A stretch of DNA of 64,000 bases from an uncultured Maricaulis sp. (GTDB lineage Bacteria; Pseudomonadota; Alphaproteobacteria; Caulobacterales; Maricaulaceae): positions 2,161,493 through 2,225,492 of the forward strand of contig OZ244254.1 in assembly GCA_965217205.1 (NCBI GenBank), in the 5' to 3' direction. Position numbers and translations under genes: made by a program. Positions 1 through 64,000 of the stretch are shown here, piece after piece. How positions within the stretch are numbered: the first letter of the stretch is position 1; each line of letters begins with the position of its first letter. The notes under the pieces were generated by a model. That model was not told the origin of the DNA. It saw only the letters and a program-made list of their open reading frames with translations, and did not search any database.

Positions 1-414
1 TTCCAGGGTTCGTCCTACATGTATGCCACCGCCCATGACTGGGCCCGCCTGGCCCTGCTCTACATGAATGACGGCATGGTCGATGGCGAACGCCTCCTGC
101 CGGAGGACTGGTATGACATCGTCGCCGAGCCGACCCCGGGTTCGAACGGCGAATACGGGATGGGCTTCTGGCTGCCCAATGAGCGCTCCAGCCTGCCGGC
201 CGACACCATCATGATGAGCGGTTTCCAGGGCCAGTGGGCCTATGTCATGCCGGAACAGGACCTGGTGATTGTGCGCTTCGGCGCGACCATGGGCGTAAAC
301 TCACGCTCGGGCGGGCTCGCCCTGGCCGTGCTGGACTCGCTTCAACCGCCGGTAACGGAGCCGGACGCGATTGTCGGGGAGACATCGGAAGACAGCCCGA
401 CGCCTGACGAATAG
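1..414 (+). CDS. Serine hydrolase, beta-lactamase-like (AmpC/class C family), C-terminal part; runs off the window start
   Basis: Typical C-terminal motifs 'DWARLALLYMNDG', 'YGMGFWL' and 'GFQGQWAYVMPEQDLVIVRFG'. Confidence 0.75.
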   Translation, partial: FQGSSYMYATAHDWARLALLYMNDGMVDGERLLPEDWYDIVAEPTPGSNGEYGMGFWLPNERSSLPADTIMMSGFQGQWAYVMPEQDLVIVRFGATMGVNSRSGGLALAVLDSLQPPVTEPDAIVGETSEDSPTPDE

Positions 415-431
415 CGGGTCTGGATGATCAC

Positions 432-887
432 CTAGGCGGCGACGCAGAGCGGCGGCGTCTCGGCAATCATGCCCTGCATCAAGGCCTGACGAATGTGCTG
501 GCTGACCGCGAAGGGACCGGCGCGTTTCTCATTGATCGCGCTGGCCAGCGTACAATTGGCTCGCGAGTCGGGGGTATGAGCCACCGCCCAGGTTTCGAAC
601 TGGCGGCGCAGGACCGGTACAAATTCCAGTACCTGCAGGTCAAAGATCCGCGGATCGCCTTCGGCGCACTGATGGTAGGCGCAAAGATCTGGACTAGCAC
701 CTTCAATGACTTCGAGCAGAAGGCCCGCTTCGACAACCAGTCCCCCGGTCAGCCCGTCATCGACACTGGTTTGAAGGCAGCACGCCAGAAGCGATCCAAG
801 CTCACCGGTCAAGGCGACACGCCCTGTCTCAACCGTCGTACGGGCCGCGAGGACCATTCTGTGCAGCATGCGGGCATCCACTTCCAT
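432..887 (-). CDS. Hypothetical protein (151 aa)
   Basis: Best ORF filling the gap between the hydrolase and ubiD; no recognisable motif. Confidence 0.45.
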   Translation of the reverse strand: MEVDARMLHRMVLAARTTVETGRVALTGELGSLLACCLQTSVDDGLTGGLVVEAGLLLEVIEGASPDLCAYHQCAEGDPRIFDLQVLEFVPVLRRQFETWAVAHTPDSRANCTLASAINEKRAGPFAVSQHIRQALMQGMIAETPPLCVAA

Positions 888-1073
888 TGTGCAGGGCTCG
901 CGATTTAGGCCAAAATTTTGAAAATCTTTTCAAGAATTTGAGCCGGATTTGTCTCGAATTCAGTTCAAATTTTTCCGATCCCGGGCAAGTCTCTGGCCCT
1001 GCGGCAGAAAGCGGGCTGGACTTTCGCCGGTGAAGTTGCAGTTTCGGGAGCATAACAAAGCAGGACCGCCCGC

Positions 1074-2582
1074 ATGGCCTACAAGTCGCTTCGCGAATTC
1101 ATCGACCAGCTCGAGGCCGAGGGCGATCTCGTCCGTGTCACCACGCCGGTTTCGACCGAGCTGGAAATGACCGAGATTCACAAGCGCACCCTGCATGCCG
1201 GCGGCCCGGCCATCCTGTTTGAAAATGTCATCAATGAACGCGGCGAAAGGAGCGAGATGCCGTGCCTGGTCAATCTGTTCGGCACGGTCAAAAGGGTCGC
1301 CCAGGCGGTCACGCTGGGCGGCGAGGCCCGCACCACCGGCGCCGAGCTGCGCGAAGTTGGCGAGCTTCTTGCCTTCCTGCGCCAGCCCGAGCCACCGCGT
1401 GGGCTGAAGGAAGCCGCCGAACTCCTGCCGCTCGCCAGGACCGTGATGTCGATGCGGCCCAAGACCGTCAAAAAGGCGCCCTGCCAGGACGTGGTCCTGA
1501 CCGGCGATGATATCGATCTCGACCGCCTGCCCATCCAGACCTGCTGGCCCGGCGAACCCGCCCCGCTCATCACCTGGCCCCTGGTCGTCACCAAGGGTCC
1601 GTCAGACGACAAGCAGGATGATTTCAATCTCGGCATCTACCGCATGCAAAAGCTCGGCAAGGACCGCACGCTGATGCGCTGGCTCAAGCATCGCGGCGGC
1701 GCCCAGCATTATCAGCGCTGGAAAGACACCAAGCCCGACCCATTGCCCGCCGCCGTCGTGCTCGGCGCCGATCCCGGCACCATCCTCGCGGCGGTCACGC
1801 CGATCCCGGACACGCTGTCGGAATACCAGTTCGCCGGCATATTGCGCAGCAAGAAGGCCGAGCTGGTCGACTGCAAGACGGTCCCGCTCAAAGTGCCGGC
1901 CGAAGCCGAGATCATCCTGGAAGGCCATGTCCTGCTCGACGAATACGGCCCGGAAGGCCCCTATGGCGACCACACCGGCTACTATAATTCCGTCGAGCAT
2001 TTCCCGGTCTTCCAGATCAGCGCCATCACCATGCGCACGGATCCGATCTATCTGACCACCTATACCGGCCGTCCGCCGGACGAGCCGGCGGTGCTGGGCG
2101 AGGCCCTCAACGAGGTCTTCATTCCGCTCCTGCAGCAGCAATTCCCGGAAATCCTCGATTTCTGGCTGCCGCCGGAGGGCTGTTCCTACCGCATCGCCGT
2201 GATCTCGATGAAGAAGGCCTATGCCGGCCATGCCAAGCGCGTGATGATGGGCGCCTGGTCCTTCCTGCGGCAATTCATGTACACCAAATGGATCATCGTC
2301 GTGGACGCGGACATCAATGCGCGCGACTGGAAGGATGTGATGTGGGCCGTCTCGACCCGCATGGACCCGGCCCGCGACATCGTCACGGTTGAAAACACCC
2401 CCATCGACTATCTCGACTTCGCCTCCCCGGTCTCCGGCCTCGGCTCCAAGATCGGGCTGGATGCGACCAACAAGACCGGCCACGAGACGACGCGGGAATG
2501 GGGCGAAAAGCTCGACATGGACGACAAGACCAAGGCGCGGATCGACGCGATCTGGGGGGAATTGGGGATTGAGTTGGGATGA
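1074..2582 (+). CDS. ubiD: UbiD-family (prFMN-dependent) decarboxylase, probably 4-hydroxy-3-polyprenylbenzoate decarboxylase
   Basis: '[10 protein letters not shown]', 'GIYRMQ', '[11 protein letters not shown]', '[23 protein letters not shown]' motifs. Confidence 0.93.
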
Positions 2583-2610
2583 CTTCGGTCCGCGCGTAGC
2601 GCCCTAATCC

Positions 2611-2728
2611 TTGTCATCCCTGACGGACGCCCGGCGCAGGCCGGGCGAAGATCAGGGACCTAGCTGGTCGAACACTTGGGTCCCCGCCTTGCGTCCGGCC
2701 TTCGCCGGACATCCAGCGGGGATGACAA
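2611..2728. repeat. REP-like palindromic doublet with TTGTCATCCC...GGGATGACAA ends (copy A)
   Basis: 10-bp terminal inverted repeat; internal hairpins gcccggc-gcag-gccgggc and gtccggc-cttc-gccggac. Confidence 0.85.
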
Positions 2729-2770
2729 GCTCGCAGACCGGGCGTTTATCCCCGCGATTACCACACGCAC

Positions 2771-2876
2771 CCGTCATCCTGACGCAAGTCAGGAACCAGT
2801 CTCGCAGGCCCGATTTGGCCAATCTTGGCAACAACTTGTGTCGCAATCTGGGTCCCGGCCTGCGCCGGGATGACGG
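2771..2876. repeat. CGTC-tagged REP-like doublet (copy A)
   Basis: ccgtcatcc...ggatgacgg ends; hairpins tcctgac-gcaa-gtcagga and tcccggc-ctgc-gccggga. Confidence 0.85.
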
Positions 2877-2933
2877 TGTGTGGGGCGAAAAACTTATCCC
2901 CACCCCCTCGGCGCCAGCGCATACTCCCCTTGT

Positions 2934-3227
2934 TCCCGCGTCACCTGAGGCCCGGATTGGTTATCCGGGGGCGTGGGGAGGACGGAGCTCGTCCGGTTGG
3001 GTGGATTTGACCACCATCCGACCCGGCGTGGCCATCGGCAGGACGGCGGCACAAAGCTCGACCGTTTGATCCTGTCGGTTTCGAGACGGGGCCGGTAACG
3101 GCCTTGAGTAAATCTCCGTGTGCGAGGTGCCCCCGGCGCCACCTACACAAATTCCATAGCAAGGCACCGGCAAGGCACCTCGCACCCCTCTACGGCCCAC
3201 ACCGCCAGGCGAAATCGTCATGGCGCG
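2934..3227 (-). ncRNA. Putative structured RNA/ssDNA core of the repeat element (copy A)
   Basis: About 95% identical to 46382-46677; multiple stems; compensatory substitutions between copies; G-U wobbles favour this strand. Confidence 0.6.
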
Positions 3228-3373
3228 AATGGGCGCGTCACCCTTTCCGTCAACAGATATGAGGTGAAGCCATGTCAGCTCGCCGCCCTGCCCGCGTTGG
3301 GGTTTTCCGATCTGGCGCTCACGCGCCTTTCAATCCGGGCGGGGCGGTTGCTGACTCAAGTCTGTGCTGAGCG

Positions 3374-3446
3374 GGGGACAGGTATAATTAACGCGCCGCC
3401 CGGTCGCGCCCGGCACATCCGAGGCGCGTTAATTATACCTGTCCCC
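3374..3446. repeat. Perfect 24-bp inverted repeat GGGGACAGGTATAATTAACGCGCC / GGCGCGTTAATTATACCTGTCCCC with a 25-nt loop (MITE-like empty TIR pair)
   Basis: Read directly from the sequence; the same arms recur at 46187-46258. Confidence 0.9.
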
Positions 3447-3452
3447 ATTATT

Positions 3453-4034
3453 TCAGGTCTGGCCGGTCTTGATGCGGACATCAGCGGGCGGCGGTTTGTA
3501 GGCCTCGAAAGCGTCCAGAAGCTTGGTCGGACGGTCGGCGACGATCAGCGCGCCACGATGCTCCGGCGCGAGGAAGCCCTGTTCCGTCATCTTGTCGAGG
3601 AAGGCGACCAGCTCGTCATAATAGCCATTGACGTTGAGCAGGCCGACCGGATGGCGGTGCTGACCGAGCTGGGCCCAGGTCCAGATCTCGAACATCTCTT
3701 CCATCGTGCCAATGCCGCCGGGCATGGCGATAAAGCCCTCCGACAACTGCTCCATCTTGGCCTTGCGGGCATGCATGGATTTGACGACATGCAGCGTCGT
3801 CAGCTCCATGTGGGCGATTTCCTTGAGGGCGAGAAATTCCGGAATCACGCCGACAACCCGTCCACCCGCGGCCAGGGTCGCGTCGGCGATACGGCCCATC
3901 AAACCCACACGTCCACCGCCATAGACGAGCTCGATACCGCGTAGCGCCATGATCTGGCCAAGCCGGTCAGCCACTTCGAGAAAGGCTGGATCCTGGCCCG
4001 CATTGGAGCCGCAATACACGCAGATGGACTTCAT
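3453..4034 (-). CDS. LOG-family (TIGR00730) nucleotide phosphoribohydrolase
   Basis: 'ICVYCGS', 'LVYGGGRVGLMG', 'MHARK', 'PGGIGTMEE' motifs; start reassigned to ATG 4034. Confidence 0.92.
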   Translation of the reverse strand: MKSICVYCGSNAGQDPAFLEVADRLGQIMALRGIELVYGGGRVGLMGRIADATLAAGGRVVGVIPEFLALKEIAHMELTTLHVVKSMHARKAKMEQLSEGFIAMPGGIGTMEEMFEIWTWAQLGQHRHPVGLLNVNGYYDELVAFLDKMTEQGFLAPEHRGALIVADRPTKLLDAFEAYKPPPADVRIKTGQT

Positions 4035-4103
4035 TTTGGACCCGTTGGTCTTGGAAAGGCGGCAGGCTGTCGTATCCTGCGTCAAACCGGTTTGGAGACA
4101 AGC

Positions 4104-5222
4104 ATGAAACAGGTCGCGATCCTGATAGTCGCGCTGCTGGCGGCGGGCAAGATGCTTGCGCCCGCGGCGGCACAGATTGACGCGCCCGTCGTGCTGCCTG
4201 CCGAGGTCTGCCGTGGCTATTTCTTCGTGCCGGTCACGCTGGAAGTTCGCGACGGGGAAATGGAATCGGACCGGACGCTCTGGTTCCTCTACGACACGGG
4301 CGCCGCATCGAGTTATGTCGATCCGGACAGTATCGAACGCGTCTCCGGGCGACGGCTGGACAGCGGGGTTCGCGCCAATTTCGGGACCACGACCACGGGC
4401 CCGCTGCGCCTGACCGGTCTGCGGGCCCGGGTCCGTGATCTTGATCATCTCTCCATCGCCCTGGGTCGCGAGATTGATGGCATTCTGGAGTTCGACGCTT
4501 TCGAGGACGTCCTTTTGACGCTCGATTATGCCGCTGGCGAAATGCGGGTGGTGAACGGGGAATTGCCGAGCCCGAACGGCGAAACGGTGTTCCGGGCCAA
4601 CGGGCCGGATATTCGCCCCTGGATCCAGGTCCGTTTTCCCGGTCGCGGCACACGTCGCCTCCTGATCGACAGCGGCGCCGCGCTCAGCCCCATCATCCTG
4701 CGCGATATCGAACGCTATGACACGGTGGTGCCGCCGCGCGCCACCGGCGCCGCCGTACGATTTTCGGAGATTGAACGTCGATCGTCGGCCCGGCTCAACA
4801 CCAATGCCATGATCGGACCGAATGTCCTGGTCCAGCCGGTCATCCAGTCAACGCCCGGCACCGAAATCCTGGGCGGTCAGGCGCTGCGCCATTTCAACTG
4901 GACCTTCGATCAGCGCAATGAACGGGTTCTCATTGAGCGCAATGCGCCGGAGGTCCCGATCACCTTTGAACCGCTGGTCACCCATGGCCTGGTCCTGGTG
5001 CCGGAAAATGACGGCATGCGCGTGGCCGCGGTGATTGCCAATTCACCGGCTTTCGACGCAGGCGTAGAGATCGGCGACTTCATCACACATTTCAATGGCG
5101 CGGAGATGCGCGAGCGGTCCTGCGACCTGGACACCGGGCCGCCGGAAACTCTCGATCTGGATCTGATCCGGGACGGCGAAGCGCTGGCGCTGACGCTGAA
5201 CCTCTATCCGCTGGTCGACTAG
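4104..5222 (+). CDS. Exported aspartyl protease (two retropepsin-like lobes) with C-terminal PDZ domain
   Basis: Signal peptide; catalytic-type motifs 'FLYDTGA' and 'LLIDSGA'; PDZ-like 'VIANSPAFDAGVEIGDFITHFNG'; GGAG RBS before ATG 4104. Confidence 0.78.
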   Translation: MKQVAILIVALLAAGKMLAPAAAQIDAPVVLPAEVCRGYFFVPVTLEVRDGEMESDRTLWFLYDTGAASSYVDPDSIERVSGRRLDSGVRANFGTTTTGPLRLTGLRARVRDLDHLSIALGREIDGILEFDAFEDVLLTLDYAAGEMRVVNGELPSPNGETVFRANGPDIRPWIQVRFPGRGTRRLLIDSGAALSPIILRDIERYDTVVPPRATGAAVRFSEIERRSSARLNTNAMIGPNVLVQPVIQSTPGTEILGGQALRHFNWTFDQRNERVLIERNAPEVPITFEPLVTHGLVLVPENDGMRVAAVIANSPAFDAGVEIGDFITHFNGAEMRERSCDLDTGPPETLDLDLIRDGEALALTLNLYPLVD

Positions 5223-6304
5223 GCCTTGGCCAGATGCGCGCCCATCGCCCGGATTGCGGCGATGATGCGGGCCGGGTCGGCGGCCAGGAGGCGTTCGCCG
5301 ACCGTGATCTCGAGCGCCGGCACCGGGTCGCACTCGAAATGCCAGAAGCGATTGCCCAGCCAGACGCCGGTCGCCTCCGCCGCCGCGTCACGGGCCGCCT
5401 CGGCGGTCGCCACATCGCAATCGAGACGGACATGCATCATGTTCACAGGCGGTGTTTGCGGCGTGATCGTCAGCCCTTTCACCGCACCGACACCGGCCGC
5501 GATCTCGCGGGCCCGGGCCACAAAAGCGGGCATCTTGTCGAGCCGTTCCTCGAGCACGCGCAAGGCGTCCGGCACCATCGGCCAGGCCGAGACCAGGCGT
5601 CCGCCCATACGCGCCAGCCAGAGCCGCGCCTCGGCCACGAAGTCGTCCTCACCGGCCAGAATGGCCCCGCCGGACGCGCCCAGATCCTTGTAGAAAGACG
5701 CATAGACCGAGGCGAAACCATCGCAGATTTCCGGCCAGTCATGACCGGGCCAGGCCGAGGGCAGGCTCCAGATGCGGGCGCCATCCATGTGAAGCGCCTG
5801 ACCGAGCTCGGCAGCGCGCGCCTTGACCGCGACCAGCGTCTCCCAGTCCGGCACGGCGCCGCCATTATGCCGTTGCGGCAGCTCGACAAACGTACAACCC
5901 GCGCGTTCCGGCAGGTCATCGGGCCGCATCGCGCGCGACCAGTCTCCGCACATCACCGGTTCCAGCCCGTGCAGATGGATGTGACCGTCTTCTTCATGCA
6001 GGGCGAGGTGTGAGGTCGGGTGAAGGCCCAGGCGTGTGTCGCCGGCCGCGGCGCAATGGATCCGCGCCGCAACGCCCTGGGCCATGGTACCCGACGGGAA
6101 CCAGACCGCCGCCGGTTTGCCGAACAATTCGGCAATGCGCGATTCCAGACGACCGACGCTGTCGCCGGTCAGATAGGCTTCCTCACCCAGGTTTGCCCGC
6201 CGCATGAAGGCCGCCACCCGCTCCAGGCGGTCAGCGGGCTCGCCATCATTGTGGAAGGGAAAGCCGAGATCGAGATCGCAGCGCGCTTTCAACGCCGCAT
6301 TCAT
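5219..6304 (-). CDS. Low-specificity threonine aldolase / beta-eliminating lyase family (PLP)
   Basis: 'FPSGTMAQ', 'LHMDGAR', 'YASFYKDLG' (PLP lysine). Confidence 0.82.
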   Translation of the reverse strand: MNAALKARCDLDLGFPFHNDGEPADRLERVAAFMRRANLGEEAYLTGDSVGRLESRIAELFGKPAAVWFPSGTMAQGVAARIHCAAAGDTRLGLHPTSHLALHEEDGHIHLHGLEPVMCGDWSRAMRPDDLPERAGCTFVELPQRHNGGAVPDWETLVAVKARAAELGQALHMDGARIWSLPSAWPGHDWPEICDGFASVYASFYKDLGASGGAILAGEDDFVAEARLWLARMGGRLVSAWPMVPDALRVLEERLDKMPAFVARAREIAAGVGAVKGLTITPQTPPVNMMHVRLDCDVATAEAARDAAAEATGVWLGNRFWHFECDPVPALEITVGERLLAADPARIIAAIRAMGAHLAKA

Positions 6305-6660
6305 TCCGCGGCACTGGCCGTCAAACTGGCAAGCGTGCTCGCACTCCAGCCGACTGATACGACAGTACCGGCCTCGATAACAGGACGTTTGATGAGGGTC
6401 GGATGAGCAATCAGCACACCGGCCGGGTCATCCTCGGCGATGGCGCGATCCTCGTCCGACATGTTGCGCCAGGTCGTCGAGCGCGTATTGACCAGCGCCT
6501 TGGCGCCGACTGCATCGAGCCAGTCGGGAACCTTGACGACCCGGTCCACCTCCTCGCGGATATCGACAAAGCGATGAGCCAGGCCGGCTTCATCCAGAGC
6601 TTTCATGGCCTTCTTGCAGCTATCGCAATTCTTCAGGCCATAAACCGTCAATCCTGCCAC
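6301..6660 (-). CDS. ArsC/Spx (YffB-like) family protein
   Basis: 'VYGLKNCDSCKKA', 'LVNTRSTTWR', 'HPTLIKRPV'; GTG start at 6660 with GGAGAG RBS. Confidence 0.85.
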   Translation of the reverse strand: MAGLTVYGLKNCDSCKKAMKALDEAGLAHRFVDIREEVDRVVKVPDWLDAVGAKALVNTRSTTWRNMSDEDRAIAEDDPAGVLIAHPTLIKRPVIEAGTVVSVGWSASTLASLTASAAE

Positions 6661-6690
6661 GAAACTCTCCCCATACGCTTTCAATTCTGA

Positions 6691-7836
6691 CTACTCGGCG
6701 GCTTCAATCCTGTCACGATCAGCCCGCAGCTCGGCGGCGCGGGCTTCGACCATTTCCACGATATGCTCGACCATTTCCTCATTGGAGACATTGTGGTCGG
6801 GCCGACCAGAGACATACATCTTGCCACGCCCCGCCCCGCCGCCGGTGAAGCCCAGATCGGTCATCAAGGCTTCGCCGGGTCCGTTGACCACGCAGCCGAT
6901 GATCGACAGCGAGATCGGTTCGGAAATATGCGCCAGCCGGCTCTCCAGCGTCTCGACCGTACGGATCACGTCGAAGCCCTGACGGGCACAGGACGGGCAG
7001 GCGATGATATTGACGCCCCGGGTCCGCAGGCCCAGTGATTTGAGAATGTCGAAGCCGACCTTCACCTCTTCCTCCGGCTCGGCGGAGAGCGAGACACGGA
7101 TCGTGTCGCCAATCCCGGCCCACAGGAGCGAACCGATCCCGATGGAGGATTTGACCGTGCCGATCCGTGTCCCGCCCGCCTCGGTCACGCCGAGATGGAG
7201 CGGTGCATCCGTGGCCTCGGACAGGGCCTGATAGGCCGCGACAGTCAGGAAGGCGTCCGACGCCTTCACCGAAATCTTGTAGTCGCGGAAATCGAGGTCA
7301 TCGAGGATACGGGCATGATCGAGGGCGCTTTCCACCATCGCCTCGGGACAGGGCTCACCGTATTTCTCCAGCAGATGGCGTTCCAGCGAACCGGCATTGA
7401 CCCCGATGCGGATGGCACAGCCGTGATCACGCGCCGCCTGGACGACATCCTTCACCCGCTCCATCGAGCCGATATTGCCCGGATTGATCCGCAGGCAGGC
7501 CGCCCCGGCCTCGGCCGCTTCGATGCCGCGCTTGTAGTGGAAATGGATATCCGCGATCAGCGGCACATTCGCCGCTTTGGCAATCGTCCTGAAAGCCGCG
7601 GTCGAGTCCTCATCCGGGCAGGAAACGCGGACCAGATCAACGCCCGCCTCTTCACAGCGCCGGATCTGGTCAATCGTCGCGCCGGCATCAGAGGTGGGTG
7701 TATTGGTCATGGTCTGGACGCTGATCGGGGCATCGCCGCCGACCTCGAGCGGTCCGACCTTGATGGTGCGGCTCTTGCGGCGCTCGATCATCCGCCAGGG
7801 ACGGACCGAGCGCGGATCAGCGCTGGATTGTGACAT
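6691..7836 (-). CDS. ispG: 4-hydroxy-3-methylbut-2-en-1-yl diphosphate synthase (flavodoxin)
   Basis: '[10 protein letters not shown]', 'ADIHF', 'RINPGNIG', 'CPSCAR', 'GCVVNGPGE'. Confidence 0.97.
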
Positions 7837-7990
7837 CAACACTCTCCCTTGTCGGATACGTCGCGGGGCGACGATCCGGGACCTGTGCTGGATATAGCGT
7901 CATTGTGCCCGGCATGCGACCGGGGGTGCGGCATTTTACTGCGGCTGGCGACTGCGACGGACTGCCACGCAGCCCGGGGCGGCGTGCCTG

Positions 7991-8860
7991 TTATTGAGGT
8001 TGTATGTCCGCAGTATCGGCCTCGGCCATGACCGGCAGGTTTTCAACCGCCATACCGGCATCACCCAGCAAGCCAACAGCTTCGCCATCGCGCATTAATT
8101 CGATCGCTCCGGCATTGGCGGCCGAAACCGTCAGGCCCGGCTCGAGCGCCCTGTAGACCTCGCCGACAGCGAGTTCACGCGAGAACAGGATACGGCCGGA
8201 GGCATCGCGCACTTCCAGCCAGGTCGGCAAGACCGCTCGCATCACGACCTGCCCGGATGCGGCCGCCGCTTCGCCGAGCGGCAAGCCGGACCAGATTTCA
8301 TCAACGCTGACGGCCACGCGCCCGGTCTCGAAATCCGGCCGCGCCCAGTCCGGCGCGGCGTCCGGCGGAGACGGCATGTTGGTCAAGGCCGAGCCACCCG
8401 CGAATTCCTCGGAATACCACCAGGCGGCACCCGCAACGGCAGCGAGGATAAGGAGCGCCCCGAAAGCCCCGCGCGGCAGTTTGATCGGATCCCGCGTCTT
8501 GGCAGCGGCGCTGGGCTGTGCGCGCCCGGTTTCGGTATCCACTTCGCGCTTGAACTGGTCGACCACGCCGCCGGCATCGAGGCTGAGAAAATTGGCGTAG
8601 GTACGCAAATAGCCGATGGCATAAGCCCGGGCCGGCAGGCCGCGCGGGTCCATGGTTTCCAGGGCTTCGAGATAATCGGCACGCACGCGGGTACGTTCGG
8701 CAGCCTGTTGCAGGGTCAGATTGAGTTTGTGCCGGGCGTCTCGGAGGCGTTCGCCAGCCGACAGGTGTACGTATCCAACACCGTCGTCGGAATAGACTGC
8801 ATCAACGGGCACGAAGTCCGCACTGGGCGTCTGACTCACCATCACCATACCGCCGCTCAT
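7991..8860 (-). CDS. RodZ-like membrane protein (HTH, TM helix, DUF4115-like C-terminus)
   Basis: N-terminal HTH 'GERLRDAR...YAIGYLRTYANFL', TM segment, C-terminal 'WLEVRDASG'; sits upstream of ispG as is usual; start uncertain (8860 or 8881). Confidence 0.8.
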   Translation of the reverse strand: MSGGMVMVSQTPSADFVPVDAVYSDDGVGYVHLSAGERLRDARHKLNLTLQQAAERTRVRADYLEALETMDPRGLPARAYAIGYLRTYANFLSLDAGGVVDQFKREVDTETGRAQPSAAAKTRDPIKLPRGAFGALLILAAVAGAAWWYSEEFAGGSALTNMPSPPDAAPDWARPDFETGRVAVSVDEIWSGLPLGEAAAASGQVVMRAVLPTWLEVRDASGRILFSRELAVGEVYRALEPGLTVSAANAGAIELMRDGEAVGLLGDAGMAVENLPVMAEADTADIQPQ

Positions 8861-8908
8861 CCTTGCCGGAGCGATCGTCACTCACAAACGCGTCTGGAAA
8901 GAATTTCC

Positions 8909-8923
8909 TTAACGCTTTCTTAT
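8909..8923. promoter_or_regulatory. Near-consensus CtrA box TTAA-N7-TTAT upstream of the rodZ-like/ispG genes
   Basis: ttaa-cgctttc-ttat, one mismatch to TTAA-N7-TTAA. Confidence 0.35.
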
Positions 8924-8927
8924 AAGA

Positions 8928-11219
8928 TCAAATCCCTCGTCCACTTTCAATGGCCTCGCGAGGCAATCCGGCATTTTCTCCCGCCTCGATGAGGAGGGGA
9001 CGCAGACTGTCCACGGGTTGTTGAAGGTGGTTCGCAAGCCAGGTGCCAAGTTTTCCAGCATCCAGTCCGGACACCAGTTTCTTGATCGGGCCGATATTGC
9101 CCGAGGCCATGGAAAGACTTTGATAACCAAGCCCGATCAGCACAGCAGCCTCCAGCGGCTTGGCGGCAATTTCACCACAAACAGAGATCGGCGTATCGTG
9201 TTTCGCACACAGATCGCGGACATGTTTGAGCAGGTCCAGGGCAGCCGGAGCGAGCACATCGTATCGTTCCGATACACGCGTATTCTGGCGATCTGCGGCG
9301 TAGAAATACTGCATCAGGTCATTCGCACCGACCGATACGAAATCGACGTCGTCGATCGCGTGCTGCAGCGCCCAGGCCATGCCCGGCGTTTCCAGCATGA
9401 TACCGCATCGCACGTCTGACGGCATTTCATGCCCGGCCTGACGGGCATGACGCAACTCGCGGTCGAGCATTTCACGCGCCGCTCGCGCCTCCCAGGGCGC
9501 GGCAATCATCGGAAACATGACGTTGAGCGGGCGCCCGGCCGCGGCCAGGATCAACGCGCGCAATTGGTAGCGAAGCAGGCCGGGGCGATCGAGGCCCATC
9601 CGGATCGCGCGCCAGCCCAGTGCCGGATTGGGCTCGATGGTCGATGGCGCGAACGGCGCGACCTTGTCACCGCCAAGATCGAGCGTGCGGAAAATGACCG
9701 GCTTGTCGCCCGCCGCATCCAGCACTGATTTGTAGACTGTGGCCTGGGCTGACAGCCGCGGCAGGGTCTCGGCGACCATGAATTGGAATTCGGTGCGAAA
9801 AAGGCCAACCCCGTCAGCGCCGGTTTCCTCCAGAGCGGTCAGCTCGATCAGGAGACCGGCATTCATGTGCAGGCCGATCCGCTGACCGTCAGCGGTGACT
9901 GACGGACCCCGCAATTCGGCATAGGACTGCCGCCGCTCGGACAAGGCCGCGACGCGGACTTCATAGGTCTCGACAACATCGGGCTGTGGCCGGATATGCA
10001 GGATACCGAACTCACCATCCAGGATCACCGGATCTCCGTTTTCCGCCCGGTCCAGCGCACCTTCGAGGCGCCCAACAAGGGGAATGCCCAGCGCCTTGGC
10101 GACGATGGCCGCGTGGGACGAGGCCGAGCCTTCTTCCAGGGCGATGCCCTTCAGCTTCGTACGGTCAAAATCGAGCAGTTCGGCCGGGCCGATATTGCGC
10201 GCGATGATGATCGCATTATCAGGCAATTCCAGCGCCGCCCCGCTGCCATCGAGATGACGCAAAAGTCGATTGGCCAGGTCCTCGAGATCATGCAGGCGCT
10301 CGCGGAAGAGCGGATCGGACGCCTTCATCAAGCGGGCCCGGTTCTCGTTCCGCACCCGTTCAACCGCGGCTTCCGCCGTCAGGCCGCGGCGGACGGCTTC
10401 AAGCAGGCGCTCCAGCCAACCGCGATCATGCGCGAACATGCGATAGGCTTGCAGCACATCACGGGTCGGGCCACCAAAGGGCACCCGTCCGCCTTCGAGC
10501 ATTTCGTCGATCGATGCGCGCAGCGAATTGATGGCCGCATCCAGACGCTCTTCCTCACGCGACGGATCGTCGGCGATCAGGCGGGTCGATTCAACATGTG
10601 GCTCGAACAGGACGGCAACGCCACTGGCCACCCCACCGGAATAGGCCCCGCCCTGGAAGCGTTCCGGACGCGACTGGCGCACATCCAGCCCCGCCATTTC
10701 CTCGGAATCGACAATGTCACCGGAGGCGACAATCTCGGCCAGAACCATGGCCACGGTTTGCAGAGTCTCGATCTCGTCCCCGGCGACCTGGCGCTCGACC
10801 GAGGTCTGGGCGGTGAGGACACCGACCATGCGGCCACCGCGCAGGATGGGCACCCCGACAAATGTGTCGAAGGGCTCCTCCCCGGTTTCCGGCTTGTAGG
10901 AGAAGGCCGCGTGGGCCCGCGCATTCGACGTTGCCAGCGGTCGCGCCCGACGTGCCACCAGGCCGACCAGGCCCTCGCCCGGTCGCAGGCGGACCGTGTG
11001 CACCGCCTCGCGCTTGAGGCCGAAGGTGGCACAAAGCTCCAGCGCATTGGACGGACGGGCGAGATAGATCGAGCAGACGTCCCAACCCGCCTCTTCCGCG
11101 ATCATGGCGGTGAGGTGATCAAGGCGCGCCTGGGCATTCTCCTGCACCGCCATGAGCTGGCGCATACGCTTGAGAAGGTTGCGCGGATCGCGAGCCGGTT
11201 TGGTCGTCATGTCTTCCAT
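8928..11219 (-). CDS. ptsP: Phosphoenolpyruvate-protein phosphotransferase EI(Ntr) with GAF domain
   Basis: N-terminal GAF, 'SHAAIVAKALGIP' phospho-His motif, 'GVGLFRTEF', 'RTLDLGGDK'. Confidence 0.95.
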   Translation of the reverse strand: MEDMTTKPARDPRNLLKRMRQLMAVQENAQARLDHLTAMIAEEAGWDVCSIYLARPSNALELCATFGLKREAVHTVRLRPGEGLVGLVARRARPLATSNARAHAAFSYKPETGEEPFDTFVGVPILRGGRMVGVLTAQTSVERQVAGDEIETLQTVAMVLAEIVASGDIVDSEEMAGLDVRQSRPERFQGGAYSGGVASGVAVLFEPHVESTRLIADDPSREEERLDAAINSLRASIDEMLEGGRVPFGGPTRDVLQAYRMFAHDRGWLERLLEAVRRGLTAEAAVERVRNENRARLMKASDPLFRERLHDLEDLANRLLRHLDGSGAALELPDNAIIIARNIGPAELLDFDRTKLKGIALEEGSASSHAAIVAKALGIPLVGRLEGALDRAENGDPVILDGEFGILHIRPQPDVVETYEVRVAALSERRQSYAELRGPSVTADGQRIGLHMNAGLLIELTALEETGADGVGLFRTEFQFMVAETLPRLSAQATVYKSVLDAAGDKPVIFRTLDLGGDKVAPFAPSTIEPNPALGWRAIRMGLDRPGLLRYQLRALILAAAGRPLNVMFPMIAAPWEARAAREMLDRELRHARQAGHEMPSDVRCGIMLETPGMAWALQHAIDDVDFVSVGANDLMQYFYAADRQNTRVSERYDVLAPAALDLLKHVRDLCAKHDTPISVCGEIAAKPLEAAVLIGLGYQSLSMASGNIGPIKKLVSGLDAGKLGTWLANHLQQPVDSLRPLLIEAGENAGLPREAIESGRGI

Positions 11220-11221
11220 GC

Positions 11222-12439
11222 CTACACCTGATCCAATCCATACGCCGCGTGCAAGGCCCGGACTGCGCGTTCCACGGCATCATTCTCGATCAAGGCCGAA
11301 ATCTTGATCTCGGAGGTGGCGAGGACCTTCACAGCGATGTCTTGCTCGCCCAGCACCGCAAACAGGGAGCGGGCGACATCGGCACGCTGACGCAGGCCGG
11401 CGCCGACCACGGAAACCTTCGCCAGACCGGTCTCGGCCGAGACGCGCACACCTTCGACGGCGTTCTCGAGCACGGCCTGGGCGCGATCGAGGTCGCGATG
11501 CGCGACCGAGAACTCGAGCGTGACCATGCCGGGCTGGCGGGCATGGGCCTGAACGATCATGTCAACACCGACATCCGCCTCGGCGAGGCGCGCGAAACAC
11601 CGCGCCGCCATATCAGAGCGGTTGGAGGCGCCGTGCAGCGCGATCCGGGCCTGGTCACGGGCATAGGCGACACCGGACACCAGCCGCCGCTCGGCAATAT
11701 CGCTTTCAGCGACGACATCCGTGCCAAGGCTGTCGCCGGAATTCAGGAAGGAGGATAGCACGCGCATCGGCACCGCGCGCGCCTTGGCAAATTCGACCGA
11801 GCGTGTCTGCAGGACCTTGGCGCCCTGGGCCGCCAGTTCCAGCATCTCGTCATGACTGATCGCATCGAGACGTTTCGCGCCGGGTTCGATGCGGGGGTCG
11901 GTTGTATAGACCCCGTCGACATCGGTGTAGATATCACACCGCGCCTTCAAGGCTGCCGCGACTGCCGCGGCTGACAGGTCCGTCCCGCCCCGCCCCAGCG
12001 TGCGCACGTCACCCGCCTCGGTAATGCCCTGGAAGCCGGCCACTACCGGGATGATTCCCGCCTCGATGGCCGCCTCGAGGACCGTCGCATCCATGCCGGC
12101 AATACGTGAGGCGCCGGGCGGACCGTCGGTGATCACCGGCAGTTGCCAGCCGAGAAAGGATTGGGCATTCAGGCCGCACTCGCGCAGGGCCAGCGCCATC
12201 AGGGCGGAGGAAACCTGCTCGCCCGCGGCCAGGGCCACATCGGCCTCGCGATCCCCCAGACCGGATCCAAAAGCATCGGCGAGGCCGAGAATACGGTCGG
12301 TTTCGCCGGCCATGGCCGAGACCACAACCGTCATCACCTCGCCCTTCGCGGCGGCGGCGGCCACCAGGCCGGCCGCATGCCGGATACGCTCGACCGACCC
12401 GACCGAGGTGCCACCAAATTTCGCCACGACACGCGTCAT
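11222..12439 (-). CDS. lysC: Aspartate kinase
   Basis: 'VAKFGGTSV', 'TLGRGGTD', 'TDVDGVYTTDPR', two ACT domains; ubiG-lysC-ptsP synteny. Confidence 0.95.
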   Translation of the reverse strand: MTRVVAKFGGTSVGSVERIRHAAGLVAAAAAKGEVMTVVVSAMAGETDRILGLADAFGSGLGDREADVALAAGEQVSSALMALALRECGLNAQSFLGWQLPVITDGPPGASRIAGMDATVLEAAIEAGIIPVVAGFQGITEAGDVRTLGRGGTDLSAAAVAAALKARCDIYTDVDGVYTTDPRIEPGAKRLDAISHDEMLELAAQGAKVLQTRSVEFAKARAVPMRVLSSFLNSGDSLGTDVVAESDIAERRLVSGVAYARDQARIALHGASNRSDMAARCFARLAEADVGVDMIVQAHARQPGMVTLEFSVAHRDLDRAQAVLENAVEGVRVSAETGLAKVSVVGAGLRQRADVARSLFAVLGEQDIAVKVLATSEIKISALIENDAVERAVRALHAAYGLDQV

Positions 12440-12631
12440 GCCATCTGTCCCTCGCGCTTCCCCAACAAGTCCGCTGCGACCATAACGTCGCACCGGGCTC
12501 GATTAGACGCACCGACAGGGCCATATTAAGGCTCAAGCGGGGCGCCGCGCTGGCGGTTAGGTAAGCGCGAAGCGCACCGCACGCAACGCCTGAACGCAAT
12601 CAGACGCGGATTCACCCGCGAGGAGAAACGC

Positions 12632-13396
12632 ATGACCAGCGCCGCCGCGCCCGACACGCTGAACCGGCCCTCGATCGACCCGGAAGAGGTCGAGAAATTC
12701 TCCCGTATCGCCGCCGAATGGTGGGACCCGGACAGCAAGTTCAAGCCCCTGCACAAGTTCAACCCGATCCGGCTCGGCTTTATTCGCGACACGATCTGTC
12801 AGCATTTCGGCCTCACCGGCGACACGCCGCTGGCAGGCCTGCGCATTCTCGATATCGGCTGCGGCGGCGGCCTGGTTTGCGAGCCCATGGCGCGGCTGGG
12901 AGCGAGCGTGACCGGCGTCGACGCGGCCGAAGCCAATGTGAAGACGGCCAGCGTCCATGCCGGCGAGCAAGGTCTCGACATCGACTATCGCCACGGTGTC
13001 GCCGAGCAATTGATCGAGAATGGCGAAGCGCCTTTCGATGTCGTGCTCAATCTGGAAGTCATGGAGCATGTCGCCAACCCGCACACCTTCCTGGTTGATT
13101 GCGCCAGCCTGGTGAAGCCGGGCGGGCTGATGATCTGTGCCACCATCAACCGGACCTCGAAAGCCTTCGCACTGGCCATTGTCGGCGCGGAATGGGTGAT
13201 GGGCTGGCTGCCCAAGGGCACGCACCGCTTCCACAAACTGGTCAAACCGACCCAGATCCGCGCCGCGCTCAAGGAAGGCGGAATGAGCCTGCAGCCACCG
13301 GTCGGCGTCAGCTACAACCCGCTCACCGACCAGTTCTCGCTCGGCGAGGACACAGCGGTGAACTACATGATGGTGGCGGAGAAGCCGGCAGGCTGA
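12632..13396 (+). CDS. ubiG: Ubiquinone biosynthesis O-methyltransferase
   Basis: 'EEVEKFSRIAAEWWDP', 'LDIGCGGG', 'LEVMEHV'. Confidence 0.95.
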   Translation: MTSAAAPDTLNRPSIDPEEVEKFSRIAAEWWDPDSKFKPLHKFNPIRLGFIRDTICQHFGLTGDTPLAGLRILDIGCGGGLVCEPMARLGASVTGVDAAEANVKTASVHAGEQGLDIDYRHGVAEQLIENGEAPFDVVLNLEVMEHVANPHTFLVDCASLVKPGGLMICATINRTSKAFALAIVGAEWVMGWLPKGTHRFHKLVKPTQIRAALKEGGMSLQPPVGVSYNPLTDQFSLGEDTAVNYMMVAEKPAG

Positions 13397-13671
13397 CTCA
13401 AGCGACGGCGGCCGCTTACAGTCCCGTCGCCGCACACATGTCCCGGCCAGGAAGTGCGGTTCTCGCCGGGTTCAGGTGAGACATTTCAGCGCGCGCACTT
13501 TGACGACCGGTCTGTAACGGCCTTGATTGGGCTGAAAACACGGGTGACCAGGACAGTGAAGCCTTTGTCACCGGTTTGGCCGTCACATGCTGTTACCGTC
13601 AAAGTTTTTAAGGTTTTGGAAAACTCCCGTTTATCAAATTGCGGGCCTGTAACGAACCTGAAGAGCGCCCC

Positions 13672-15690
13672 ATGACCGCAATCCCGCAAACCGCCGCAGC
13701 CTCAACCGACGCGTCCGCCGACCTGCTTGACCGCCTGTTGAATTTTCTCGAGCCGACACCGGTGTCGGAACAGGATGCAGCGGATGCTTGGTCAGGCCTT
13801 GAAGGTGAGCTCCCGGCCATCCTTGACGATTTCTATGCTGCACTGGACCGCGACCGCGACCTGCGTGCGATCTATGGCGATCGCCACGATCAGACCAAAT
13901 CCCTGCAGGCGCGCCAAACAGCGCACTGGAAAGCCCTGATGACCCAGAGACCGGGCATAGCCTTCCAGGGTCGCTCCATCCGGATCGCCGAAGCCCACGT
14001 GCGGATCGGTCTACCCTCGCATTGGAATATTGCCGCCTATGGACGTGTCCTCGCCGGCGCCATCCCGAGCCTTTTCGCCAAGCATCGGCGCAACCCGCGC
14101 AAAGCGGAACGCCTTGTGACCGCCCTGGTATCGCGCGCCTTTCTCGACATTTGTGCGGCCCAGGAAGGGTATGAGAACGGGATCCGCCGCCGCGTCGAGG
14201 AGTCTCGAGAGCGCGACAATCATCTTCACAGCTTGCGCAGCGTCGCCGAGACCATCGCCTCAATCAATGAACTGACGCTCAATATGGCGGTCATGCAGTC
14301 GGCGACAGACGAGGCCAGCACCAACAGCCAGTCCATCTCGGCCGCCGCGGAGGAATTGCTGACTTCGGTCGAGCAGATTGCGGAGAACTCGAACGCAGCG
14401 ACAGCCCGGGCCAATGACACCAATGCCTCGGTGTCCGAGAGCATTGACGCGATGGACAGCGTTGCCGCGTCGATCACAGAGATTGCCCGGACGGCGGAAA
14501 CCAGCACCCAGAGCCTGTCTGAACTGAACGCGGCGTCGGAGCAGATCAGCGGCTTCCTGGCCGTGATCCAGACAATCGCGGACCAGACGAACCTCCTTGC
14601 CCTCAACGCCACCATCGAGGCCGCCCGCGCCGGTGAAGCCGGCAAGGGCTTCGCGGTCGTTGCCTCGGAAGTGAAGAGCCTCGCCAATCAGGCGGCGAAG
14701 GCGACGGAGGATATTTCAAGTCGGATTTCTGCGCTCAAGAACGGCATGCAGATCATCGAATCGAGCCTGACCGAGTCCCGCGACGCGGTCGAACGGGGAC
14801 AAACCACCATTGCCGGCGCAAATACCCTGATCCGCTCGGTTGGCGACCAGGTGTCCGATGTCTCCACACGCATGCAGGAGATCTCGTCAATCCTGACCCA
14901 GCAGACCGAAACCACCGCGGAGATTTCCTCGAATATCACCGGCGTCGCCGACCACGCTTCCCAGAATCAGGAAAGCCTGGCGCAGATGAATGCATCCCTG
15001 CAGCAGAGCAATGACAACTTTCTCGCCAATGCGCGCGACTGGTTCCGATCCGACTCACACCGCTCTCTCGTCCAAATGGCCAAGATTGACCATGTCATGT
15101 TCAAAAAGCGGATTCTGGACATTCTGTCCGGCCGCGCCGAAGGCAGCGCCGCGGATCTGCCGGATCACCATGGATGCAGACTCGGGAAATGGCATGATGG
15201 CATCCAGATTCCCGAGATCCGCAATCACCCTGCCTTCAACAGCCTCGTCGCGCCTCACCAGGACGTGCACGCCATCGGCAAGCGCATCCTGGAAGCGCAA
15301 GCCGCTGGCGAGCACCGCCGCGCCTTTGCGATGCTCGGGGACCTCGACAAGGCCAGCCGGGACGTCCTGGCGGGGCTCGATGCGCTGGCCAACGCGCTCG
15401 ATTCCGAACTCTCGCTTGCCGATGCCCGCTCCCATGTACGCCGACCCGTCCCGAATGAAGCGGCCCATACCCGCCGCGAGCTAGGGTCTTCCAGCGTCCG
15501 TGTCCGGGATATCTCCACCGGTGGCCTGGGCGTGACCGGTGATCAGGTGGGCGAGCTAGGAGAAACCGTACAGGTTGAATACCAGGGCCAGGTCGTGCTG
15601 GGCGAAATTGCCTGGAAGCGGGATGGCCAAGCCGGCATTCGCCTGTTGAAAGGGACACTCGTCCAAGCGTCGGCCGGCAAAGGAAATTGA
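13672..15690 (+). CDS. Soluble chemoreceptor: globin-coupled sensor, MCP signalling, CZB and PilZ domains
   Basis: Protoglobin-like 'DFYAAL...EAHVRIGL...Y'; MCP core '[37 protein letters not shown]'; CZB 'DHVMF...HHGCRLGKW...HQDVH'; PilZ 'RSHVR' and 'DISTGG'; no TM helix. Confidence 0.88.
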
Positions 15691-15694
15691 GCGG

Positions 15695-16117
15695 TCAGTT
15701 CGCCTTTTTCGGCGGGGTCGGCGCGAAGGCATCGGGCAGCGGCGTGACCGGTACGCCGTCTTCGCTGAGGGCTTTTGTGTCGTTGAGACTGGCTTCGCCA
15801 TAGATCAGGCGCGCGGGCTTGTCGCCGTCATGGATGGCGCGGGCTTCGCGGGCGAAATCATCTCCGACATAGTCGTAATTCTTGCGAATATGCGCCTTCA
15901 CCTTGTTCGCCATCTCGGCCATTTGATGCGCGGCGCTGGCTTCGCGCTTGCGCGATGTCGCCACGGCCGGCGCGGCCAGCGCCTTGCGAACCTGCATCGA
16001 CCCACAATGCGGGCATTCGACCAATCCGCGAGCCGCCTGATCGTCAAAGCCGTCAGAATTCGAGAACCAGGCCTCGAACTCATGGTCGGCATCACACAGG
16101 AGCGAATAGCGGATCAT
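15695..16117 (-). CDS. DUF1178-family protein
   Basis: 'MIRYSLLCDADHEFEAWFSNS', 'CPHCGS', 'DYVGDDFAREAR'. Confidence 0.9.
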   Translation of the reverse strand: MIRYSLLCDADHEFEAWFSNSDGFDDQAARGLVECPHCGSMQVRKALAAPAVATSRKREASAAHQMAEMANKVKAHIRKNYDYVGDDFAREARAIHDGDKPARLIYGEASLNDTKALSEDGVPVTPLPDAFAPTPPKKAN

Positions 16118-16142
16118 CTGGGTGGTCGTCTCTCAGCCGGCG

Positions 16143-16961
16143 TCACAGCGGGCCCGTCAATGCCCGGTCATGCTCCAGCGCCGGCACACGACGGCGGGCC
16201 TCGGCGACCTTGCGCAGATCGAGCGAGGCCCGCAGCAGGCCGGGATTGTCGTGATCGAGCTCGGCAATGGTCTCGCCCCACGGGCCGATGATGATGGAAT
16301 GCCCCCAGGTCTTGCGGCCATCGGCATGGAGCCCGCCCTGGGCCGGTGCGAGGACAAAACTCCCCGTCTCGATCGCCCGGGCCCTCAAGAGCACGTCCCA
16401 ATGGGCGCGGCCGGTCGGCCTGGTGAAGGCGGCGGGGACGGTCAGGATCTGCGCGCCTGCCTGGGCCAAACGCCGATAGAGATAGGCGAAGCGGATATCA
16501 TAGCAGATTGACAGGCCGAGCCGGGCCCCGTCGACATCCTGTACCACCAACCGGTCGCCGCCCTCGTAATTATCGCTCTCGCGATAGGTCTCGCCCTGGC
16601 CCAGCCCGACATCGAACATGTGCGCCTTGTCATAGGTCGTGGCGATCTCGCCAGCGGGTGAGAAGAGATAGCTGCGATTGGCGGCCCGGCGCTCGGCAAT
16701 GCGCACGGCGAGCGACCCGATCAGGAGCCAGATGCCCAATTCCTTCGCCAGGGCGGCGAAGACCGGTATGGCCGGGTCGGTCTCCGGCGTGCACATGACG
16801 GCGAAGGCCGCATCGGCATCCTTCTGGACCAGATGGGTGGTTTCGGGCGTGGCAATAAAGGTCGCACCATCGGCAGCGGCCGCACGGATCAACGCGCTGG
16901 CCGTGGCCACATTCTCGGTCGGGTCGATGCCCGAGCGCATCTGGACGAGGGCGACTTCCAT
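16143..16961 (-). CDS. Carbon-nitrogen hydrolase (Nit/deaminated-glutathione amidase family)
   Basis: 'TPE', 'YDKAH', 'ICYDIRF', 'RARAIE', 'GHSIIIGPWG'. Confidence 0.92.
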   Translation of the reverse strand: MEVALVQMRSGIDPTENVATASALIRAAAADGATFIATPETTHLVQKDADAAFAVMCTPETDPAIPVFAALAKELGIWLLIGSLAVRIAERRAANRSYLFSPAGEIATTYDKAHMFDVGLGQGETYRESDNYEGGDRLVVQDVDGARLGLSICYDIRFAYLYRRLAQAGAQILTVPAAFTRPTGRAHWDVLLRARAIETGSFVLAPAQGGLHADGRKTWGHSIIIGPWGETIAELDHDNPGLLRASLDLRKVAEARRRVPALEHDRALTGPL

Positions 16962-16967
16962 GCCGGA

Positions 16968-17225
16968 TCAGGCCTTGAGCAAGGCGTCGAGCTTGTTGCC
17001 ACGCTCGAGCGCCATCAGGTCGTCGCAGCCACCGACATGCATGTCGCCGATGAAAATCTGCGGGAAGGTGCGACCGCCGTTCGAACGCTGGATCATTTCC
17101 TGGCGCTTGGACTGGTCAAAGCCGGCATCGATCTCGTCAAAGGTGACGCCCTTCTGCTTCAACAGCGAAACCGCGCGCGAGCAATAGCCACACATGGGGC
17201 GGGTATAGATGGTTATGTCAGCCAT
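16968..17225 (-). CDS. grxC: Glutaredoxin 3
   Basis: 'CGYC' active site, 'TFPQIFIG', 'GGCDD'. Confidence 0.95.
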   Translation of the reverse strand: MADITIYTRPMCGYCSRAVSLLKQKGVTFDEIDAGFDQSKRQEMIQRSNGGRTFPQIFIGDMHVGGCDDLMALERGNKLDALLKA

Positions 17226-17247
17226 GAATCACTCCAGATGATCCGTC

Positions 17248-18006
17248 TTAGATAGTCGGATCGGTTTCGCGTACAACTCGGCACAATGCCACAACACGCA
17301 CCGAGGCGGCACCGGCCCGTTTCAGCTGCCGTGCACAGGCCGACATCGTGGCCCCGGTCGTGATCACATCATCGATGAGAACGAGGTGGCGGTCGCGGAC
17401 CTGCGCGGGGTCCGGGACGTGGAAGGCGGCCGCCATATTGCGCCGTCTCATGCGGGCTGTAAGACCCGCCTGACTCGGCGTGGCGCGGCGGCGCAAGAGG
17501 CTATCGGTCCAGACTGGCAAACCGGTCAGTTCACCCAAGGCTCGCCCGAGCAGGGCCGACTGGTTGTAGCGCCGCGAGACCAGGCGCCGCCAGTGCAAGG
17601 GCACGGGGACCAACGCGTCGGCCCCGTCCAGACAGGCCTCCCCGGCTCGCGCCATCCAGCGGGCAAACGGCACAATCATCTCGCGCCGGTCGCCATGCTT
17701 GAAACCGACCACGAGCGGGCTGGCGGCTTCGTCATAGGCCAGCGGCGCCCGGGCCCGGTCATAGCGCGGCGGGTTGGCGACACAATTGGCGCAGATCGCC
17801 GCGGCGCTACCACCTGCCCCACCCGGATAGGGAAAGGGCCAGCCACACAGATCGCACCAGGGCGCGTCAAGAAAGGTCAGGCGCGACCAGACCGGGGGCG
17901 AGACATGTCCGACCCGGTCGACCGGGTCGCCGGCCAGCGGGCAGACCGGTGGCCAGACCAGATCCGCCAGGTAGCGGCCCGCTCCGTTCAGCCCTCGCCA
18001 AGCCAT
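17248..18006 (-). CDS. comF: ComF-family double zinc ribbon / phosphoribosyltransferase protein
   Basis: 'PVPLHWRRLVSRRYNQS', 'LIDDVITTGAT'. Confidence 0.88.
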   Translation of the reverse strand: MAWRGLNGAGRYLADLVWPPVCPLAGDPVDRVGHVSPPVWSRLTFLDAPWCDLCGWPFPYPGGAGGSAAAICANCVANPPRYDRARAPLAYDEAASPLVVGFKHGDRREMIVPFARWMARAGEACLDGADALVPVPLHWRRLVSRRYNQSALLGRALGELTGLPVWTDSLLRRRATPSQAGLTARMRRRNMAAAFHVPDPAQVRDRHLVLIDDVITTGATMSACARQLKRAGAASVRVVALCRVVRETDPTI

Positions 18007-18071
18007 CGCGCCCTCCCCTTTTAAGCAGCGCCCCTCTTTTCCTGACCCGGGCTTGGGGGCATATCCGCTGC

Positions 18072-18989
18072 ATGACACCGCAAGCGCCTCCCGCCCTGTT
18101 CGACCGCACCTTGCTGCGCCAGCGCCGCAAACGATCAGCGCGCAGTGTGTCAGATTACAACTTCCTCGCGCAACGGGCTTTCGAGGATATTGGCGACCGG
18201 GTGGCCGGAATTACGCGGGACTTCGACCGCGGCGCCCTGCTCGGTGGCGGCCCCGGACTGATGTCCGCCCCGGCCGGCGGGCTGGTCCGGGGGAAGGTCA
18301 GCTGGCTGTGCCGGGCCGATCTCGCCCCATCCATCGCCGCACAGCTGACCCGCCCGGCGCTCACCCTCGACGAGGAAGCCCTGCCCTTTGCCAGTGAGAG
18401 CCTCGACATTGTCCTCGCACCCTGGGGCCTGCACTGGACCAATGACCTGCCGGGCGCTCTGGTGCAGATCAATCACGCCCTCAAGCCGGACGGTTTCTTC
18501 GCCTGCGCCCTGCCGGGCGGATCGACCCTGACAGAGCTGCGCCAATGCCTGATGGCCGCCGAGAGCGAGCTGACGGGTGGTGTCGCGGCGCGTGTCTCGC
18601 CTCTGGCCGGGACTTTCGACCTGGCCGCCCTGCTCCAGCGCGCGGGCTTTGCCATGCCGGTGGCCGATGTCGACCGGGTCACCGTGCGCTATGACCATAT
18701 CTTCGCGCTGATGGCGGATCTGCGTGGCATGGGTGAAACCTCCATCCTCGCTGACCGTCCCCGGACCCCGGCCACCCGCACCCTCTTCGCCCGCGCCGGC
18801 CAGATCTATGCCGAGCGCTTCGCCGATCCCGATGGCCGCGTCCGAGCGACTTTCGAAATCATCCACGCCGCCGGCTGGGCCCCGCATCCGGATCAGCCGA
18901 AACCGAAACGGCCGGGGTCCGCGACGCACCGGCTGGCGGATGCGCTGGGCGTGAAGGAAAAATCGCTGGGTGAGAAGGCGGGGGGTTAG
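18072..18989 (+). CDS. SAM-dependent methyltransferase (BioC/NDUFAF5-like)
   Basis: 'LFDRTLLR', 'LHWTNDLPG', 'AGFAMPVADVD', 'LMADLRGMGE'; divergent from comF as is typical. Confidence 0.85.
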   Translation: MTPQAPPALFDRTLLRQRRKRSARSVSDYNFLAQRAFEDIGDRVAGITRDFDRGALLGGGPGLMSAPAGGLVRGKVSWLCRADLAPSIAAQLTRPALTLDEEALPFASESLDIVLAPWGLHWTNDLPGALVQINHALKPDGFFACALPGGSTLTELRQCLMAAESELTGGVAARVSPLAGTFDLAALLQRAGFAMPVADVDRVTVRYDHIFALMADLRGMGETSILADRPRTPATRTLFARAGQIYAERFADPDGRVRATFEIIHAAGWAPHPDQPKPKRPGSATHRLADALGVKEKSLGEKAGG

Positions 18990-19006
18990 GGGGCTTTCGC
19001 CGGGGC

Positions 19007-19165
19007 CTAAAACGGCGCCGCCGCGTTATTGAACATGTCCATCACGGCCGGGCCGATGACCGCCAGCGCACCGATCCCGATGATCGAGACAAGAACCGCA
19101 ATCATCGCATACTCGATGGCTGTGGCGCCGCTCTGTTCGCGGGCGAAGCGGGCAAGAAGTTTCAT
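19007..19165 (-). CDS. flp: Flp-family type IVb pilin (52 aa; absent from the ORF track)
   Basis: Manual translation MKLLARFAREQSGATAIEYAMIAVLVSIIGIGALAVIGPAVMDMFNNAAAPF; Flp G|ATAIEY motif; start overlaps the mutT stop. Confidence 0.9.
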   Translation of the reverse strand: MKLLARFAREQSGATAIEYAMIAVLVSIIGIGALAVIGPAVMDMFNNAAAPF

Positions 19166-19581
19166 CACAGACGATCCCTCAGCTCGGCAGCCAGCGAAAT
19201 GTCGGCGGCGGACATCTGGTAGTCGCGCAGTTTTTCCTTGCGGACCCAGGCCAGTTCCTGGCCTTCATTGGGGTGCGGGAAGCCGTCCCAGGTGCGGCAC
19301 AGGAAGAGCGGCATGACGATGTGGAAGTCGTCATAGGGATGCGAGACGAAGGCAAAGGGGTGCAGACACCGTTCGCACGGTTCGACACTGAGCTCTTCGC
19401 GCAATTCACGCACCACAGCCTGCTCCGGCGTCTCGCCCGGCTCGATCTTGCCGCCGGGGAATTCCCAAAGCCCCGCCATGGCTTTCCCCTCGGGTCGCTT
19501 GGCGATGAGAATGCGACCATCGGCATCCAGCAAGGCACAGGCGGCAACGAAGAGCACCGGTTTGGGGCTACAAGCGGTCAT
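19165..19581 (-). CDS. mutT: 8-oxo-dGTP diphosphatase, NUDIX family
   Basis: Nudix box 'WEFPGGKIEPGETPEQAVVRELREEL'. Confidence 0.88.
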   Translation of the reverse strand: MTACSPKPVLFVAACALLDADGRILIAKRPEGKAMAGLWEFPGGKIEPGETPEQAVVRELREELSVEPCERCLHPFAFVSHPYDDFHIVMPLFLCRTWDGFPHPNEGQELAWVRKEKLRDYQMSAADISLAAELRDRL

Positions 19582-19631
19582 ATTCCCACATCTCCCTTAA
19601 GGACGGGTGCAGAAAGGCGGTTAATACGCAC

Positions 19632-20597
19632 CTAGCCAGGCTGGTCGGCATTCAGGTTTTCTTCAGCGCCCGCAGTCGCCTCGTCTCCGGACATGTCCAG
19701 TGCGCCATCCTCCCCCTCCGGGGCAAGCGTGAGCGACAGGTCGGGACGCTCAATGACCGCATTGGTACGCAAGCCGTCAATCAGGGCCTCGATCTGATCG
19801 AAGGTGTAGAAGCGTGTGATATTCGGGCGCAGCGCCTCCAGCGAGGGCGGAGGCTGCCGGCGCCGATCCACAACGGTCAGCAAATGCCACCCGAACTCGG
19901 TTCGGAACGGTTCCGACACCGCGCCCTCGGGCGTCGCAAAGGCCACCGCTCCGAAGGCTGGCAGGATACCCTGGCGCGAAAAATAGCCCAGATCCCCGCC
20001 CTCCAGTCGGGTCGCCTGGTCCTCACTGAGGGCAACGGCAAGTTCCGCGAAATCCCGGCCCTGGTCGATCAGATCCTTGATGGCGACCGCCTCATCCTCG
20101 GTCTGCACCAGAATATGGCGCGCCCTGACCTCCTCACCCAGGGGAATCAGCCGGATCTGTTCCTCATAGATGCGCTGGATTGTCTCTTCCGGCACGGCCT
20201 CATCCACCGCAGTCTCGACCAGGACATTGGCCAGGATGCGCTCCTCGGCCAGCGCCAGACGGCGGCGGGCAATCTCGGACTGGTGCAGGCCGCGACGGCG
20301 CGCTTCCAGGGCCAGCAGGCGCTGGTCAACCAATTCGTCGAGAATACGATCGAAATCCTCGCTGCCCATTTCCGGCACCGGCTCACCGGTTTCCGCCGAC
20401 TGGGCGGTCGCTTCACGCGTGACATCAGAGCGCCGGATCAGCGTACCGTCGACCCGCGCAACGACCGGATCCGCTTCATCGAGGGACAGGTTGGGCGCTT
20501 CATCGGACAAATCCTCCACCGTCCGCCGCGGCTCGGGGCCACAGGCGAAGCAAGTTGCAGTCAGCACAAAAATGCAAAAGAGCCTGAAAACAGACAC
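19632..20597 (-). CDS. Parvulin-type peptidyl-prolyl isomerase, lipoprotein (PrsA/PpiC-like)
   Basis: 'VRARHILV', 'GGDLGYF', 'FRTEFGWH'; lipobox-like 'CFACG'; divergent from secA. Confidence 0.88.
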   Translation of the reverse strand: MSVFRLFCIFVLTATCFACGPEPRRTVEDLSDEAPNLSLDEADPVVARVDGTLIRRSDVTREATAQSAETGEPVPEMGSEDFDRILDELVDQRLLALEARRRGLHQSEIARRRLALAEERILANVLVETAVDEAVPEETIQRIYEEQIRLIPLGEEVRARHILVQTEDEAVAIKDLIDQGRDFAELAVALSEDQATRLEGGDLGYFSRQGILPAFGAVAFATPEGAVSEPFRTEFGWHLLTVVDRRRQPPPSLEALRPNITRFYTFDQIEALIDGLRTNAVIERPDLSLTLAPEGEDGALDMSGDEATAGAEENLNADQPG

Positions 20598-20649
20598 CTA
20601 TAGCGCCTCACCTGTTGAAGTGGCGGGACTTGATTGCCGCGCCGCTTGA

Positions 20650-20678
20650 TTGACAGTTACACCCCTCATCCTTAAGTC
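20650..20678 (+). promoter_or_regulatory. Sigma70-type promoter for secA
   Basis: TTGACA (20650-20655), 17 nt, TAAGTC (20673-20678). Confidence 0.6.
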
Positions 20679-20776
20679 ACCCTGACGTTTCAAAGCAATG
20701 CTGTCGTCCCCGGCGAACGGAACGAAACCTGGGCGCCGGACGCCAGCTGCCCAGTAGTTCGCAAAGCCTGAGCCAC

Positions 20777-23644
20777 ATGCTGTCCATTGCCCGCAAGATC
20801 TTCGGTACCGAAAACGACCGTAAAGTCCGCCGCCTGCGTCCGATCGTTGAGAAAATCAACGCGATGGAGCCGGATTTCGAAGCGCTCTCGGATGACGCGT
20901 TGAAAGCCAAGACGGTCGAATTCCGCGAACGCCTGGAGAAGGGCGAAAAACTCGACAATCTCCTGCCGGAAGCCTTTGCCGCTGTTCGAGAAGCGTCAAA
21001 GCGCGCCCTCGGCCTGCGCCCCTATGACGTCCAGATGATGGGCGGTGTCGTTCTGCACGAAGGCGCCATTGCCGAGATGAAGACCGGTGAGGGCAAGACC
21101 CTCGTCGCCACCCTGCCTTGCTATCTCAACGCGCTGGAAAACAAGGGCGTGCACGTCGTCACGGTCAATGACTATCTGGCCACGCGCGACAGTGAATGGA
21201 TGGGCCGGGTCTTTGCCCAGCTCGGAATGACGACCGGCGTGATCGCCCACGGCATGACCGATCCGGAACGCCGCGCCGCCTATGCCTGCGACATCACCTA
21301 CGCGACCAATAACGAGCTCGGCTTCGATTATCTGCGCGACAACATGAAATACTCGACGGACGAGATGGTGCAGCGCGGCCATGGCTTCGCCATCGTCGAT
21401 GAGGTCGACTCCATCCTGATCGACGAGGCGCGCACGCCGCTGATCATTTCCGGCCGCACCGAAGACCGCACGGAATTCTACAAGACCATCAATGAGCTGA
21501 TCCCGCTTTTGGGCGAGGATTGCTATGAGATTGACGAGAAGGCCCGCTCGGTCCTCCTCACCGAAGACGGCAATGAGGAAATCGAGCGCCTGCTGAAAGA
21601 GCGCGAACTCCTCGCGGAAGGCGATCTCTACGATGTCGAGAACATCCAGGCCGTCCACCACGTCAACCAGGCCCTCAAGGCGCACAAGATCTTCGTGCGC
21701 GACAAGGATTACATCATCAAGGACAATGCCGTTGTCCTGATCGATGAATTCACCGGTCGCATGATGCCGGGCCGCCGCCTCTCCGATGGTCTCCACCAGG
21801 CCATCGAGGCCAAGGAAGGCACCGAAATCCAGCCGGAAAACCAGACCCTGGCCTCGGTCACTTTCCAGAATTACTTCCGCCTCTACGGCAAGCTGGCTGG
21901 CATGACCGGTACCGCGCTGACCGAAGCGGACGAATTCTTCGACATTTACAAGCTCGGCGTGGTCGAGATCCCGACCAACAAGCCGATTGCGCGGATTGAC
22001 GAGGAAGACGAAGTTTATCGCACGCTGGAAGAGAAATACGCCGCCATCATCGATGAAATCGTCGACTGCAAGGAGCGGGGTCAACCTGTCCTCGTGGGCA
22101 CGGCCTCGATCGAGAAGTCCGAAGTCCTCGACCGGCTGATGAGCGACAAGGCCCTGTTCAAGAAGATGTTGGGCCATCTCTATCCGAAAGACGAAGCGGC
22201 GAAGGCCGAGTTCGAGAAGTCGGCCCGCCCGTCAAGCCGGACCCTGCCGGAAATGCTCAAGCTGATCCCGCTTGACCATCAGGTGCTCAATGCCCGCTAC
22301 CATGAGCAGGAAGCCTTTATCGTCGCCCAGGCCGGTGTGCCGGGTGCAGTGACGATCGCCACCAATATGGCCGGTCGCGGTACCGATATTCAGCTCGGCG
22401 GCAATCCGGACATGCGTCTGGACGCTTGGAAGGCCGAACAGGAAGAAGCCGGCAAGACCCCGACCCAGACCGAGATCGACCGCGAGATGGACGCCATCAA
22501 GGCCGACATCGCCGAGAAGAAGCGAAAAGCGCTGGATGCAGGCGGGCTCTACGTGCTCGCCACCGAGCGCCATGAAAGCCGCCGCATCGACAATCAGCTG
22601 CGCGGCCGGACCGGTCGCCAGGGCGATCCGGGCCGTTCGAAATTCTTCATCTCCGTCCAGGACGATTTGCTGCGCATTTTCGCACCGGAGCGTCTGGACG
22701 GGATCATGCGCACGCTGGGCATGAAAGAGGGTGAGGCCATCCAGCACCCCTGGATGTCCAAGGCCCTCGAGACCTCGCAGCGCAAGGTCGAGCAGCGCAA
22801 TTTCGACATCCGCAAGAATGTCCTGAAATACGACGACGTGATGAATGACCAGCGCAAGGCGGTCTTCGAACAGCGCATCGATTTCATGCTGTCGGACGAC
22901 GTTGCCGACGTCATCAAGGACATGCGCCAGTCCACCGCCGAAGACCTGGTCACGGCCCATATCCCGCCCAAGGCCTTTGCCGACCAGTGGGACATCACAG
23001 GCCTCAAGGAAGAGCTGAAGAATACGTTCGGGCTCGATTTGCCAGTGGAAGCCTGGGCGGACGAAGAAGGCATTGCCGACGAAGAAATCCTTGAACGCAT
23101 CAGCGATGCTGCCGACAAGGCCTATGCCGAGAAAGCCGCCAATGCGGGCCCGGACCTGATGCGCCGGATCGAAAAATCGATCCTGCTCCAGGCCATCGAC
23201 ATCAATTGGCGCGAACACCTACAAAATCTCGACGCGATGCGCTCGATGATCGGCCTGCGCTCCTACGCCCAGCGCAATCCGCTCAACGAGTTCAAGACCG
23301 AGGCCTTCAACCTGTTCCAGCGCATGATGGACAATTTGCGCGGCGAAGTGACCAAACAGCTCATGCTGATCCGCTTCGAGCGGGCCCCGGCGCCGCCCAA
23401 GGCTCCGGAAGACATGACAGCGACGCATATCGATCCACGTACCGGTCGCAATGAAATGGCCGATCCGGGTGACGGACCCGTCGCACCGCGTGTCTCGCCG
23501 ACCCAGCGCCGCGTCTCCACACCTGCGCATCCGAACAAGCCGGAGACCTGGGGCCGCGTCGCCCGCAACGCGCCCTGCCCCTGCGGGTCCGGCAAGAAGT
23601 ACAAGCAGTGCCACGGCGCCATCAGCACCGCGCCCGGCGCCTGA
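20777..23644 (+). CDS. secA: Preprotein translocase subunit SecA
   Basis: '[10 protein letters not shown]', '[17 protein letters not shown]', '[11 protein letters not shown]', C-terminal '[18 protein letters not shown]'. Confidence 0.98.
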
Positions 23645-23662
23645 TCCGGCAAAGGTGACACG

Positions 23663-24124
23663 ATGAGCGAGGTCCGCCTTCGTCCTGCCTGTGCCGGTGA
23701 GGAAGATGCGCTCTCTGAACTCTGCCTGAAATCCAAGGCGCATTGGGGATATGACGAGGCCTTCATGGCCGAAGTCGCGCCCTATCTGCGTGTCACTGCC
23801 GAAGCCATCGATGCGGGTCTGACCACCGTCGCGGAGCTCGAGGATGGCACGATGCTGGGTGTGTGCCAGATCGATCCGGGCGGGCACCACGGCACGCTGG
23901 ACCTGCTCTTCATCACCCCCGCCGCCATCGGCAAGGGCGTCGGCCGCGACCTCTTCGAGGATGCCAAGGCCAAGCTCAAAGCCCGCGGCGAGACGGTGAT
24001 GACCATCCTCTCAGACCCCTATGCCGAAGCCGCCTATATCCATATGGGCGCCCGCCGTGTTGCCATGCGCCCCAGCGATGTCTTCAAGGGCCGCGAACTG
24101 CCCTGGTTGGAAGTGACGCTCTAA
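23663..24124 (+). CDS. GNAT-family N-acetyltransferase
   Basis: 'SKAHWGYD', 'LFITPAAIGKGVGR', 'SDPYAEAAY..MGA'. Confidence 0.85.
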   Translation: MSEVRLRPACAGEEDALSELCLKSKAHWGYDEAFMAEVAPYLRVTAEAIDAGLTTVAELEDGTMLGVCQIDPGGHHGTLDLLFITPAAIGKGVGRDLFEDAKAKLKARGETVMTILSDPYAEAAYIHMGARRVAMRPSDVFKGRELPWLEVTL

Positions 24125-25026
24125 TCGCGACCCAGCGGGCGATTGCGGTAGGACTCCACCAGAATGTCGATCAGGGCCCGTACGCGCGCCGAATGCTCGC
24201 GATGGCCTGGATAGAGCACATGCAAGGCGCGCGGCTCGCTCTCCCAGTCGGCCAGAACCCGTACCAGTTTGCCTTGTGCCATTTCTTGCTCCGCAAGAAA
24301 GGCCGGCACCAGACCAATGCCCTGGCCCCGGGCCAGAGCCCTGACGATGGCGATCGAGTTACTGATCCGCATCGGCCCGGAAAATCCGACTTCGACTGCT
24401 CGGCCAGCTCGATTGAAGCGCCAGACATCCGGTGTTGCCGCATGGCTGTAGGCCAGACACGCATGCGCGGTGAGTTGGTTCGGCGAGGCCGGTGTTCCGT
24501 GCGCTTCCAGATAGCCCGGTGAGGCGAGTAGCCAGCGGTCCATCGGCGTCAAACGTCGCCCGTGCAGGGAGGAATCCGCCATCGGGCCCGCCCCGCGTAT
24601 GGCCAGGTCCAGTCCGTGCTCGACGAGGTCGACTTGGCGATCATCAAGCAAGACATCGAGTGTGATGTCGGGATGCCGCTCGCGGAAGTCCACGAGCCGG
24701 TCGGTCAGATCAGCCAATCCCAGCGACATCGGTGCGGTCATGCGAATTCGCCCGCGCGGCGCAATGCCGGCCAGACCGGCCTGATCATCCGCCTCCGCAA
24801 GCGCCTCGAGAATGTGCACCGCATTGCGATAATAGTCGCGCCCGGCATCGGTCAGGCTCAGCCGTCGCGTCGTTCTGACCAGAAGCGCGACCCCCAGCCG
24901 GGCCTCAAGCTGGGCGACATGCTTGGAGACCGACGCGTTGGAGAGGCCCAAATCACGCGCGGCGGCCGCGAAGCCGTCCAGTTCGACCACACGTCGAAAG
25001 GTTTTGAGCACAAGAAAGCGATCCAT
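24121..25026 (-). CDS. LysR-family transcriptional regulator (CrgA-like)
   Basis: N-terminal HTH 'FAAAARDLGLSNASVSKHVAQLEARLG..LL.RTTR'; PBP2 CrgA-like domain. Confidence 0.92.
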   Translation of the reverse strand: MDRFLVLKTFRRVVELDGFAAAARDLGLSNASVSKHVAQLEARLGVALLVRTTRRLSLTDAGRDYYRNAVHILEALAEADDQAGLAGIAPRGRIRMTAPMSLGLADLTDRLVDFRERHPDITLDVLLDDRQVDLVEHGLDLAIRGAGPMADSSLHGRRLTPMDRWLLASPGYLEAHGTPASPNQLTAHACLAYSHAATPDVWRFNRAGRAVEVGFSGPMRISNSIAIVRALARGQGIGLVPAFLAEQEMAQGKLVRVLADWESEPRALHVLYPGHREHSARVRALIDILVESYRNRPLGRD

Positions 25027-25136
25027 TATTCACTCTTACGAAACATTGAGGTGAGTAATTACCCAATTATTTAATCCATGCCAAACCCGTATCTCTCCCG
25101 GCAATGCGGCCCCGCCGCCAGCCAAAGGAGAGTCAA

Positions 25137-26120
25137 ATGCGCCTATCCCTTACCCCGCCCCGCCTCGCCAGCCTCGCCCTGTTCGCGCTTGTCGCCACAT
25201 CGGGCGGGCAGGCCCAGAATGTTGGTCAGAGCCCCTGGGGCGCTGACGACGAGATCGGTCGGCTCAATCAGATGACCGAGACAAGCCGCGCCGCCATCCT
25301 CTCGCGGATTACCGGCGGGGCAAGCTATGACCTGTCGGTGGAATATTTCATCGGCATGCCCAGCTGGCAGGCCGCCGGCGATCCGCACTATCGCCTTTGG
25401 ATGACGCACACACCGCACGGCACCACCGCGGATGATCCGCTGGGCGTTGGTGGGAGCGTGAACGCCCATGTCAGCTATTCCGGCTCGGCCATCAGCCTCT
25501 ACACCCACACCGGCACCCATATCGATGCGCTCAGCCATTTCGGACTCAACGGCCAAATCTGGAATGGTTTCAGCGCCGACGAACATCTCGGCGATCGTGG
25601 TTGGCATCGCGCCGACGCCGGAGCCCTTCCGCCCATCATCGCCCGTGGTCTGCTGGTCGACCTTCCAGCCCTGTTCGACGTGGACAGGCTGGAACCGGGC
25701 TATCGGCTGACCACCGCCGATATCGAGGCCGCCCTGGAGCGGGCAGGTCTGGCCATCCATACCGGCGATGTTGTCCTGGTGCGGACCGGCTGGATGCAGG
25801 ATTTCGAAGACGCAGACGCCTATATGGGCAATGCGCCCGGGCTCGGCATGGACGCCGCCCGATATCTCGCCGAGGCCGGCGCCATGGTCGTGGGAGCCGA
25901 TAATCTGAGCTTTGAAGCTTTCCCGTCAGAGGTCGACGGCAATTACGTCCCGGTCCACACCTTTCTGTTGGCCCAATCGGGAATACCCATCCTGGAAGTG
26001 GTCAATCTTGAGGGCCTGGCCCGTGACGGTGTGCAGGAGTTCGCCTTCATCGCCGCCTCCCTGCGCCTGCGCGGCGCCGATGCCGCGCCGATGCGGCCCA
26101 TCGCCCTGCCGGTGGAGTGA
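25137..26120 (+). CDS. Cyclase-family (kynurenine formamidase-like) metallohydrolase with signal peptide
   Basis: 'HTGTHIDAL.H' metal motif, 'GDVVLVRTGW', 'VGADN', 'PVHTFLL'. Confidence 0.85.
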   Translation: MRLSLTPPRLASLALFALVATSGGQAQNVGQSPWGADDEIGRLNQMTETSRAAILSRITGGASYDLSVEYFIGMPSWQAAGDPHYRLWMTHTPHGTTADDPLGVGGSVNAHVSYSGSAISLYTHTGTHIDALSHFGLNGQIWNGFSADEHLGDRGWHRADAGALPPIIARGLLVDLPALFDVDRLEPGYRLTTADIEAALERAGLAIHTGDVVLVRTGWMQDFEDADAYMGNAPGLGMDAARYLAEAGAMVVGADNLSFEAFPSEVDGNYVPVHTFLLAQSGIPILEVVNLEGLARDGVQEFAFIAASLRLRGADAAPMRPIALPVE

Positions 26121-27007
26121 TCGTCATGCCGCGACTGTCGGATATCGCGCTCACGGCGCTCGCCCCGGCGATCTGGGGCTGTTCCTACCTGGCCATCACG
26201 CTGAGCTTGCCGCCAGGCCACGCCCTGGGGATCGCCGCCCTGCGTGCCCTGCCGGCCGGCCTGCTCCTCCTGATGCTCGTGCGGCGCCTCCCCCGTGTCG
26301 ACTGGGTCGTGAAGCTTTTCGTACTCGGCGGACTCAATTTCACGATCTTCTGGAGCCTGCTCAACATCGCCGCCTATCGCCTTCCAGGCGGCGTGGCTGC
26401 GACGGTCGGTGCCATTCAGCCCCTGCTCGTCATCGGGCTCGCGCATTTCGCGTTGGCCAGCACGATCCAGCTCAGGCATGTCCTCGCCGGTCTGGCGGGT
26501 CTGGCGGGTGTGGCACTTCTGGTCATGACAGGTGAGGCCCGGCTGGACGCGTTCGGTCTCATGGCGGGACTGGGCGGCGCGGCGGCGATGGCGGCCGGCA
26601 GCGTGCTCACAAGGCGTTGGCATTTTCCGGTCTCACCGCTGACGCTGACAGCCTGGCAATTGACCGCGGGGGGCCTCCTGCTCCTCCCCCTTGCCTTGCT
26701 GACGGAGGGTGGGCTGCCACCGATCACGCCAACCTCGCTGACCGGCCTCGCCTGGCTGGCCATCCCGGGCGCCGCAATGACCTATTGGGTCTGGTTTCGC
26801 GGCCTCGCGGTGATCGGCCCCGCGCGAGCGACACTGCTCGGCTTTCTCAGCCCGATGACCGCGGTTTGCCTGGGCTGGATCGTGCTCGGCCAGACCCTGT
26901 CCGCGCTGCAGATCGCGGGGGTTCTGATTGTGCTCGCCAGTCTGTGGTTGAGCCAGGCATCCGCGCCTCAGAGCGCGAAGCCTGCCAGTCTCGTCACGAA
27001 GTCATGA
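26117..27007 (+). CDS. EamA/DMT-family transporter
   Basis: About 10 hydrophobic helices; 'APAIWG', 'RALPAGLLL'. Confidence 0.88.
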   Translation: MIVMPRLSDIALTALAPAIWGCSYLAITLSLPPGHALGIAALRALPAGLLLLMLVRRLPRVDWVVKLFVLGGLNFTIFWSLLNIAAYRLPGGVAATVGAIQPLLVIGLAHFALASTIQLRHVLAGLAGLAGVALLVMTGEARLDAFGLMAGLGGAAAMAAGSVLTRRWHFPVSPLTLTAWQLTAGGLLLLPLALLTEGGLPPITPTSLTGLAWLAIPGAAMTYWVWFRGLAVIGPARATLLGFLSPMTAVCLGWIVLGQTLSALQIAGVLIVLASLWLSQASAPQSAKPASLVTKS

Positions 27008-27058
27008 GATCAGGACGTCTGAACGAACCAACCGCGCCGGACCGCGCAATGTCGGGGC

Positions 27059-28030
27059 TCAGGCCCCCGGCAGGGTCCGGCCGATGGCCAGGAAGCGCTC
27101 GCGGCGTTGCTGGCGCAGGGCCTTGGCATCCATTTGCTCGAGCTGGCCGAGATGTTTCTCGATGGCATTGCCGACAGCAGTCATGGTCGCCTGGGCGTGA
27201 CGATGGGCACCGCCGACCGGTTCGGGAATGACCTGGTCGACGATCTTCATCGCCAGAAGGTCCGGCGCAGTGATTTTCATCGCTACAGCGGCATCCTTGG
27301 AGCGGGTTGAATCATTCCACAGGATGGAGGCACAGCCTTCCGGCGAGATCACCGAATAGATGGAGTGTTCCAGCATCATCACCGTATTGGCACTGGCCAG
27401 GGCCACAGCCCCGCCGGAGCCACCTTCACCGGTAATGGTGGAAATCAGTGGCGTACCCAGCGTCAGGCAGCGCTCGGTCGAACGGGCGATGGCTTCGGAC
27501 TGGCCGCGCTCTTCCGCGCCAAGGCCCGGATAGGCGCCAGCCGTATCGACAAAGGTCAACACTGGCAGGTTGAACTTCTCGGCCAGATCCATCAGGCGGA
27601 TCGCCTTGCGATAACCTTCCGGGCGCGCCATGCCGAAATTGTGCTTGATGCGGGTTTCGGTGTTGTGGCCCTTCTCATGGCCGATCACGACCACGGACCG
27701 TCCGCGGAAGCGGCCCAGACCCCCGACAATCGCGGGGTCTTCGGAGAAACGGCGATCTCCGCACATTTCCTCGAAATCCTCAATCAGCGCCTTGCGATAA
27801 TCACGGAAATGCGGCCGCTCGGGATGGCGGGCGACCAACGTCTTGCGCCAGGGGTCGAGCTTGGAATAGAGCGCGGCGAGCTGTTCGCTGGCCTTTTGAC
27901 GCAGGCGCGCCGTCTCTTCCGCCGTATCGGGAGCGTCATCACCCGCGAGGGATTCGAGCTCTTCAATCTTGGCTTCCAGCTCGGCCAGCGGCCGTTCGAA
28001 ATCGAGATAGGTACGAGTGGGGTCGGACAT
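27059..28030 (-). CDS. accA: Acetyl-CoA carboxylase carboxyltransferase alpha subunit
   Basis: 'YLDFERP', 'FGMARPEGYRKA', 'GEGGSGGA', 'SVISPEGCASILW'. Confidence 0.97.
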   Translation of the reverse strand: MSDPTRTYLDFERPLAELEAKIEELESLAGDDAPDTAEETARLRQKASEQLAALYSKLDPWRKTLVARHPERPHFRDYRKALIEDFEEMCGDRRFSEDPAIVGGLGRFRGRSVVVIGHEKGHNTETRIKHNFGMARPEGYRKAIRLMDLAEKFNLPVLTFVDTAGAYPGLGAEERGQSEAIARSTERCLTLGTPLISTITGEGGSGGAVALASANTVMMLEHSIYSVISPEGCASILWNDSTRSKDAAVAMKITAPDLLAMKIVDQVIPEPVGGAHRHAQATMTAVGNAIEKHLGQLEQMDAKALRQQRRERFLAIGRTLPGA

Positions 28031-28122
28031 GTCCTGCCAACGCCTGTGATCACAAAAGTGGAGGGCAACCTAACGACCCCGCACCGGGGCTACAAGCCTC
28101 AAAAGCCGCACTTACGCATACG

Positions 28123-29094
28123 TCAACCGGCGCTCCCATCCTCGCCGCGCCGGGCCAGGGGGTGCGCCGACTGGACGAGGGATTTCAGCCTTTCATCAAG
28201 CACATGCGTGTAGATCTGCGTGGTCGAGACATCGGCATGACCGAGCAGCATCTGGACGCTGCGCAGATCCGCGCCTCTCGCGAGAAGGTGTGTCGCGAAG
28301 GCATGGCGCAGAACATGCGGTGACACCTTTGTCGGGTCCATTCCCGCCGCCAGGGTCAGTTCACCGAGTATCTGGGCGAAACGTTCCCGGGTGAGGTGCC
28401 CGCCTTTCGCGGTTCGCGAGGGAAAGAGGAAGCGGCCTGCCTTGCCGGCCTTGCTCTTGTCGGCAGGCAGGTGAGCCTCACGCACGGCCTTGTACGCCGC
28501 CACAGCGTCGAGCGCGGCCTCGGTCAGCGGAACCAGCCGCTCGCGTCCCCCTTTGCCGGTGATCTGGATACAGCGCTCGGCCCGCACGAATGCCCCCAGC
28601 GGCAAGGAGACCAGCTCGGTCACCCGCAACCCGCCGGCATAGAGCAATTCCATCAGCGCCCGGGTTCGCGCCCCGGCCGGACCGGGCAGATCGGCGGCTG
28701 CCGTGAACAGCGCATCGACATCGGCCTCGGAGAGAATCTTCGGCAGGGCGCGACCCTGTTTCGGCGCTCGCAAGGGCGTGGCCGGATTGTCGGTGCGGAC
28801 ACCATCGGACAGCAGGAAGCGGTAGAAGCGCTTGATCGCTGAAAGGCGCCGCGCGGCGGTGGAGGCGGCCAGGCCGTCGGCTGCAATACCGGCCAGAACG
28901 GTCTCGAGATTCGGCGTCGTGGCCGACTCCAGCTCCACGCCCTGGCCGCTCAGCCGCCCGGCGACATCCATCAGGTCCCGCCGGTAGGCATCGAGCGTGT
29001 TGGCGGCGGCGCCGCGCTCGGCCGCCATCATGTCGAGAAAGAGTGCGATCAGGGTCCGGTCCTGGGACCGGCGTGCTGACGGCGCGTCACTCAC
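28123..29094 (-). CDS. xerD: Site-specific tyrosine recombinase XerD
   Basis: 'LLYAGGLRVTEL', 'SPHVLRHAFATHLL', 'LGHADVSTTQIYTH'; xerD-accA synteny. Confidence 0.9.
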   Translation of the reverse strand: MSDAPSARRSQDRTLIALFLDMMAAERGAAANTLDAYRRDLMDVAGRLSGQGVELESATTPNLETVLAGIAADGLAASTAARRLSAIKRFYRFLLSDGVRTDNPATPLRAPKQGRALPKILSEADVDALFTAAADLPGPAGARTRALMELLYAGGLRVTELVSLPLGAFVRAERCIQITGKGGRERLVPLTEAALDAVAAYKAVREAHLPADKSKAGKAGRFLFPSRTAKGGHLTRERFAQILGELTLAAGMDPTKVSPHVLRHAFATHLLARGADLRSVQMLLGHADVSTTQIYTHVLDERLKSLVQSAHPLARRGEDGSAG

Positions 29095-30746
29095 CGCGCC
29101 CTCGCGATCACCCGCTCCAGAACGAGAGAGAGGGCATTGCCGCGCAGACCAGCCGCGTCCAGCGCCGCGATGGCGCGACTGAAGGCGACCGGGTCGGCGG
29201 CGGTCTCCGGGCGGTTGAGCAGGCTGACCGCCAGCATCGCGGTCTCCGCGCGAGCGCCGGCCCGCTGACTCATCTCCATGGCGGCGAGTTCCGACGAGGC
29301 GACCGGCGCGTCAAGGCCGAGAACCGACAAACGGGGCGAGGCGGTCAATTGCGCGCCGAGTTCGGCAAGGGCCAGGCGTTCGCCGAGCGCCTCATCGCCC
29401 TGGCTTTCCAGCCAGGCGGCCAGGACCGCATCGAAATTCCCGCCGCCCAGCGCATCGCGGGCGATGGCCAGGGAGAGATCAAGCGCAACCATGCGGCGCG
29501 GCGACGGTGCTTCCCAATCGATTTGCGGCTCGACCGCATCGACCGGCGTGCCATCGGCATAGACCAGCTGACCATCGGCTGTTTCCAGGATTGGCTGACC
29601 GACCCGCTCGGCCGGTCCGGGACGTTGGGGCGGACCGTCAATCAAGGCATCGCGCCAGCGCACCGCGGATCGCAAATCGCCGATGATCACCGCCGCCAGG
29701 GCGATGTCATAGCCGTGCTCGAGCGTGGCCGCCGTCACCGGCAGGGTTTCGATTTCACGGCCATGATGACGCGCGACATGGATAAAGCGGGCGGCTTCAC
29801 TTTCATCGGACAGGAGATAGCCAAGCGCCTGACCGGCCAGCTCGCGGTCACGGGCCCGGGCCATGAGATCTTCCAGCGCGTGATGCCGGTCGCGACCGGA
29901 TAGGGCCAGCGCCGCGTCAAGCGCCGCTGCGCCGTCTTCAACCGGCACGGGTTCATACATCGGCCGGTGAACCAGCGAGGCCAGCCAGGCCGGCGCACGG
30001 TCGGCGACTTCCGGCATGAAAGCTTCCGGATCGACCAGATAGCGTGACATTGCGAAATCCAGCCCGCTATCCGGCGCGGAGACGCTATCCGCGACCGGGG
30101 TTCCCAGCGTGATGGCAAACAGACGCGCGTCGAAATCATCATCCTCGGAGCTCGCCCGCGCCAACTCCGCCGTCAGTTCGGCTGCGGCGCCCTGGTCATC
30201 GAGCGCAAGGCAGAAGGCGCGTCGCCGCAGCCAGTCCGGCGCGTCACGGTTTTCGATCAGCGCATTGGTGGTCTGGCAGGCACGATCCGTGTCCCCCAGG
30301 GCAAAGCCAAGTTCAGCATGACGCTCTGCCAGCGCCGGACGGCGATGAATGCCCGGCGTGCGCTCGAGCAGGTCAAAGGCATCATGCGGTCCGCCCGCTG
30401 CAAGCAGCCGGTCCACGCGCAGTTCGGCGAGGCGAGCATCGCCGCGGCCCCCGACCGGCGGACGACCACCGGTCAACAGGATGAGCCGGGCGATATCGCC
30501 GAGCGCTTCGCTGGCATAACCATTGTCACCAGTCCCGGGCAAACGGGACAACACGGCTTCGGCCATGTCCCGGTCGGAGCGGGACCATAGCCGGTCACCC
30601 AGACCTCGATCGGTCAGCGAGACCTCAAGTGGGTCCAGCGCATCCAGTTGCTCGACTTCGATCGGGTTTTGGGCTGCGGCGGTGCCGCACAGAAGCGCTG
30701 CCAGCAGGCTAGCGCGGGAAATCGTCTTCCAGCTCGACACGCACAT
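29091..30746 (-). CDS. Conserved exported hypothetical protein upstream of xerD
   Basis: Signal-peptide-like N-terminus, 'LW..S' and 'R..RLL..G' pattern; I recognise this position between aroK and xerD from related alphaproteobacteria; start uncertain. Confidence 0.7.
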   Translation of the reverse strand: MCVSSWKTISRASLLAALLCGTAAAQNPIEVEQLDALDPLEVSLTDRGLGDRLWSRSDRDMAEAVLSRLPGTGDNGYASEALGDIARLILLTGGRPPVGGRGDARLAELRVDRLLAAGGPHDAFDLLERTPGIHRRPALAERHAELGFALGDTDRACQTTNALIENRDAPDWLRRRAFCLALDDQGAAAELTAELARASSEDDDFDARLFAITLGTPVADSVSAPDSGLDFAMSRYLVDPEAFMPEVADRAPAWLASLVHRPMYEPVPVEDGAAALDAALALSGRDRHHALEDLMARARDRELAGQALGYLLSDESEAARFIHVARHHGREIETLPVTAATLEHGYDIALAAVIIGDLRSAVRWRDALIDGPPQRPGPAERVGQPILETADGQLVYADGTPVDAVEPQIDWEAPSPRRMVALDLSLAIARDALGGGNFDAVLAAWLESQGDEALGERLALAELGAQLTASPRLSVLGLDAPVASSELAAMEMSQRAGARAETAMLAVSLLNRPETAADPVAFSRAIAALDAAGLRGNALSLVLERVIARAR

Positions 30747-30849
30747 TCTCCCGGGTCGGTTCAAGGCCGTTGGCAATCAGGACCAGCGTGCCGAATCCGA
30801 TCGCGACGAGACCGGCGATAACCGCCACACCCACCAGAAAACCACGCAT
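30709..30849 (-). CDS. Small single-TM protein (46 aa; absent from the ORF track)
   Basis: Manual translation MRGFLVGVAVIAGLVAIGFGTLVLIANGLEPTRENVRVELEDDFPR; upstream AAGGAG. Confidence 0.7.
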   Translation of the reverse strand: MRGFLVGVAVIAGLVAIGFGTLVLIANGLEPTRENVRVELEDDFPR

Positions 30850-30956
30850 GAAACCGACTCCTTGACCCCGTGAAGACCCGCCTTCGCACTGCGGGTCGTA
30901 GCGCGCACGAGCCTAACCCTGATTGCGGCGATTTCCAGACCGTTTATACCGCTAGC

Positions 30957-31496
30957 ATGTCGTGCGTTCACAAACCGCAGAAATCGCTGGTCCTGATCGG
31001 CCTGATGGGGGTGGGAAAAACGACCGTTGGTCGCCGCCTCGCGCATGCGCTGAAGCTGGACTTCCGCGACGCCGATGAGGAGGTCGAACAGGCCGCCGGT
31101 CGCAGCGTGTCCGAGATCTTCGAGGATTTCGGCGAGGCCGCCTTTCGCGATGGCGAGCGCAAGGTGATCGCCCGCCTGCTCGAGGAACCGCCCATGGTTC
31201 TGGCCCTGGGGGGCGGCGCCTTTGTCGATCCGGAAACCCGCGCACGGGTAAAGGCCGAGGCGACTTCGATCTGGCTGCAGGCCGATGTCGAAACCCTGGT
31301 CAAACGCGTCTCCAAGCGCGATACCCGCCCGCTTTTGAGAGAAGACGATCCGGAAACCGTGCTGCGCGCCTTGCTCGACAAGCGTCAGGCCGCGTATGCA
31401 GAGGCCGACATCCATGTGGATGCCTCCGGCGGCTCGCACAATTTGACGCTGGATTTGATTTTGCGGGCGATTGAGGCCCGGGAGACGTCAGCGTGA
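30957..31496 (+). CDS. aroK: Shikimate kinase
   Basis: 'LIGLMGVGKTTVG' P-loop, 'FRDGER', 'LGGGAF'. Confidence 0.95.
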   Translation: MSCVHKPQKSLVLIGLMGVGKTTVGRRLAHALKLDFRDADEEVEQAAGRSVSEIFEDFGEAAFRDGERKVIARLLEEPPMVLALGGGAFVDPETRARVKAEATSIWLQADVETLVKRVSKRDTRPLLREDDPETVLRALLDKRQAAYAEADIHVDASGGSHNLTLDLILRAIEARETSA

Positions 31497-32596
31497 GCGA
31501 GATCTTGCGGGTCAATGTCGGTCTGGGTGAGCGCGCCTATGACGTGCTGGTCGGGTCCGGGGCCCTCGCGGCGGCAGGCGCTGAGCTGGGCGAGCGCTTT
31601 CCGCGGGGCCGGGCCATTCTGGTGACTGACCGCCATGTCGCCAACCTGCATCTCGAACGCGTCAGCGATCAGCTTGCCGGCCTTGGCCTGCGTGTCGATC
31701 CGATCATTGTCGAACCGGGCGAGACCTCGAAAAGCTGGGCCGGGCTGGAAAGCGTCGTCGACGCCCTGCTGGACCGCAATGTCGAACGCTCGGAAGCCAT
31801 CATTGCGCTGGGCGGCGGTGTTATTGGCGATCTGACGGGCTTTGCCGCCGCCGTGACCAAGCGCGGCGTGGACTTCATCCAGATTCCAACCACGCTATTG
31901 GCCCAGGTCGACAGCTCGGTCGGCGGCAAGACCGGTATCAATACGCGTCACGGCAAGAATTTCGCCGGTGCCTTCCATCAACCGCGCCTGGTGATCGCCG
32001 ACCGCGACTTGCTCGCCACCCTGCCCGATCGCGAACGCCGCGCCGGCTATGCCGAGATCGTCAAGGCGGCGTTGATCGGCGACGCCCCGCTCTTCGATCG
32101 CCTTGAAGCGGCGGGCAAGGACGTGCTCGACGGGGCCGCCCTGGACGCCGCCGTCGCCGCCGCCATCGCCTTCAAGGCCCGCATCGTCGCCGAGGATGAG
32201 CGTGAAGGCGGGGTCCGCGCCCTGCTCAATCTCGGTCATACATTCGGGCACGCCTTCGAAGCCGACGCCCCGAAAGACATGATCCGGCACGGGGAAGCCG
32301 TCGCGGTCGGCACCGCGCTGGCCTTTGCCTATTCCGCCCATCGCGGCGACTGCCCTGCGGTCGATGCCAACCGCGTGAGCGCCCATTTGCGCGCCGTCGG
32401 CCTGCCGGCCAGCCCGGCCGAGCTCGCCCATACCGATTGGGATGCCGCAAGCCTTGTTGACCGCATGCGAGACGACAAGAAAAACCGCGACGGTCGTATC
32501 ACCCTCATTCTCGCCCGCGCCATCGGCGATGCCTGGATTGACCCGGCCGCTGATGAAGCCGACCTTCTTGCCTTTATGGAGACCCAGCTCTCATGA
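31493..32596 (+). CDS. aroB: 3-dehydroquinate synthase
   Basis: 'ALGGGVIGDLTGF', 'PTTLLAQVDSSVGGKTGIN', 'LNLGHTFGHA'. Confidence 0.96.
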   Translation: MSEILRVNVGLGERAYDVLVGSGALAAAGAELGERFPRGRAILVTDRHVANLHLERVSDQLAGLGLRVDPIIVEPGETSKSWAGLESVVDALLDRNVERSEAIIALGGGVIGDLTGFAAAVTKRGVDFIQIPTTLLAQVDSSVGGKTGINTRHGKNFAGAFHQPRLVIADRDLLATLPDRERRAGYAEIVKAALIGDAPLFDRLEAAGKDVLDGAALDAAVAAAIAFKARIVAEDEREGGVRALLNLGHTFGHAFEADAPKDMIRHGEAVAVGTALAFAYSAHRGDCPAVDANRVSAHLRAVGLPASPAELAHTDWDAASLVDRMRDDKKNRDGRITLILARAIGDAWIDPAADEADLLAFMETQLS

Positions 32597-33879
32597 GCCT
32601 TGACTGGACGATTATCGGACCGGCCCTGACCATTGTCGGCCTGCTCCTTCTTTCAGCCTTCTTTTCCGGTTCCGAGACCTCGCTGACGGCGACCTCACGG
32701 GCCCGCATGCTGCAGCTGGAGCGTGACAAGAACCCGGCCGCGGCGCGGGTCAATATCCTGATCTCCGACGGGGAAGGCCTGCTCGGCTCTATCCTGCTCG
32801 GCAATAATCTCGTCAATATCCTGGCCTCGATGATCGCCGGGCAATTGTTCGAAACCCTGCTGGGCGGCAATAGCGTCGTCTGGGCGACACTGGTCATGAC
32901 CATCCTGGTCCTGGTCTTCGCCGAGGTCATGCCCAAGACCTATGCCCTGTCCAATCCGGAACGCTTTGCGCTCGCGGTTTCTCGCCCCATCCTGCTGGTC
33001 GTCCGCGTCTTTGCGCCCGTAGTCGGGGCCGTGCAATTCGTGGTGCGCAATGTGCTGCGCACTTTCGGTGCCAATGTCGACGGGCCGGTCCTGTCCTCGC
33101 ATGACGAATTGCGCGGCGCGATCGCCCTGCATCACGAAGAAGGCGGGGTGGTCAAGGATGACCGCGACATGCTCGGCGGCGTGCTCGACCTGCGTGACCT
33201 GACCGTCGACGACATCATGGTGCACCGCAAATCCATCCTGATGATCGACGCCGACAAACCCTCCGAGGCGATCGTCACCGAAGCCCTGCACTCACCGCAT
33301 ACGCGCCTGCCGATCTACAAGGGCGACACCGAGAATATCGTCGGCATTCTGCATGTCCGCGACATTGCCCGCGCCCTTCATGAGGCGGACGGCAATGCCT
33401 CGGTGATCGATATCGATGCCCTGCGCCGTGAGCCCTGGTTCGTACCGGAGACGACAGAAGTCCTCGACCAGCTCAATGCCTTCCGCGAAAAGCGCGAGCA
33501 CTTCGCCCTGGTCGTGGATGAGTATGGCGCCCTGATGGGTCTGGTGACGCTGGAAGATATTCTCGAGGAAATCGTCGGTGCCATCGAGGACGAGCACGAC
33601 GTCACCGTCGAAGGCATCCAGCCCGATGGCGATGCGGTGTGGATTGTGGATGGCACGCTGCCGATCCGCGATCTCAACCGGGCGCTGGACTGGGAATTGC
33701 CGGACGAAGAGGCTGTCACCATTGCCGGCCTCGTCATCCATGAAGCCCAGACCATCCCGGAACGCGGCCAGGTCTTCGGCTTCCATGGCGCCCGTTTCGA
33801 AGTCGTCGAACGCCGTCGCAACCAGATCACCAAACTGCGTGTCTCGGTCAGCCCGGATGATGTGGGAACGGGCGGTTAA
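32593..33879 (+). CDS. HlyC/CorC (CNNM, CBS, CorC) family transporter
   Basis: 'SAFFSGSETS', 'ILLGNNLVNI', 'FAEVMPKT', 'VVDEYG..GLVTLEDILEEIVG'. Confidence 0.92.
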   Translation: MSLDWTIIGPALTIVGLLLLSAFFSGSETSLTATSRARMLQLERDKNPAAARVNILISDGEGLLGSILLGNNLVNILASMIAGQLFETLLGGNSVVWATLVMTILVLVFAEVMPKTYALSNPERFALAVSRPILLVVRVFAPVVGAVQFVVRNVLRTFGANVDGPVLSSHDELRGAIALHHEEGGVVKDDRDMLGGVLDLRDLTVDDIMVHRKSILMIDADKPSEAIVTEALHSPHTRLPIYKGDTENIVGILHVRDIARALHEADGNASVIDIDALRREPWFVPETTEVLDQLNAFREKREHFALVVDEYGALMGLVTLEDILEEIVGAIEDEHDVTVEGIQPDGDAVWIVDGTLPIRDLNRALDWELPDEEAVTIAGLVIHEAQTIPERGQVFGFHGARFEVVERRRNQITKLRVSVSPDDVGTGG

Positions 33880-34685
33880 GCCGGCGACATCTCCGGCTGG
33901 GGCGCGATCTCCGCGTCGATCAGCTCGCGATACGCATCGCAGGTCCCGCGCGGCGTCTCGGACTCGACCACGTCCTGGCCCGCGCGGGCTTCTGCCACCA
34001 GATCGCCCAGCGCATCGGCGAACACGCTGGACAGGTCCATGACATCGGCCAAGTTGGTAAAAGCGTCAGGGCCGTCCAGGATGGTCGTGACGCCGCCGCC
34101 CGAAGCGAGATGGTTGCGCGACGCCCAGCGGATCGCGGCGACCTGACGGCCTTCGCGGTCGAGGATTTCCGCCTCGACACCCAGAGCCCCGATCCCCAGC
34201 GGGACGCGCGGATTGAGCGGACCCGGCACGGCCGCACCGAGAAGGCGCGAGACGCCGGTCGTCGCGACATTATTGCGGCGGATGCCACTGACGGATGCCA
34301 GGACCTCGCCATCAATCTCGACATCGGGCATCTCGCCGCTTTCACCCGCTTCTGTCGGCACCGGGCGAACATCAAAGCCGGCCCGCGCCAGGCGCTGGCA
34401 GACATCTTGTGACAATTGCCGCCGCACATCATCCAGCCGGGCCGGTGGGATATCGCCATCGATATCAGCTTGTGGGGCGATACTGACCGGCGGCAGATAG
34501 AGCACGCCCATCTCGGCCAGGGCGGCGCTGTCGGCATATTCCTCGACAGCCAGAAGCCGCCGCTCACCGGCCGCCAGACGCTCGGTCGAGGACAGGGTGG
34601 TGGGCGTCTCGAAACTGGTGCTGCAAGCTGTGCTGCCAGCGGCGACAAGCATTGGAAGCGCGAGCGTGCGCAAAGAGCGAAGCAT
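33876..34685 (-). CDS. Lipoprotein, DUF3313-like
   Basis: Lipobox-like 'STAC'; overall pattern resembles DUF3313 proteins. Confidence 0.55.
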   Translation of the reverse strand: MLRSLRTLALPMLVAAGSTACSTSFETPTTLSSTERLAAGERRLLAVEEYADSAALAEMGVLYLPPVSIAPQADIDGDIPPARLDDVRRQLSQDVCQRLARAGFDVRPVPTEAGESGEMPDVEIDGEVLASVSGIRRNNVATTGVSRLLGAAVPGPLNPRVPLGIGALGVEAEILDREGRQVAAIRWASRNHLASGGGVTTILDGPDAFTNLADVMDLSSVFADALGDLVAEARAGQDVVESETPRGTCDAYRELIDAEIAPQPEMSPA

Positions 34686-34745
34686 GTGTCAGTCCCCGAT
34701 TGCGAAGGCGCCGCCTCGCCTGACCCGGGACTTGGCACCTGTGGC

Positions 34746-35015
34746 TTATTCGGTGGAACCGCGCGCCCGGATCACCAGGGCATGGACCGGACCGGCCAGT
34801 TCCTCGGCGAGGGCCTCATTGACCAGCCGGTGACGCGCGACCCGGTTCAGGCCATCAAACCGGCTCGCGGCGATGTCTACGGTGAAATGGCTTTGACCGC
34901 CGGGCCGCGCACCGGCATGACCGGCATGCAGATGGCTGTCATCGGTCACCGTCAGGGTGGTCGGCGTGAAGGCTTTTTGCAGCTTGCTCTCGATCCGCGC
35001 GGCGACGTCGCCCAT
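34746..35015 (-). CDS. bolA: BolA-family protein
   Basis: 'DDSHLHAGHAG', 'SHF', 'RVARHRLVN..L', 'VHAL'. Confidence 0.93.
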   Translation of the reverse strand: MGDVAARIESKLQKAFTPTTLTVTDDSHLHAGHAGARPGGQSHFTVDIAASRFDGLNRVARHRLVNEALAEELAGPVHALVIRARGSTE

Positions 35016-35043
35016 ATTCACACCTCTTTGTTCATCGGCTTCA

Positions 35044-35072
35044 TTGCCGCTTTACTGACGCATGACCATAAT
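35044..35072 (+). promoter_or_regulatory. Sigma70-type promoter for the J-domain gene; likely near-leaderless transcript
   Basis: TTGCCG (35044-35049), 17 nt, CATAAT (35067-35072); ATG at 35081. Confidence 0.55.
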
Positions 35073-35080
35073 TGGGGATC

Positions 35081-35695
35081 ATGTCGGAAGCTTACAATTA
35101 CAAACCGCGGTTCAAAGACATCCGCATCAAGCCGCCCAAGGACGAGCCGGCGCCGGAAGAGCGTGTCTGCGAGTGGCCGGGCTGCCGCAAGCATGGCGAC
35201 AGCCGGGCGCCGAAGGCGAATGACCGGCTGAATGACTTTTACTGGTTCTGCCAGAGCCATGCCTCGGAATACAACAAGTCCTGGAATTTCTTCGAGGGCA
35301 TGGGCGAGCAGGCGGCCCAGTCCTTCCGTGAGAGCGCGGCCTATGGCCATCGCCCGACCTGGAATTGGCGCAATACGCATTCCGCCTCCGCCAAGGCTTC
35401 TCGCGCCAGTCGCGATTTCGCAGACGGGTTTAACGACCCTTTCGGCATGTTCGGCGACCGCAAGGACCCCCACAAGGAAGCTCCGCGGGAAAAATCCATG
35501 GGCCGACTGCAGACCAAGGCACTGGAAACCATGGCGCTGGATCCGGACGTGAAACCGTCCATCGTGCGCAAACGCTATGCCGAACTGGTCAAGCAATTCC
35601 ACCCGGACGCCAATGGCGGCGACCGTTCCAGCGAGGAGCAATTGGGCCGCGTGATCGCCGCCTATCAGATACTCAAGAGTGCCGGGATGGCCTGA
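35081..35695 (+). CDS. J-domain (DnaJ C-terminal type) protein
   Basis: 'CEWPGC', 'FCQSHASEYNKSWNFFEGM', 'HRPTW', 'FHPDANGG' (HPD); bolA-dnaJ-cobS synteny. Confidence 0.88.
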   Translation: MSEAYNYKPRFKDIRIKPPKDEPAPEERVCEWPGCRKHGDSRAPKANDRLNDFYWFCQSHASEYNKSWNFFEGMGEQAAQSFRESAAYGHRPTWNWRNTHSASAKASRASRDFADGFNDPFGMFGDRKDPHKEAPREKSMGRLQTKALETMALDPDVKPSIVRKRYAELVKQFHPDANGGDRSSEEQLGRVIAAYQILKSAGMA

Positions 35696-35795
35696 CGCCG
35701 CCGTCGGCGCTGAATTACAGCCACTTCATCACTGTGAAACACCGCAGCAATCCCGGATTTGCATGCTGCGCCATGTTTGGTTTGGGGAATGACAC

Positions 35796-36809
35796 ATGGT
35801 GGACTGTGGAGCGATCGCGGCGGCATTGCTGGCGCTGAATGCACAAGGGGGCACGGATTATGCCTGCAAGGCCAGCCCGGCGGGTCTCGCCGTGGCACGG
35901 GATGCAGACCAGGCCAATCACTATCTTGCCGCCCTGGACAGTGGTCACGCGGCCTTTGTCGCACAATTCGGCGAAACACCGGGTCCGGCCGCCATCATTC
36001 AGGGCAATCAGGCCCGCGCCGCGCTAGCCGGGCCGCTGGAAGCCGCTGGCTATGGACGTGTCCTGCCCTGGGTCGATGCGGTCGAGGAAGCACAGCGGCG
36101 GCGCGACCGCATCCGGGCCCAGATTGAAGACCAGGCTCCGGGTTTGCCGGAGGCGCAGCTGAATGCGCTCGTTGAACGCGCCCTGGGCGGCCAGGGCGCG
36201 ACGGACGAGCCACTCGATCCGGCCGTCGAGCAGGCCGCGATTGCCCACGAGCTTGGCCATCTCTGGTATATTGACGCCTTCTGGCCGGACGATCGCGATG
36301 CCCCGGCCCATTATGGCGGTCACGCGCCGGACTGGCTGGACGAGATGGCCGCAGTGGCCATGGAAGAGGGCCCCCTGCTGGAAACCCGGCGCGAACAATT
36401 GCGCGATGCCGACGGTGAAACCCCGATCGCCCTGGATGCCTTCCTCGCGATGGAACACCCGCTGGCCAGCCTCGGCCAGGCGGCGCGAGCCAATCTGGCC
36501 GATCGCAATAACTCAGCCGACACGGCAGCCAGCGGCGGGATGCAGGTCTTGCGACTGAGCGGCGAGGAGGCGGATGAGTTCCTCTCCCAGGCCGCCATCG
36601 ACCCCGGCAGCTATTACGTCATGGCACGCGGCTTTCTGGACTATCTCACCGCCCGGGCCGGTGCAGCGCCGCTGGGCGAGCTGTCCACCTGGATGCGAGG
36701 TGGTGGCACGATGGAAACCTGGCTGGCCGAACACGGTGCCGCCCATGGCCTGCCCTCGAATACCGACTTGCTGGTGGCCGATTGGCAGGTCTGGCTGGAC
36801 GGGGCGTGA
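35796..36809 (+). CDS. Exported hypothetical protein with HExxH zinc-peptidase-like motif
   Basis: 'IAHELGHLW' followed by 'PDWLDEMAA'. Confidence 0.6.
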   Translation: MVDCGAIAAALLALNAQGGTDYACKASPAGLAVARDADQANHYLAALDSGHAAFVAQFGETPGPAAIIQGNQARAALAGPLEAAGYGRVLPWVDAVEEAQRRRDRIRAQIEDQAPGLPEAQLNALVERALGGQGATDEPLDPAVEQAAIAHELGHLWYIDAFWPDDRDAPAHYGGHAPDWLDEMAAVAMEEGPLLETRREQLRDADGETPIALDAFLAMEHPLASLGQAARANLADRNNSADTAASGGMQVLRLSGEEADEFLSQAAIDPGSYYVMARGFLDYLTARAGAAPLGELSTWMRGGGTMETWLAEHGAAHGLPSNTDLLVADWQVWLDGA

Positions 36810-36894
36810 GTGCGAACCGGCGCGGTCGTCCTCCTAACCCTTTATTTGCCAACTGCGTAGAAGCTGTACGTGGGCAACGTATCGGGGCGACGTC

Positions 36895-37314
36895 ATGAGC
36901 AATGAGGACAAGGGTTTCGGCCCGGTTCGTATTATCGCGTTCGTGCTGGTCACCCTTCCCCTGCTTTATATGGGTCTCTGGTCCGCGATGATCATTGGCA
37001 CTTTCAGCGGTCTCTGGCGTCCGGTTCTGGGCGAGGTCGATGTCGGAACCGCGATTGCCCGGTCCGAACCGATCGAGATCATCGGGTTTGCCGTGATGAG
37101 CCTCGCCTGGCTGGCCGGTGTGGCCCTGCTGGCCCTGTCGCGGCGGGCTGCCGTCTACGCCCTGGCAGCGGGTTCGCTGGTTCATATCGCGGTGTGGCTG
37201 AAAATCACCGACGGACAGTATTATGCCGGCCAGTTCGGCATGATCATCATCATGCTGGAAATGCTGGCGATAACCCTCGCCCACTTTGTTACCCGCGGTC
37301 GCCGACTGATCTGA
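36895..37314 (+). CDS. Hypothetical membrane protein (about 4 TM)
   Basis: Four hydrophobic segments; fills the gap before cobS. Confidence 0.65.
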   Translation: MSNEDKGFGPVRIIAFVLVTLPLLYMGLWSAMIIGTFSGLWRPVLGEVDVGTAIARSEPIEIIGFAVMSLAWLAGVALLALSRRAAVYALAAGSLVHIAVWLKITDGQYYAGQFGMIIIMLEMLAITLAHFVTRGRRLI

Positions 37315-37433
37315 ATTGCTTGCAGCAACCGGCCTTGACTTGAAGGCGGTGCGGACGTGCGATACCTCCCATGTGTCCGATGATCACGCACCGCAGCAAA
37401 TGACGTGTGCGTCCAGCCATAAAGACCGGTTCG

Positions 37434-38420
37434 ATGAGCGATAATTTCCCCCTTGCCCTGCCCGACGCCAAAGCCGATTGCAAGGGGCTGTTCGGCTTTG
37501 ATCCGGGCTTCGAGGTGGCGATGTTCTCGACGCCGGACGAACACACGCCCATCCTGGACCCGGACTATGTTTTCGACCCGGCGACCACACGCGCCATCCT
37601 GTCGGGCTTTGCCTTCAATCGCCGCGTCATGGTCCAAGGCTATCACGGCACTGGCAAGTCGACCCATATCGAACAGGTCGCGGCGCGCCTCAACTGGCCG
37701 ATGGTCCGGGTCAATCTGGACAGCCATGTCAGCCGGATCGACATGGTCGGCAAGGACGCCATCGTCTTGAAGGATGGCAAGCAGATCACGGAATTCCAGG
37801 AAGGCATCCTGCCCTGGGCCCTTCAGCGCCCGGTCGCCCTCCTGTTTGATGAATACGATGCCGGCCGACCGGACGTGATGTTCGTGATTCAGCGCGTGCT
37901 GGAAGCCTCCGGCTCGCTGACCCTTTTGGATCAGACCAAGGTGATCCGGCCGCACCCCTCCTTCCGCCTGTTCGCGACCACAAACACGATCGGCCTGGGC
38001 GACACGACCGGCCTCTATCACGGCACCCAGCAGATCAACCAGGGCCAGATGGACCGCTGGTCTATCGTCGCCACGCTGAACTATCTGCCGCGCGAAACCG
38101 AAAACGCCATCGTGCTGGCCAAGATGAAAAAGCTGGCCGCCACCGAAGACGGCCGCAAACAGGTCGCCGACATGGTCAAGGTCGCCGACCTCACCCGCGA
38201 AGCGTTCATCAATGGCGATATCTCCACCGTGATGAGCCCGCGTACCGTTCTGACCTGGGCGGAAAACCAGGAAATCTTCGGCGATCTCGGCATGGCCTTC
38301 CGCCTCACTTTCCTGAACAAGTGCGACGAGCTGGAACGCCCGGTCATTGCCGAGATGTATCAGCGCGTCTTCGCCGAGGATTTGCCGGAAGCCCCGGTGA
38401 AGAGTGTCAGCGCGGCTTAG
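37434..38420 (+). CDS. cobS: CobS (MoxR-like AAA+ ATPase, annotated cobaltochelatase subunit)
   Basis: '[21 protein letters not shown]', '[17 protein letters not shown]', 'MSPRTV'. Confidence 0.96.
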
Positions 38421-38752
38421 CCCACGCTCTCATCGACTTCAGCCGCGATCACCACCAACTCGCCATCGCGGCGGGTCACGGTGACGATCAGTGCGGCGCC
38501 CGGCTGGAACAGCTCGATTTCCACGCCCTCATCGATCGCGAAGGGCATGACCATGGCGCCCATGCCCAGTTCCGGCATGGCTTCATGTCGCAGGAGCGTG
38601 GTGCGGGCCTCTGTGTCGACCGTGCGAACATCAGCGGAGACGATTGACTGCGCCATCGCTTCGGCATCGGCCATGGCGTGACCGCCATGATGGCCATGAT
38701 GATCAGCGGAGGCGGTGGCAAGCAGGAGGCTGGTGGCGAGAAGCGTGATCAT
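38417..38752 (-). CDS. CusF-like periplasmic copper-binding protein
   Basis: Signal peptide, His-rich 'HHGHHGGH', '[16 protein letters not shown]'. Confidence 0.8.
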
Positions 38753-40128
38753 GGGTGATGTCCTTGATGCGGGTTGGCGGAGGCCGGAGCCTCCGAAGCC
38801 GTCGTGTTGATGCCGTCGCGGCTGAGTTCGTCAGCACGAGCCAAGCGGGCCTCGCCCTCGGGATTGTCATACCAGCCCGGATCGCCATCGCCGGTGAGAC
38901 GGTCGCGGACTTTCAGGATGGTGAACATGCCGCCCATGGTGATGTAATCGCGCGGGCCGGGAGCCCCGACCATGGGCAGAGAGTTTTCCGGCACCGGCAT
39001 ATGGCCCATCTCGATGTGCTGGCCCATCTCGCCCATCCCGTCCTGGCCCATCGTCATATAGGTCGGCAGGAGGGCGCCGACGGCGCGGTCGATACGGCGG
39101 GCATTGACGCCGGTGAGATTGGGAATGCCATGGCCCATCTGGTTCATGACGTGATGGGTCATGTGGCAATGCATGGCCCAATCGCCCGGATTGTCGGCAA
39201 CGAAGTCGACTGTCCGCGTCGACCCCGTCGGCACCAGCACGGTGGTGTCGGGATGACGCGCCGAGACCGGGATCACGCCGCCATCGGTTTCCGTGATGGT
39301 GAAGGCATAGCCGTGCAGATGGATCGGATGATGATCCATCGCCGACAGATTTCCGAAACGGATCCGCACCCGTTCGCCGCGCTCGGCGATGAGCGGCGAA
39401 GTGCCGGGATAACAGCGCGCATTCATGGTCAGGATGTTGAAATCACCCATCGCGTTGGGATCGGGCCGCTCGGCACCGGGATGCAGCACCCATTCCGACA
39501 GCATGATCGCATAATCACGATCCGGGCGCGGACCGACCGGCTGGCGCGGATGAACCACGATCATCCCCATCATGCCCAGCGCCATCTGGGTCATCTCGTC
39601 ATGATGCGAGTGGTACATGAAGGTGCCGTGCTGGCGGAAGGTCCACTCATAGACGAAGGTCTCGCCGGGATGGATGGCACGCTGGTTGAGACCGCCCACC
39701 CCGTCCATGCCGGAGGGCAGGATGACGCCATGCCAGTGCACGGTCGTCGGTGCCGGCAGACGATTGGTGACATAGACCCGCACCCGGTCACCCTCGACGG
39801 CCTCGATTGTCGGCCCGTGCGTGCGGCCATTATAGCCCCAGGTCTTCGCATTGAGGCCCGGCGCGAAACTGTGCTCGACCTCTTCGGATATGAGGTGGAA
39901 GACCTTCACCCCGTCGACAATCCGGTAAGGCAAGGTCACACCGTCCGGTGTGACCACCGGCGTGTAGTCGCGGCCGGGCCGCCCCGGCGAATAGGTCCGG
40001 TCATGCGCAACTGAGGCGCTGTGGGCGCGCGGCGCAACCGGCTGAGCCGAGGCCGAACCGGTGGCCAGTCCGGTCGCGGCAAGGCCGGCAGACCCGGCGA
40101 GCAAGGCATCCCGTCTGGAAATTCCCAT
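38749..40128 (-). CDS. Tat-exported multicopper oxidase
   Basis: 'SRR' Tat signal; 'VHWHG', 'YHSH', 'HPIHLHG', 'HCHMTHH' copper ligands. Confidence 0.93.
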   Translation of the reverse strand: MGISRRDALLAGSAGLAATGLATGSASAQPVAPRAHSASVAHDRTYSPGRPGRDYTPVVTPDGVTLPYRIVDGVKVFHLISEEVEHSFAPGLNAKTWGYNGRTHGPTIEAVEGDRVRVYVTNRLPAPTTVHWHGVILPSGMDGVGGLNQRAIHPGETFVYEWTFRQHGTFMYHSHHDEMTQMALGMMGMIVVHPRQPVGPRPDRDYAIMLSEWVLHPGAERPDPNAMGDFNILTMNARCYPGTSPLIAERGERVRIRFGNLSAMDHHPIHLHGYAFTITETDGGVIPVSARHPDTTVLVPTGSTRTVDFVADNPGDWAMHCHMTHHVMNQMGHGIPNLTGVNARRIDRAVGALLPTYMTMGQDGMGEMGQHIEMGHMPVPENSLPMVGAPGPRDYITMGGMFTILKVRDRLTGDGDPGWYDNPEGEARLARADELSRDGINTTASEAPASANPHQGHHP

Positions 40129-41489
40129 CAATGGTCTCCCTCGCCCCGGCTCGGAGCTGTATCCGAGGCCTCACTGACCGCCACCATCGCCGGAGACCCG
40201 CCAGAGCGGATCTGGTCGAGCGCGATCCGGGCCCGGTGCCAGTCCGCCAGCGCGTCAACATAGGCCTGACCGGTCCGGCTGCGCATCTGCACGGTCGCCA
40301 TCAGATCAAAGACGCTGACCTGCATCGCATTATACTGGCGCATCGTCGCATCCATCAGACGCTCACTGGTCGGCAGGGCGTCATTTTCAATATGCGTGAC
40401 ACGCCGCTGAGCCAGCGTCGCCACGGCCTGGGCGGATTCCAGGGCATTGCGGATTTCATAGGCCAAGGCGGCATGGCGATGGATCGCCTGTTCCGCCCGC
40501 AGCTGCGCCGCCGTGCGACGGGCCGATCCGGTATCGAAGACCGGCAGGGCAAATTCCAGCATCCAGCCTCGCGACCAGTCGCCGTCCTCGCGCTCGAACA
40601 CCCCGCCCAGTTCAACATGCTCGAGCAGGCTGGCCCAGTTTTCCAGACCGGCCTCGCCAGCGGCAGCCTCGACATTGGAGCGCGCGGCGGCCAGCGGCAG
40701 GCTGGCGCTCAGCGCCGTTTGCGCATCAAGCGGCGCCAAAGGCCCCTCACCCGCTTCCAGCCGCGTGGGCAGCTGGTCTGCCGACACCGGAACACCCAGC
40801 TGGCGTGCAAGGGCGAGCCGGGCTTGCAGAGCGGCGTGTTCCGCATCCAGATAATCCAGCTCGGCCTGCTGGGCGAAAATCCGCTCACGTTCAAGTTCAA
40901 GCACCGGTGCATTGCCGGCCGCACGCATTTCCTCGGCCACGACCAGGCTTGCCGCCGCCGCGTCACGGATGCGCTGTTGCAAGTCCAGACGCTGGCGGGC
41001 CGCGACTGCCTCGACCCAGGCAAGCCGCGTTGCGGCCACGAAGTCCAGCGTCGCCAATACGGTCTCCGCCTGCCGGACCTCATAGCGATCCTGAGCGACC
41101 GCCGCCCGCCAGGGCGTAGCGGCAATGCCAAGCAGGGAGGCGCGCAGATCAACGTCCCAGATGCGCCCATGACCATCGCCCGGCAAGGTCACGACCTCGA
41201 CGATCGGATTGACCGGACGCGACGCCATCACCTGGTCGGCCCGGGCCAGACCCGCTTCGTTCAGACGTGCCAGCAAACGATGATTATTGGCGAGGGCCAG
41301 AGAGACCGCCATGGCCTCGCTGACAGTTTCACCCTCGCGCGGCAGGACCGGATCGGCGACCGGGCCGGTCCGCTCGGTCAGGCTCGCCATCACTCCGGCT
41401 CGCTCTGCGGCCGGATCGACCGTTGTGCAGGCCGAGACGATGAGAAGGCCGGCCAGCACCGGCAAGACGTTCAAACGCATTCGTGTCAT
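40128..41489 (-). CDS. TolC-family outer-membrane protein (copper-resistance type)
   Basis: Lipobox 'VSAC'; 'LALANN', 'LPVFDTG', 'RQYNAMQVSVFDL'. Confidence 0.87.
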   Translation of the reverse strand: MTRMRLNVLPVLAGLLIVSACTTVDPAAERAGVMASLTERTGPVADPVLPREGETVSEAMAVSLALANNHRLLARLNEAGLARADQVMASRPVNPIVEVVTLPGDGHGRIWDVDLRASLLGIAATPWRAAVAQDRYEVRQAETVLATLDFVAATRLAWVEAVAARQRLDLQQRIRDAAAASLVVAEEMRAAGNAPVLELERERIFAQQAELDYLDAEHAALQARLALARQLGVPVSADQLPTRLEAGEGPLAPLDAQTALSASLPLAAARSNVEAAAGEAGLENWASLLEHVELGGVFEREDGDWSRGWMLEFALPVFDTGSARRTAAQLRAEQAIHRHAALAYEIRNALESAQAVATLAQRRVTHIENDALPTSERLMDATMRQYNAMQVSVFDLMATVQMRSRTGQAYVDALADWHRARIALDQIRSGGSPAMVAVSEASDTAPSRGEGDH

Positions 41490-41503
41490 AGGCTTGCGCT
41501 AGC

Positions 41504-41520
41504 ATACCCCCCGGGGGTAT
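41504..41520. promoter_or_regulatory. CsoR/RcnR-type operator ATACCCCCCGGGGGTAT
   Basis: Palindromic ATAC-C/G tract-GTAT between divergent csoR and the tolC operon. Confidence 0.85.
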
Positions 41521-41528
41521 ACAAGCGC

Positions 41529-41825
41529 ATGTCCGATCTCCACACGCCCCTCACCCCGGCTCGGGAAAAATCACTGTCCCGCCTCAAGCGCATTGAGGGT
41601 CAAGTGCGCGGCATAGGCCGCATGCTGGAAGAGGATCGCTATTGCATTGACGTGCTCACACAATTGTCAGCGGTGAAGTCAGCCCTGGCCGCAGTCGAAG
41701 GCGAAATCCTGCGCGATCATGCCGGCCATTGCGTCGCCCACGCCATCGAAAGCGGCGATGCCGAGGCCCAGAAGGTCAAGATGGACGAACTGATCGGATT
41801 GCTGGCCAAGCATTACCGGCTCTGA
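41529..41825 (+). CDS. csoR: CsoR/RcnR-family metal-sensing repressor
   Basis: 'RLKRIEGQVRGI.RM.EEDRYCIDVLTQ' and 'H..HC' ligands; last 98 aa of ORF 40131..41825. Confidence 0.92.
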   Translation: MSDLHTPLTPAREKSLSRLKRIEGQVRGIGRMLEEDRYCIDVLTQLSAVKSALAAVEGEILRDHAGHCVAHAIESGDAEAQKVKMDELIGLLAKHYRL

Positions 41826-42757
41826 GTCGCCAGCATGCGCCCGGCCAGGGCGCGCCCGGACAGATACGCCGCTTCGACCCGCGGACCAAGACACCAGTCG
41901 CCGGCCAGGCCGATACCGGCCTCACCATCCCACAGACAGGGCGCGTCGAGGGCTTTGAGGACACGGGCATAGCGCCAGCGGTGGACCTGGCTGGACCGAA
42001 TATCGGGCAAGGCGCCAGCCCAGGACTCAAAGGCGTCGTGAAGCAATCGGCTGACGGTATCGGAGGAGTCCTCGAGATGGATTTCGCTCCAGCCCGGCCC
42101 GGCCTGAATCACCCAATTCTCCCCGTCTGCCGCACGGCCCGGCTTGGAGGAGTCGCAGGCGATCCAGGCACAAGGCCCGTCCGAGGCGCGATAGACGCGC
42201 GGGGCGGTCTCCAGCGGTTCGGCGAGCGCGACCATCAGGGTCCAGCAAGGCGCATAGCGCACGACATCAAGGCCATCGGCGAGCGGCGTCACGCCGGCGA
42301 GAAGCGTCGCGGCCTGGGGCGCCGGGATCGCGATGGCGAGGTGATCCGCCTGGACAATCTCATCGCCCTCACACGCAACCGTCCAGCCCGGCGCGTTGCT
42401 CCGAACCGCCTCGACGCGGCAGGCCTTTCGGACGTCGAGCCCCTCAGCCAGCGGGGCGACAATCCGGCTCATGCCCGGGGTTCCGACCCACCAGGTCCGG
42501 TCCACGCCCAATTGCTGCCAGGGCGCGGCCGAGCTCGCGAGCTCGGCTTGATCGAGCCAGGCGGCAAAGCCAGGGTTTCGGGCGGTGATATACTGGGCGC
42601 CATGATCAAAAGCCCCATACTCGCTGCGTCGGGTCGCGAGGCGGCCGCCCAGCCCCCGCCCCTTGTCGAGCACGATGACATCCTGCCCCGCATCGGCGAG
42701 GTGACGGGCACAGGCCAGGCCGGCCATGCCGGCTCCGATCACAATGGTTGAAGTCAC
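41813..42757 (-). CDS. NAD(P)/FAD-dependent oxidoreductase (renalase-like)
   Basis: 'IGAGMAG', 'DKGRGLGGRLATRR', 'FDHGAQY', 'HRWRYA', 'GDWCLG..VE.A..SG'; GTG start 42757. Confidence 0.88.
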   Translation of the reverse strand: MTSTIVIGAGMAGLACARHLADAGQDVIVLDKGRGLGGRLATRRSEYGAFDHGAQYITARNPGFAAWLDQAELASSAAPWQQLGVDRTWWVGTPGMSRIVAPLAEGLDVRKACRVEAVRSNAPGWTVACEGDEIVQADHLAIAIPAPQAATLLAGVTPLADGLDVVRYAPCWTLMVALAEPLETAPRVYRASDGPCAWIACDSSKPGRAADGENWVIQAGPGWSEIHLEDSSDTVSRLLHDAFESWAGALPDIRSSQVHRWRYARVLKALDAPCLWDGEAGIGLAGDWCLGPRVEAAYLSGRALAGRMLATQSR

Positions 42758-42824
42758 GCTACCCGCTCCGCCTGTTCGACCGCTCAGATAGAGCGGCCAT
42801 CCAACAGCGACAAGCCGGGCAAGC

Positions 42825-43673
42825 TTACTGGAAGAAATTGAGAATGACGCGCGGCGCCTGATTGGCGATCTGCAACGCCTGAAGGCCCAATTGCTCGCGC
42901 ACCTGGAGCGCCTGCAGCCTGGCGCTCTCGCGGCCGAGATCCGCGTCGACCAGATTACCGATGCCCGCGCTCGTCGCATCGCTCTGCTTGACCAACAGCG
43001 TCTTCTGGATTTCCAGCGAGCGCAGCCCGACACCCAGGCGCGAGATCGCGGAATTGACGTCCGTCATGGAGCTTTCAAACGCGGTTACATCGGCCGAGGT
43101 CGGCTGGGTGACGACGGTGCTGTTATCGCTCTGCGGCAGGGTCGCGGCGAGGCCGGCGTCAAAGATACCGCCGCCATCGGTGAGGTCTTCGGCCGCGATT
43201 GTCAGGGTCTGATCCGGTCTGGCGCCGATAAGGACGGACAGGTCTTCACCGCCACTTTCCAGCAGGTTGAGGTCATTGAAGCTGGCATTCTCGGCCAACC
43301 GGACCGCCTGATTGCCCAGCTCGATATAGTCCGTCATCAGGCTGCGCCAGCTCTGTTCGTCCAGCGTCGTATCGGTTGCGGCGACAAGTTTGGAATGCAT
43401 CTCCACCATAAGATCGGAAATGCCTTCGGAGGCCGCCAGGGCCGTCTCGACAACGCCGGTTCCCAGATCAATGGATGTGAGGGCGCTGGCCCGGGACTCA
43501 TTGTCCGAGCGCATGACCTGGGCCATCGCCCAGACCGTGCCATTATCACTGGCACTGCCAACCTTGAGCCCCGTCGCGATCCGGTCCTGCACTGCGGCAG
43601 TCTGGCTTTGCAGCATGCTCATATGCTGCAGCGCGGAGTTCACGGAGGCCATGGAATGGACCGAAAAGGTCAT
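42825..43673 (-). CDS. Flagellin (Caulobacter Flj-like), orphan
   Basis: 'RIATGLKVGSASDNG', 'GNLVDADLGRESARLQALQVREQLGLQALQIANQAP'; true start at 43673. Confidence 0.9.
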   Translation of the reverse strand: MTFSVHSMASVNSALQHMSMLQSQTAAVQDRIATGLKVGSASDNGTVWAMAQVMRSDNESRASALTSIDLGTGVVETALAASEGISDLMVEMHSKLVAATDTTLDEQSWRSLMTDYIELGNQAVRLAENASFNDLNLLESGGEDLSVLIGARPDQTLTIAAEDLTDGGGIFDAGLAATLPQSDNSTVVTQPTSADVTAFESSMTDVNSAISRLGVGLRSLEIQKTLLVKQSDATSAGIGNLVDADLGRESARLQALQVREQLGLQALQIANQAPRVILNFFQ

Positions 43674-43754
43674 CCTGCCGACACTCGCCACCATCGTTAC
43701 GGCCCGGCAGGCATTTTTGCCTGTACGGGTCCGGGTTCGAGTTTTCCACGATTG

Positions 43755-43771
43755 GGTTAGCGAGAGGTTGA
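43755..43771 (-). promoter_or_regulatory. Degenerate CtrA box upstream of flagellin (TCAACC-N5-CTAACC)
   Basis: Both halves resemble TTAACC with correct N7 spacing. Confidence 0.4.
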
Positions 43772-43830
43772 CGCCGCGATCCCGCTTTAACCTGCGCATG
43801 CTCCGGCAGCACGGTACAGGGCGGCGCCTG

Positions 43831-44109
43831 TCAGGACACGCCGTTTTGCTTGTTGGCGGTACCCGTCCGGTCGCCACCATCATCGCCCAGCGACTCAAGC
43901 GCCAGGGCCACCCGGCGTAGCAGGGTCGGCGTTTCACCCGACATGCCCTCCTCGACCGCCACGGCTTCTTCATGCGCGGCGTATTGCCAGCGTCGCAGGA
44001 GTTCGATCTTCTGGTTGCGGCTCAGTTCAGCGCTTTCCAGAACAGCCTCCGGCGTTGCAAAAACATCCGCCGGATCGAGAAGCGCGTCTTGATAGTCCGA
44101 TTTCGACAT
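43831..44109 (-). CDS. Small hypothetical protein (92 aa)
   Basis: 'LLDPADVFATPEAVL...KIELLRRWQY..EEGM' pattern; ATG 44109. Confidence 0.72.
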   Translation of the reverse strand: MSKSDYQDALLDPADVFATPEAVLESAELSRNQKIELLRRWQYAAHEEAVAVEEGMSGETPTLLRRVALALESLGDDGGDRTGTANKQNGVS

Positions 44110-44288
44110 CAGCCTAACCCCTCTCATCTGCATGCCGGCAACTGGCCGACATGAAGGAGGAGGATAACGCAGATCGGACGGGAAAGCACGGGAAGTCGGC
44201 AAAAACTTGGTCTCCGCGCCTGTGCCAGCTGTGGTTTTTGCGGTTGTCCGCACTCGCAATTCCGCCTGAATGAATTACCCTTGCAGCC

Positions 44289-46187
44289 ATGAGCCAACCG
44301 CCTGCCGATCCGGACGCGTTCAAGCGTGCCCTGTCCATCACCACCCGCGCCATTGCCGGCGACCGGGAGCTCGACGTGCGCTTTGGTGGCGAGATTGCCG
44401 GCCTGTCGGGCGGGCGCATGGTCCTGCCCAATCCCGGCAGTGAACCCTCGCCGGAGGCGGCAGCTGCCGTGCGCGGCCGGGCCGATGCCCTGGCCCTGCG
44501 CCTGGCCCATCATGACGAGGCCGCCCATGTCCGTGTCCTGCCGCCGGGCGCGACCGCACGCGCTATCTTCCATGCGGCCGAACAGGCCCGCGTCGAGGGT
44601 CTGGGCGCCCGGGACATGCGCGGTATGGCGGGCAATCTCGAAGCGGCCCTGGCCATGCGCTGCAAGCAGAAGGGCTGGCAGCGGGTCGAGGACCGGCAGT
44701 CTGCCCCGATGGAGGAGGCCCTCGCCCTTCTGGTCCGCGAACGCATCACCGGTCAGCCCTCCCCGCGCGAAGCGGATGGCCTGATGAATCTCTGGCGCGA
44801 CCAGATGGAAAGCGTGGCCGGCCTGTCGCTGGATGCCCTGGCCGAAAACGCCGACGACCAGACCGCCTTCGCCGATCTGTTGCGCACGGTCATCCAGGAT
44901 CTCGATCTCTCCGACGAACTCGGCGGCGATCCCGATCAATCGGAAAATCCCGAAGACGAGGATGAAGGCGTCGATCGCGAGGAACGCACCGGCGATGATG
45001 CCGAAGGCGACGACCAGCAGGGTGACCAGCCCGACACGCCTGATGCGGCCGGCACCGCCGGCGATGAAGACGAGATCAATGCCGACACGGATGATGCCGA
45101 GACCCGTGTCGATGCGATGGATGATGAGGGCGCCGCACAAACGGCCATGCGTCCGAACTGGCAGCCGGCCAATGATCCCGATGCCAAGTTCTACAAGGTC
45201 TTCACGCGCGAGTTCGACGAAATCATCCAGGCTTCCGATCTGTGCGAGCCGGACGAACTGGAACGCTTGCGCAAATATCTCGACAATACGCTGAAAGGCC
45301 TCGACCAGGTCGTCGGCCGCCTGGCCAACCGGCTGCAGCGCCGCCTGATGGCGCAGCAGGAACGGGCCTGGAATTTCGACCTCGAGGAAGGCGTGCTGGA
45401 CGGCTCCCGCCTCGCCCGTGTCATCGCCGACCCGACCCTGCCGCTCTCCTACAAGCAGGAGAGCGATACCGAATTCCGCGACACCATCGTCACCCTGGTG
45501 CTGGACAATTCCGGCTCCATGCGCGGTCGGCCGATCATGGTCGCAGCGGCCTGTGCCGACATCCTCGCCCGCACGCTGGAACGCTGCGGCGTGAAGACCG
45601 AGATTCTCGGCTTCACCACCAAGGCCTGGAAGGGCGGGCGCTCGAAGGAAAAATGGCTGGCCGAAGGCAAGCCGCCGCATCCGGGCCGGCTCAATGATCT
45701 GCGCCACATCATCTACAAGGCGGCCGACACACCCTGGCGCCGCGCCCGGGTCAATCTCGGCCTGATGATGCGCGAGGGCCTGTTGAAGGAAAATATCGAT
45801 GGCGAGGCCCTGATGTGGGCCTGGAAACGCATGGCCGCCCGCCCGGAACAGCGCCGCATCATGATGGTGATCTCGGACGGCGCCCCGGTCGATGACGGCA
45901 CCCAATCGGCCAATTCCGCCGGCTATCTGGAACGCCATCTGCGCGAAACCATCGCCATGATCGAAACCCGTTCGGAAGTCGAACTGCTCGCCATCGGCAT
46001 CGGCCATGACGTCACCCGCTGGTATCGCCGCGCGGTGACGATCAATGACGTCGAGCAACTCGGCGGCGCCATGACCGACCAGCTCGCCGCCCTGTTCGAG
46101 GAAGACGGCGGCAAGGGCACCGGCTTTTCCAGCGGTAAGCAGGGCATGAGCCGGACGGACTTCTCCTCAATCGCGGGGCGTGTTTAG
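44289..46187 (+). CDS. cobT: CobT (vWA-domain partner of CobS)
   Basis: Acidic linker, '[10 protein letters not shown]', '[12 protein letters not shown]', '[11 protein letters not shown]', 'ISDGAPVDD'. Confidence 0.95.
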
Positions 46188-46258
46188 GGGACAGGTATAA
46201 TTAACGCGCGGCTCGCACCGACCTGCGCCACGGCGACGCGTTAATTATACCTGTCCCC
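46187..46258. repeat. Perfect 22-bp inverted repeat GGGGACAGGTATAATTAACGCG / CGCGTTAATTATACCTGTCCCC with a 28-nt loop
   Basis: Same arms as 3374-3446, different loop; begins in the cobT stop codon. Confidence 0.9.
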
Positions 46259-46381
46259 CGTTCAGCGGCCGTCCCGCCCGCCTGGCGACGCAAGTGCGTC
46301 AGACAGGAATTGCCAGCGACGGGCGGGAAGGCGCGCCAGTGGGGCTCCTTTCCTGTGTTTGAAGTGATCGACAGGTTTGCC

Positions 46382-46677
46382 CGCGCCATGACGATTTCGC
46401 CTGGCGGTGTGGGCCGTAGAGGGGTGCGAGGTGCCTTGCCGGTGCCTTGCTATGGAATTTGTGTAGGTGGCGCCGGGGGCACCTCGCACACGGAGATTTA
46501 CTCAGGGCCGTTACCGGCCCCGTCTCGAAACCGATGGGAGAAAGCAGTCGAGCTTTGTGCTGCCGTCCCATCGATGGCCACGCCGGGTCGGGTGGTGGTC
46601 AACTCCACCAAACCGGACGAGCTCCGTCCTCCCCACGCCCCCGGATAACCAATCCGGGCCTCAGGTGACGCGGGAAC
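46382..46677 (+). ncRNA. Putative structured RNA/ssDNA core of the repeat element (copy B)
   Basis: Stems gtgcgaggtgcc/ggcacctcgcac, ccggtgcc/ggcgccgg, cgatggga/tcccatcg, tggtgg/ccacca, ggacg/cgtcc, cccggat/atccggg. Confidence 0.6.
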
Positions 46678-46732
46678 TGGAGGATTATGGGGCGGGCCGG
46701 ATGGGGTGCGGATAAGTTTTATGCCCCAAACA

Positions 46733-46838
46733 CCGTCATCCCGGCGCAGGCCGGGACCCAGCTTGCGATGCAAGTTGTTGCCGGGATTGGCGAAATCGGC
46801 CCTGCGAGACTGGGTCCTGACTTTCGTCAGGATGACGG
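46733..46838. repeat. CGTC-tagged REP-like doublet (copy B)
   Basis: ccgtcatcccggcgcaggccggga ... tcctgactttcgtcaggatgacgg. Confidence 0.85.
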
Positions 46839-46880
46839 GTGTGTGTGGTAATCGCGGGGATAAATGCCCGGTTTTCGAGC

Positions 46881-47000
46881 TTGTCATCCCGGCTAAATGT
46901 CCGGCGAAGTCCGGACGCAGGACGGGGACCTAACTCGTTGCAATCATATAGGTCCCTGCCTTTCGCCCCGCCTGCGCGGGGCGTCCATCAGGGATGACAA
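46881..47000. repeat. REP-like doublet with TTGTCATCCC...GGGATGACAA ends (copy B)
   Basis: 10-bp terminal inverted repeat plus internal hairpins homologous to 2611-2728. Confidence 0.85.
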
Positions 47001-47040
47001 AATCGCTGTGATACTGCGGGGTTTTCCCCCGGCCCGCACC

Positions 47041-47610
47041 CTAATTCCCGAAGCGATAGCCCAGGCGGATGCCGGCATTGTCGAGCGCCTGGTTGCGGCC
47101 GGAGGCGAGGATCTGGCCGTGCGAAATGTGCTCGTAATAAACGCCCACAGACCAGCGGTCATCGAGGTCGTAATCGAGGCCGATGGCGTTGTGGAAGAGG
47201 ATTTCATTGCCCATCAGCGCGCGCGTGGTCGCCAGGCGAATGCGCGTCGGGTCGCCCGGGGGCGAGTTGGGATCAATATCCTCGACACCGTCATTATAGG
47301 ACAGGCCGGAGCGGAATTCGAAATTGAGATTCTCGGCGACCTCGAAATCCCAGGCCAAACCCGTGCCACCGAAATTGGTCAGGCCATTCGTGTTGAAGGA
47401 GCCGTAGAGATAGGGGCGCGGCGACCAGATCGCGTCGAGAAAATCCGGTGAGGCAAAGAGCAGATCGACGGTGATGTTCGGGCCATCTTCGACATGATCG
47501 GCCAGATCATGCGCGGTCACACCGAGGCGGAATTCCATGCCACGATCATCGGCAAGACCGGCTCCGGTGAGCAGGGCAAAAGCGGCGGTGCTCGTCAGGA
47601 TATGTTTCAT
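47041..47610 (-). CDS. Outer-membrane acyloxyacyl hydrolase (lipid A deacylase PagL/LpxR-like family)
   Basis: Signal peptide; 'LDAIWSPRPYL', 'YEHISHG' catalytic-type H-x-S-H, 'NQALDNAGIRLGYRF' barrel end. Confidence 0.75.
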   Translation of the reverse strand: MKHILTSTAAFALLTGAGLADDRGMEFRLGVTAHDLADHVEDGPNITVDLLFASPDFLDAIWSPRPYLYGSFNTNGLTNFGGTGLAWDFEVAENLNFEFRSGLSYNDGVEDIDPNSPPGDPTRIRLATTRALMGNEILFHNAIGLDYDLDDRWSVGVYYEHISHGQILASGRNQALDNAGIRLGYRFGN

Positions 47611-47675
47611 GATGTCCCCTCGAGGTCGCACGCGCGACCGGTCTGTTGTCGGTAGCTCACGGGATAAAGCGTGTC

Positions 47676-48869
47676 TCAACCCGCGTCCAGCGCTTCGCGA
47701 TAGGCCCAGTCGAGCCAGGGACCGAGTGCGGCCAAATCATCACGCTCGACCGTCGGCCCGCACCAGATGCGGATACCCGGCACCGAGGCGCGATGCATAT
47801 TGATGTCGAGCGCGGCATTCTCGCGCTCCAGAAGCGATGAGATTTTCTTCGTCAGATCCCATTGGGCGTCCTCACCCGCCGCAATCACGGCCGGGTCGGT
47901 ATATTTCAAGGTCACCGAAACCGGCGAGCGGTGGTCCGGATTCTCGCACAGATAATCGATCCAGTCGGCCTGGTTGACCCAGGCGTCCAGGGCCGCGAAA
48001 TTCTCTTCGCGACGCCGGATGAGCTCCGGAAGGCCGCCAATGCGCGAGGCCCATTTCAGGGCGGCGAGATAGTCCTCAACCGCCATCAATGACGGCGTGT
48101 TGAGGGTCGAGCCCTCATAGATGCCCATATTGGCCTTGCCCTTGGCGTGCAGCTGCAACAGGCCCGGGATCGGCCAGTCCGGACGCCAGGTGTTGAGGCG
48201 CTCAATGGCGCGCGGGCTCATCACCAGCATGCCGTGCTGGGCTTCGCCGCCCATGCATTTCTGCCAGGAGAAGGTCAGCACATCGATCTTCGACCAGTCG
48301 ATCTCGACCGCGAAGGCGGCGGAGGTCGCATCACACAAGGTCAGCCCCTCACGATCGGCATCAATCCAGTCAAAGCCCGGAATCCAGACCCCGGCGGCCG
48401 TACCGTTCAGCGTGAAGATCGCATCGCGCTTGCCATCATACTGATCAATATCCGGCAGCACGCCTGGCTCGGTCTGGAAGACGCGAAGGTCTTGCAGCTT
48501 GAGCTCGTCGCGGGCGTCATAGGTCCAGCGATTGCCGAATACATCCCAGGAGAAAACATCGGTGCCGCGCTGGCCCAGGAGCGACCACATCGCCGCTTCC
48601 ATGGCGCCGGTATCCGAGCCCGGCATGAGGGCGACATGATAGCCCTCGGGCAATTCGAGCAGGGCATGGGTGCGTTCGATGGCTTCCTTGATCCGGGCGA
48701 CCGGCGCCCCGGCGCGGTGAGTGCGCGACAATGGCGCGTCGGCCAGCGCATCCCAGGACCAGCCCGGATATTTCTTCACCGGCCCGCAGGAAAAGCGCGG
48801 GTCGGCGGGACGCAGGACAGGCTTGGGATTATTGCTGCGGGTCGCGGTGGGCGTATCGGTATCAGCCAA
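47676..48869 (-). CDS. serC: Phosphoserine aminotransferase (alphaproteobacterial type)
   Basis: 'PRFSCGP', 'PGSDTGAME', 'DATSAAFA', 'FSWQK..GGE..HGM', 'RIWCGPTVE'; TTG start inferred. Confidence 0.88.
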   Translation of the reverse strand: MADTDTPTATRSNNPKPVLRPADPRFSCGPVKKYPGWSWDALADAPLSRTHRAGAPVARIKEAIERTHALLELPEGYHVALMPGSDTGAMEAAMWSLLGQRGTDVFSWDVFGNRWTYDARDELKLQDLRVFQTEPGVLPDIDQYDGKRDAIFTLNGTAAGVWIPGFDWIDADREGLTLCDATSAAFAVEIDWSKIDVLTFSWQKCMGGEAQHGMLVMSPRAIERLNTWRPDWPIPGLLQLHAKGKANMGIYEGSTLNTPSLMAVEDYLAALKWASRIGGLPELIRRREENFAALDAWVNQADWIDYLCENPDHRSPVSVTLKYTDPAVIAAGEDAQWDLTKKISSLLERENAALDINMHRASVPGIRIWCGPTVERDDLAALGPWLDWAYREALDAG

Positions 48870-48958
48870 GTCGGTCTCCGGGGAATCGCGGGCGGCGGGA
48901 CAGGTTATGTTGCAGCGCACGTTGACGCCCTGACCGGCGCGGGGCAAGAGCTTTCGCC

Positions 48959-50107
48959 ATGAGTTCCACCTCCCTGATCCCGCCGCAGCGCGACCGGTTC
49001 GAGCTGCCGCGCGAGACCTGCTATCTCAACGCCGCCTATATGGGCCCGATGCCGAGCGCCGCGGTGGCGGCCGGACAGGCGAGCTATGCCCGCAAGGGCC
49101 AACCCTGGCGCTACTCCGTGCAAGCCGATTTCTTCGACGCGCCGGAACAGCTTCGCCGGCAGGCGGCCCGCCTGTTCGGCGCCAGCCCGGACGATATCGC
49201 CCTGGTCCCGGCCGCCTCCTACGGGCTGGCCAGCGCCGCGCGCAATCTGGCGCCCGATGCGAAGAGCGAAATTCTCGTTCTCGATGAGCAGTTTCCGTCC
49301 AATGTCTATGTCTGGCGCGAGCTCGCCGCCGAACATGGCGCCCGCCTGCGGACCGTGTCCCGCTCGGACAATCAGAGCTGGACCGAGGCCATGCTGGCGG
49401 CCATATCGCCAGCAACGTCGATCGTCGCCTGCCCGCACGTGCATTGGGCTGATGGCGGTGCGCTCGACCTGGCGGCGATCAGCGATGCCGCGCGCCGTCA
49501 GGGCGCGGCCCTGGTTCTGGACCTCACCCAATCGCTGGGCGTCATGCCCTTCGACCTCGTCGCGATCCAGCCGGATTTCGCGGTCGCGGCGGCCTATAAA
49601 TGGCTGCTCGGCCCGTATGCGATGGGCTTTCTCTATGTCGCGCCCCACCATCAGGCCGGCGAACCGCTGGAGCAGAACTGGATCGTCCGCGACAAGGCCG
49701 AGGATTTCGCCCGCCTGGTCGATTATGCCGACGACCACGCGCCCGGGGCACGCCGCTTCGACATGGGCGAGCGCTCGAATTTCCAGCTCGTCCCGGCGGC
49801 GATCGCGGCGCTGGACGCCATGCTGGATTGGGGCGCTGACGATCTCGCCGCGACCCTGGGCGCGAATAACAGCAGACTGGCCGAGCGTCTGCAGCCGCTG
49901 GGTCTGACCGAGACGACACCGGACCGGGCCGCCCATTATCTCAGCCTGTCCCTGCCGTCGGGCGCACCGGCCGATCTGGTCGCCCGACTCGCCTCACGCA
50001 ATATTTATGTCTCCCAGCGCGGCGACCGGATCCGCATCACACCCCATGTCTATAATGATGAGGCAGACTTCCAGTCTTTCGCCACGAGCCTGGAAGATCT
50101 GCTTTGA
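48959..50107 (+). CDS. Class V PLP aminotransferase (cysteine desulfurase/kynureninase-like)
   Basis: 'YLNAAYMGP', 'QFPSNVY.W', 'DLTQSLG', 'AAYKWLLGPY', 'IRITPHVYN'. Confidence 0.88.
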   Translation: MSSTSLIPPQRDRFELPRETCYLNAAYMGPMPSAAVAAGQASYARKGQPWRYSVQADFFDAPEQLRRQAARLFGASPDDIALVPAASYGLASAARNLAPDAKSEILVLDEQFPSNVYVWRELAAEHGARLRTVSRSDNQSWTEAMLAAISPATSIVACPHVHWADGGALDLAAISDAARRQGAALVLDLTQSLGVMPFDLVAIQPDFAVAAAYKWLLGPYAMGFLYVAPHHQAGEPLEQNWIVRDKAEDFARLVDYADDHAPGARRFDMGERSNFQLVPAAIAALDAMLDWGADDLAATLGANNSRLAERLQPLGLTETTPDRAAHYLSLSLPSGAPADLVARLASRNIYVSQRGDRIRITPHVYNDEADFQSFATSLEDLL

Positions 50108-51006
50108 CCACACCCCATACGCCCCACCAGGTTGGCCTGAAAGACTGGGCGGCCCTGCTTTTACTGACAGTCCTGTGGGGCTCGGCCTTCGCCTTCATCA
50201 AGCATGGCGTCCAGACTCTGCCGCCCGGCGCCCTGATCTTTGTTCGCCTGAGCCTTGCCGCCCTTGTACTGACCATCTGGGCCTATGCCCGCGGACGTCG
50301 CCTGCCGCCCCTGTCAGACAGGCGCTGGCTGTGGATGGGCGGGCTGGGCTTTTTCGGCAATGCCCTGCCCTTCTTCCTGGTCAGCTGGTCGCAGCAATTC
50401 ATTGACAGCGCGCTGGCCGGTATTCTGGTCTCGACCATGCCCTTGGCGACGATCGCACTGGCTCATGTCTTCGTGCCCGGTGAACGCATGACCATGCGCG
50501 CCGTGCTGGGACTGATCGTGGGCTTCGCGGGTGTCACCCTCCTGCTCGGGCCCTCGGCGCTAGCCGGACTGGGTGGCGCGGACACGCTCGCCCAGCTGGC
50601 CATTATCGGGGCCGCGATCTGCTATGCGATCAATGCTATCCAGGCCCGCCTGCTGCCAGAAACCCCGCCCTCCGTCTCCGCCGCCGGCATGCTGATCATG
50701 GCCACCATCTTCACCTTGCCGCTGGGGATCTGGGATCTGATGCAGGTGGAGAATGTGGCCGGAAGCGCCTGGGCCGCCGCCGCCTGGCTGGCGATCGGGC
50801 CGACCGCCTTCGCCTCGGTCATCCTGATGCAGGTTGCGCGGACCGCCGGCCCGAACTTCCTCGCCATCGCCAACTACCTGACCCCGATTGCCGCCCTCCT
50901 CACCGGCTTGCTGATCGGCGAGACGATCGGCTGGACGGTACTGCTTGCGCTGGTCGTCATTCTCGCTGGTGTCTGGTTGGCCCGCAGCGGTCAGCGGATC
51001 GACTAG
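50104..51006 (+). CDS. DMT/EamA-family transporter
   Basis: 'LWGSAF', 'GNALPFFL', about 10 TM. Confidence 0.88.
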   Translation: MTTPHTPHQVGLKDWAALLLLTVLWGSAFAFIKHGVQTLPPGALIFVRLSLAALVLTIWAYARGRRLPPLSDRRWLWMGGLGFFGNALPFFLVSWSQQFIDSALAGILVSTMPLATIALAHVFVPGERMTMRAVLGLIVGFAGVTLLLGPSALAGLGGADTLAQLAIIGAAICYAINAIQARLLPETPPSVSAAGMLIMATIFTLPLGIWDLMQVENVAGSAWAAAAWLAIGPTAFASVILMQVARTAGPNFLAIANYLTPIAALLTGLLIGETIGWTVLLALVVILAGVWLARSGQRID

Positions 51007-51812
51007 GGCCGCATGACCCAGGCGTGATTGACCGGGCCGTGGCCGGCACCGAAGCCGGGCGCGCGGGCGATGGCCTCATGCAGATAGTCACCGGCCCGCC
51101 GCACCGCGTCCGGCAGGGCAGCGCCATCGGCCAACAAACCGGCGATTGCCGATGCGAGCGTGCAGCCCGTGCCATGGGTGTTGCGTCCGGGCAGGCGCGG
51201 TCGTTCCATCAGCTCCATCCCGCGTGACGAGACCAGGACATCGGTCACGACATGGCCTTTCAGATGGCCGCCCTTCACCAGCGCGGCACGCGCCCCCATC
51301 CCGACGAGCCGATTGGCCGCCTCGAGCTGACCGGCAATATCCTCAATCACCAGGCCGGTGAGCTTTTCCGCTTCCGGAATATTCGGCGTGACCAGATAGG
51401 CGAGGCGCAAAAGCCGGTCCCGGATAGCCGCCTCGGTTCCCTCATCGACCAGGGCATCGCCCGAGGTCGCAACCATCACCGGATCAAGCACCAGCGGAAT
51501 GGGCGGGTCGCAGGCTTCCAGACGCTCGGCAACGAGGGTGACCACATCCGCCGTGCCCAGCATGCCGGTCTTGATAACATCCGCCCCGATATCATTCAGG
51601 ACGGCGTCGATCTGGCCCTTGAGAATGTCGAGCGGGATCGGGTGAATGGCCGAGACACCGAGCGTATTCTGCACGGTGATCGCGGTGATCGCAGTCGCGG
51701 CATACCCGCCCATCGCGGTGATCGCCTTGATGTCCGCCTGGATGCCGGCGCCGCCGCCACTGTCCGAGCCGGCAATGACGAGCACGCGGCCCTTCGGTTC
51801 GCTGATATCCAT
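51003..51812 (-). CDS. thiD: Hydroxymethylpyrimidine/phosphomethylpyrimidine kinase
   Basis: 'IAGSDSGGGAGIQADIK', 'DPVMVA', 'THGTGCTLASA'. Confidence 0.95.
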   Translation of the reverse strand: MDISEPKGRVLVIAGSDSGGGAGIQADIKAITAMGGYAATAITAITVQNTLGVSAIHPIPLDILKGQIDAVLNDIGADVIKTGMLGTADVVTLVAERLEACDPPIPLVLDPVMVATSGDALVDEGTEAAIRDRLLRLAYLVTPNIPEAEKLTGLVIEDIAGQLEAANRLVGMGARAALVKGGHLKGHVVTDVLVSSRGMELMERPRLPGRNTHGTGCTLASAIAGLLADGAALPDAVRRAGDYLHEAIARAPGFGAGHGPVNHAWVMRP

Positions 51813-51845
51813 GAGTGATCCGTCCGCTTGGCTGACTTCGTCCGC

Positions 51846-52727
51846 CTATTGCTCGCGCAAGGCCCGCAGCCGGGCCCGCGCCCGCGCCGCTTCGGCATCG
51901 GATATCGCATGCGAGGCCGCCTGGTCATAGAGGTCGCGTGCGGCCTGGTTGTCGCCCTGCTCCACCCGGATCTCGGCCAACGCCACCGTCGCGCGGAAAT
52001 TTTCCGGCTCGAAGGCCAGCATTCGCTCATAGATCGAAGCGGCAGAGGCGAGATGGCCCTCCGCGCTGAGGCAGGCCGCCTGGGCGTGCAGCAAGTTATC
52101 ATCCCACGGGCTTTGCTCGACCGCCTCTGCCTCGGCGACGCAAGCACCGGGCGGCGCGACGGCCGAATTGCCACGCGCCGACGCATCCCGCTCTTCGAAC
52201 AAGGGGGTCGGCGTCTGTGTAGTCGGCTCGCTTGGTGCCGAAGCCGTGGGCGCTCCGGAGTCTGTGCCCATTGGATCGGTCGTCTCATTCAGGGCTGTTT
52301 CGCCGAGGGTGGAGCCGGCCGGCATGACCGCGTCACGCTCCGCCACGACCACATCAATCGGCGCGGCCTGGTCGATTTCCATGCTGACCAGGATGCCGCC
52401 CTGGCGCAGCTCGGCCCGGGCACCGGTCCAGGCCCGGCTGGCATAGAGATGAATGACGCCGCCCTGCTCGATCGGGTCAACGGACACCGCCGCCACCAGC
52501 GTGTCGGAGGCTGGCGATATGGCCCGGCCGCCCACCTCGACGCCGGTCACGGTCAGATTGAGCCCGGTTTCCGTCACTTCCGTCGTCAGGCCGGAGGGTT
52601 GTTCGTCGAAGGCGATCCATATTCGACCATGCCCGTCATCAAGGCGGGCACGCAGATCGACGATCTCGGCCGCGACGGGCGCGGTCAGAACAAGGCTGGT
52701 CAGAAAGGGAAGAAGAATGGCACGCAT
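51846..52727 (-). CDS. Exported protein with C-terminal TPR repeats
   Basis: Signal peptide; Pro/Thr/Ser linker; 'A..IYERMLAFEPENFRA..ALA'. Confidence 0.7.
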   Translation of the reverse strand: MRAILLPFLTSLVLTAPVAAEIVDLRARLDDGHGRIWIAFDEQPSGLTTEVTETGLNLTVTGVEVGGRAISPASDTLVAAVSVDPIEQGGVIHLYASRAWTGARAELRQGGILVSMEIDQAAPIDVVVAERDAVMPAGSTLGETALNETTDPMGTDSGAPTASAPSEPTTQTPTPLFEERDASARGNSAVAPPGACVAEAEAVEQSPWDDNLLHAQAACLSAEGHLASAASIYERMLAFEPENFRATVALAEIRVEQGDNQAARDLYDQAASHAISDAEAARARARLRALREQ

Positions 52728-52795
52728 GCCGATGGCCTTGCTCTGCTTCGCGTAAAGACCCGGTTAAGCCCACACGCGCCGGGTAAAGCCCGCAT

Positions 52796-53662
52796 TCAGC
52801 CCACCTCGGGGTCCAGGGCGGCGACCGGACCGGCATCGCAGGCATCGAACCCGAACGCCCCGATCAGCGTTTGATCCGCCTCGCGCACCGCCTCATAGAC
52901 ATAACACCCCTCGCCGAATGTCGGCAGCTCGCCACGCACGAAGATCGGGTCGCCCTCGCCAAACATGGCGTCAGCGGCATCGAGTGGGCGCACGGAATTG
53001 ATCGCCGTGCCCTGCTCGCGGGTCGCGCATTCCCAGGTGCGCGTGTCGAGATCGACAATGCGTACGCCGGTTTCGCCACCACTCATCGTGTAGGCGATCG
53101 AGACATGCTGGGCCCGGTCCCGAAACTCCGCCAGGCAGAGATCAATCACCGGCAGATAATCGATCAGGTAATTCGACCAACGATCGTGCTCCCCGCCGAC
53201 TTCGCGCCCGCAACCGCTGGCCGTACGCCGTCCGATCGACATGTCGGCAAAATAGATCAGCGTATCGCCGCTCTGGGTCCGGCACGGCCCGGCCTGGAGT
53301 TCGAGATGGATGAGGCGACCTTCGCTGTCCTCACCGTTGAACTGGCGCAAACCGCCATCAAGATAGGGCATGGCAATATCAAGATAAGCCCGCACTTGCC
53401 GCCCGTCTGCATAACTCATCTGCAACAGGGCCCGCGCGTCGCCTTCATCATCGACATAGCCTAGCTGACCGGTCCAGTCGCCACCGCGCAGGTCATAGCC
53501 CGCGCCGGTGACTGGCGCCCGCCCCGACGGCGCGTAATTGAAGGCCGAACTGGCCAGCCCGCCGCCCGCCGCGCCGCCCGTATGAGTCGTGGTCGAGGCA
53601 CACGCCGCCAGGCTGGTACCGATCAATGCAAGAAAAAGAACACGCAAAAGCATCTGGTCCAA
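52796..53662 (-). CDS. Hypothetical lipoprotein
   Basis: Lipobox 'LAAC'; several Cys pairs. Confidence 0.65.
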   Translation of the reverse strand: MDQMLLRVLFLALIGTSLAACASTTTHTGGAAGGGLASSAFNYAPSGRAPVTGAGYDLRGGDWTGQLGYVDDEGDARALLQMSYADGRQVRAYLDIAMPYLDGGLRQFNGEDSEGRLIHLELQAGPCRTQSGDTLIYFADMSIGRRTASGCGREVGGEHDRWSNYLIDYLPVIDLCLAEFRDRAQHVSIAYTMSGGETGVRIVDLDTRTWECATREQGTAINSVRPLDAADAMFGEGDPIFVRGELPTFGEGCYVYEAVREADQTLIGAFGFDACDAGPVAALDPEVG

Positions 53663-53792
53663 TGCCCCCTGATTTGTCCGGGCCCCGGCCGCGCAACCCG
53701 ACCCCCTCGTCCACGCTTGCCCTTTTTCAGCCTAACACATGAACACAAGCTGAGTGCGAGAATTCGGGACGACCGGGCCTGACGTGAGCGGA

Positions 53793-54683
53793 TCAGATCC
53801 GTTCGGGGAAATGCTCGGCCAGGAAATCGACAAAAAGACGTACGCGATGGGCAAGATACCGATTGGAGGGAAAGACCGCCCACAGGAAGCGCTGTTCCGC
53901 CTCCCAATCCGTCAGAACTTCAACGACGCGCCCATCGGCGAGCGCCTCTTCGGCTGCCCAGCGCGGAGAACAGGCTATGCCGACACCGGCAGCTGCGGCG
54001 CTGACGGCAGCGACGGCACCATTGAGAGTCAGCCGACCATTGACGCGGACATCCACCTCCTCCTCGCCACGGAGGAATTTGAGCATGTGCGGCGCCGGTT
54101 TGTTGCGGTCAATCACCACTTCATGTTTCGCCAGATCCGAAGGGTGTTCAGGCCTGCCCGCGCGAGCGAGATAGTCCGGCGACGCCACGACCGTCATGCA
54201 GGCCGCCGCCAGGCGTTTCGCAATCAGGGCACTGTCGGGCAGGTTACCGATCCGCACGCCAACATCGAATCCCTCATTGACCAGGTCGACCATGCGGTCC
54301 GCGAAGGAGAGACGCACCTCCACGCCCGGCCAGTCATTCATGAATTCCGTGACGATTGGCAAAAGCCGACGGGCGCCGAAATCGACCGGTGCCGCGACGC
54401 GCAGCACACCGGCCGGTGCCGATCGCGCATCCGCAACGCCCTGCTCGAGACCGTCATACTCATCCAGCCAGGGCCGGACGCGATCGAGCAAGGCCTCCCC
54501 CGCATCCGTCAACCGAACGGACCGCGTCGTCCGCTCGAACAGACGGGCCTGCAGGCGTTGTTCGAGCGCGGTGATCTGCTTGGACGCCGCGCCCGGCGTC
54601 ATGGCCTCGCGCTCGGCCGCCTTGGTGAAGCTCTCCAGCTCGGCGACCGAGCAGAAAAGGCGAAGGGCATCAATCCGGTCCAT
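53793..54683 (-). CDS. LysR-family transcriptional regulator (CrgA-like)
   Basis: 'SFTKAA...ASKQITALEQRLQARLFERTTRSVRLT'. Confidence 0.92.
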   Translation of the reverse strand: MDRIDALRLFCSVAELESFTKAAEREAMTPGAASKQITALEQRLQARLFERTTRSVRLTDAGEALLDRVRPWLDEYDGLEQGVADARSAPAGVLRVAAPVDFGARRLLPIVTEFMNDWPGVEVRLSFADRMVDLVNEGFDVGVRIGNLPDSALIAKRLAAACMTVVASPDYLARAGRPEHPSDLAKHEVVIDRNKPAPHMLKFLRGEEEVDVRVNGRLTLNGAVAAVSAAAAGVGIACSPRWAAEEALADGRVVEVLTDWEAEQRFLWAVFPSNRYLAHRVRLFVDFLAEHFPERI

Positions 54684-54794
54684 TTATTCCCCAGCAGAAA
54701 GAGACGCGCTCGTTGCAGCTTATTTATCTTAAAGCGCGCACCATTCCTATGGGCATTTCAATGAGGTCCCGCGACGCCCTGTTGACCGGGCGGA

Positions 54795-55871
54795 TCAATC
54801 TGCCGCGCGCGGGCCAAGTCGTGCCGCCACATCCGGCCAATCCAGCATCTCCGCAACCGCATGAAAGTCCGGCGTGCCGTCGGGGCGGATGTCGCTATCC
54901 GCGCCGGCATCGAGGAGGGCAAGCACGGCCTCCCGCTGCCCCTCGAAGGCCGCCCAGTAAAGCGGCGTCGCACCCGCGACATCCTGGACATCAGGATTCG
55001 CCCCGGCAGCGGCCAGCGCCGCAATGATATCGACATGGCCGGCGATCGCCGCCACATGGGTCGCGGTCAGCGCCATGCCGTTTTCCCCGGCGACATGATC
55101 GGGGTCAGCCCCTGCACGAAGGAGGCGGCCCACCGCCGCTCCATGTCCCTCACGCGCCGCTTCGAAGAGCGCGGTGAAGCCGATCGCGTCAACCGCATCA
55201 ATCTCGGCCCCGGCCTCTATCAGGACGTCCAATCCAGCCTCGTGACCAACCCGCGCGGCCGTGTGAAGAATTGGCCGCCCGGCCCAATCGGTGACCGCGT
55301 TGACCTCCGTCAGTGCGAGCAGGGACAGGAATAGCTCGCGCTCATTGCCGAGCAGGGCGGCCTCCAGGGCCGCATGGGCGGCCGACCTTAGCGGCCCCGG
55401 CCTTTGCGGATCCTGCGCTGTCGCGTCAAGCGCGAGGGCAAGCACGTCCTGATGACCGCGGCGGATGGCGATTTCAGCGACCGTACCATGACCGACCTGT
55501 TCGCCGCTCGCACCGGCCCGGAACAGCTCGGCCACAACCGCGGCATGGCCATAATAGGCGGCCCAGTTGATCGCCGGATCACCGGCCGAGTCCGGCGTAT
55601 CGACTTGCGCGCCAGCGGCGATAAGCATTCTTGCAAGAGCCGGGTCCGGATTGGACGCGGCCAGCATCAAGGCGGTCGCCTCCAGCCCCGTCTCCGCTCG
55701 CGCGTCGGGGTCGGCGCCGGCCTCCAGTATGGCTGCCAGCGCGCTGGCATCACCGGCCTGCAAGGCGGCCTGCATGTCGGGCGGGATCTCCGCATCAACG
55801 GCCGTGGTCGCGAGCAGCCCCGATACCGCAATAACAAGCCCGGTCCGAAAGCGGGATATAAGTGTGCGCAT
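54795..55871 (-). CDS. Exported ankyrin-repeat protein
   Basis: Repeated 'G.TALM.AA', 'AINWAA..G', 'TALFEAAREGH', 'TPLYWAA' units; signal peptide. Confidence 0.85.
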   Translation of the reverse strand: MRTLISRFRTGLVIAVSGLLATTAVDAEIPPDMQAALQAGDASALAAILEAGADPDARAETGLEATALMLAASNPDPALARMLIAAGAQVDTPDSAGDPAINWAAYYGHAAVVAELFRAGASGEQVGHGTVAEIAIRRGHQDVLALALDATAQDPQRPGPLRSAAHAALEAALLGNERELFLSLLALTEVNAVTDWAGRPILHTAARVGHEAGLDVLIEAGAEIDAVDAIGFTALFEAAREGHGAAVGRLLRAGADPDHVAGENGMALTATHVAAIAGHVDIIAALAAAGANPDVQDVAGATPLYWAAFEGQREAVLALLDAGADSDIRPDGTPDFHAVAEMLDWPDVAARLGPRAAD

Positions 55872-55938
55872 GATGTCCTCCCGTGCCAGCGGCAAGGTTA
55901 GACCGCGCACCGGAATGCTGCGCCCAACATCTTTGTGA

Positions 55939-57054
55939 TCAGTCCGCGAGGGCGAGCTTGAAATTGCGCCGCTGGAGGCGCACTGGCAGCCGGAAATCAA
56001 TGAGATCCGCGGCACCAATGCTGCGCAGCATTTCATCCACAGACTGTCGCGCCTCACCAGCCAGGCCTTCACGATAATCCGTGACGCGCTGGAGCATCCA
56101 GAGCGCGTAGGGGATGATGGCGCGGTCGGTGGTCACCGTCGCACCGCCATGCCCCAGTTCAACCTTGTGAAAGCCCAGTATACGCGGGATTTCAGACCCG
56201 GGCGCCTGCTCGCTCGACCAGGCCTTGAGGGCCTCGCTGGTGGCTTTCAGGACCGGCCATTGCTGCGCAGCAAAACGCTGCAGCATTTCCATGACGCCAA
56301 CCGGAATTTCATCCCCCTCAAGGAAGTCGCCGGCCAGGCAATGCTGCGGCGCATGCGTGTATTCCGCCCAGGCGGCAACACGCGGCGCCAGCCGCCGCAT
56401 CAGCTCGCCCGATTTGGGATCGCGCAGCAAATGCGCATAGAGCGGGCCAAGCAGACCATAGTCGGCAATAGATGGTCGGCCGCCGAAGAGGAAGGGCTGT
56501 TCGGCCAGATGCGCGTCAAAGACGCCGAGGAAGTCCTCATAAGCAGCCTCGATCGCGGCAACACTGTCCGGATTGACGCCCAAACCACCGACCGAGCCGG
56601 AGAAAAAGCCGACGGCCTTCTCGGCCGCGGCGAATTGTTCCTCCGGTGCGAGATGGGGATGGCTGCTGGCGCCGAATTCCTGCTGCGCGAAATCGCGATT
56701 ATAGGCCCAGCGGTAATGCATGGCCGGGATCACCAGCCACTCATCGCCGAATAGCTCCAGGATGAGCGAAGCCAGACGCTGCCGCGGCGTGTCAGGATAG
56801 ATGGACGGGCCGGGTTCACGGGCCTCGACATGATCGATGATCTCGGTCGTGTCCTGCAGCGTCTCACCCAGCTCGCTGTCATCATGATGGATGACAACCG
56901 GAATGACCGACCAGCCGACACGCGGCAGGATGTCAGCCTTGTAGACCTCACGCGTCGACAGGCGCTCGGTGAAGGCGACATTCTTCCAGCGCAGATATCC
57001 GCGCACCTTGCCGGTATAAAGCGATACCGGCGCTCCGATCAGGGTGTAGGTCAA
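55939..57054 (-). CDS. Glutathione S-transferase family protein
   Basis: 'SLYTGKVRGYLRWK', 'LQDTTEII', 'ADYGLLGPLYAHL.RDP'. Confidence 0.82.
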   Translation of the reverse strand: MTYTLIGAPVSLYTGKVRGYLRWKNVAFTERLSTREVYKADILPRVGWSVIPVVIHHDDSELGETLQDTTEIIDHVEAREPGPSIYPDTPRQRLASLILELFGDEWLVIPAMHYRWAYNRDFAQQEFGASSHPHLAPEEQFAAAEKAVGFFSGSVGGLGVNPDSVAAIEAAYEDFLGVFDAHLAEQPFLFGGRPSIADYGLLGPLYAHLLRDPKSGELMRRLAPRVAAWAEYTHAPQHCLAGDFLEGDEIPVGVMEMLQRFAAQQWPVLKATSEALKAWSSEQAPGSEIPRILGFHKVELGHGGATVTTDRAIIPYALWMLQRVTDYREGLAGEARQSVDEMLRSIGAADLIDFRLPVRLQRRNFKLALAD

Positions 57055-57126
57055 AGCACTCTCCTCGTTGCGGCCGAGCCTAACGAGGTTTGCGGTGACG
57101 AAAAGCGTGAAATTACGGCGCGGTGA

Positions 57127-57351
57127 TCAGCGCCGGGCGCTGTAGATCTCGCGCACCTTGACGACGATGCCCGCTTCGTGACGCGCCACAACGCGGTCGA
57201 CATTCTCCGCGGCGGTATCAAAGGCCGACCAGGCGGACCAGCCCATGACGCCGGTCATCAGAACCGCCGCCGCCCAGCAAACGAGCGCGATGGACCGTGC
57301 ATAGCTGGTCCACGTCGTTAGCTGCCAGCGATGTGATCCCGAGAGAAACAT
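57127..57351 (-). CDS. Small single-TM hypothetical protein
   Basis: 74-aa ORF with one hydrophobic helix, preceded by an AT-rich promoter-like region. Confidence 0.5.
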   Translation of the reverse strand: MFLSGSHRWQLTTWTSYARSIALVCWAAAVLMTGVMGWSAWSAFDTAAENVDRVVARHEAGIVVKVREIYSARR

Positions 57352-57435
57352 GGGTCCAGAAACCTTGTGCGCCGAGGCAATTTAACCTCGCCCCGCATTC
57401 TGCCGATGAACAGCGTTAACGCATCTCATATTTGA

Positions 57436-57450
57436 TTAACATCTTGTTCA
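57436..57450. promoter_or_regulatory. Near-consensus CtrA box TTAA-CATCTTG-TTCA
   Basis: One mismatch to TTAA-N7-TTAA; additional TTAAC half-sites nearby. Confidence 0.4.
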
Positions 57451-57619
57451 ATAATCGCGCCAAGCGTGTTTTGGCGGAAATCTCAACACCTTACCACATC
57501 GGTTGTGGAGGATGACGAACACAATATTCGCGTTTCAGGAGAATTGGGCGAATTTTCGCTGATGATTCCAAGGGGAGTGACCTGACCGCGCCCCGGCGGG
57601 CGCGAATGCGCGTGTCGCC

Positions 57620-58002
57620 CAAACCCCAAACGCACCAACCGCCCGTCCCTGACCTGGCAAGAGGTGAGGAGGCGGGCGGCCGTGTTGCGTCCGGGTCGGG
57701 TTTTGACACCTCTCCCTTCAGCGTCCCCTTTCTTTCGATCAGGGCAGCACCGCGGTGAGGCAGCGCTGGCATCTTGGCGGCCTGGTCCCCGGCCTTGCGG
57801 TCGGTTCAGTCCCTCCGGTTCGGCGAGCCCTCCGCGCCGGTCCTTGCAGACCCTTGCCTTGGAACCTGACCTGAATTTCGGGCCCCTTGCGGGTCCTTTT
57901 CTTCCGGCCTGCTGTCCGGAACCGGTCCTTGCGAACCTGCTCCTTCGAGCCACCTCTCCGGCGATCCCCGGTCCTTTCGGACCACTTCGGTCGCTGTCGA
58001 TG
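57620..58002 (-). ncRNA. Candidate large structured ncRNA with repeated GNRA-capped hairpins
   Basis: Five GMAA-loop hairpins, three near-identical (GGTYY-GMAA-GGACCGG); G-U wobbles favour the minus strand; closing 7-bp stem with U/G tail; no credible CDS. Confidence 0.6.
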
Positions 58003-58007
58003 ATTGA

Positions 58008-58036
58008 AGTAGAGCAGGCCGGACCCGCCTCTGCAA
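58008..58036 (-). promoter_or_regulatory. Candidate sigma70 promoter for the structured RNA
   Basis: TTGCAG, 17 nt, TCTACT on the minus strand; -10 is weak. Confidence 0.35.
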
Positions 58037-58055
58037 CGCACGGAAAATGCGTTTT

Positions 58056-58106
58056 CGTGGACAAGTCGCCGGACTTGGTGGAAAACCTTCCACTTTCCGT
58101 GGAAAA
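58056..58106. repeat. Three DnaA-box-like direct repeats (C/G)GTGGA(A/C)AA at exact 21-bp spacing
   Basis: cgtggacaa 58056, ggtggaaaa 58077, cgtggaaaa 58098; each 2 mismatches from TGTGGATAA. Confidence 0.55.
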
Positions 58107-58163
58107 GCTGGTGAAAACTTTCAACAGCCTGATTTCACGCCCTGATTAGCGCAGGTGCGGACA

Positions 58164-58200
58164 AGAAAAAACCGGCGCGAACAGTGCCGCGCCGGTTTCT
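58164..58200 (-). terminator. Intrinsic terminator of the fad operon
   Basis: aaccggcgcg/cgcgccggtt stem followed by a T-run on the minus strand. Confidence 0.8.
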
Positions 58201-58227
58201 TGCAGTCGCCGTGAGGCGTGAGGCGGA

Positions 58228-60444
58228 TTACTCCGCCGCCACTGCCGCCGGAGCGCCGAAGCGGCCGTAGAAGGTCTCGCCCTTCTCGGCCATTTCGACG
58301 AGGAGGTCCGGCACCGCGAACTGGTCGCCATAGGCGGTTTCCAGTTCCTTGGCGCGGGCCACGAAGGCCTTGGCGCCGATGGTGTCGATGTAGGACAGCG
58401 TGCCGCCGGTATAGGGCGCGAAACCCCAACCGAGGATCGAGCCGACATCAGCCTCACGCGGATCCTGGACGATGTCCTCACCCATGCAACGCGCCGCTTC
58501 CAGCGCCTGGGCGTAGAGGATGCGGTCCTTGATCTCGTCGGCGCTGGGCTGCTCGTCGGCATATTGGCCGCCGGGCGCGAACTGCTCCAGCTCCGGCCAG
58601 AGACGCTTGGGCTGACCCTTTTCGGCCGGGTAGTCGTAGAAGCCCTTGGCATTCTTGCGACCGAAGCGCTCATATTCCTCGACCATCTTGAACAGGATCG
58701 GCTCGGTCTTGGACGGCTTGTGCGCGTCACCCAGATCGGCCTTGGTCTGCTTGATCAGCTTCACGCCGAGATCCAGCGCCACTTCGTCCTGAAGCGACAG
58801 CGGGCCAACCGGCATGCCGGCCATCCTGGCGGCATTCTCGATCAGGGCCGGCTTCACGCCCTCGGCAAGGAGGTTCATGCCCTCACCGATATAGCGCATC
58901 ACGCAGCGATTGGCGTAGAAGCCGCGCGTGTCGGAGACGACGATCGGCGTCTTCTTGATCTTGGTGACGAAGTCGATCGTGCGCGAGAGGGCATAATCGC
59001 CCGTCTTCTCACCCATGATGATCTCGACCAGATTCATCTTCTCGACCGGCGAGAAGAAGTGGATGCCGATGAAATTGTCCGGACGGGCCGACGCCTTGGC
59101 CAGATCGGTGATCGGGATGGAGGAGGTGTTCGAGCCGAACACCGCCGTGGTGCCGATCTGCTCTTCCGCCATCTTGGTGATCTTGGCCTTGAGTTCGGAA
59201 TTTTCGAACACCGCCTCGACGACCAGATCGACGTCCTTGATAAGGGTATAATCCGTGGTCGGCGTGATCAGGGCGCCCAGCTTGGCCGCCTTCTCTTCGC
59301 TCAGCTTGCCGCGGGCGACGCCCTTGGCGAAGTGGTCGGTGCAATGCGTCTTGCCCTTGTCGGCGCCCTCTTGCGTGGCATCGATGAGAACAATCTCGAT
59401 CCCGGCCTGGGCCGAGACCGTGGCAATGCCCGCACCCATGAAGCCGGCCCCGATGATGGCGATCTTGTTGATCTCGCCCTTGTCCTGACCGGCCGGACGG
59501 CGTCCGCCCTTGTCCAGGTCCTGCTTGGACAGGAAGATCGAGCGGATCATGTTGCGGCTTTCCGGGCGCAGCAGAAGCTTGGTAAAATACCGGCTCTCGA
59601 TGCGGATCGCCTGATCCATATTGACCTGGCTGCCTTCATAGACGCAGGACAGGATGTAACGCTGGGCCGGGTAATTGCCATAGCTGGTCTTGCGCAGCAT
59701 GGGCGAGGCGGCGCCAAACATCTGGCCACCGGCGGGATGGTAGGGACCACCGCCCGGGAAGCAGAACTTGTCGCCATCCCAGGGCTGTTTGGCCCCCTTG
59801 GGGTCTTCCTTGACCAGGCCCTTGGCCTTGGCGACCAGCTCATCGAGCGGCGCCAGGGCATCAACAATGCCCTGCTGCTGTGCGGTCGCGGCGTCGAGCT
59901 GCTTGCCCTGCAACAGGATCGGCGCAGCATTCATCAGGCCGACGAGGCGCGGCAGGCGCTGGGTGCCGCCACCGCCCGGCAGGACGCCGACCATGGCTTC
60001 AGGCAGGCCGAGCTTGGCGGAGGGATTGTCCGACGGCATGACGCGGTAATGACAGGCCAGGGCGATCTCGAAGCCGCCGCCCAGGGCGAGGCCGTTGATC
60101 GCCGCGGCGATCGGCTTGCCGCAGGTTTCCAGGGCGCGGAACGTCTTGTTGAGACGGAAGCATTGCTCGAACAGCTTCGTCTTCATCTCCTCTTCCGGCA
60201 GCTTGGCCAGTTCGCTCGAGGAGCTGCCCAGTTCGGACAGGTCGGCCCCGGCGCAAAACGCCTTCTTGCCCGAGGTGATGACCACGCCCTTGATAGCGTC
60301 GTCGGAGATAATCTTGTCGGTCAGCGCGTCGAAGTCATCCATGACCTCGGCCGAGATGACATTCATCGACTTGCCCGGGCTGTCAAAGGTGACCAGGGCA
60401 ATGCCGTCTGTATCGATTTCGAGTGTGAAGTTTTTCAAAGACAT
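58228..60444 (-). CDS. fadJ: Multifunctional enoyl-CoA hydratase / 3-hydroxyacyl-CoA dehydrogenase (FadJ/FadB type)
   Basis: 'FCAGADL', 'LGGGFE', 'GLPE', 'GAGFMG', 'EAVFE', 'SNTS', 'HFFSP'. Confidence 0.9.
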   Translation of the reverse strand: MSLKNFTLEIDTDGIALVTFDSPGKSMNVISAEVMDDFDALTDKIISDDAIKGVVITSGKKAFCAGADLSELGSSSSELAKLPEEEMKTKLFEQCFRLNKTFRALETCGKPIAAAINGLALGGGFEIALACHYRVMPSDNPSAKLGLPEAMVGVLPGGGGTQRLPRLVGLMNAAPILLQGKQLDAATAQQQGIVDALAPLDELVAKAKGLVKEDPKGAKQPWDGDKFCFPGGGPYHPAGGQMFGAASPMLRKTSYGNYPAQRYILSCVYEGSQVNMDQAIRIESRYFTKLLLRPESRNMIRSIFLSKQDLDKGGRRPAGQDKGEINKIAIIGAGFMGAGIATVSAQAGIEIVLIDATQEGADKGKTHCTDHFAKGVARGKLSEEKAAKLGALITPTTDYTLIKDVDLVVEAVFENSELKAKITKMAEEQIGTTAVFGSNTSSIPITDLAKASARPDNFIGIHFFSPVEKMNLVEIIMGEKTGDYALSRTIDFVTKIKKTPIVVSDTRGFYANRCVMRYIGEGMNLLAEGVKPALIENAARMAGMPVGPLSLQDEVALDLGVKLIKQTKADLGDAHKPSKTEPILFKMVEEYERFGRKNAKGFYDYPAEKGQPKRLWPELEQFAPGGQYADEQPSADEIKDRILYAQALEAARCMGEDIVQDPREADVGSILGWGFAPYTGGTLSYIDTIGAKAFVARAKELETAYGDQFAVPDLLVEMAEKGETFYGRFGAPAAVAAE

Positions 60445-60701
60445 CAGGATTTCTCCTCATCGGACGCGTCGCCATCGTCGGCGGCGTCCTGCTTTTTCTT
60501 GAGTTCTTTCGCCTTGGCAGCGCCGAAGGCGAGCGACATGGAGACAGCAAAGGCGACGCCCATCGACAGACCCAGGGCGAAATTATCCAGCGCCACGCCC
60601 ATGGAGACACCCAGGGCGATGCCGACCGGCAATCCCAGGGGCAGGCCCAGCTTGAGAATATTGGCTTCGCCTTGCGGCTTGTCGTTCGGGTCGTCGCTCA
60701 T
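60444..60701 (-). CDS. Small glycine-zipper membrane protein
   Basis: '[33 protein letters not shown]'; translationally coupled to fadJ. Confidence 0.7.
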
Positions 60702-60703
60702 GG

Positions 60704-61909
60704 CTAGACCCGCTCGATGATGGTCGCGGTGCCCATGCCGCCGCCGACGCAGAGCGTGGTCAGGGCGGTTTGCTTGCCCGTGCGCTCCAGTTCGTCGAGG
60801 ACGGTGCCCAGGATCATCGCGCCGGTGGCGCCCAGCGGGTGACCCATGGCGATGGCGCCGCCATTCACATTCATGATGGAATGGTCGATGTCATAGGCCT
60901 GCATCAGGCGCAGCACGACCGCAGCGAAAGCCTCGTTGAGCTCCCACAGATCGATATCGCCTGCTTCCATGCCGGCCTTTTTCAGGGCCTTGGCGGTGAC
61001 CGGAACCGGTCCCGTCAGCATGATGGTCGGCTCGGAACCGATCGAGGCCATCGAGCGGATCCGCGCCCGCGGCTTGAGACCGGCACGCTCGCCCGCCTCT
61101 TTCGATCCGACCAGGACCATGGCCGAGCCGTCGACGATACCCGAGGAATTGCCGCCGGTATGGACCCAGTTGAGATATTCCACTTCCGGATAGCGCTGGG
61201 TGGCGACCGCTTCAAAACCGACAAAATCCGACATGTCCTTGAAGGCCGATTTCAGCGAGCCGAGGCCCTGCATGTCAGTGCCCGGACGCATGTGCTCGTC
61301 ATGGTCGAGAATGGTCGTGCCCAGCTGGTCCTTCACGGCGACGACCGATTTGGCGAAACGGCCCTCTTCCCAGGCCTGCGCGGCGCGCTTCTGGCTTTCA
61401 ACGGCATAGGCGTCGACGTCGTCGCGGCTAAAGCCATACTTGGTGGCGATCAGGTCGGCAGAGACGCCTTGCGGCACGATGTAATGGTCGAAGGAAATCT
61501 CCGGATCGACACCCATGGCACCGCCATCGGAGCCCATCGGCACGCGCGACATGGCTTCCACACCGCCGCCAATGGCAAAATCGGCCTCGCCGGACATCAC
61601 CTTGGCCGCGGCGACATTCACCGCTTCCAGGCCCGAGGCGCAGAAACGGTTGAGCTGATAGCCGCCCGTGGTCTCGGCATAGCCGGCATTGATCACGGCC
61701 GAGCGCGCGATATTGGCGCCCTGCTCACCAACCGGCGAGACGACCCCCATGATCACGTCATCGACGAGCGCGGTGTCGAGATTATTGCGGTCACGGATCG
61801 CGGCGAGCTGCTGGGTGGCCAGCTGCAGCGCGGTGATCTCGTTGAGCGCTCCATTCTTTTTCTTGCCGCGCGGCGTGCGCGTGGCGTCGAAGATATAAGC
61901 TTCTGTCAT
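60704..61909 (-). CDS. fadA: Acetyl-CoA C-acyltransferase (thiolase)
   Basis: 'NRFCASGL', 'NEAFA', 'GHPLGATG', 'CVGGGMG'. Confidence 0.92.
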
Positions 61910-61981
61910 GGTCACTTCCTTTCCCTTGGCGGGGTGGTTCCCTTTATCGACGTAGTCATCTGATGAGGGCGGGGCGCGGGA

Positions 61982-62587
61982 CTAGTCATCCTCTTCCGCC
62001 TCGTCCTCGATCATGTGGTAGGCGACGGCATGTTCGCCGCGTTCATTGAGGGCGTGGGCGATGCGCAGACGCTCCTCCAATGGCTTGTTCTGTGAGAGCT
62101 TGGCCTTGCCCTCCAGGCGGTCAATCTCGAACTCGAAGGGCTGGATGGCCATTTCCAGCATGGCGCGACGCTTTTCTTCCAGCCGGGTAATGCGCCACTC
62201 GCTTTCAAAATCGGCGATCTGCGAGGACAGCGCCCGTTCGGCCTCGACGCCCTCAAGCGGTACCAGCGAGCCGAACGCATGCACGGCGACATAATTCCAG
62301 GTCGGTACATTCTCGTGCGGCCGCGAATACCAGGTCGGTGAGATATAGGCATGCGGACCGGTGAAAACGACCATCGCCTCCTTGCCCGCCTTGATCGCCG
62401 CGGCGGCCGGATTGGCCATGGCGACATGACCGATCAGGACCAGGCGCTCATCGGCCAGCTTGAAGGGGATATGCGTCGCCGCCAGGTCCGGCTCGCCCGG
62501 AATCAAGAGCAGACCGAAATCATACGACCGCATCACCGCCCGCATCTCGCTCTCGTCTTCCATTTTGAAATGTGTGGGCGTGTACAT
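61982..62587 (-). CDS. FMN-binding negative transcriptional regulator (PaiB family)
   Basis: 'MYTPTHF', 'GPHAYISPTWY', 'VPTWNYVAVH', 'KLSQNK'. Confidence 0.9.
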   Translation of the reverse strand: MYTPTHFKMEDESEMRAVMRSYDFGLLLIPGEPDLAATHIPFKLADERLVLIGHVAMANPAAAAIKAGKEAMVVFTGPHAYISPTWYSRPHENVPTWNYVAVHAFGSLVPLEGVEAERALSSQIADFESEWRITRLEEKRRAMLEMAIQPFEFEIDRLEGKAKLSQNKPLEERLRIAHALNERGEHAVAYHMIEDEAEEDD

Positions 62588-63012
62588 CAGGCGCGTTTCC
62601 CGGAAACGAAGATGAGGGCGACCAGAAAAGCGAGGCTGGGCGCCAGCAGGGTCAGCACCATCGGCACCAGCGAGTAGAGCCGCAATTGCGCAAACTCGGC
62701 CGGATTGTCCCCGCCGAGCAGGAGATGGGCCGGGATGGAGATCAGGATCGGCGCGGTGGCGATCACCCAGTATCCGACCAGCGCGGCCAATACGCGCAGC
62801 CGCGAGCCGAGCAGAAACGACACCGCCAGCGCAAACAGGGTCGCGATGACCGGTGGCAGGGCGAGGCCCAGCCAGTGCGGATAATCCTCCAGCGCGAAAC
62901 TCGCCCCGAACCAGATACCCGACCCCAGCCGCGCCGCCAGCACGGTGCCCGCACCGCCGGCGATTGCGGCGATGAGGAGGGAGCGCAGGGAGTTGTCGCG
63001 GCTGTCAGTCAT
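62587..63012 (-). CDS. Hypothetical membrane protein
   Basis: Four hydrophobic segments; stop/start overlaps with both neighbours. Confidence 0.65.
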   Translation of the reverse strand: MTDSRDNSLRSLLIAAIAGGAGTVLAARLGSGIWFGASFALEDYPHWLGLALPPVIATLFALAVSFLLGSRLRVLAALVGYWVIATAPILISIPAHLLLGGDNPAEFAQLRLYSLVPMVLTLLAPSLAFLVALIFVSGKRA

Positions 63013-63449
63013 GAGCCAGCCTCCGCTGCACAGCGCATCAGCTCCGAACGCCGCCCGTCTTCGTCTATTATGGTCATTTGATCGCCAAGCCGCGCGAAGC
63101 TGAGGTACTCGGTCCATGAGTGCGGAGGATGCACGATGAGTGTGTCGCAAGAGAGCTCTACGCGATACCCTCCGCCGAACACTTGCCTGTAAGCCCGGCG
63201 CACAGAACACCCGCCAGGAGCTGGGTGGCCATCAATCATATGCGCTTCGATGCCGACGACCTCATCCCCGTCGCACTGACCGGCCACCGCCCATTGGCCC
63301 GAAAAACAGCGGCTGAATTCCTGTTCATCAGCAAACGCGCGGTCTCGCCAGGTTGATACCCCGGACGCGCACGCCGCTTCGTCATGGGTCGGCACGGACG
63401 CACAGCCCGCCAAGGTGGCGGTGAACAGCAATGCCAAGGCACCTTTCAT
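63009..63449 (-). CDS. Hypothetical lipoprotein
   Basis: Lipobox 'LAGC'; starts 3 nt after the acyl-CoA dehydrogenase stop. Confidence 0.68.
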   Translation of the reverse strand: MKGALALLFTATLAGCASVPTHDEAACASGVSTWRDRAFADEQEFSRCFSGQWAVAGQCDGDEVVGIEAHMIDGHPAPGGCSVRRAYRQVFGGGYRVELSCDTLIVHPPHSWTEYLSFARLGDQMTIIDEDGRRSELMRCAAEAGS

Positions 63450-63451
63450 CC

Positions 63452-64000
63452 CTACAGCGTCCTCGCGATCAACAGCTTCATGATCTCGTTTGTCCCGCCA
63501 TAGATCCGCTGGACGCGGCTGTCGGTCCACATTTTCGCAATGGGATATTCGCGCATGTATCCATAGCCGCCATGCAGCTGGACGCATTCGTCCATGACCT
63601 CGTTCTGGGCTTCGGAGACCCAGTATTTGGCCATTGAGGCGGTGGCGGCGTCGAGTTCGCCCTTCATCAGGCGTTCCGAGCAATGATGGGTGAAGACCTC
63701 GGCCAGGGTCGCCTTGGTCTTGCATTCGGCGAGCTTGAACTGGGTATTCTGGAATTTCAGGATCGGACGGCCAAAGGCCTCGCGTTCCTTGGTGTAATTG
63801 ATCGTCTCGTGCAGGGCGCGCTTCATCGCGCCGACACCCTGGACGGCGATCTGCAGGCGTTCCTGGGGCAATTGCTGCATCAGCTGGATGAAGCCCTGGC
63901 CCTCTTCCTGGCCGAGCAGGGCGTCAGCGGGAACCCAGACATCCTCGAAGAAGAGCTCGGCCGTGTCCTGGGCTTTCATCCCGACCTTGTCGAGCAGGCG
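63452..64000 (-). CDS. Acyl-CoA dehydrogenase, C-terminal part; runs off the window end
   Basis: 'QDTAELFF', 'ERL.IA', 'QLHGGYGYMREYPIA', 'RIYGGTNEIMK'. Confidence 0.93.
   Translation of the reverse strand, partial: RLLDKVGMKAQDTAELFFEDVWVPADALLGQEEGQGFIQLMQQLPQERLQIAVQGVGAMKRALHETINYTKEREAFGRPILKFQNTQFKLAECKTKATLAEVFTHHCSERLMKGELDAATASMAKYWVSEAQNEVMDECVQLHGGYGYMREYPIAKMWTDSRVQRIYGGTNEIMKLLIARTL

Follow-up and report, generated by a model that had tools for sequence, protein, structure and literature searches.

A structured RNA family within two look-alike intergenic composites of Maricaulis

Two similar composites between convergent genes

We analysed a window of 64,000 nucleotides (64 kb) from an uncultured Maricaulis sp., for which the initial annotation had reported a pair of non-coding composites, i.e., copy A at 2611-3446 (+) and an inverted copy B at 46187-47000. 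Both are present at these positions, and their similarity is far beyond chance. A repeat search over the 64-kb window returned three pairs of inverted arms: 2676-3227 / 46382-46933 (552 nt, 91%), 2611-2662 / 46949-47000 (52 nt, 88%) and 3366-3407 / 46225-46266 (42 nt, 88%). BLAST with the whole of copy A aligned 619 nt at 90% identity (E = 0) plus the palindrome block. Each copy lies between convergent genes, as had been noted. Copy A is placed between a UbiD gene (1074-2582, +) and a LOG/lysine-decarboxylase-like gene (3453-4448, -; LOG in the following), whose stop codon is 6 nt from the palindrome end. Copy B is enclosed by CobT (44289-46187, +) and a PagL-like gene (47041-47679, -), and the palindrome of copy B starts with base 46187, which also completes the CobT stop codon.

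Alignment of the two copies confirms the reported common module order, i.e., REP doublet 1, linker 1, REP doublet 2, linker 2, core, variable slot and palindrome. The identity between A and B differs strongly among these modules. Upstream, it is 83% for REP doublet 1, 91% for linker 1, 90% for REP doublet 2 and 73% for linker 2; downstream, we find 95.3% for the core, 54% for the slot, 100% for the palindrome arms and 56% for the palindrome loop.

No transposase-like ORF adjoins either copy, in agreement with the initial annotation. The same holds for its statement on target-site duplications: none was found for the whole copy, and only the palindrome-bearing segment of copy A has an imperfect 9-bp direct repeat. 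No direct repeat is common to the flanks 2599-2610 / 3447-3458 or to 46175-46186 / 47001-47012. Furthermore, the ends of the composite are not inverted repeats of each other: a REP doublet forms the left one, and the right one is a palindrome unrelated to it. The initial annotation had called the composite the best candidate in the window for an undescribed system, and it is indeed the most interesting feature of the region.

The core is a structured RNA gene

Together with a terminal hairpin, the core delimited initially (2932-3227) makes up the RNA gene of copy A at 2927-3243 (+), which a covariance model hits with 341 bits. The RNA gene of copy B (46366-46682, -) scores 347 bits. Loci outside the window were found by exact-pattern scans of Maricaulis genomes and marine metagenomes. 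In the following, L-numbers denote these loci from other genomes or metagenomes, X-numbers sequencing runs and winA copy A. In total, 29 core copies are available (5 loci in Maricaulis genomes, 22 in metagenomes and the 2 window copies).

The consensus fold (RNAalifold, 21 sequences) comprises 80 base pairs, 32 of them with compensatory changes on both sides. Copy B itself carries compensatory differences from copy A, e.g., CGGCAGGA/TCCTGTCG vs. CGATGGGA/TCCCATCG. We compared the fold with slid pairing partners: 97.8% of the cells are paired vs. 34.5-45.9% for slid partners, and the covariation score is 0.277 vs. at most 0.079. None of 500 shuffles reached the observed score. All ten helices (10/10) contain at least two pairs changed on both sides. 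The fold is strand-specific: the share of pairing cells is 97.8% for the + strand of copy A vs. 86.3% for the opposite one, and 201 cells are G.U. One junction helix always carries a GNRA tetraloop (GUAA in 11 sequences, GCAA in 10). In addition, three segments of the core are absolutely invariant and complementary to one another (GGAGCUCG, CACAAAGCUCGAC and GGUUUCGAGAC); the self-complementary GAGCUC is part of the first. The structured nucleic-acid cargo proposed initially is thus borne out for the core, which is a real structured RNA gene family.

A coding function of the core was rejected, since no frame is consistently open and copies differ by 1-nt indels. With regard to known families, Rfam 15 at gathering thresholds gave no match in the 64-kb window; the initial annotation had named such a match as speaking against its own reading. 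At E <= 10, the composite region yielded only sub-threshold hairpin matches to the REP doublets, among them microRNA and WsnRNA46, which we rejected as long-hairpin artefacts. The cores of the divergent copies L012, L013 and L015 did not match Rfam either. A blastn search with core plus slot and with two divergent cores found nothing in plasmids and phages, and the core and palindrome patterns had 0 hits in viral contigs. Our literature searches found no description of a Maricaulis RNA or repeat. The family is undescribed, in line with the initial annotation, and known from Maricaulis and related marine-metagenome sequences.

Upstream of the core lie the two linkers. Their reported homology stands, while the notion of mere linkers does not, as both are promoter-like boxes. 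Box 1 of copy A (2729-2763, +; GTTTATCCCCGCG...) is found upstream of nearly all RNA gene copies (24 upstream sequences); its counterpart in copy B is at 46846-46880. Box 2 is located at 2888-2931 (+) in copy A and at 46678-46721 (-; AAAACTTATCCGCACCCC...CCCCATAATCC) in copy B. From its sequence, box 1 looks like a tandem duplicate of box 2. The consensus of the latter reads aAAACTTaTCC.C.CCCC-N~11-CgCATAmTCC, with the first helix of the RNA 7-8 nt downstream, and it is kept in 23 copies including those that are only ~75% identical in the core. Box 2 departs from the sigma-70 consensus, having hexamer-like elements about 20 nt apart, and a scan of 2550-3500 for sigma-70 and terminator consensus sequences gave 0 sites. 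We suppose that box 2 drives transcription of the RNA gene. The motif TTATCCCCR resembles the DnaA box (TTATCCACA), which we keep as a lead only. At the other end, divergent copies finish with a hairpin followed by a U-run (AUUUUGG), and the Maricaulis copies have the terminal hairpin with no clear U-run after it. The exact RNA ends are predicted ones.

The core is transcribed. The RNA evidence consists of assembled contigs that carry neither direction nor mapped ends, and for two of the runs the assignment to RNA is a guess. In RNA run X28, a 336-nt contig with depth 107 spans 2945-3280, while the REP doublet 2/box 2 region and the flanking genes have about zero coverage and no other contig within 20 kb exceeds depth 30. 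A contig restricted to the core is present in run X27, and the core is also enriched in the metatranscriptomes X25 and X26; in X25 and X29, the excess over the flanking genes does not go beyond the copy number. The transcribed strand is deduced from the fold (G.U pairs and GNRA loop) and from the flanking U-run and promoter box.

These observations bear on two further explanations. The fold might work as single-stranded DNA, i.e., as a Y1/HUH recognition structure, as a PATE- or IS200/IS605-like relic, or as an omega-RNA-like scaffold of a remote TnpB/IscB. A strand-specific fold is also compatible with ssDNA, the core is multi-copy, and it adjoins REP hairpins, which derive from IS200/IS605-type ends. 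On the other hand, the invariant GNRA tetraloop, the hairpin plus U-run and the promoter-like box are features of an RNA gene, and contigs from RNA runs span the core and not the adjacent REP doublet 2. Rfam's HEARO model does not match, and neither end carries a locus-specific guide-like segment; the sequence after the terminal hairpin tracks copy type and not locus. Within the ~230 kb around the 29 copies, we found no ORF resembling TnpA, TnpB, IscB or RAYT (a weak test). We consider the ssDNA explanation very improbable.

Even less probability, in fact hardly any, is left for an ordinary functionless segmental duplication of the intergenic region. It would agree with the presence of only two full assemblies in the genome, but not with 29 core copies across species and 32 covarying pairs, with a core of 95% identity next to a slot of 54%, or with a transcribed core. 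For the core, it is already refuted by covariation and cross-species conservation.

The slot, gene X and the flanking repeats

The slot of copy A (3244-3365, +) forms a 3' domain of the RNA. An SD-like GAGG and an ATG at 3272 belong to it, together with ~32 codons that are not conserved; its folded parts (RNAalifold) are the hairpin GGCGC-N4-GCGCC and a long-range stem. In copy B (46259-46365, -), the slot is of a different type (B type), common to L002, L018, L016 and L008. By unitig depth, slot A has 2 copies in the genome and slot B a single one. Since either type has relatives in other species, the divergence of A and B is an old one. Slot A is homologous to the first ~115 nt of an orphan gene at another locus, called gene X here. 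This conserved ORF of ~150-160 aa, with an arginine-rich product, lies directly downstream of the RNA in 6 loci and gave no match in Pfam, NCBIfam, PHROG, PDB or plasmids. In the other core copies, the slot corresponds to the SD, the ATG and the first ~35 codons of gene X. The short slot ORF was rejected as a conserved peptide, since it is frame-shifted between the close copies winA and L020.

The core could be a cis-acting, riboswitch-like 5' leader of gene X only, with all other copies being functionless, decaying partial duplicates. The six loci with the RNA directly upstream of the ORF, the retained SD, ATG and ~35 codons of the slot, and the unconserved short ORF of the partial copies speak for such a leader. 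It is harder to reconcile with the remaining loci. Partial copies are kept at orthologous positions in species whose flanks are only 74-86% identical, and covarying pairs are contributed by the copies at the LOG locus (winA, L003, L019, L011) as well as by B, L002 and L018. In divergent lineages, the RNA stands alone: it ends in a hairpin plus U-run, and its neighbours are convergent genes or a tRNA gene. The gene facing A, B, L002, L018 and L006 is convergent, which leaves these copies nothing to regulate in cis; for this group plus L012, convergent genes or a tRNA are what the RNA faces. A riboswitch leader is expected upstream of and co-oriented with a gene in most copies, which we find only for gene X (6 loci) and possibly for a lipoprotein locus. 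Overall, we regard an exclusive leader function as unlikely.

We then turn to the repeats around the RNA gene. REP doublet 1 (copy A: 2611-2728, TTGTCATCCC...GGGATGACAA; copy B: 46881-47000) is a REPIN-like inverted pair of REP hairpins and belongs to a separate high-copy family. The spacer from box 1 to box 2 is occupied by REP doublet 2 (copy A: 2764-2887, CCGTCATCC...GGGATGACGG plus GTGTGTGGGGCG; copy B: 46722-46845). The pattern GGGATGACRR occurs 6 times in 64 kb (0.94 expected), and 6/6 occurrences are inside the two copies. In copy A, doublet 1 folds as a long hairpin of -78.8 kcal/mol (z -8.8), and a hairpin fold is also found for doublet 2 (z -5.0). The summed contig depth in DNA run X1 is 17-29x single copy for doublet 1, whose contigs diverge at 2611 and 2728; for doublet 2 it is ~31-34x, with loose ends at ~2879-2887. 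REP doublets precede the RNA gene even in divergent lineages. In L003, L005 and L017, box 1 and box 2 are ~35 nt apart with no doublet between them, and other copies hold a different repeat (CCTTCTCCC...CCCTCTCCCnnGGGAGAGGG) in this spacer. Using an E. coli RAYT sequence as query, tblastn (a weak test) found nothing in the window or the other loci.

The palindrome has 22-nt arms (GGGGACAGGTATAATTAACGCG) that are perfect in both copies (3374-3395 / 3425-3446 and 46187-46208 / 46237-46258), where none is expected by chance. In copy A, the palindrome-bearing segment is 3366-3452, with a 29-nt loop and the tail AUUAUUU on the + strand; the palindrome of copy B (46187-46258) has no U-run. Folding energies are -55 to -58 kcal/mol for both and -56.7 kcal/mol for copy A. 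The consensus terminator scan gave 0 sites. The palindrome probably stops transcription from both sides, i.e., we predict a terminator role. The imperfect 9-bp repeat around the segment of copy A is TCAAGTCTG (3354-3362) / TCAGGTCTG (3453-3461, including the LOG stop codon). A simple MITE bounded by terminal inverted repeats is a doubtful reading of the palindrome, since this repeat does not abut the arms and copy B has none. By unitig depth, the copy A palindrome is single copy. It is absent in L003, cut down to CTGTCCCCATTATT in L024 and skipped in one X26 contig. The copy B palindrome is kept in the close strain L008. Related palindromes lie downstream of the RNA gene in L015, L016 (at the same relative place as in copy B) and L019, the last of which suggests a possibly long-standing presence of the palindrome at the LOG locus. 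One further member of this palindrome family, at 6636-6680 of L022, has no core with it at all.

According to the initial annotation, the assembly spreads in its entirety as a single non-autonomous unit. This would be a mobile element of ~820 bp, copied by a transposase encoded elsewhere (e.g., RAYT or Y1). Besides the shared module order and the homologous linkers, several observations are in line with it: the homology is bordered by repeat elements on either side, many copies (divergent ones among them) have REP doublets immediately upstream, and palindromes recur downstream in L015, L016 and L019. Moreover, a M. maris MAG lacks an exact-pattern copy ~43 kb from its LOG locus, such that copy B may be a lineage-specific gain. 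We estimated genome copy numbers from the depth of unitigs in DNA runs of this species. The core has ~5 copies per genome and the REP doublets a summed depth of ~17-34x, whereas the junction unitigs (2683-2829, 3329-3448, 46836-46986 and 45800-46371) are single copy and the full assembly is present only twice. Among the 29 copies, the full arrangement is found elsewhere only in the orthologs L022 and L008.

Orthologous loci point in the same direction. Their core is accompanied by other fillers or lacks any, and the palindrome is present in some and missing in others. The UbiD/LOG locus has the RNA in L003, L011, L019, L022 and L024, and the gene X locus has it in 6 loci, which speaks for stable sites and against recent hops. 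In L003 (the M. maris MAG, ortholog of locus A), core and slot come with another REP doublet and lack the palindrome; in L024, from a 97.7%-identical strain, only a remnant of the palindrome is left. For an empty site at locus B, an exact look-up of the PagL-like protein gave no match, and that of CobT returned a contig ending at the repeat. The mosaic identity of 54-100% by module implies that A and B are not one recent duplication of a unit, and the old divergence of the slot types also speaks against it. As a MITE, the whole composite lacks terminal inverted repeats and a target duplication, and multiple full-length copies at unrelated sites were not found.

The modules are thus mutually independent, as seen from the copy numbers and the palindrome without core. 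Since the initial annotation had itself named independently occurring modules as decisive against a single unit, its proposal is close to refuted on its own terms, and we give it a small probability only. Still, the association with REP doublets upstream and palindromes downstream is recurrent, so that chance settling is not a full account.

Proposed explanation and comparison with known systems

We think it probable, with considerable room for doubt, that A and B are paralogous loci of an undescribed RNA gene family, ringed by separate repeat families. Box 2, following its duplicate box 1, lies just upstream of an RNA of ~310 nt, encoded on the + strand in copy A and on the - strand in copy B. 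The fold of this RNA consists of a 5' hairpin, a junction of several helices that a long-range helix closes, a long 3' hairpin and the terminal hairpin. In Maricaulis, the RNA would run on into a 3' domain of ~100-130 nt that shares ancestry with the start of gene X. REP doublets and palindrome would be separate repeat families that settled around the RNA gene: REPIN-like doublets in the spacer between box 1 and box 2 and further upstream, and the palindrome downstream against the stop codon of the convergent gene. Three causes would then account for the end-to-end likeness of A and B, namely their shared descent, selection that acts on the RNA, and gene conversion among the copies; transposition of the assembly would not be needed. 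Such concerted evolution is suggested by ~4 copies that are identical over 135 nt within the window's species, and by REP doublet 2 of copy A, which is nearer to that of copy B (91% in this comparison) than to its own ortholog in L022 (88%).

With regard to function, the candidate role that we prefer is that of a folded RNA acting in trans, either by binding a protein or as a scaffold. At the gene X locus, the RNA may also act as the 5' leader of that gene. A bolder reading, which we consider possible but doubtful, takes the core as a new class of large ornate RNA (a ribozyme, a self-assembling RNA or an RNP scaffold, possibly with the gene X product). In this reading, the invariant segments may pair into a pseudoknot, work as a conformational switch or establish an intermolecular kissing contact, and REP doublet plus palindrome would be a functional cassette. 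If so, the cassette would provide insulators, or portable homology for copying the gene between intergenic sites by recombination.

Under the explanation by a paralogous RNA gene family, the locus illustrates the accumulation of selfish palindromic repeats about a conserved RNA gene; it also shows that a mosaic can take on the look of a single transposable element through gene conversion. Bacterial structured ncRNAs of more than ~300 nt with many covarying helices are rare, and, to our knowledge, the large structured RNAs to date (RNase P, tmRNA, group I/II introns, OLE, GOLLD, ROOL, HEARO/omega-RNA) are catalytic, scaffolding or guide RNAs. An RNA that is new to Rfam, multi-copy, transcribed and strongly constrained, in a genus with cultured strains, is a tractable candidate for a new RNA function.

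Finally, we compared the locus with known systems. Some of its parts resemble mobile elements. REP/REPIN sequences, which are RAYT-mobilised, are matched by the doublets in their inverted pairs of short palindromes with a conserved head (GTCATCC), their long hairpins and their many dispersed extragenic copies (~17-34-fold depth). This explains 2611-2728, 2764-2887, 46722-46845 and 46881-47000 only, and neither the core nor the slot nor the palindrome. MITEs and 'mobile promoter' segments are similar in being non-coding segments of ~0.5 kb with a (predicted) promoter at several unrelated loci. In one copy (L020/L001), 12 nt of the LOG gene end have even been carried along from another locus. 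In contrast to them, the composite has no terminal inverted repeats or target duplication, its boundaries vary, and it is stable at orthologous sites. For an IS200/IS605 omega-RNA or HEARO, we found no adjacent TnpB/IscB ORF at any copy, no variable guide and no HEARO match.

Multi-copy sRNA families under concerted evolution, e.g., Qrr in Vibrio and the alpha-r families in Rhizobiales, are closer in their genomic behaviour. As in sibling sRNA families, there are several paralogs per genome, each with its own predicted promoter, at conserved intergenic positions, and paralogs within a genome are closer than orthologs between species. Yet the Maricaulis RNA is three to four times longer than base-pairing sRNAs, has a far more elaborate fold and shows no evident seed or target.

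The large RNAs HEARO, raiA, ROOL, GOLLD and OLE share with it a length of several hundred nt with many covarying helices, a GNRA tetraloop and invariant single-stranded segments that are possibly pseudoknotted, as well as a restricted phylogenetic range and the lack of an obvious function; HEARO, too, is multi-copy. The Maricaulis RNA matches none of the five in sequence or structure (Rfam 15) and, in contrast to HEARO/IscB, has no associated nuclease ORF. GOLLD and ROOL are usually found beside tRNAs or prophage genes. Its neighbourhood would set it apart from these two, and its host, a marine alphaproteobacterium, sets it apart from all five.

Composition and copy number of the duplicated stretch

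Copy A (2611-3446, + strand) and copy B (46187-47000, inverted) are alignable end to end (repeat detection, BLAST and alignment), which confirms the duplicated ~820-bp composite of the initial annotation. Both are flanked by convergent genes, i.e., UbiD (+) and a LOG-family gene (-) for copy A as well as CobT (+) and a PagL-like gene (-) for copy B, and in both the palindrome directly adjoins the convergent neighbour's stop codon. Each copy has mismatch-free palindrome arms of 22 nt, and all GGGATGACRR sites of the 64-kb window (6/6) lie within the two copies. In the genome scan, matches to a 24-mer of the ~296-nt core are confined to M. maris and Maricaulis sp. MAGs, such that the source organism is assigned to Maricaulis.

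These ~820-bp inverted repeats bound the segment 3447-46186 (43.6 kb), and homologous recombination between them could thus invert it. Since a metagenome contig (L008 plus L024) is broken within both cores, the segment orientation is not readable from the assemblies.

The further claim that the whole assembly spreads as one mobile unit is unsupported, given differing module copy numbers, mosaic identity and orthologs with varying modules. With a single copy corresponding to a depth of ~266-300 in DNA runs of the species, we obtain ~3.7 copies of one core variant plus 1 of the B variant (~5 in total) and 2 copies of slot A, while the slot A end with palindrome A, the REP1-linker 1-REP2 junction, and slot B with palindrome B are each found once. 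REP repeats are roughly 17-34-fold based on summed contig depth. Module by module, the identity between copies A and B is 83, 91, 90, 73, 95, 54, 100, 56 and 100%. About 4 core copies within the species show no differences across 135 nt, and REP2 of copy A is closer to REP2 of copy B than to its ortholog in L022, from which we infer concerted evolution of the RNA copies.

At the locus of copy A (locus A), the M. maris MAG ortholog (L003; UbiD 97%, LOG 92% amino-acid identity) combines core and slot with another REP doublet but lacks the palindrome. In L011 and L019 (LOG about 82-83%), the core is present and the slot shortened or missing. L022 and L024 (96-98% nucleotide identity) have REPs as in the window, and the palindrome only as a remnant CTGTCCCCATTATT between two TCAGGTCTG. 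That is, the locus A palindrome is polymorphic: full in the window (3354-3461), a remnant in the 97.7%-identical strain of L024 (7054-7080) and absent in L003 (7510-7525), where a single TCAGGTCTG is found. A contig of the RNA run X26 also passes locus A without palindrome. The palindrome would be either an insertion with 9-bp duplication or an old element deleted repeatedly.

The palindrome is a small family of its own; in the window, it folds stably at a predicted -55 to -58 kcal/mol. A third member (L022 6636-6680; arms GGGGACAGGTAGAATGAACGCG, 1-nt loop) starts 3 nt past a TGA stop, where a different pair of genes converges and the RNA gene is missing from the vicinity, and related palindromes are found 3' of the RNA in L015, L016 and L019. 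One more arm variant of the window's species is evident from loose ends in X2 and X4.

The core as a structured RNA

Two exact-pattern searches, i.e., a genome and a metagenome scan, provided 27 loci beyond the window copies. A covariance model trained on 21 full-length copies identifies 29 core copies in total, with only A and B in the window. The RNAalifold fold comprises 80 base pairs in 10 helices, and 32/80 pairs show compensatory double changes. On this structure 97.8% of cells are paired vs. 34.5-45.9% when partners are slid by 1-3 columns, the covariation score is 0.277 vs. at most 0.079 for slid partners, and the observed values are reached in 0/500 shuffles. Because the consensus fold contains 201 G.U cells, the paired share would drop to 86.3% on the opposite strand. 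Furthermore, one hairpin carries a GNRA loop in every sequence (GUAA n=11, GCAA n=10) on a covarying stem. This asymmetry and the invariant loop fix the strand of the fold, which places copy A on + and copy B on -.

A protein-coding core was rejected, since no frame is consistently open and 1-nt indels occur between copies. No Rfam 15 family is matched by the window copy or the divergent copies at gathering or E-value thresholds, and the plasmid, phage and viral collections gave no match. The suspected undescribed structured nucleic acid is therefore supported and sharpened to a multi-copy RNA gene family. Three invariant, mutually complementary core segments (GGAGCUCG, CACAAAGCUCGAC, GGUUUCGAGAC) suggest a pseudoknot, switch or kissing contact; as they never vary, they yield no covariation signal.

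Upstream boxes and putative 3' domain

The linkers, annotated as homologous between the copies, are indeed conserved; they are two boxes found upstream of the RNA in most copies. Linker 2 (box 2; 2888-2931 in copy A) contains aAAACTTaTCC.C.CCCC-N~11-CgCATAmTCC directly 5' of the first helix, common to 23 copies, some of which are only ~75% core-identical. Box 2 looks promoter-like, with hexamer-like parts ~20 nt apart; a sigma-70 consensus scan found no promoter there. Linker 1 (box 1; 2729-2763) is a second box (TTTATCCCCGC...) upstream of nearly all RNA copies. TTATCCCCR occurs in both tandem boxes of each RNA gene (window and all loci) and resembles the DnaA box, TTATCCACA.

The boxes are ~35 nt apart in L003, L005 and L017; in other copies they are separated by either a doublet of the REP2 type or a different repeat (CCTTCTCCC...CCCTCTCCCnnGGGAGAGGG). 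The spacer is an insertion hot spot for different repeat families, and the REP doublet does not belong to the RNA gene. In L002, L018, L027, L014, L001, L010 and L011, the REP2-doublet spacer is filled by a second family of repeats, ~130 nt long (CCTTCTCCCnnGGGAGAAGG ... CCCCTCACCC ... CCCTCTCCCnnGGGAGAGGG).

In 6 loci (L005, L027, L014, L017, L009, L025), a conserved ORF of ~150-160 aa (gene X; in L005 at 5468-5935, - strand) starts from the slot's SD-like motif and ATG, immediately 3' of one RNA copy. The N-terminus of its product is rich in arginine (MSRRLP...), and LGLARDFIAQARA and PEPRWPESWEL are conserved motifs; no relative was found in Pfam, NCBIfam, PHROG or PDB. The remaining Maricaulis copies, including A and B, retain only the first ~115 nt of the gene X region, and their short slot ORF is unconserved. 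RNAalifold predicts a slot hairpin (GGCGC-N4-GCGCC or GACGC-N4-GCGUC) within a long-range stem, with pair-preserving variation between copies as judged by eye. Given the unconserved ORF and these predicted pairings, the slot looks like a less-conserved 3' domain of the RNA. Slot types A and B each have relatives in other species.

Expression, spread and proposed identity

In the RNA run X28, a 336-nt contig of depth 107 covers 2945-3280 (assembled contigs, unstranded, ends unmapped), with ~0 coverage of the adjacent REP2/box 2 region and flanking genes; other contigs in 20 kb are all at or below depth 30. X27 shows a contig restricted to the core, and core enrichment is also seen in the metatranscriptomes X25 and X26 (all unstranded); in some RNA runs the excess over the core is no greater than copy number. 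Divergent copies (L012, L013, L015, L021, L006, L007, L026) end in a terminal hairpin that covaries and precedes AUUUUGG, a probable intrinsic terminator. L012 also has a tRNA gene just 3' of its RNA copy (262-335, + strand, antiparallel to the RNA), and L015 a second, truncated RNA copy at the contig start (1-169).

The RNA is found at orthologous sites, i.e., in at least 5 loci for the LOG locus, 6 for the gene X locus, and in L001 and L020 for a lipoprotein locus, and its copies are stable there. The lipoprotein-locus copies (L001 ~7150-7200; L020 ~930-960) include 12 nt (TCAGsTCTGGCC) identical to the end of the LOG gene in antisense; this indicates derivation from the LOG-locus copy and suggests that copying took place at the DNA level with no fixed ends. 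In both, the slot is followed by a hairpin plus CUUUUAAAA (terminator-like).

We most likely face a family of ~5 genes, each promoted independently, that encode a highly folded RNA of ~310 nt (~450 nt including the 3' domain), and not a composite mobile element. REPIN-like repeats would have accumulated 5' of the RNA gene, and the stable downstream palindrome probably blocks transcription between RNA gene and convergent gene. In divergent lineages the RNA is found on its own, and at many loci it faces a convergent gene, so a cis-regulatory role cannot be general. We favour a trans-acting folded RNA that may bind protein or serve as a scaffold. With no counterpart among the families of Rfam 15, these multi-copy genes would form a new family of structured RNAs.

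Follow-up and report, generated by a model that had tools for sequence, protein, structure and literature searches.

The window, a stretch of 64,000 nucleotides from an uncultured Maricaulis sp., contains two paralogues from a family of conserved non-coding RNA genes whose product folds into multiple helices and is abundant in seawater RNA libraries. The family has so far been seen only in the genus Maricaulis (Alphaproteobacteria, Caulobacterales). The two genes, here termed copy A and copy B, are inverted with respect to one another and share about 95% identity in their core. The reading tentatively favoured below, at somewhat less than an even chance, is that they belong to an independently expressed, trans-acting family of structured non-coding RNAs specific to Maricaulis.

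Structure and conservation of the core

A repeat search of the window returned a 552-nt inverted repeat, whose arms (2676-3227 and 46382-46933) lie 43 kb apart and are 91% complementary. Inverted RNA genes of such identity at this distance are a ready substrate for inversion of the segment between them. When both copies are compared in the same orientation, three zones can be distinguished. The 296-nt core is almost identical; on one side it is flanked by REP-like hairpins with ~90% identity between the copies, and on the other by a zone of weak similarity followed by a 72-nt perfect palindromic element.

An earlier note on this DNA counted about 14 substitutions between the two cores and assigned 10 of them to one stem-loop. 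Direct comparison within 46382-46677 gives exactly 14 (46505, 46535, 46536, 46540, 46541, 46544, 46546, 46561, 46569, 46570, 46571, 46592, 46603 and 46610), and ten do fall in a single stem-loop, all within 46535-46571. Its arms were read correctly, as CGATGGGA/TCCCATCG in copy B and CGACAGGA/TCCTGCCG in copy A, and the compensatory changes are real: both sides are altered at two outer pairs and one inner pair. Two further changes that appear as A.C on the strand chosen in that note are G.U pairs on the opposite strand.

The 86-codon ORF at 46388-46648 differs between the copies at 10 residues, again as had been reported. A small protein encoded by this plus-strand ORF, or by another frame, would fit the long ORFs that are open on both strands of the window copies and the frame that tblastn finds in close relatives. 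However, 10 of the 14 substitutions are non-synonymous, and core length, which ranges from 286 to 333 nt among 30 full-length members, falls in all three classes modulo 3 (0, 1 and 2 in 14, 8 and 8 sequences, respectively). No stop-free frame is common to all members of the family, many of which have stops in all six frames. As the reading frame is not preserved among homologues and the indels are not multiples of three, the coding reading is refuted and is given practically no credence.

The structure was derived with RNAalifold from an alignment (A4) of 34 sequences, 11 of them loci from Maricaulis genomes and the remainder from marine metagenomes. The consensus fold has 13 helices and 92 pairs. 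Standard pairs occupy 94.0% of cells, compared with 84.3% in column shuffles, and double changes are found at 45 of the 92 pairs (271 cells); no shuffle out of 500 matched the observed value on any measure. When partners were slid by 1-3 columns as a control, only 36-46% of cells were paired. The covariation first noticed in one hairpin, P6, therefore holds in the larger alignment and extends to 12 other helices. With 13 covarying helices and no frame open across the family, selection acts on secondary structure and not on protein, as the earlier note had argued, and its multi-branched RNA of roughly 300 nt stands as well, the proposed limits of 46382-46677 being nearly those of helices P1-P9 (46384-46679).

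The predicted fold runs from a P1/P2 stem-loop, through a multi-helix junction formed by P3 and P4-P7, to the long P8 and the terminal P9 (Table 1). The anatomy of copy B is mirrored in copy A on the plus strand at 2889-3225, the 5' block included. The outer stem of P6 is hypervariable and occurs as at least four mutually compensated alleles (GAUGGGA, GGCAGGA, GGUUGGA and GGAGAGGA). The P6 differences between the two copies thus represent two internally compensated alleles of one strut and not ten recent mutations. The 9-nt apical loop of P6, ACAAAGCUC, is invariant and lies within the invariant stretch GCACAAAGCUCGAC, which is one of four single-stranded or junction segments that are invariant or nearly so, the others being CGGCGUGGCCAUC, UUUCGAGAC and AAAUCUCC. 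A search of the window for targets of the invariant loop gave nothing interpretable beyond chance. A pseudoknot between the C-rich 5' block and GUGGGGA on the 3' strand of P1 was considered and rejected; by inspection it pairs in copy A, but copy B, L003 and the M. salignorans group have lost the pairing with no compensating change.

Table 1. Positions of the two RNA copies, their helices and associated features in the window
Feature	Position	Strand	Basis or remark
Copy B RNA, P1-P9	46384..46679	-	RNAalifold, pair counts, covariance model
Copy A RNA, P1-P9	2930..3225	+	inverted repeat comparison, covariance model
P1, encloses P2	46679-46667/46639-46628	-	alignment fold
P2	46658-46640	-	alignment fold
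P3, closes junction bearing P4-P7	46627-46618 with 46527-46524 and 46495-46490	-	alignment fold
P4, hypervariable	46614-46586	-	alignment fold
P5, GGC-GUG-GCC, invariant	46584-46576	-	alignment fold
P6, hairpin singled out in the earlier note	46575-46530	-	covarying helices
P7, GNRA loop	46522-46503	-	alignment fold
P8, long hairpin	46489-46424	-	alignment fold
P9, terminal hairpin	46406-46384	-	alignment fold
Copy B 5' block, conserved, unpaired, AAAACTTATCC(G/C)C(A/G)CCCC ... CATAAT	46682..46720	-	alignment A4
Copy A 5' block, AAAACTTATCCCCACCCC ... CATACT	2889..2927	+	motif scan, per-sequence listing
Copy B long-form 3' tail	46262..46383	-	paralogue comparison
Copy A 3' tail	3226..3350	+	paralogue comparison
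REP-like hairpin array, units e.g. GTCATCCCGGCGCAGGCCGGGAC	46723..47000	.	upstream of copy B RNA on its strand
Mirror REP-like array	2611-2888		~90% identity to the 46723-47000 array

Homologues were collected in two ways. When one genome per species was scanned in translation, 11 loci came up, every one in a Maricaulis genome or metagenome-assembled genome (MAG), with at most three per MAG. A scan of metagenome contigs with exact patterns for two invariant blocks returned 36 loci; 25 of these are true homologues (64-93% identity), while the other 11 are chance matches and were discarded. A covariance model of the central domain scores all true copies at 93-162 bits, copy B at 159 and copy A at 153, and everything else at 18 bits or less. 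It separates homologues from all other sequence, and the window thus holds exactly two copies. In genome runs the depth of the core is ~4-8 times that of flanking single-copy DNA, corresponding to roughly 4-8 copies per genome. The most divergent homologues are those of Maricaulis salignorans, where the adjoining FabH-like gene is 99% identical to the protein of that species. At this locus, the one for which synteny was compared, no copy was found in M. maris, Hyphobacterium or a Maricaulaceae MAG. In one homologue, L038 (552-780), P5-P9 are normal but unrelated sequence stands in place of the 5' third, which comprises P1, P2 and part of P3/P4; even so, the central-domain model gives this chimera 93 bits.

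Functional strand and presence in RNA libraries

The alignment as a whole identifies the functional strand as minus at copy B and plus at copy A, the reverse of the assignment made in the earlier note. On this strand G·U pairs outnumber A·C mismatches by 271 to 45. When helices were predicted on both strands independently, 96 cells read A.C on the plus strand (G.U on the minus), against 34 that read G.U on the plus. In the final structure 94.0% of cells are paired on the minus strand and 86.5% on the plus (copy B), and G.U occurs in 39 and 17 pairs, respectively. The loop of P7 on the minus strand is a GNRA tetraloop (GCAA, GUAA or GAAA) in all 34 sequences, the P9 loops on that strand include GAAA, GCAA and UUCG, and single-sequence folding gives z-scores of -5.1 for the minus strand and -3.8 for the plus. 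The wobble previously taken as strand evidence (ccggtgcc/ggcgccgg) carries no such information, since the position is unpaired or variable and changes from T to A without compensation in L006 and L007.

The core is present in many RNA-labelled runs. One study contributed four seawater metatranscriptomes in which the depth of core contigs is 81-127, compared with 3.5-7 for the contig joining P9 to the flank. The ratio of core to adjacent flank in marine metatranscriptomes is 10-36, as measured on contigs that are unstranded and whose ends are ambiguous. With no more than about eight copies per genome, DNA carry-over is unable to explain such ratios. Two runs labelled as transcriptomic, X27 and X28, were excluded as evidence of expression, as their contigs reach 130-175 kb; they cover the element at about the genomic copy ratio and are dominated by DNA. 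The suggestion that the element might be a single-stranded DNA scaffold finds no support, given its high depth in RNA libraries.

These observations bear on the possibility of a DNA-level repeat, of the REP/BIME or intergenic-mosaic kind, in which the hairpins would matter as DNA, either as protein binding sites or as single-stranded structures, and compensation would arise by template switching or gene conversion in palindromes. The flanks are indeed REP-like arrays and palindromes, and gene conversion between copies is evident. Nevertheless, the strand asymmetry of G.U over A.C and the strand-specific GNRA/UNCG loops are signatures of RNA, the 13 distinct helices include the long-range pairs of P1 and P3 and are not simple palindromes, and RNA libraries cover the core much more deeply than the flanks. 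A REP/BIME/MITE test found no short palindromic unit, terminal inverted repeats or duplications in the core, whereas the flanking units qualify. A DNA-level origin of the compensation is accordingly considered very improbable, and it and the coding reading are essentially excluded.

Contig ends from about five studies cluster at 46658-46666, which places them 11-20 nt inside the start that CATAAT predicts; a second cluster is at 46424-46447, within the 3' arm of P8 and at its end; as the ends of unstranded assembled contigs, both clusters may mark points of divergence between paralogues rather than RNA ends. A 324-nt contig from run X49 extends 108 nt beyond 46662, across the candidate promoter. 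In three RNA runs from two studies (X33, X49 and X59), odd contigs of 64-74 nt carry part of the P8 apex in two copies (46435-46476; L025 9701-9749), with a depth that is 15-40% that of the main RNA contig. Possible sources are self-priming of cDNA at an RNA end in P8, a duplication variant and an effect of assembly.

The family has a sharp conserved 5' boundary at AAAACTT(A/G)TCC. Ahead of P1 lies the conserved 5' block, which includes AACTTATCC and is promoter-like in having CATAAT as a -10-type hexamer. CATAAT occupies 46689-46684 in copy B, and the hexamer lies 5-7 nt ahead of the first base of P1. A -10-like hexamer (A2, T6) is found at a fixed distance ahead of P1 in 27 of 29 sequences, and the block motif, searched with 0 mismatches, matches the window at the two copies only. 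A consensus scan found no full sigma-70 promoter at either window copy, and no intrinsic terminator was found at either. A CTTATC-like hexamer was rejected as a -35 element, as its spacing of 21 nt from CATAAT is too long for a -35/-10 pair, and by-eye fits of the block to RpoH-type or ECF-type promoters or to a DnaA box were too poor to claim.

Genomic setting and proposed mode of action

The genes that lie downstream of the RNA and in the same orientation vary by locus, and include lepA, an S9 peptidase gene, a FabH-like gene and a small ORF found only in Maricaulis. At other loci the RNA faces a convergent cobT, LOG-family or PccB gene, or a tRNA. Since the downstream genes are heterogeneous and often convergent, the RNA does not appear to be dedicated to a gene in cis. 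At most loci the upstream gene is co-oriented and 300-600 nt away, so that read-through followed by processing is possible; at L001/L036 and L020/L029 it is divergent, and these copies therefore need their own promoter. Upstream of copy B on its strand is a gene for a PagL-like lipid A 3-O-deacylase/outer-membrane beta-barrel protein (47041-47679, minus; PF09411, E = 1.7e-07). In L022, a contig of the M. salignorans type, a tRNA gene (262-335; CAT anticodon by eye) lies on the opposite strand with its end ~20 nt from P9; it is the sole tRNA-adjacent copy seen.

Clustering of the flanking ORFs yields only groups of orthologous loci and no neighbour gene shared between them. The cobT-adjacent copy is common to the window (copy B), L002 and the divergent L013, and the LOG-adjacent copy to the window (copy A) and L019, whereas the FabH-adjacent copy is species-specific, being confined to contigs of the M. 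salignorans type. As several loci are orthologous across divergent species, the copies are old and stable. Their internal modules are less so: P4, P6 and P7 types occur in all combinations among paralogues. L015, a relative of the copy-B locus with 97% identity that is collinear on the copy-B side, carries a P6 of the copy-A type, which shows gene conversion between the two sites.

It is attractive to suppose that each copy is its own transcription unit, in which the -10-like CATAAT and an upstream C-rich recognition site of the 5' block would set the start at the base of P1. The transcript would end at P9, which is followed by AUUUU in M. salignorans-type copies, or else its end would result from trimming or processing near P8/P9. 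The RNA would act in trans, with its invariant loops presented by a compact tertiary fold to a conserved partner, either protein or nucleic acid. P4 and P6 would serve only as struts, able to diverge and, through gene conversion, to move between paralogues. Set against this proposal is the leader-like placement of a Shine-Dalgarno (SD) sequence and a start codon (MSRR...) directly after P9 in all long-form copies.

The long form is found in most Maricaulis copies, where homology runs ~120 nt past P9 and takes in an SD-like sequence, a start codon that opens MS(R/A)R, and a long hairpin. The tail of copy B has AAAGGAG, a decayed start (CTG, which is ATG in other copies) and a hairpin at ~46339-46262 with the inner stem GACGC-ACTT-GCGTC. 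That of copy A contains GAGGTGAAGCC, a 32-codon remnant ORF (MSARRPAR...) beginning with the ATG at 3272, and a matching long hairpin with compensated stems, GGCGC-TCAC-GCGCC. The conserved tail hairpin spans codons 2 to ~28 of the post-P9 ORF, and in 10 sequences double changes are seen in 11 of its 30 pairs. No alternative pairing with covariation, such as would sequester the SD sequence or form an expression platform, was found. Copies of the M. salignorans type lack tail, SD sequence and ATG, and they alone have a U-tract after P9.

At one orthologous locus the post-P9 ORF extends to 150-157 aa. This is the case in nine sequences (L003, L006, L007, L009, L017, L025, L031, L045 and L047), one of which, L009 from M. 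maris DSM 4734, has its frame broken by a frameshift. In L025, for example, the ORF occupies 9146-9617 on the minus strand, directly after the RNA, and its product begins MSRRLP.... The N-terminus of the protein is rich in arginine and its C-terminal part is charged and helical; the annotated start varies by database (102-173 aa). The protein has no match in Pfam, NCBIfam or PHROG and is confined to Maricaulis.

The RNA might instead be a cis-acting 5' leader, riboswitch-like or protein-binding, that controls translation or termination of the ORF beyond P9, with the orphan window copies as decayed duplicates of a leader-gene unit. All long-form Maricaulis copies have an SD sequence and ATG TCA/AGC CGT CGC (MSRR) 35-50 nt after P9, L045 showing a switch of the serine codon from TCA to AGC; the ORF runs into the conserved protein at the nine loci above, and elsewhere lepA, S9 peptidase and FabH-like genes are downstream and co-oriented. 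In addition, inspection of alignment A4 suggests that CUCG/CGAG segments could pair in two ways. However, no functional relationship links the downstream genes, many copies have a convergent gene or a tRNA downstream, and the consistent co-oriented position upstream of related genes that marks a riboswitch was not found. The 157-aa ORF is domain-less and occurs at a single orthologous locus in Maricaulis only, and the M. salignorans-type copies have AUUUU after P9 in place of an SD sequence and ATG. In run X58, moreover, the core has a depth of 21-54 while the small downstream ORF, of the 157-aa type, is at 0 and the next gene at 6. A leader function is therefore regarded as unlikely, though its probability is not negligible.

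Relation to known RNAs and repeats

Rfam 15 (4227 models) gave no matches at the gathering threshold in the whole window. At E values of up to 10, searches of 46100-47100 on both strands returned only noise (miRNA models at 25 bits or less), and those of five divergent homologue loci found only the neighbouring tRNA. Neither tRNA nor tmRNA, including the two-piece alphaproteobacterial form, was detected by ARAGORN or the Rfam models. A search of the literature found no description of the family. As it fails the defining tests of every family examined, the Maricaulis RNA would represent a new RNA family of a known general kind.

By comparison, its architecture is most like that of OLE, GOLLD, ROOL and the raiA motif. 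All are hundreds of nucleotides long, with many covarying helices, invariant junctions and loops, and GNRA tetraloops, and these RNAs at their discovery were likewise non-coding, of narrow phylogenetic range, highly expressed and without an assigned function. Unlike them, the Maricaulis RNA is smaller, at ~300 nt (~420 with the tail), and is found in ~4-8 dispersed copies per genome with exchange of modules. It is alphaproteobacterial, has no prophage link and is tRNA-adjacent only at L022; Rfam cmscan detects no match in sequence or structure. A previously unrecognised class of ornate RNA with a biochemical activity of its own, as a subunit of an RNP or as a ribozyme, with exchangeable copies in each genome, is conceivable but rather improbable. 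If it were a ribozyme, site-specific cleavage or processing in the internal loop of P8, at 46436-46440, would explain the coverage step at 46424-46447.

To our knowledge, large bacterial RNAs with many covarying helices are rare, and those studied so far (RNase P, OLE, GOLLD/ROOL, HEARO/omega RNA) have each revealed biochemistry that had not been expected. The Maricaulis RNA is well defined, with 13 helices, four conserved segments and a working covariance model, and as the genus is cultivable and has complete genomes, its function is directly testable. Paralogous RNA genes that swap modules and yet keep their pairing also provide a clean natural case for RNA evolution under gene conversion. 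The family has been seen in one genus so far, and its general importance may therefore be limited.

The genomic habit of the family resembles that of HEARO, the IscB omega RNA (RF02033), or of sibling sRNAs. HEARO is likewise a structured RNA of ~300 nt with a sharp 5' boundary, variable sequence upstream and an ORF start directly downstream; it too is present in multiple copies per genome, many of them ORF-less, as are the orphan copies of the window. In contrast to HEARO, the Maricaulis copies are positionally stable across species, give no RF02033 match and show no IS200/IS605 features, and the ORFs downstream (lepA, S9 peptidase, FabH-like and the domain-less 157-aa ORF) are never IscB (RuvC/HNH).

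The likeness invites the suggestion that the copies are the RNA, or else DNA relics, of a non-autonomous mobile or selfish element that would spread among intergenic sites, upheld by a factor encoded elsewhere in the genome, in the manner of ORF-less IscB-associated HEARO/omega RNA copies or of non-coding IS ends. Their multiplicity, the sharp AAAACTT(A/G)TCC boundary, species-specific loci such as the FabH-adjacent copy, a position among REP-like repeats and next to the 72-nt palindromic element, and the HEARO-like ORF start after the RNA would all be in keeping with such an origin. On the other hand, no HEARO or IS-associated Rfam match appears even at E values of up to 10, and no ORF for a transposase, IscB, TnpB or reverse transcriptase lies beside any of 36 copies. 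The ends carry no terminal inverted repeats or target duplications, several loci are orthologous between divergent species, and BLAST and pattern searches of plasmid, phage and viral collections found no match to the core. A selfish origin is thus doubtful.

AbcR1/2 and alpha-r14/NfeR1 are sibling sRNAs of 100-150 nt with two or three hairpins and anti-SD seeds, and are dependent on Hfq. They too are dispersed intergenic paralogues homogenised by recombination, with homology that runs from tens of nucleotides upstream of the predicted start to the terminal hairpin. The Maricaulis RNA differs in being two to three times larger, in having a multi-helix junction and in lacking an obvious seed.

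REP/BIME and RIME elements, finally, are also intergenic, repeated and tied to palindromic units, and the immediate flanks of copy B (46723-47000 and 46187-46258) are of this kind. The core differs as one unit of ~300 nt with long-range pairs and RNA-specific signatures, and it is about tenfold less numerous than the REP-like units next to it; in genome run X5 the REP-like array reaches 30-60 times the depth of the flank, compared with ~4-8 times for the core. The REP-like units are a separate and far more abundant repeat family. The 72-nt element, at 46187-46258 and 3374-3446, has perfect 22-bp inverted arms (GGGGACAGGTATAATTAACGCG ... CGCGTTAATTATACCTGTCCCC) and lies directly after the stop codons of cobT and the LOG-family gene, 4-25 nt past the ends of the RNA tails. 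Its appearance suggests a MITE or a terminator element of the REP type. Variants of it are present in L027 and in genome run X4, while L002 has a whole gene at that position.

Follow-up and report, generated by a model that had tools for sequence, protein, structure and literature searches.

What is encoded at positions 57620-58002 of the window (the whole 64,000-nt stretch of DNA analysed here, from Maricaulis, a stalked marine bacterium), where a first-pass annotation had proposed a large, structured and independently transcribed non-coding RNA on the minus strand? Conservation, covariation, expression and the negative outcome of Rfam and ARAGORN searches all support that core proposal. The minus strand of ~57625-58000, in agreement with the limits first given, is almost certainly an independent gene for a very abundant and highly structured non-coding RNA. 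Three of its properties had been left out of the earlier account: a phased array of DnaA-box-like sites, the extreme abundance of the transcript and a 3' helix of invariant sequence. As the best reading, to which we give a probability of roughly 0.45, the gene would produce a DnaA-gated, very stable sponge or scaffold RNA that acts in trans.

A minus-strand RNA gene downstream of fadB

The start and the 3' end of the gene were placed by conservation and by the ends of RNA contigs (Table 1). Upstream lies the fadB terminator that had been reported before, which shields the RNA gene from the fadAB operon. Folded as a single sequence, the region is only weakly better than its shuffles (z = -2.3 on the minus strand and -2.6 on the plus strand), and the case for structure and for strand is therefore made by comparative data. 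With a covariance model of the 3' hairpin, the minus strand scores 75 bits and the plus strand 19 bits, and relatives in a 12-sequence alignment keep several G.U pairs, both of which agree with the strand chosen in the first-pass annotation.

Table 1. Positions of the RNA gene, its promoter elements and its hairpins in the window
Feature	Position	Strand	Basis or remark
fadB intrinsic terminator, stem and U-run	58166-58201	minus	inverted repeat; FadB by Pfam
Weak fourth DnaA-box-like site TTTTCACCA	58109-58117	minus	11 bp upstream of distal box
Distal DnaA-box-like site TTTTCCACG	58098-58106 (position -106)	minus	
Middle DnaA-box-like site TTTTCCACC	58077-58085 (position -85)	minus	
Proximal DnaA-box-like site TTGTCCACG	58056-58064 (position -64)	minus	in 25/25 representative family members
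-35 element TTGCAG	58031-58036	minus	conserved block beside variable 17-18-nt spacer
-10-like element CTACTTC	58006-58012	minus	conserved block, variable 6-7 nt, then invariant transcript start
ncRNA gene, ~375 nt	57625-58000	minus	conservation, covariation, RNA contigs (57658-57991 only)
ncRNA ends: 5' (C)AUCGACAGCGACCGAAG; 3' ...GGUUGGUGCGUUUGGG		minus	conservation and contig ends
Hairpin UGGUCC-GAAA-GGACCG	57969-57984	minus	helix 3; 2 compensatory pairs, 94% paired
Hairpin GCUC-GAAG-GAGC	57939-57950	minus	81% of cells paired, 1 compensatory pair
Hairpin GGUUC-GCAA-GGACC	57924-57937	minus	helix 6; 2 compensatory pairs
Hairpin GGACCC-GCAA-GGGGCC	57881-57896	minus	helix 7; 2 predicted pairs, 1 compensatory
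Hairpin GGGUCU-GCAA-GGACC	57839-57853	minus	helix 8; compensatory changes in relatives
Hairpin CCGACC-GCAA-GGCCGG	57789-57804	minus	helix 10; 3 compensatory pairs
Hairpin CAGCGCUGCC-UCACCG-CGGUGCUG	57745-57768	minus	helix 11; 4 compensatory pairs
Small hairpin, GUCAAA(A) loop	57699-57710	minus	helix 13
Long 3' hairpin	57626-57694	minus	helix 14; outer part pairs CCGGACGCAAC with GUGCGUUUGG
Core of 3' hairpin	57671-57680 with 57638-57647	minus	GCCGCCCGCC pairs GACGGGCGGU
Invariant 10-mer GACGGGCGGU	57638-57647	minus	exact complement of 16S rRNA 1398-1407 (ACCGCCCGUC, decoding centre; E. coli rrsH)

Other readings of the region fared poorly. Four overlapping open reading frames (213, 100, 95 and 93 aa) have frameshifting indels, no periodicity and no Pfam domains. 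In the longest of them (57483-58124) all indels are of 1-2 nt and substitutions fall 15/13/10 by codon position, with no 3-periodicity. Long stop-free frames are explained by the composition of the RNA, which is ~11% U. A tandem repeat or a genome-wide REP-like element was rejected, as TRF reports no array in the window and the hairpin pattern is confined there to this region, and a mobile or phage origin finds no matches among plasmids, phages and viral contigs. Gene orientation and skew do not support a replication origin.

Searches for known RNA families were likewise negative. With Rfam 15, cmscan at the gathering score returned no match in the whole window or in 10 homologous loci, and ARAGORN found no genes, consistent with the earlier statement that the region is not RNase P, tmRNA, SRP or 6S. 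An Rfam search had been named as a check on the proposed RNA, and it gave no match in the window copy or in those of three other subgroups. At E<=10 the window region yields chance-level matches only, all below the gathering score; the best of them, radC, reaches 25.5 bits, where the gathering score is 40, and falls on the fadB terminator. Two homologous copies (L013 and L022) gave nothing at E<=1. The segment CAGGUCAGGU recalls SRP domain IV, a likeness that we dismiss because the SRP models give no match.

Covariation supports an array of short hairpins

The first-pass annotation had suggested collecting homologues to look for covariation. RNAalifold applied to the 12-sequence alignment predicts 86 pairs, 22 of which show compensatory change, vs 2-7 in control alignments that had been slid. 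In total, 95.9% of cells are paired, and none of 500 shuffles equals the alignment in paired percentage or in covariation score. All five of the tetraloop hairpins listed earlier were recovered at their minus-strand positions, and the cagcgc/gtgctg stem (57745-57768) shows compensatory changes in relatives. The final ccgcccg/cgggcgg stem is also present, and compensatory changes in relatives support this 3' stem. The gctc-GAAG-gagc hairpin found moderate support (Table 1), and the proposed ttccgg/ccggaa pairing, at 53% paired, lacks conservation. Helices 1, 2 and 4, which are long-range, are unsupported, since none of them varies on both sides.

A direct-repeat family (D1) lies at 57837-57852, 57922-57937 and 57968-57983. 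The pattern GGNNCGNAAGGACCGG (<=1 mismatch) occurs three times, always in the RNA region, where 0.31 occurrences are expected per 64-kb window. In the hairpin at 57839-57853, position 57848 is C rather than U in RNA contigs, and a C-G pair is thereby restored; the same variant is present in the DNA of two homologous loci (L003/L004).

Predicted loops in the family are mostly of few kinds (GCAA x32, GAAA x23, GUCAAA-type ~18, UUCG x9). The earlier idea of a scaffold folded by GNRA-receptor contacts is unlikely, because relatives' equivalents of the GNRA hairpins carry UCCC, UCA, CCCG or UUCG loops. The GUCAAA(A) loop is a recurrent motif with covarying stems, present in 1-3 copies in most members and absent in L046, L012, L097 and L005. 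That it might pair with the 3' tail was an idea formed by eye and dropped, as such pairing is not conserved across the family.

The 3' hairpin behaves differently along its length: its 10-bp core is invariant in 23/23 representatives, with a conserved C.A mismatch and G.U pairs retained, and its apical part covaries. The 3' tail of the RNA is paired with the upstream strand, and Oceanicaulis tails have no U-run.

An uncatalogued family with a variable body

Using blastn and nhmmer, we found ~40 homologues of 245-704 nt in Maricaulis, Hyphobacterium, Oceanicaulis and marine metagenomes. The block lies downstream of fadB in 27 of 80 fadB loci, with ~15 metagenome contigs in addition. Within 6 kb of fadB, it was not found in 11 other Maricaulis/Hyphobacterium loci, nor at the loci of Hyphomonas, Robiginitomaculum or Hellea. 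The gene almost certainly belongs to a genuine and uncatalogued RNA family, known to date from Maricaulis, Hyphobacterium and Oceanicaulis; literature searches on Maricaulis ncRNAs and on DnaA-box ncRNAs returned nothing matching.

Four features are common to all members: a promoter with DnaA-box-like sites, a short 5' start, a U-poor body of hairpins and the 3' hairpin. The conserved start is (A/G)UCG(A/G), and the 5' end is invariant only within subgroups and base-paired in the Hyphobacterium group. The number of hairpins in the body varies through lineage-specific duplication. The 704-nt homologue (L013) contains a 184-nt tandem duplication, another (L005) has an insertion of ~330 nt made of UUCG hairpins, and Oceanicaulis carries copies of the whole RNA gene in tandem.

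The genomic surroundings vary as well. Downstream genes differ among subgroups and some are convergent, and RNA coverage ends at the 3' hairpin, observations on which we rejected a cis-regulatory leader of a downstream gene. As candidates for an RNA-binding partner, the downstream neighbours were set aside: by eye, one resembles a SAM-dependent methyltransferase and nothing stands out in the others. Four loci (L001-L003 and L035) have an insertion of 1-1.9 kb that separates fadB from the RNA, and the RNA nevertheless retains its own promoter, which argues against a 3' processing product of fadBA.

Phased DnaA-box-like sites precede the promoter

The candidate promoter noted in the first-pass annotation is clear from conservation, though a scan with an E. 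coli-type consensus did not detect it. In other subgroups the -35 element reads TTGACC. The -10-like element resembles CTAnAWC, which we take to be the Caulobacter-type consensus. Promoters of the family are of sigma-70 type and carry 1-4 co-oriented DnaA-box-like sites upstream at fixed positions.

These sites share the consensus TT[A/G]TCCAC[A/G] and start at -64, -85 and -106, an exact 21-bp spacing. Base counts at the proximal box in the 25 representatives are T24/T25/[A14,G9]/T25/C25/C25/A24/C25/[A12,G11]. Each of the window's three main boxes is 1-2 bases off TTATCCACA, and one homologue (L014) has two perfect TTATCCACA boxes plus a third, TTATCCACG. In the alignment, the weak fourth site is kept only in the M. 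maris-like group, and L005 has TTTTCCCCA in its place. Oceanicaulis and some Hyphobacterium copies have a single site.

A search of both strands of 1.28 Mb with a two-box pattern matched these promoters and nothing else. DnaA-like 9-mers as such are not enriched in the window (22 found vs 24 expected), so that the case for the sites is made by phasing and conservation. What is found here, TTATCCACA-like sites whose placement with respect to the core promoter is conserved, is what marks a DnaA-regulated promoter. Judged from these sequence features, DnaA probably controls transcription from the phased boxes.

The RNA accumulates far above its neighbours

Contigs from the RNA libraries of several studies are confined to 57658-57991. 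Over the RNA the depth is 270-8000, vs ~0-1 across the rest of 44001-64000; relative to flanking genes it is ~100x to >10,000x. The 704-nt homologue shows the same behaviour, with a depth of ~400 vs 0-5 in its flanks and, in a synthetic-community metatranscriptome, of 6-7.5x10^5 vs 7-74. Some read-through may occur, as one run (X39) gives a contig that extends through 57502-58440.

Possible functions of the RNA

In the reading that we prefer, DnaA on the phased boxes would gate transcription. The upstream, class-I-like position of the boxes would favour activation, with repression also possible, and the level of the RNA would be tied to replication initiation and growth status in these dimorphic bacteria. 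Low U content and stable capped hairpins would make the RNA resistant to nucleases and let it accumulate far above mRNA levels. It may then act in trans as a multivalent platform, either sponge or scaffold, for a protein or RNA partner, with the invariant 3' helix as an element of sequence-specific recognition and stability and the hairpin array as the dosage-scalable part.

A sponge or scaffold appears the most plausible mechanism because hairpin modules have been expanded lineage by lineage, and we advance it tentatively. The first-pass annotation had also named a multivalent sponge. Lineage-specific hairpin expansion fits that suggestion, but no universal repeated motif accompanies it: k-mer enrichment across the family picked out chiefly words from tetraloops (GCAAG, CGCAA) together with ACCGG/CCGGA and UCAAA, and neither these nor any other repeated binding motif is common to all members.

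The promoter that the RNA gene has to itself and a 3' hairpin that resembles a terminator would also suit an Hfq-type base-pairing regulatory sRNA, or a sponge for other sRNAs. As seed the RNA would use either its purine-rich linkers or the 5' segment that is invariant (AUCGACAGCGACCGAAG in the M. maris group), and the 3' hairpin with its U-containing tail would form the chaperone-binding module. Members of the M. maris group share an invariant 5' end that is partly unpaired, and Caulobacterales have RNA sponges such as CrfA (PMC12559287). We nevertheless consider such a role unlikely. A length of 245-704 nt and a depth of 10^2-10^4x that of mRNA are unlike typical seed-type sRNAs, the 5' sequence varies among subgroups and is base-paired in one of them, the RNA, at ~11% U, offers few A/U-rich Hfq sites, and no U-run ends the Oceanicaulis tails.

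Abundance near that of rRNA would suit a stoichiometric ribosomal target, and the invariant 10-mer GACGGGCGGU is antisense to 16S 1398-1407. This complementarity was noticed post hoc and is a lead, not an established function. It is 10/10 in every family member, with E. coli rrsH rather than the host's own 16S as the reference, and when the 10-mer is permuted at constant composition, an exact rRNA complement arises in only 0.29% of cases. The invariant C.A and G.U of the hairpin core fall exactly where its 5' strand departs from 16S, so that the 3' strand fits 16S better than it fits its own partner. The RNA might accordingly have as its target 30S subunits, free or immature, or a factor with affinity for this rRNA segment, and modulate ribosome availability; gated by DnaA, it would couple that availability to replication-initiation status and, if this were true, would represent a new class of riboregulator. 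We regard this as improbable: 70% of shuffles hold a 10-nt rRNA complement somewhere in the 376-nt RNA, the 10-mer is locked inside a very stable GC helix, and pairing beyond 10 nt is inconsistent (14/16 in three groups and less in Oceanicaulis).

At least as improbable is a role like that of 6S or Ms1, in which the RNA would bind RNA polymerase and adjust transcription globally. The very high abundance, stable structure and long rod-like 3' helix point that way, but Rfam gives no 6S match even at permissive thresholds. In the consensus fold, an array of many hairpins, varying in length, is joined to a 3' rod, and there is no long rod that opens at its centre into a bubble resembling an open promoter.

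The phased boxes, 3-4 in number and kept more strictly than most of the RNA body, could themselves form, beside a very strong promoter, a DnaA-titrating or DnaA-modulating locus of the datA/DARS/mioC kind, with the RNA as a by-product. This is very improbable, given that the RNA itself is under selection, as compensatory changes and the invariant 3' helix show, that a single box remains in Oceanicaulis and some Hyphobacterium copies, and that no origin-like features or divergent gene orientation are found nearby.

Barely tenable, finally, is a CsrB/RsmZ-like sponge for a CsrA/RsmA-type protein, doubted already in the first-pass annotation: size, multi-hairpin build, variable unit number and the five AAGGA motifs of the window copy (a count that we confirmed) recall one, but GGA lies mostly in stems, is contained in ~15 of ~200 predicted loops and is not conserved in position as AAGGA in relatives, the loops are structural tetraloops, and the upstream sites are DnaA-like rather than GacA/UvrY-like.

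Relation to known systems

If DnaA control is confirmed, this ncRNA would, as far as we know and as far as the searched literature shows, be the first to depend on a phased DnaA-box array, and through it the replication initiator would be connected directly with a regulatory output in the form of RNA; we found no ncRNA with a phased DnaA-box promoter described in that literature. Known DnaA-regulated promoters (dnaA, mioC and nrdAB in E. coli; gcrA, ftsZ and podJ in Caulobacter; general knowledge and PMC8203912) likewise have TTATCCACA-matching 9-mers immediately upstream of the -35 element, whereas here a strictly 21-bp-phased, co-oriented array precedes an ncRNA.

Sponges of the CsrB/RsmZ/CrcZ type are similarly 250-700 nt long, abundant and independently transcribed, with many hairpin units whose number varies among species and with promoters that need upstream activator sites. 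In place of their repeated GGA or CA-rich loops, the Maricaulis RNA has structural tetraloops, and its upstream sites are DnaA-like. With 6S and mycobacterial Ms1 it shares the character of a very abundant, stable, housekeeping-like ncRNA with long helical elements. 6S RNA is a rod of ~180 nt whose central bubble mimics an open promoter, whereas the Maricaulis RNA is a branched hairpin array of variable length with no central bubble and no 6S match.

CrfA is short (<100 nt), depends on Hfq and pairs with alphaR8 sRNAs, and we detected no sequence or structural similarity between it and the Maricaulis RNA. In Caulobacter crescentus, it sequesters SisA-D (PMC12559287), and it offers a parallel as a trans-acting sponge tied to nutritional state in related dimorphic stalked alphaproteobacteria (PMC12559287).

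The closest comparison in manner of discovery is with OLE, GOLLD, ROOL, raiA and IMES, RNAs that were also found by conservation and covariation, whose function is not known and some of which are extremely abundant in marine metatranscriptomes. In marine and algal-culture (meta)transcriptomes the RNA described here shows up as an unannotated contig of high depth, and a depth of 10^2-10^4x that of mRNA should make it easy to purify for work on partners and structure. It differs from these RNAs in having no Rfam match, in belonging to a Maricaulaceae clade and in a middle region that is far more variable and modular. If confirmed, it would add a new family to the few very abundant bacterial ncRNAs, in a dimorphic marine clade related to cell-cycle models, and its expandable hairpin array (245-704 nt) would provide a natural allele series for relating valency to function.

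Genomic context of an RNA gene downstream of fadB

The region 3' of fadB encodes a discrete, highly abundant, structured non-coding RNA whose family carries a conserved promoter with DnaA-box-like sites. The window comes from an M. maris-like alphaproteobacterium, with a FadB 97-98% identical to those of M. maris DSM 4734 and a Maricaulis MAG. On the minus strand, fadA is followed by an 85-aa ORF, fadB with its terminator, a gap and a 74-aa ORF, beyond which lie a GST-like gene, an ankyrin-repeat gene and a LysR regulator. The RNA gene (~375 nt) sits in the gap, an apparently non-coding stretch of ~870 nt.

Coordinates of features at the RNA locus and in related loci (L-numbers)
Feature	Position	Strand	Remark
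fadA	60704-61915	minus	
85-aa Gly/Ala-rich ORF	60444-60701	minus	between fadA and fadB, abuts fadB start
fadB	58228-60444	minus	
fadB terminator	58166-58201	minus	classical intrinsic terminator
DnaA-box-like sites	58056-58064, 58077-58085, 58098-58106		
Fourth DnaA-box-like site	58109-58117		weaker
74-aa ORF	57127-57351	minus	hydrophobic segment, conserved
Oceanicaulis RNA copies, L059	2036-2282, 2666-2914		
Oceanicaulis RNA copies, L067	~9250-9681, 11512-11759		
Insertions in L001, L002, L003, L035	fadB end ~8210 to RNA promoter ~9160-10070		

Neither small ORF matches a Pfam family. Several related loci have the 85-aa ORF at 48-77% identity. The 74-aa ORF shows 44-100% identity across genomes and metagenome contigs; within the M. 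maris-like clade it lies 270-500 nt 3' of the RNA, and it looks like a genuine small membrane-protein gene. Between it and the RNA 3' hairpin is an AT-rich stretch (57350-57620; 49% GC vs 62-70% in the surroundings) that is conserved in close relatives only and is presumably the promoter region of the 74-aa ORF. The closest relatives (L001, L002, L003 and L035) carry insertions of 1-1.9 kb between fadB and the RNA gene; the RNA retains its promoter and stays beside the 74-aa ORF.

The first-pass annotation had described an RNA of repeated hairpins here, and its five GNRA hairpins, five AAGGA motifs, upstream fadB terminator and final GC-rich stem all lie where it placed them. Among its additional stems, gctc/gagc receives moderate support and ttccgg/ccggaa none. 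The RNA region contains three copies of the shared hairpin pattern; the expected number over the whole window is 0.31. The case from this single sequence would nevertheless be thin, because its fold beats shuffles only weakly and the two strands are not separated.

A protein-coding gene was rejected: all pairwise indels are of 1-2 nt and substitutions lack codon periodicity. An overlapping 213-aa ORF has no Pfam domain, and long stop-free frames follow from the ~11% U content. The earlier remark that hallmarks of RNase P, tmRNA, SRP and 6S are lacking agrees with our searches. Neither the window nor any of ten homologous loci matched Rfam 15 at the gathering score; matches at E<=10 were of chance level only, and representatives of G2 and G3, two subgroups of the family, matched nothing at E<=1. 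ARAGORN detected no tmRNA. Plasmids, phages and viral contigs yielded no match to the RNA.

Distribution and covariation of the RNA family

A scan for fadB homologues supplied 80 loci for comparison. Using blastn, nhmmer and regular-expression searches, we identified a homologous block 3' of fadB in 27 of these loci, which belong to Maricaulis, Hyphobacterium and Oceanicaulis. Searching 6 kb around fadB revealed no copy of the RNA in a further 11 Maricaulis/Hyphobacterium loci, nor in loci of Hyphomonas, Robiginitomaculum and Hellea. A metagenome scan with the 3'-helix pattern returned ~15 true members among 42 matches, and family members range from 245 to 704 nt.

Homologue collection and covariation had been proposed as a check on the RNA, and both came out in its favor. 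An RNAalifold consensus of 12 sequences from the M. maris-like group contains 86 predicted pairs, 22 of them with compensatory double changes, and 95.9% of its cells are paired. None of 500 shuffles attained these values, and moving the 3' partners by 1-3 columns reduced the compensatory pairs to 2-7. Covariation supports both the 3' hairpin and the local ones. In none of the proposed long-range helices 1, 2 and 4 do both sides vary, which leaves these helices hypothetical.

The ends of the RNA are conserved and its middle is plastic. All groups share the predicted 5' end (A/G)UCG(A/G), which leads into a G-rich, U-poor body. Short hairpins across the family are capped by GCAA (32), GAAA (23), UUCG (9) and GUCAAA-type loops (~18), the last present one to three times per RNA on covarying stems and absent from a few members. 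Because homologous hairpins exchange GNRA for UCCC, UCA, CCCG or UUCG, the loops seem to cap the hairpins for stability and not to dock into specific tetraloop receptors, contrary to one of the two readings first proposed.

Length changes represent independent expansions. The 704-nt homologue in L013 contains a 184-nt tandem duplication (9388-9760; two copies, 80% identical), and L005 has an insertion of ~330 nt (~9130-9460) with about seven UUCG-capped hairpins. Oceanicaulis has two gene copies. In L059 these are in tandem, each with its own single-DnaA-box promoter; in L067 the upstream copy, whose 3' helix scores 47 bits, exceeds the other in length and divergence, and no promoter was located for it.

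The 3' element is a hairpin of ~30 bp. In Maricaulis groups, the tail pairs with a strand upstream of the stem, with C-G/A-U covariation. Since Oceanicaulis tails lack a U-run, the element appears to exceed a simple intrinsic terminator. Its 10-bp core, in which GCCGCCCGCC pairs with GACGGGCGGU, is invariant in 23/23 representatives and keeps its C.A mismatch and G.U pairs throughout, while covariation is free in the apical part; this pattern indicates probable sequence-specific recognition of the core.

A conserved promoter with phased DnaA-box-like sites

Conservation 5' of the predicted, invariant transcript start delineates a -35 element (TTGCAG in the window, TTGACC elsewhere), a variable spacer of 17-18 nt and a -10-like CTACTTC. 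The candidate promoter of the first-pass annotation thus stands out by conservation, though a scan with the E. coli consensus misses it. Upstream of the core promoter, every family member has sites matching the DnaA box; we take these to be DnaA boxes by the textbook consensus, as predicted from sequence. The proximal site is present in 25/25 representatives (column counts T24, T25, A14/G9, T25, C25, C25, A24, C25, A12/G11), and most members have further sites exactly 21 and 42 bp upstream. L014 carries two perfect boxes, TTATCCACA, and a third, TTATCCACG.

The window shows no enrichment of single DnaA-like 9-mers, and the argument therefore depends on phasing and conservation. A two-box pattern with a 12-nt gap matches these promoters alone in 1.28 Mb of fetched sequence, both strands included. 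Class-I-type activators usually occupy a position like that of the array, which would favor activation, with repression as the alternative.

Abundance and strand of the transcript

Near-identical sequence is present in RNA libraries from several studies, and RNA-library contigs placed on the window cover 57658-57991 only. In two seawater metatranscriptomes of small size, contig depth, a crude measure of abundance, was 270-8000 over the RNA vs ~0-1 across the remaining ~19.5 kb surveyed. Within 55000-61000, the RNA stretch alone is represented in two RNA runs that each bear the name of a single organism and may be host-organism transcriptomes. The L013 homologue is near full-length in contigs (9292-9959 of the predicted 9286-9989), with depths of ~400 vs 0-5 in the flanks in three small transcriptomes and 6-7.5x10^5 vs 7-74 in a synthetic-community metatranscriptome.

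The contigs themselves are unstranded. Adapter remnants at the proposed 5' ends share one consistent orientation: in L013 runs the sense 5' end follows the read-2 adapter, and window runs X25 and X30 are arranged likewise, which would weakly support the minus strand if the libraries are dUTP-type. That strand is otherwise predicted from the promoter, conserved G.U pairs and a 3'-hairpin covariance model (75 bits, minus, vs 19 bits, plus).

Several runs have features of their own. At 57848, all RNA-library contigs have plus-strand G in place of A, so that the RNA has C for U and a U.G pair of the 57839-57853 hairpin becomes C-G; this is a strain variant rather than editing, because the DNA of relatives L003 and L004 has the same base. 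One contig of run X39 (type not given, uneven depth) spans 57502-58440, taking in the fadB 3' end, the whole RNA and sequence beyond the 3' hairpin, and would imply some read-through transcription if X39 is RNA. In run X45, covering L013 9277-9978, depth falls ~15-20-fold, from 6-7.5x10^5 over the 5' two-thirds to 3.9x10^4 over the 3' third; either processing that yields a stable 5' fragment or misassembly at the internal duplication could account for this. Runs X44, X49-X55 and X57, small oligo-dT-primed transcriptomes labelled with single organisms, contain the L013 RNA at high depth, implying either extreme abundance of associated Maricaulis or internal/poly(A)-dependent priming.

A possible trans-acting function

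We infer that DnaA gates synthesis of an RNA that low U content and capped hairpins would make long-lived. This RNA may act in trans as a multivalent scaffold or sponge, with hairpin number tuning valency and the invariant 3' helix serving as a specific recognition and stability element. No partner was found, and k-mer enrichment across the family revealed no universal repeated motif; our confidence in the sponge mechanism is therefore modest. An Hfq-type base-pairing RNA, a 6S/Ms1-like RNAP binder, a CsrA sponge and a DNA-level DnaA-titration locus were considered as alternatives.

A ribosome-directed RNA has low probability. It is suggested by the invariant 10-mer of the 3' strand, an exact complement of decoding-centre positions 1398-1407 in 16S rRNA (E. 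coli rrsH); an exact rRNA complement arises in 0.29% of the 10-mer's composition-matched permutations, and the core's two conserved non-Watson-Crick positions coincide with 5'-strand differences from 16S. Against this, 70% of shuffles of such an RNA contain a 10-nt rRNA complement somewhere, the match was noticed post hoc, and a stable helix encloses the 10-mer. Separately, the 5' strand of the 3' helix, ACGGCCGCC (57672-57680, minus), is complementary over 9 nt to E. coli 23S rRNA 1903-1911, beside helix 69; it is conserved in Maricaulis groups only, and its complementarity is probably a coincidence of GC-rich sequence.

Comparison with known systems

CrfA, a Caulobacter sponge, is unrelated to the RNA. 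In function, the family is closest to CsrB/RsmZ/CrcZ-type sponges and to other very abundant housekeeping-like ncRNAs, yet it lacks the defining features of each. The literature searched describes no ncRNA in Maricaulis and none with a DnaA-box array promoter. On both grounds, we classify the RNA as a new family of abundant structured trans-acting ncRNA with an unprecedented promoter architecture.
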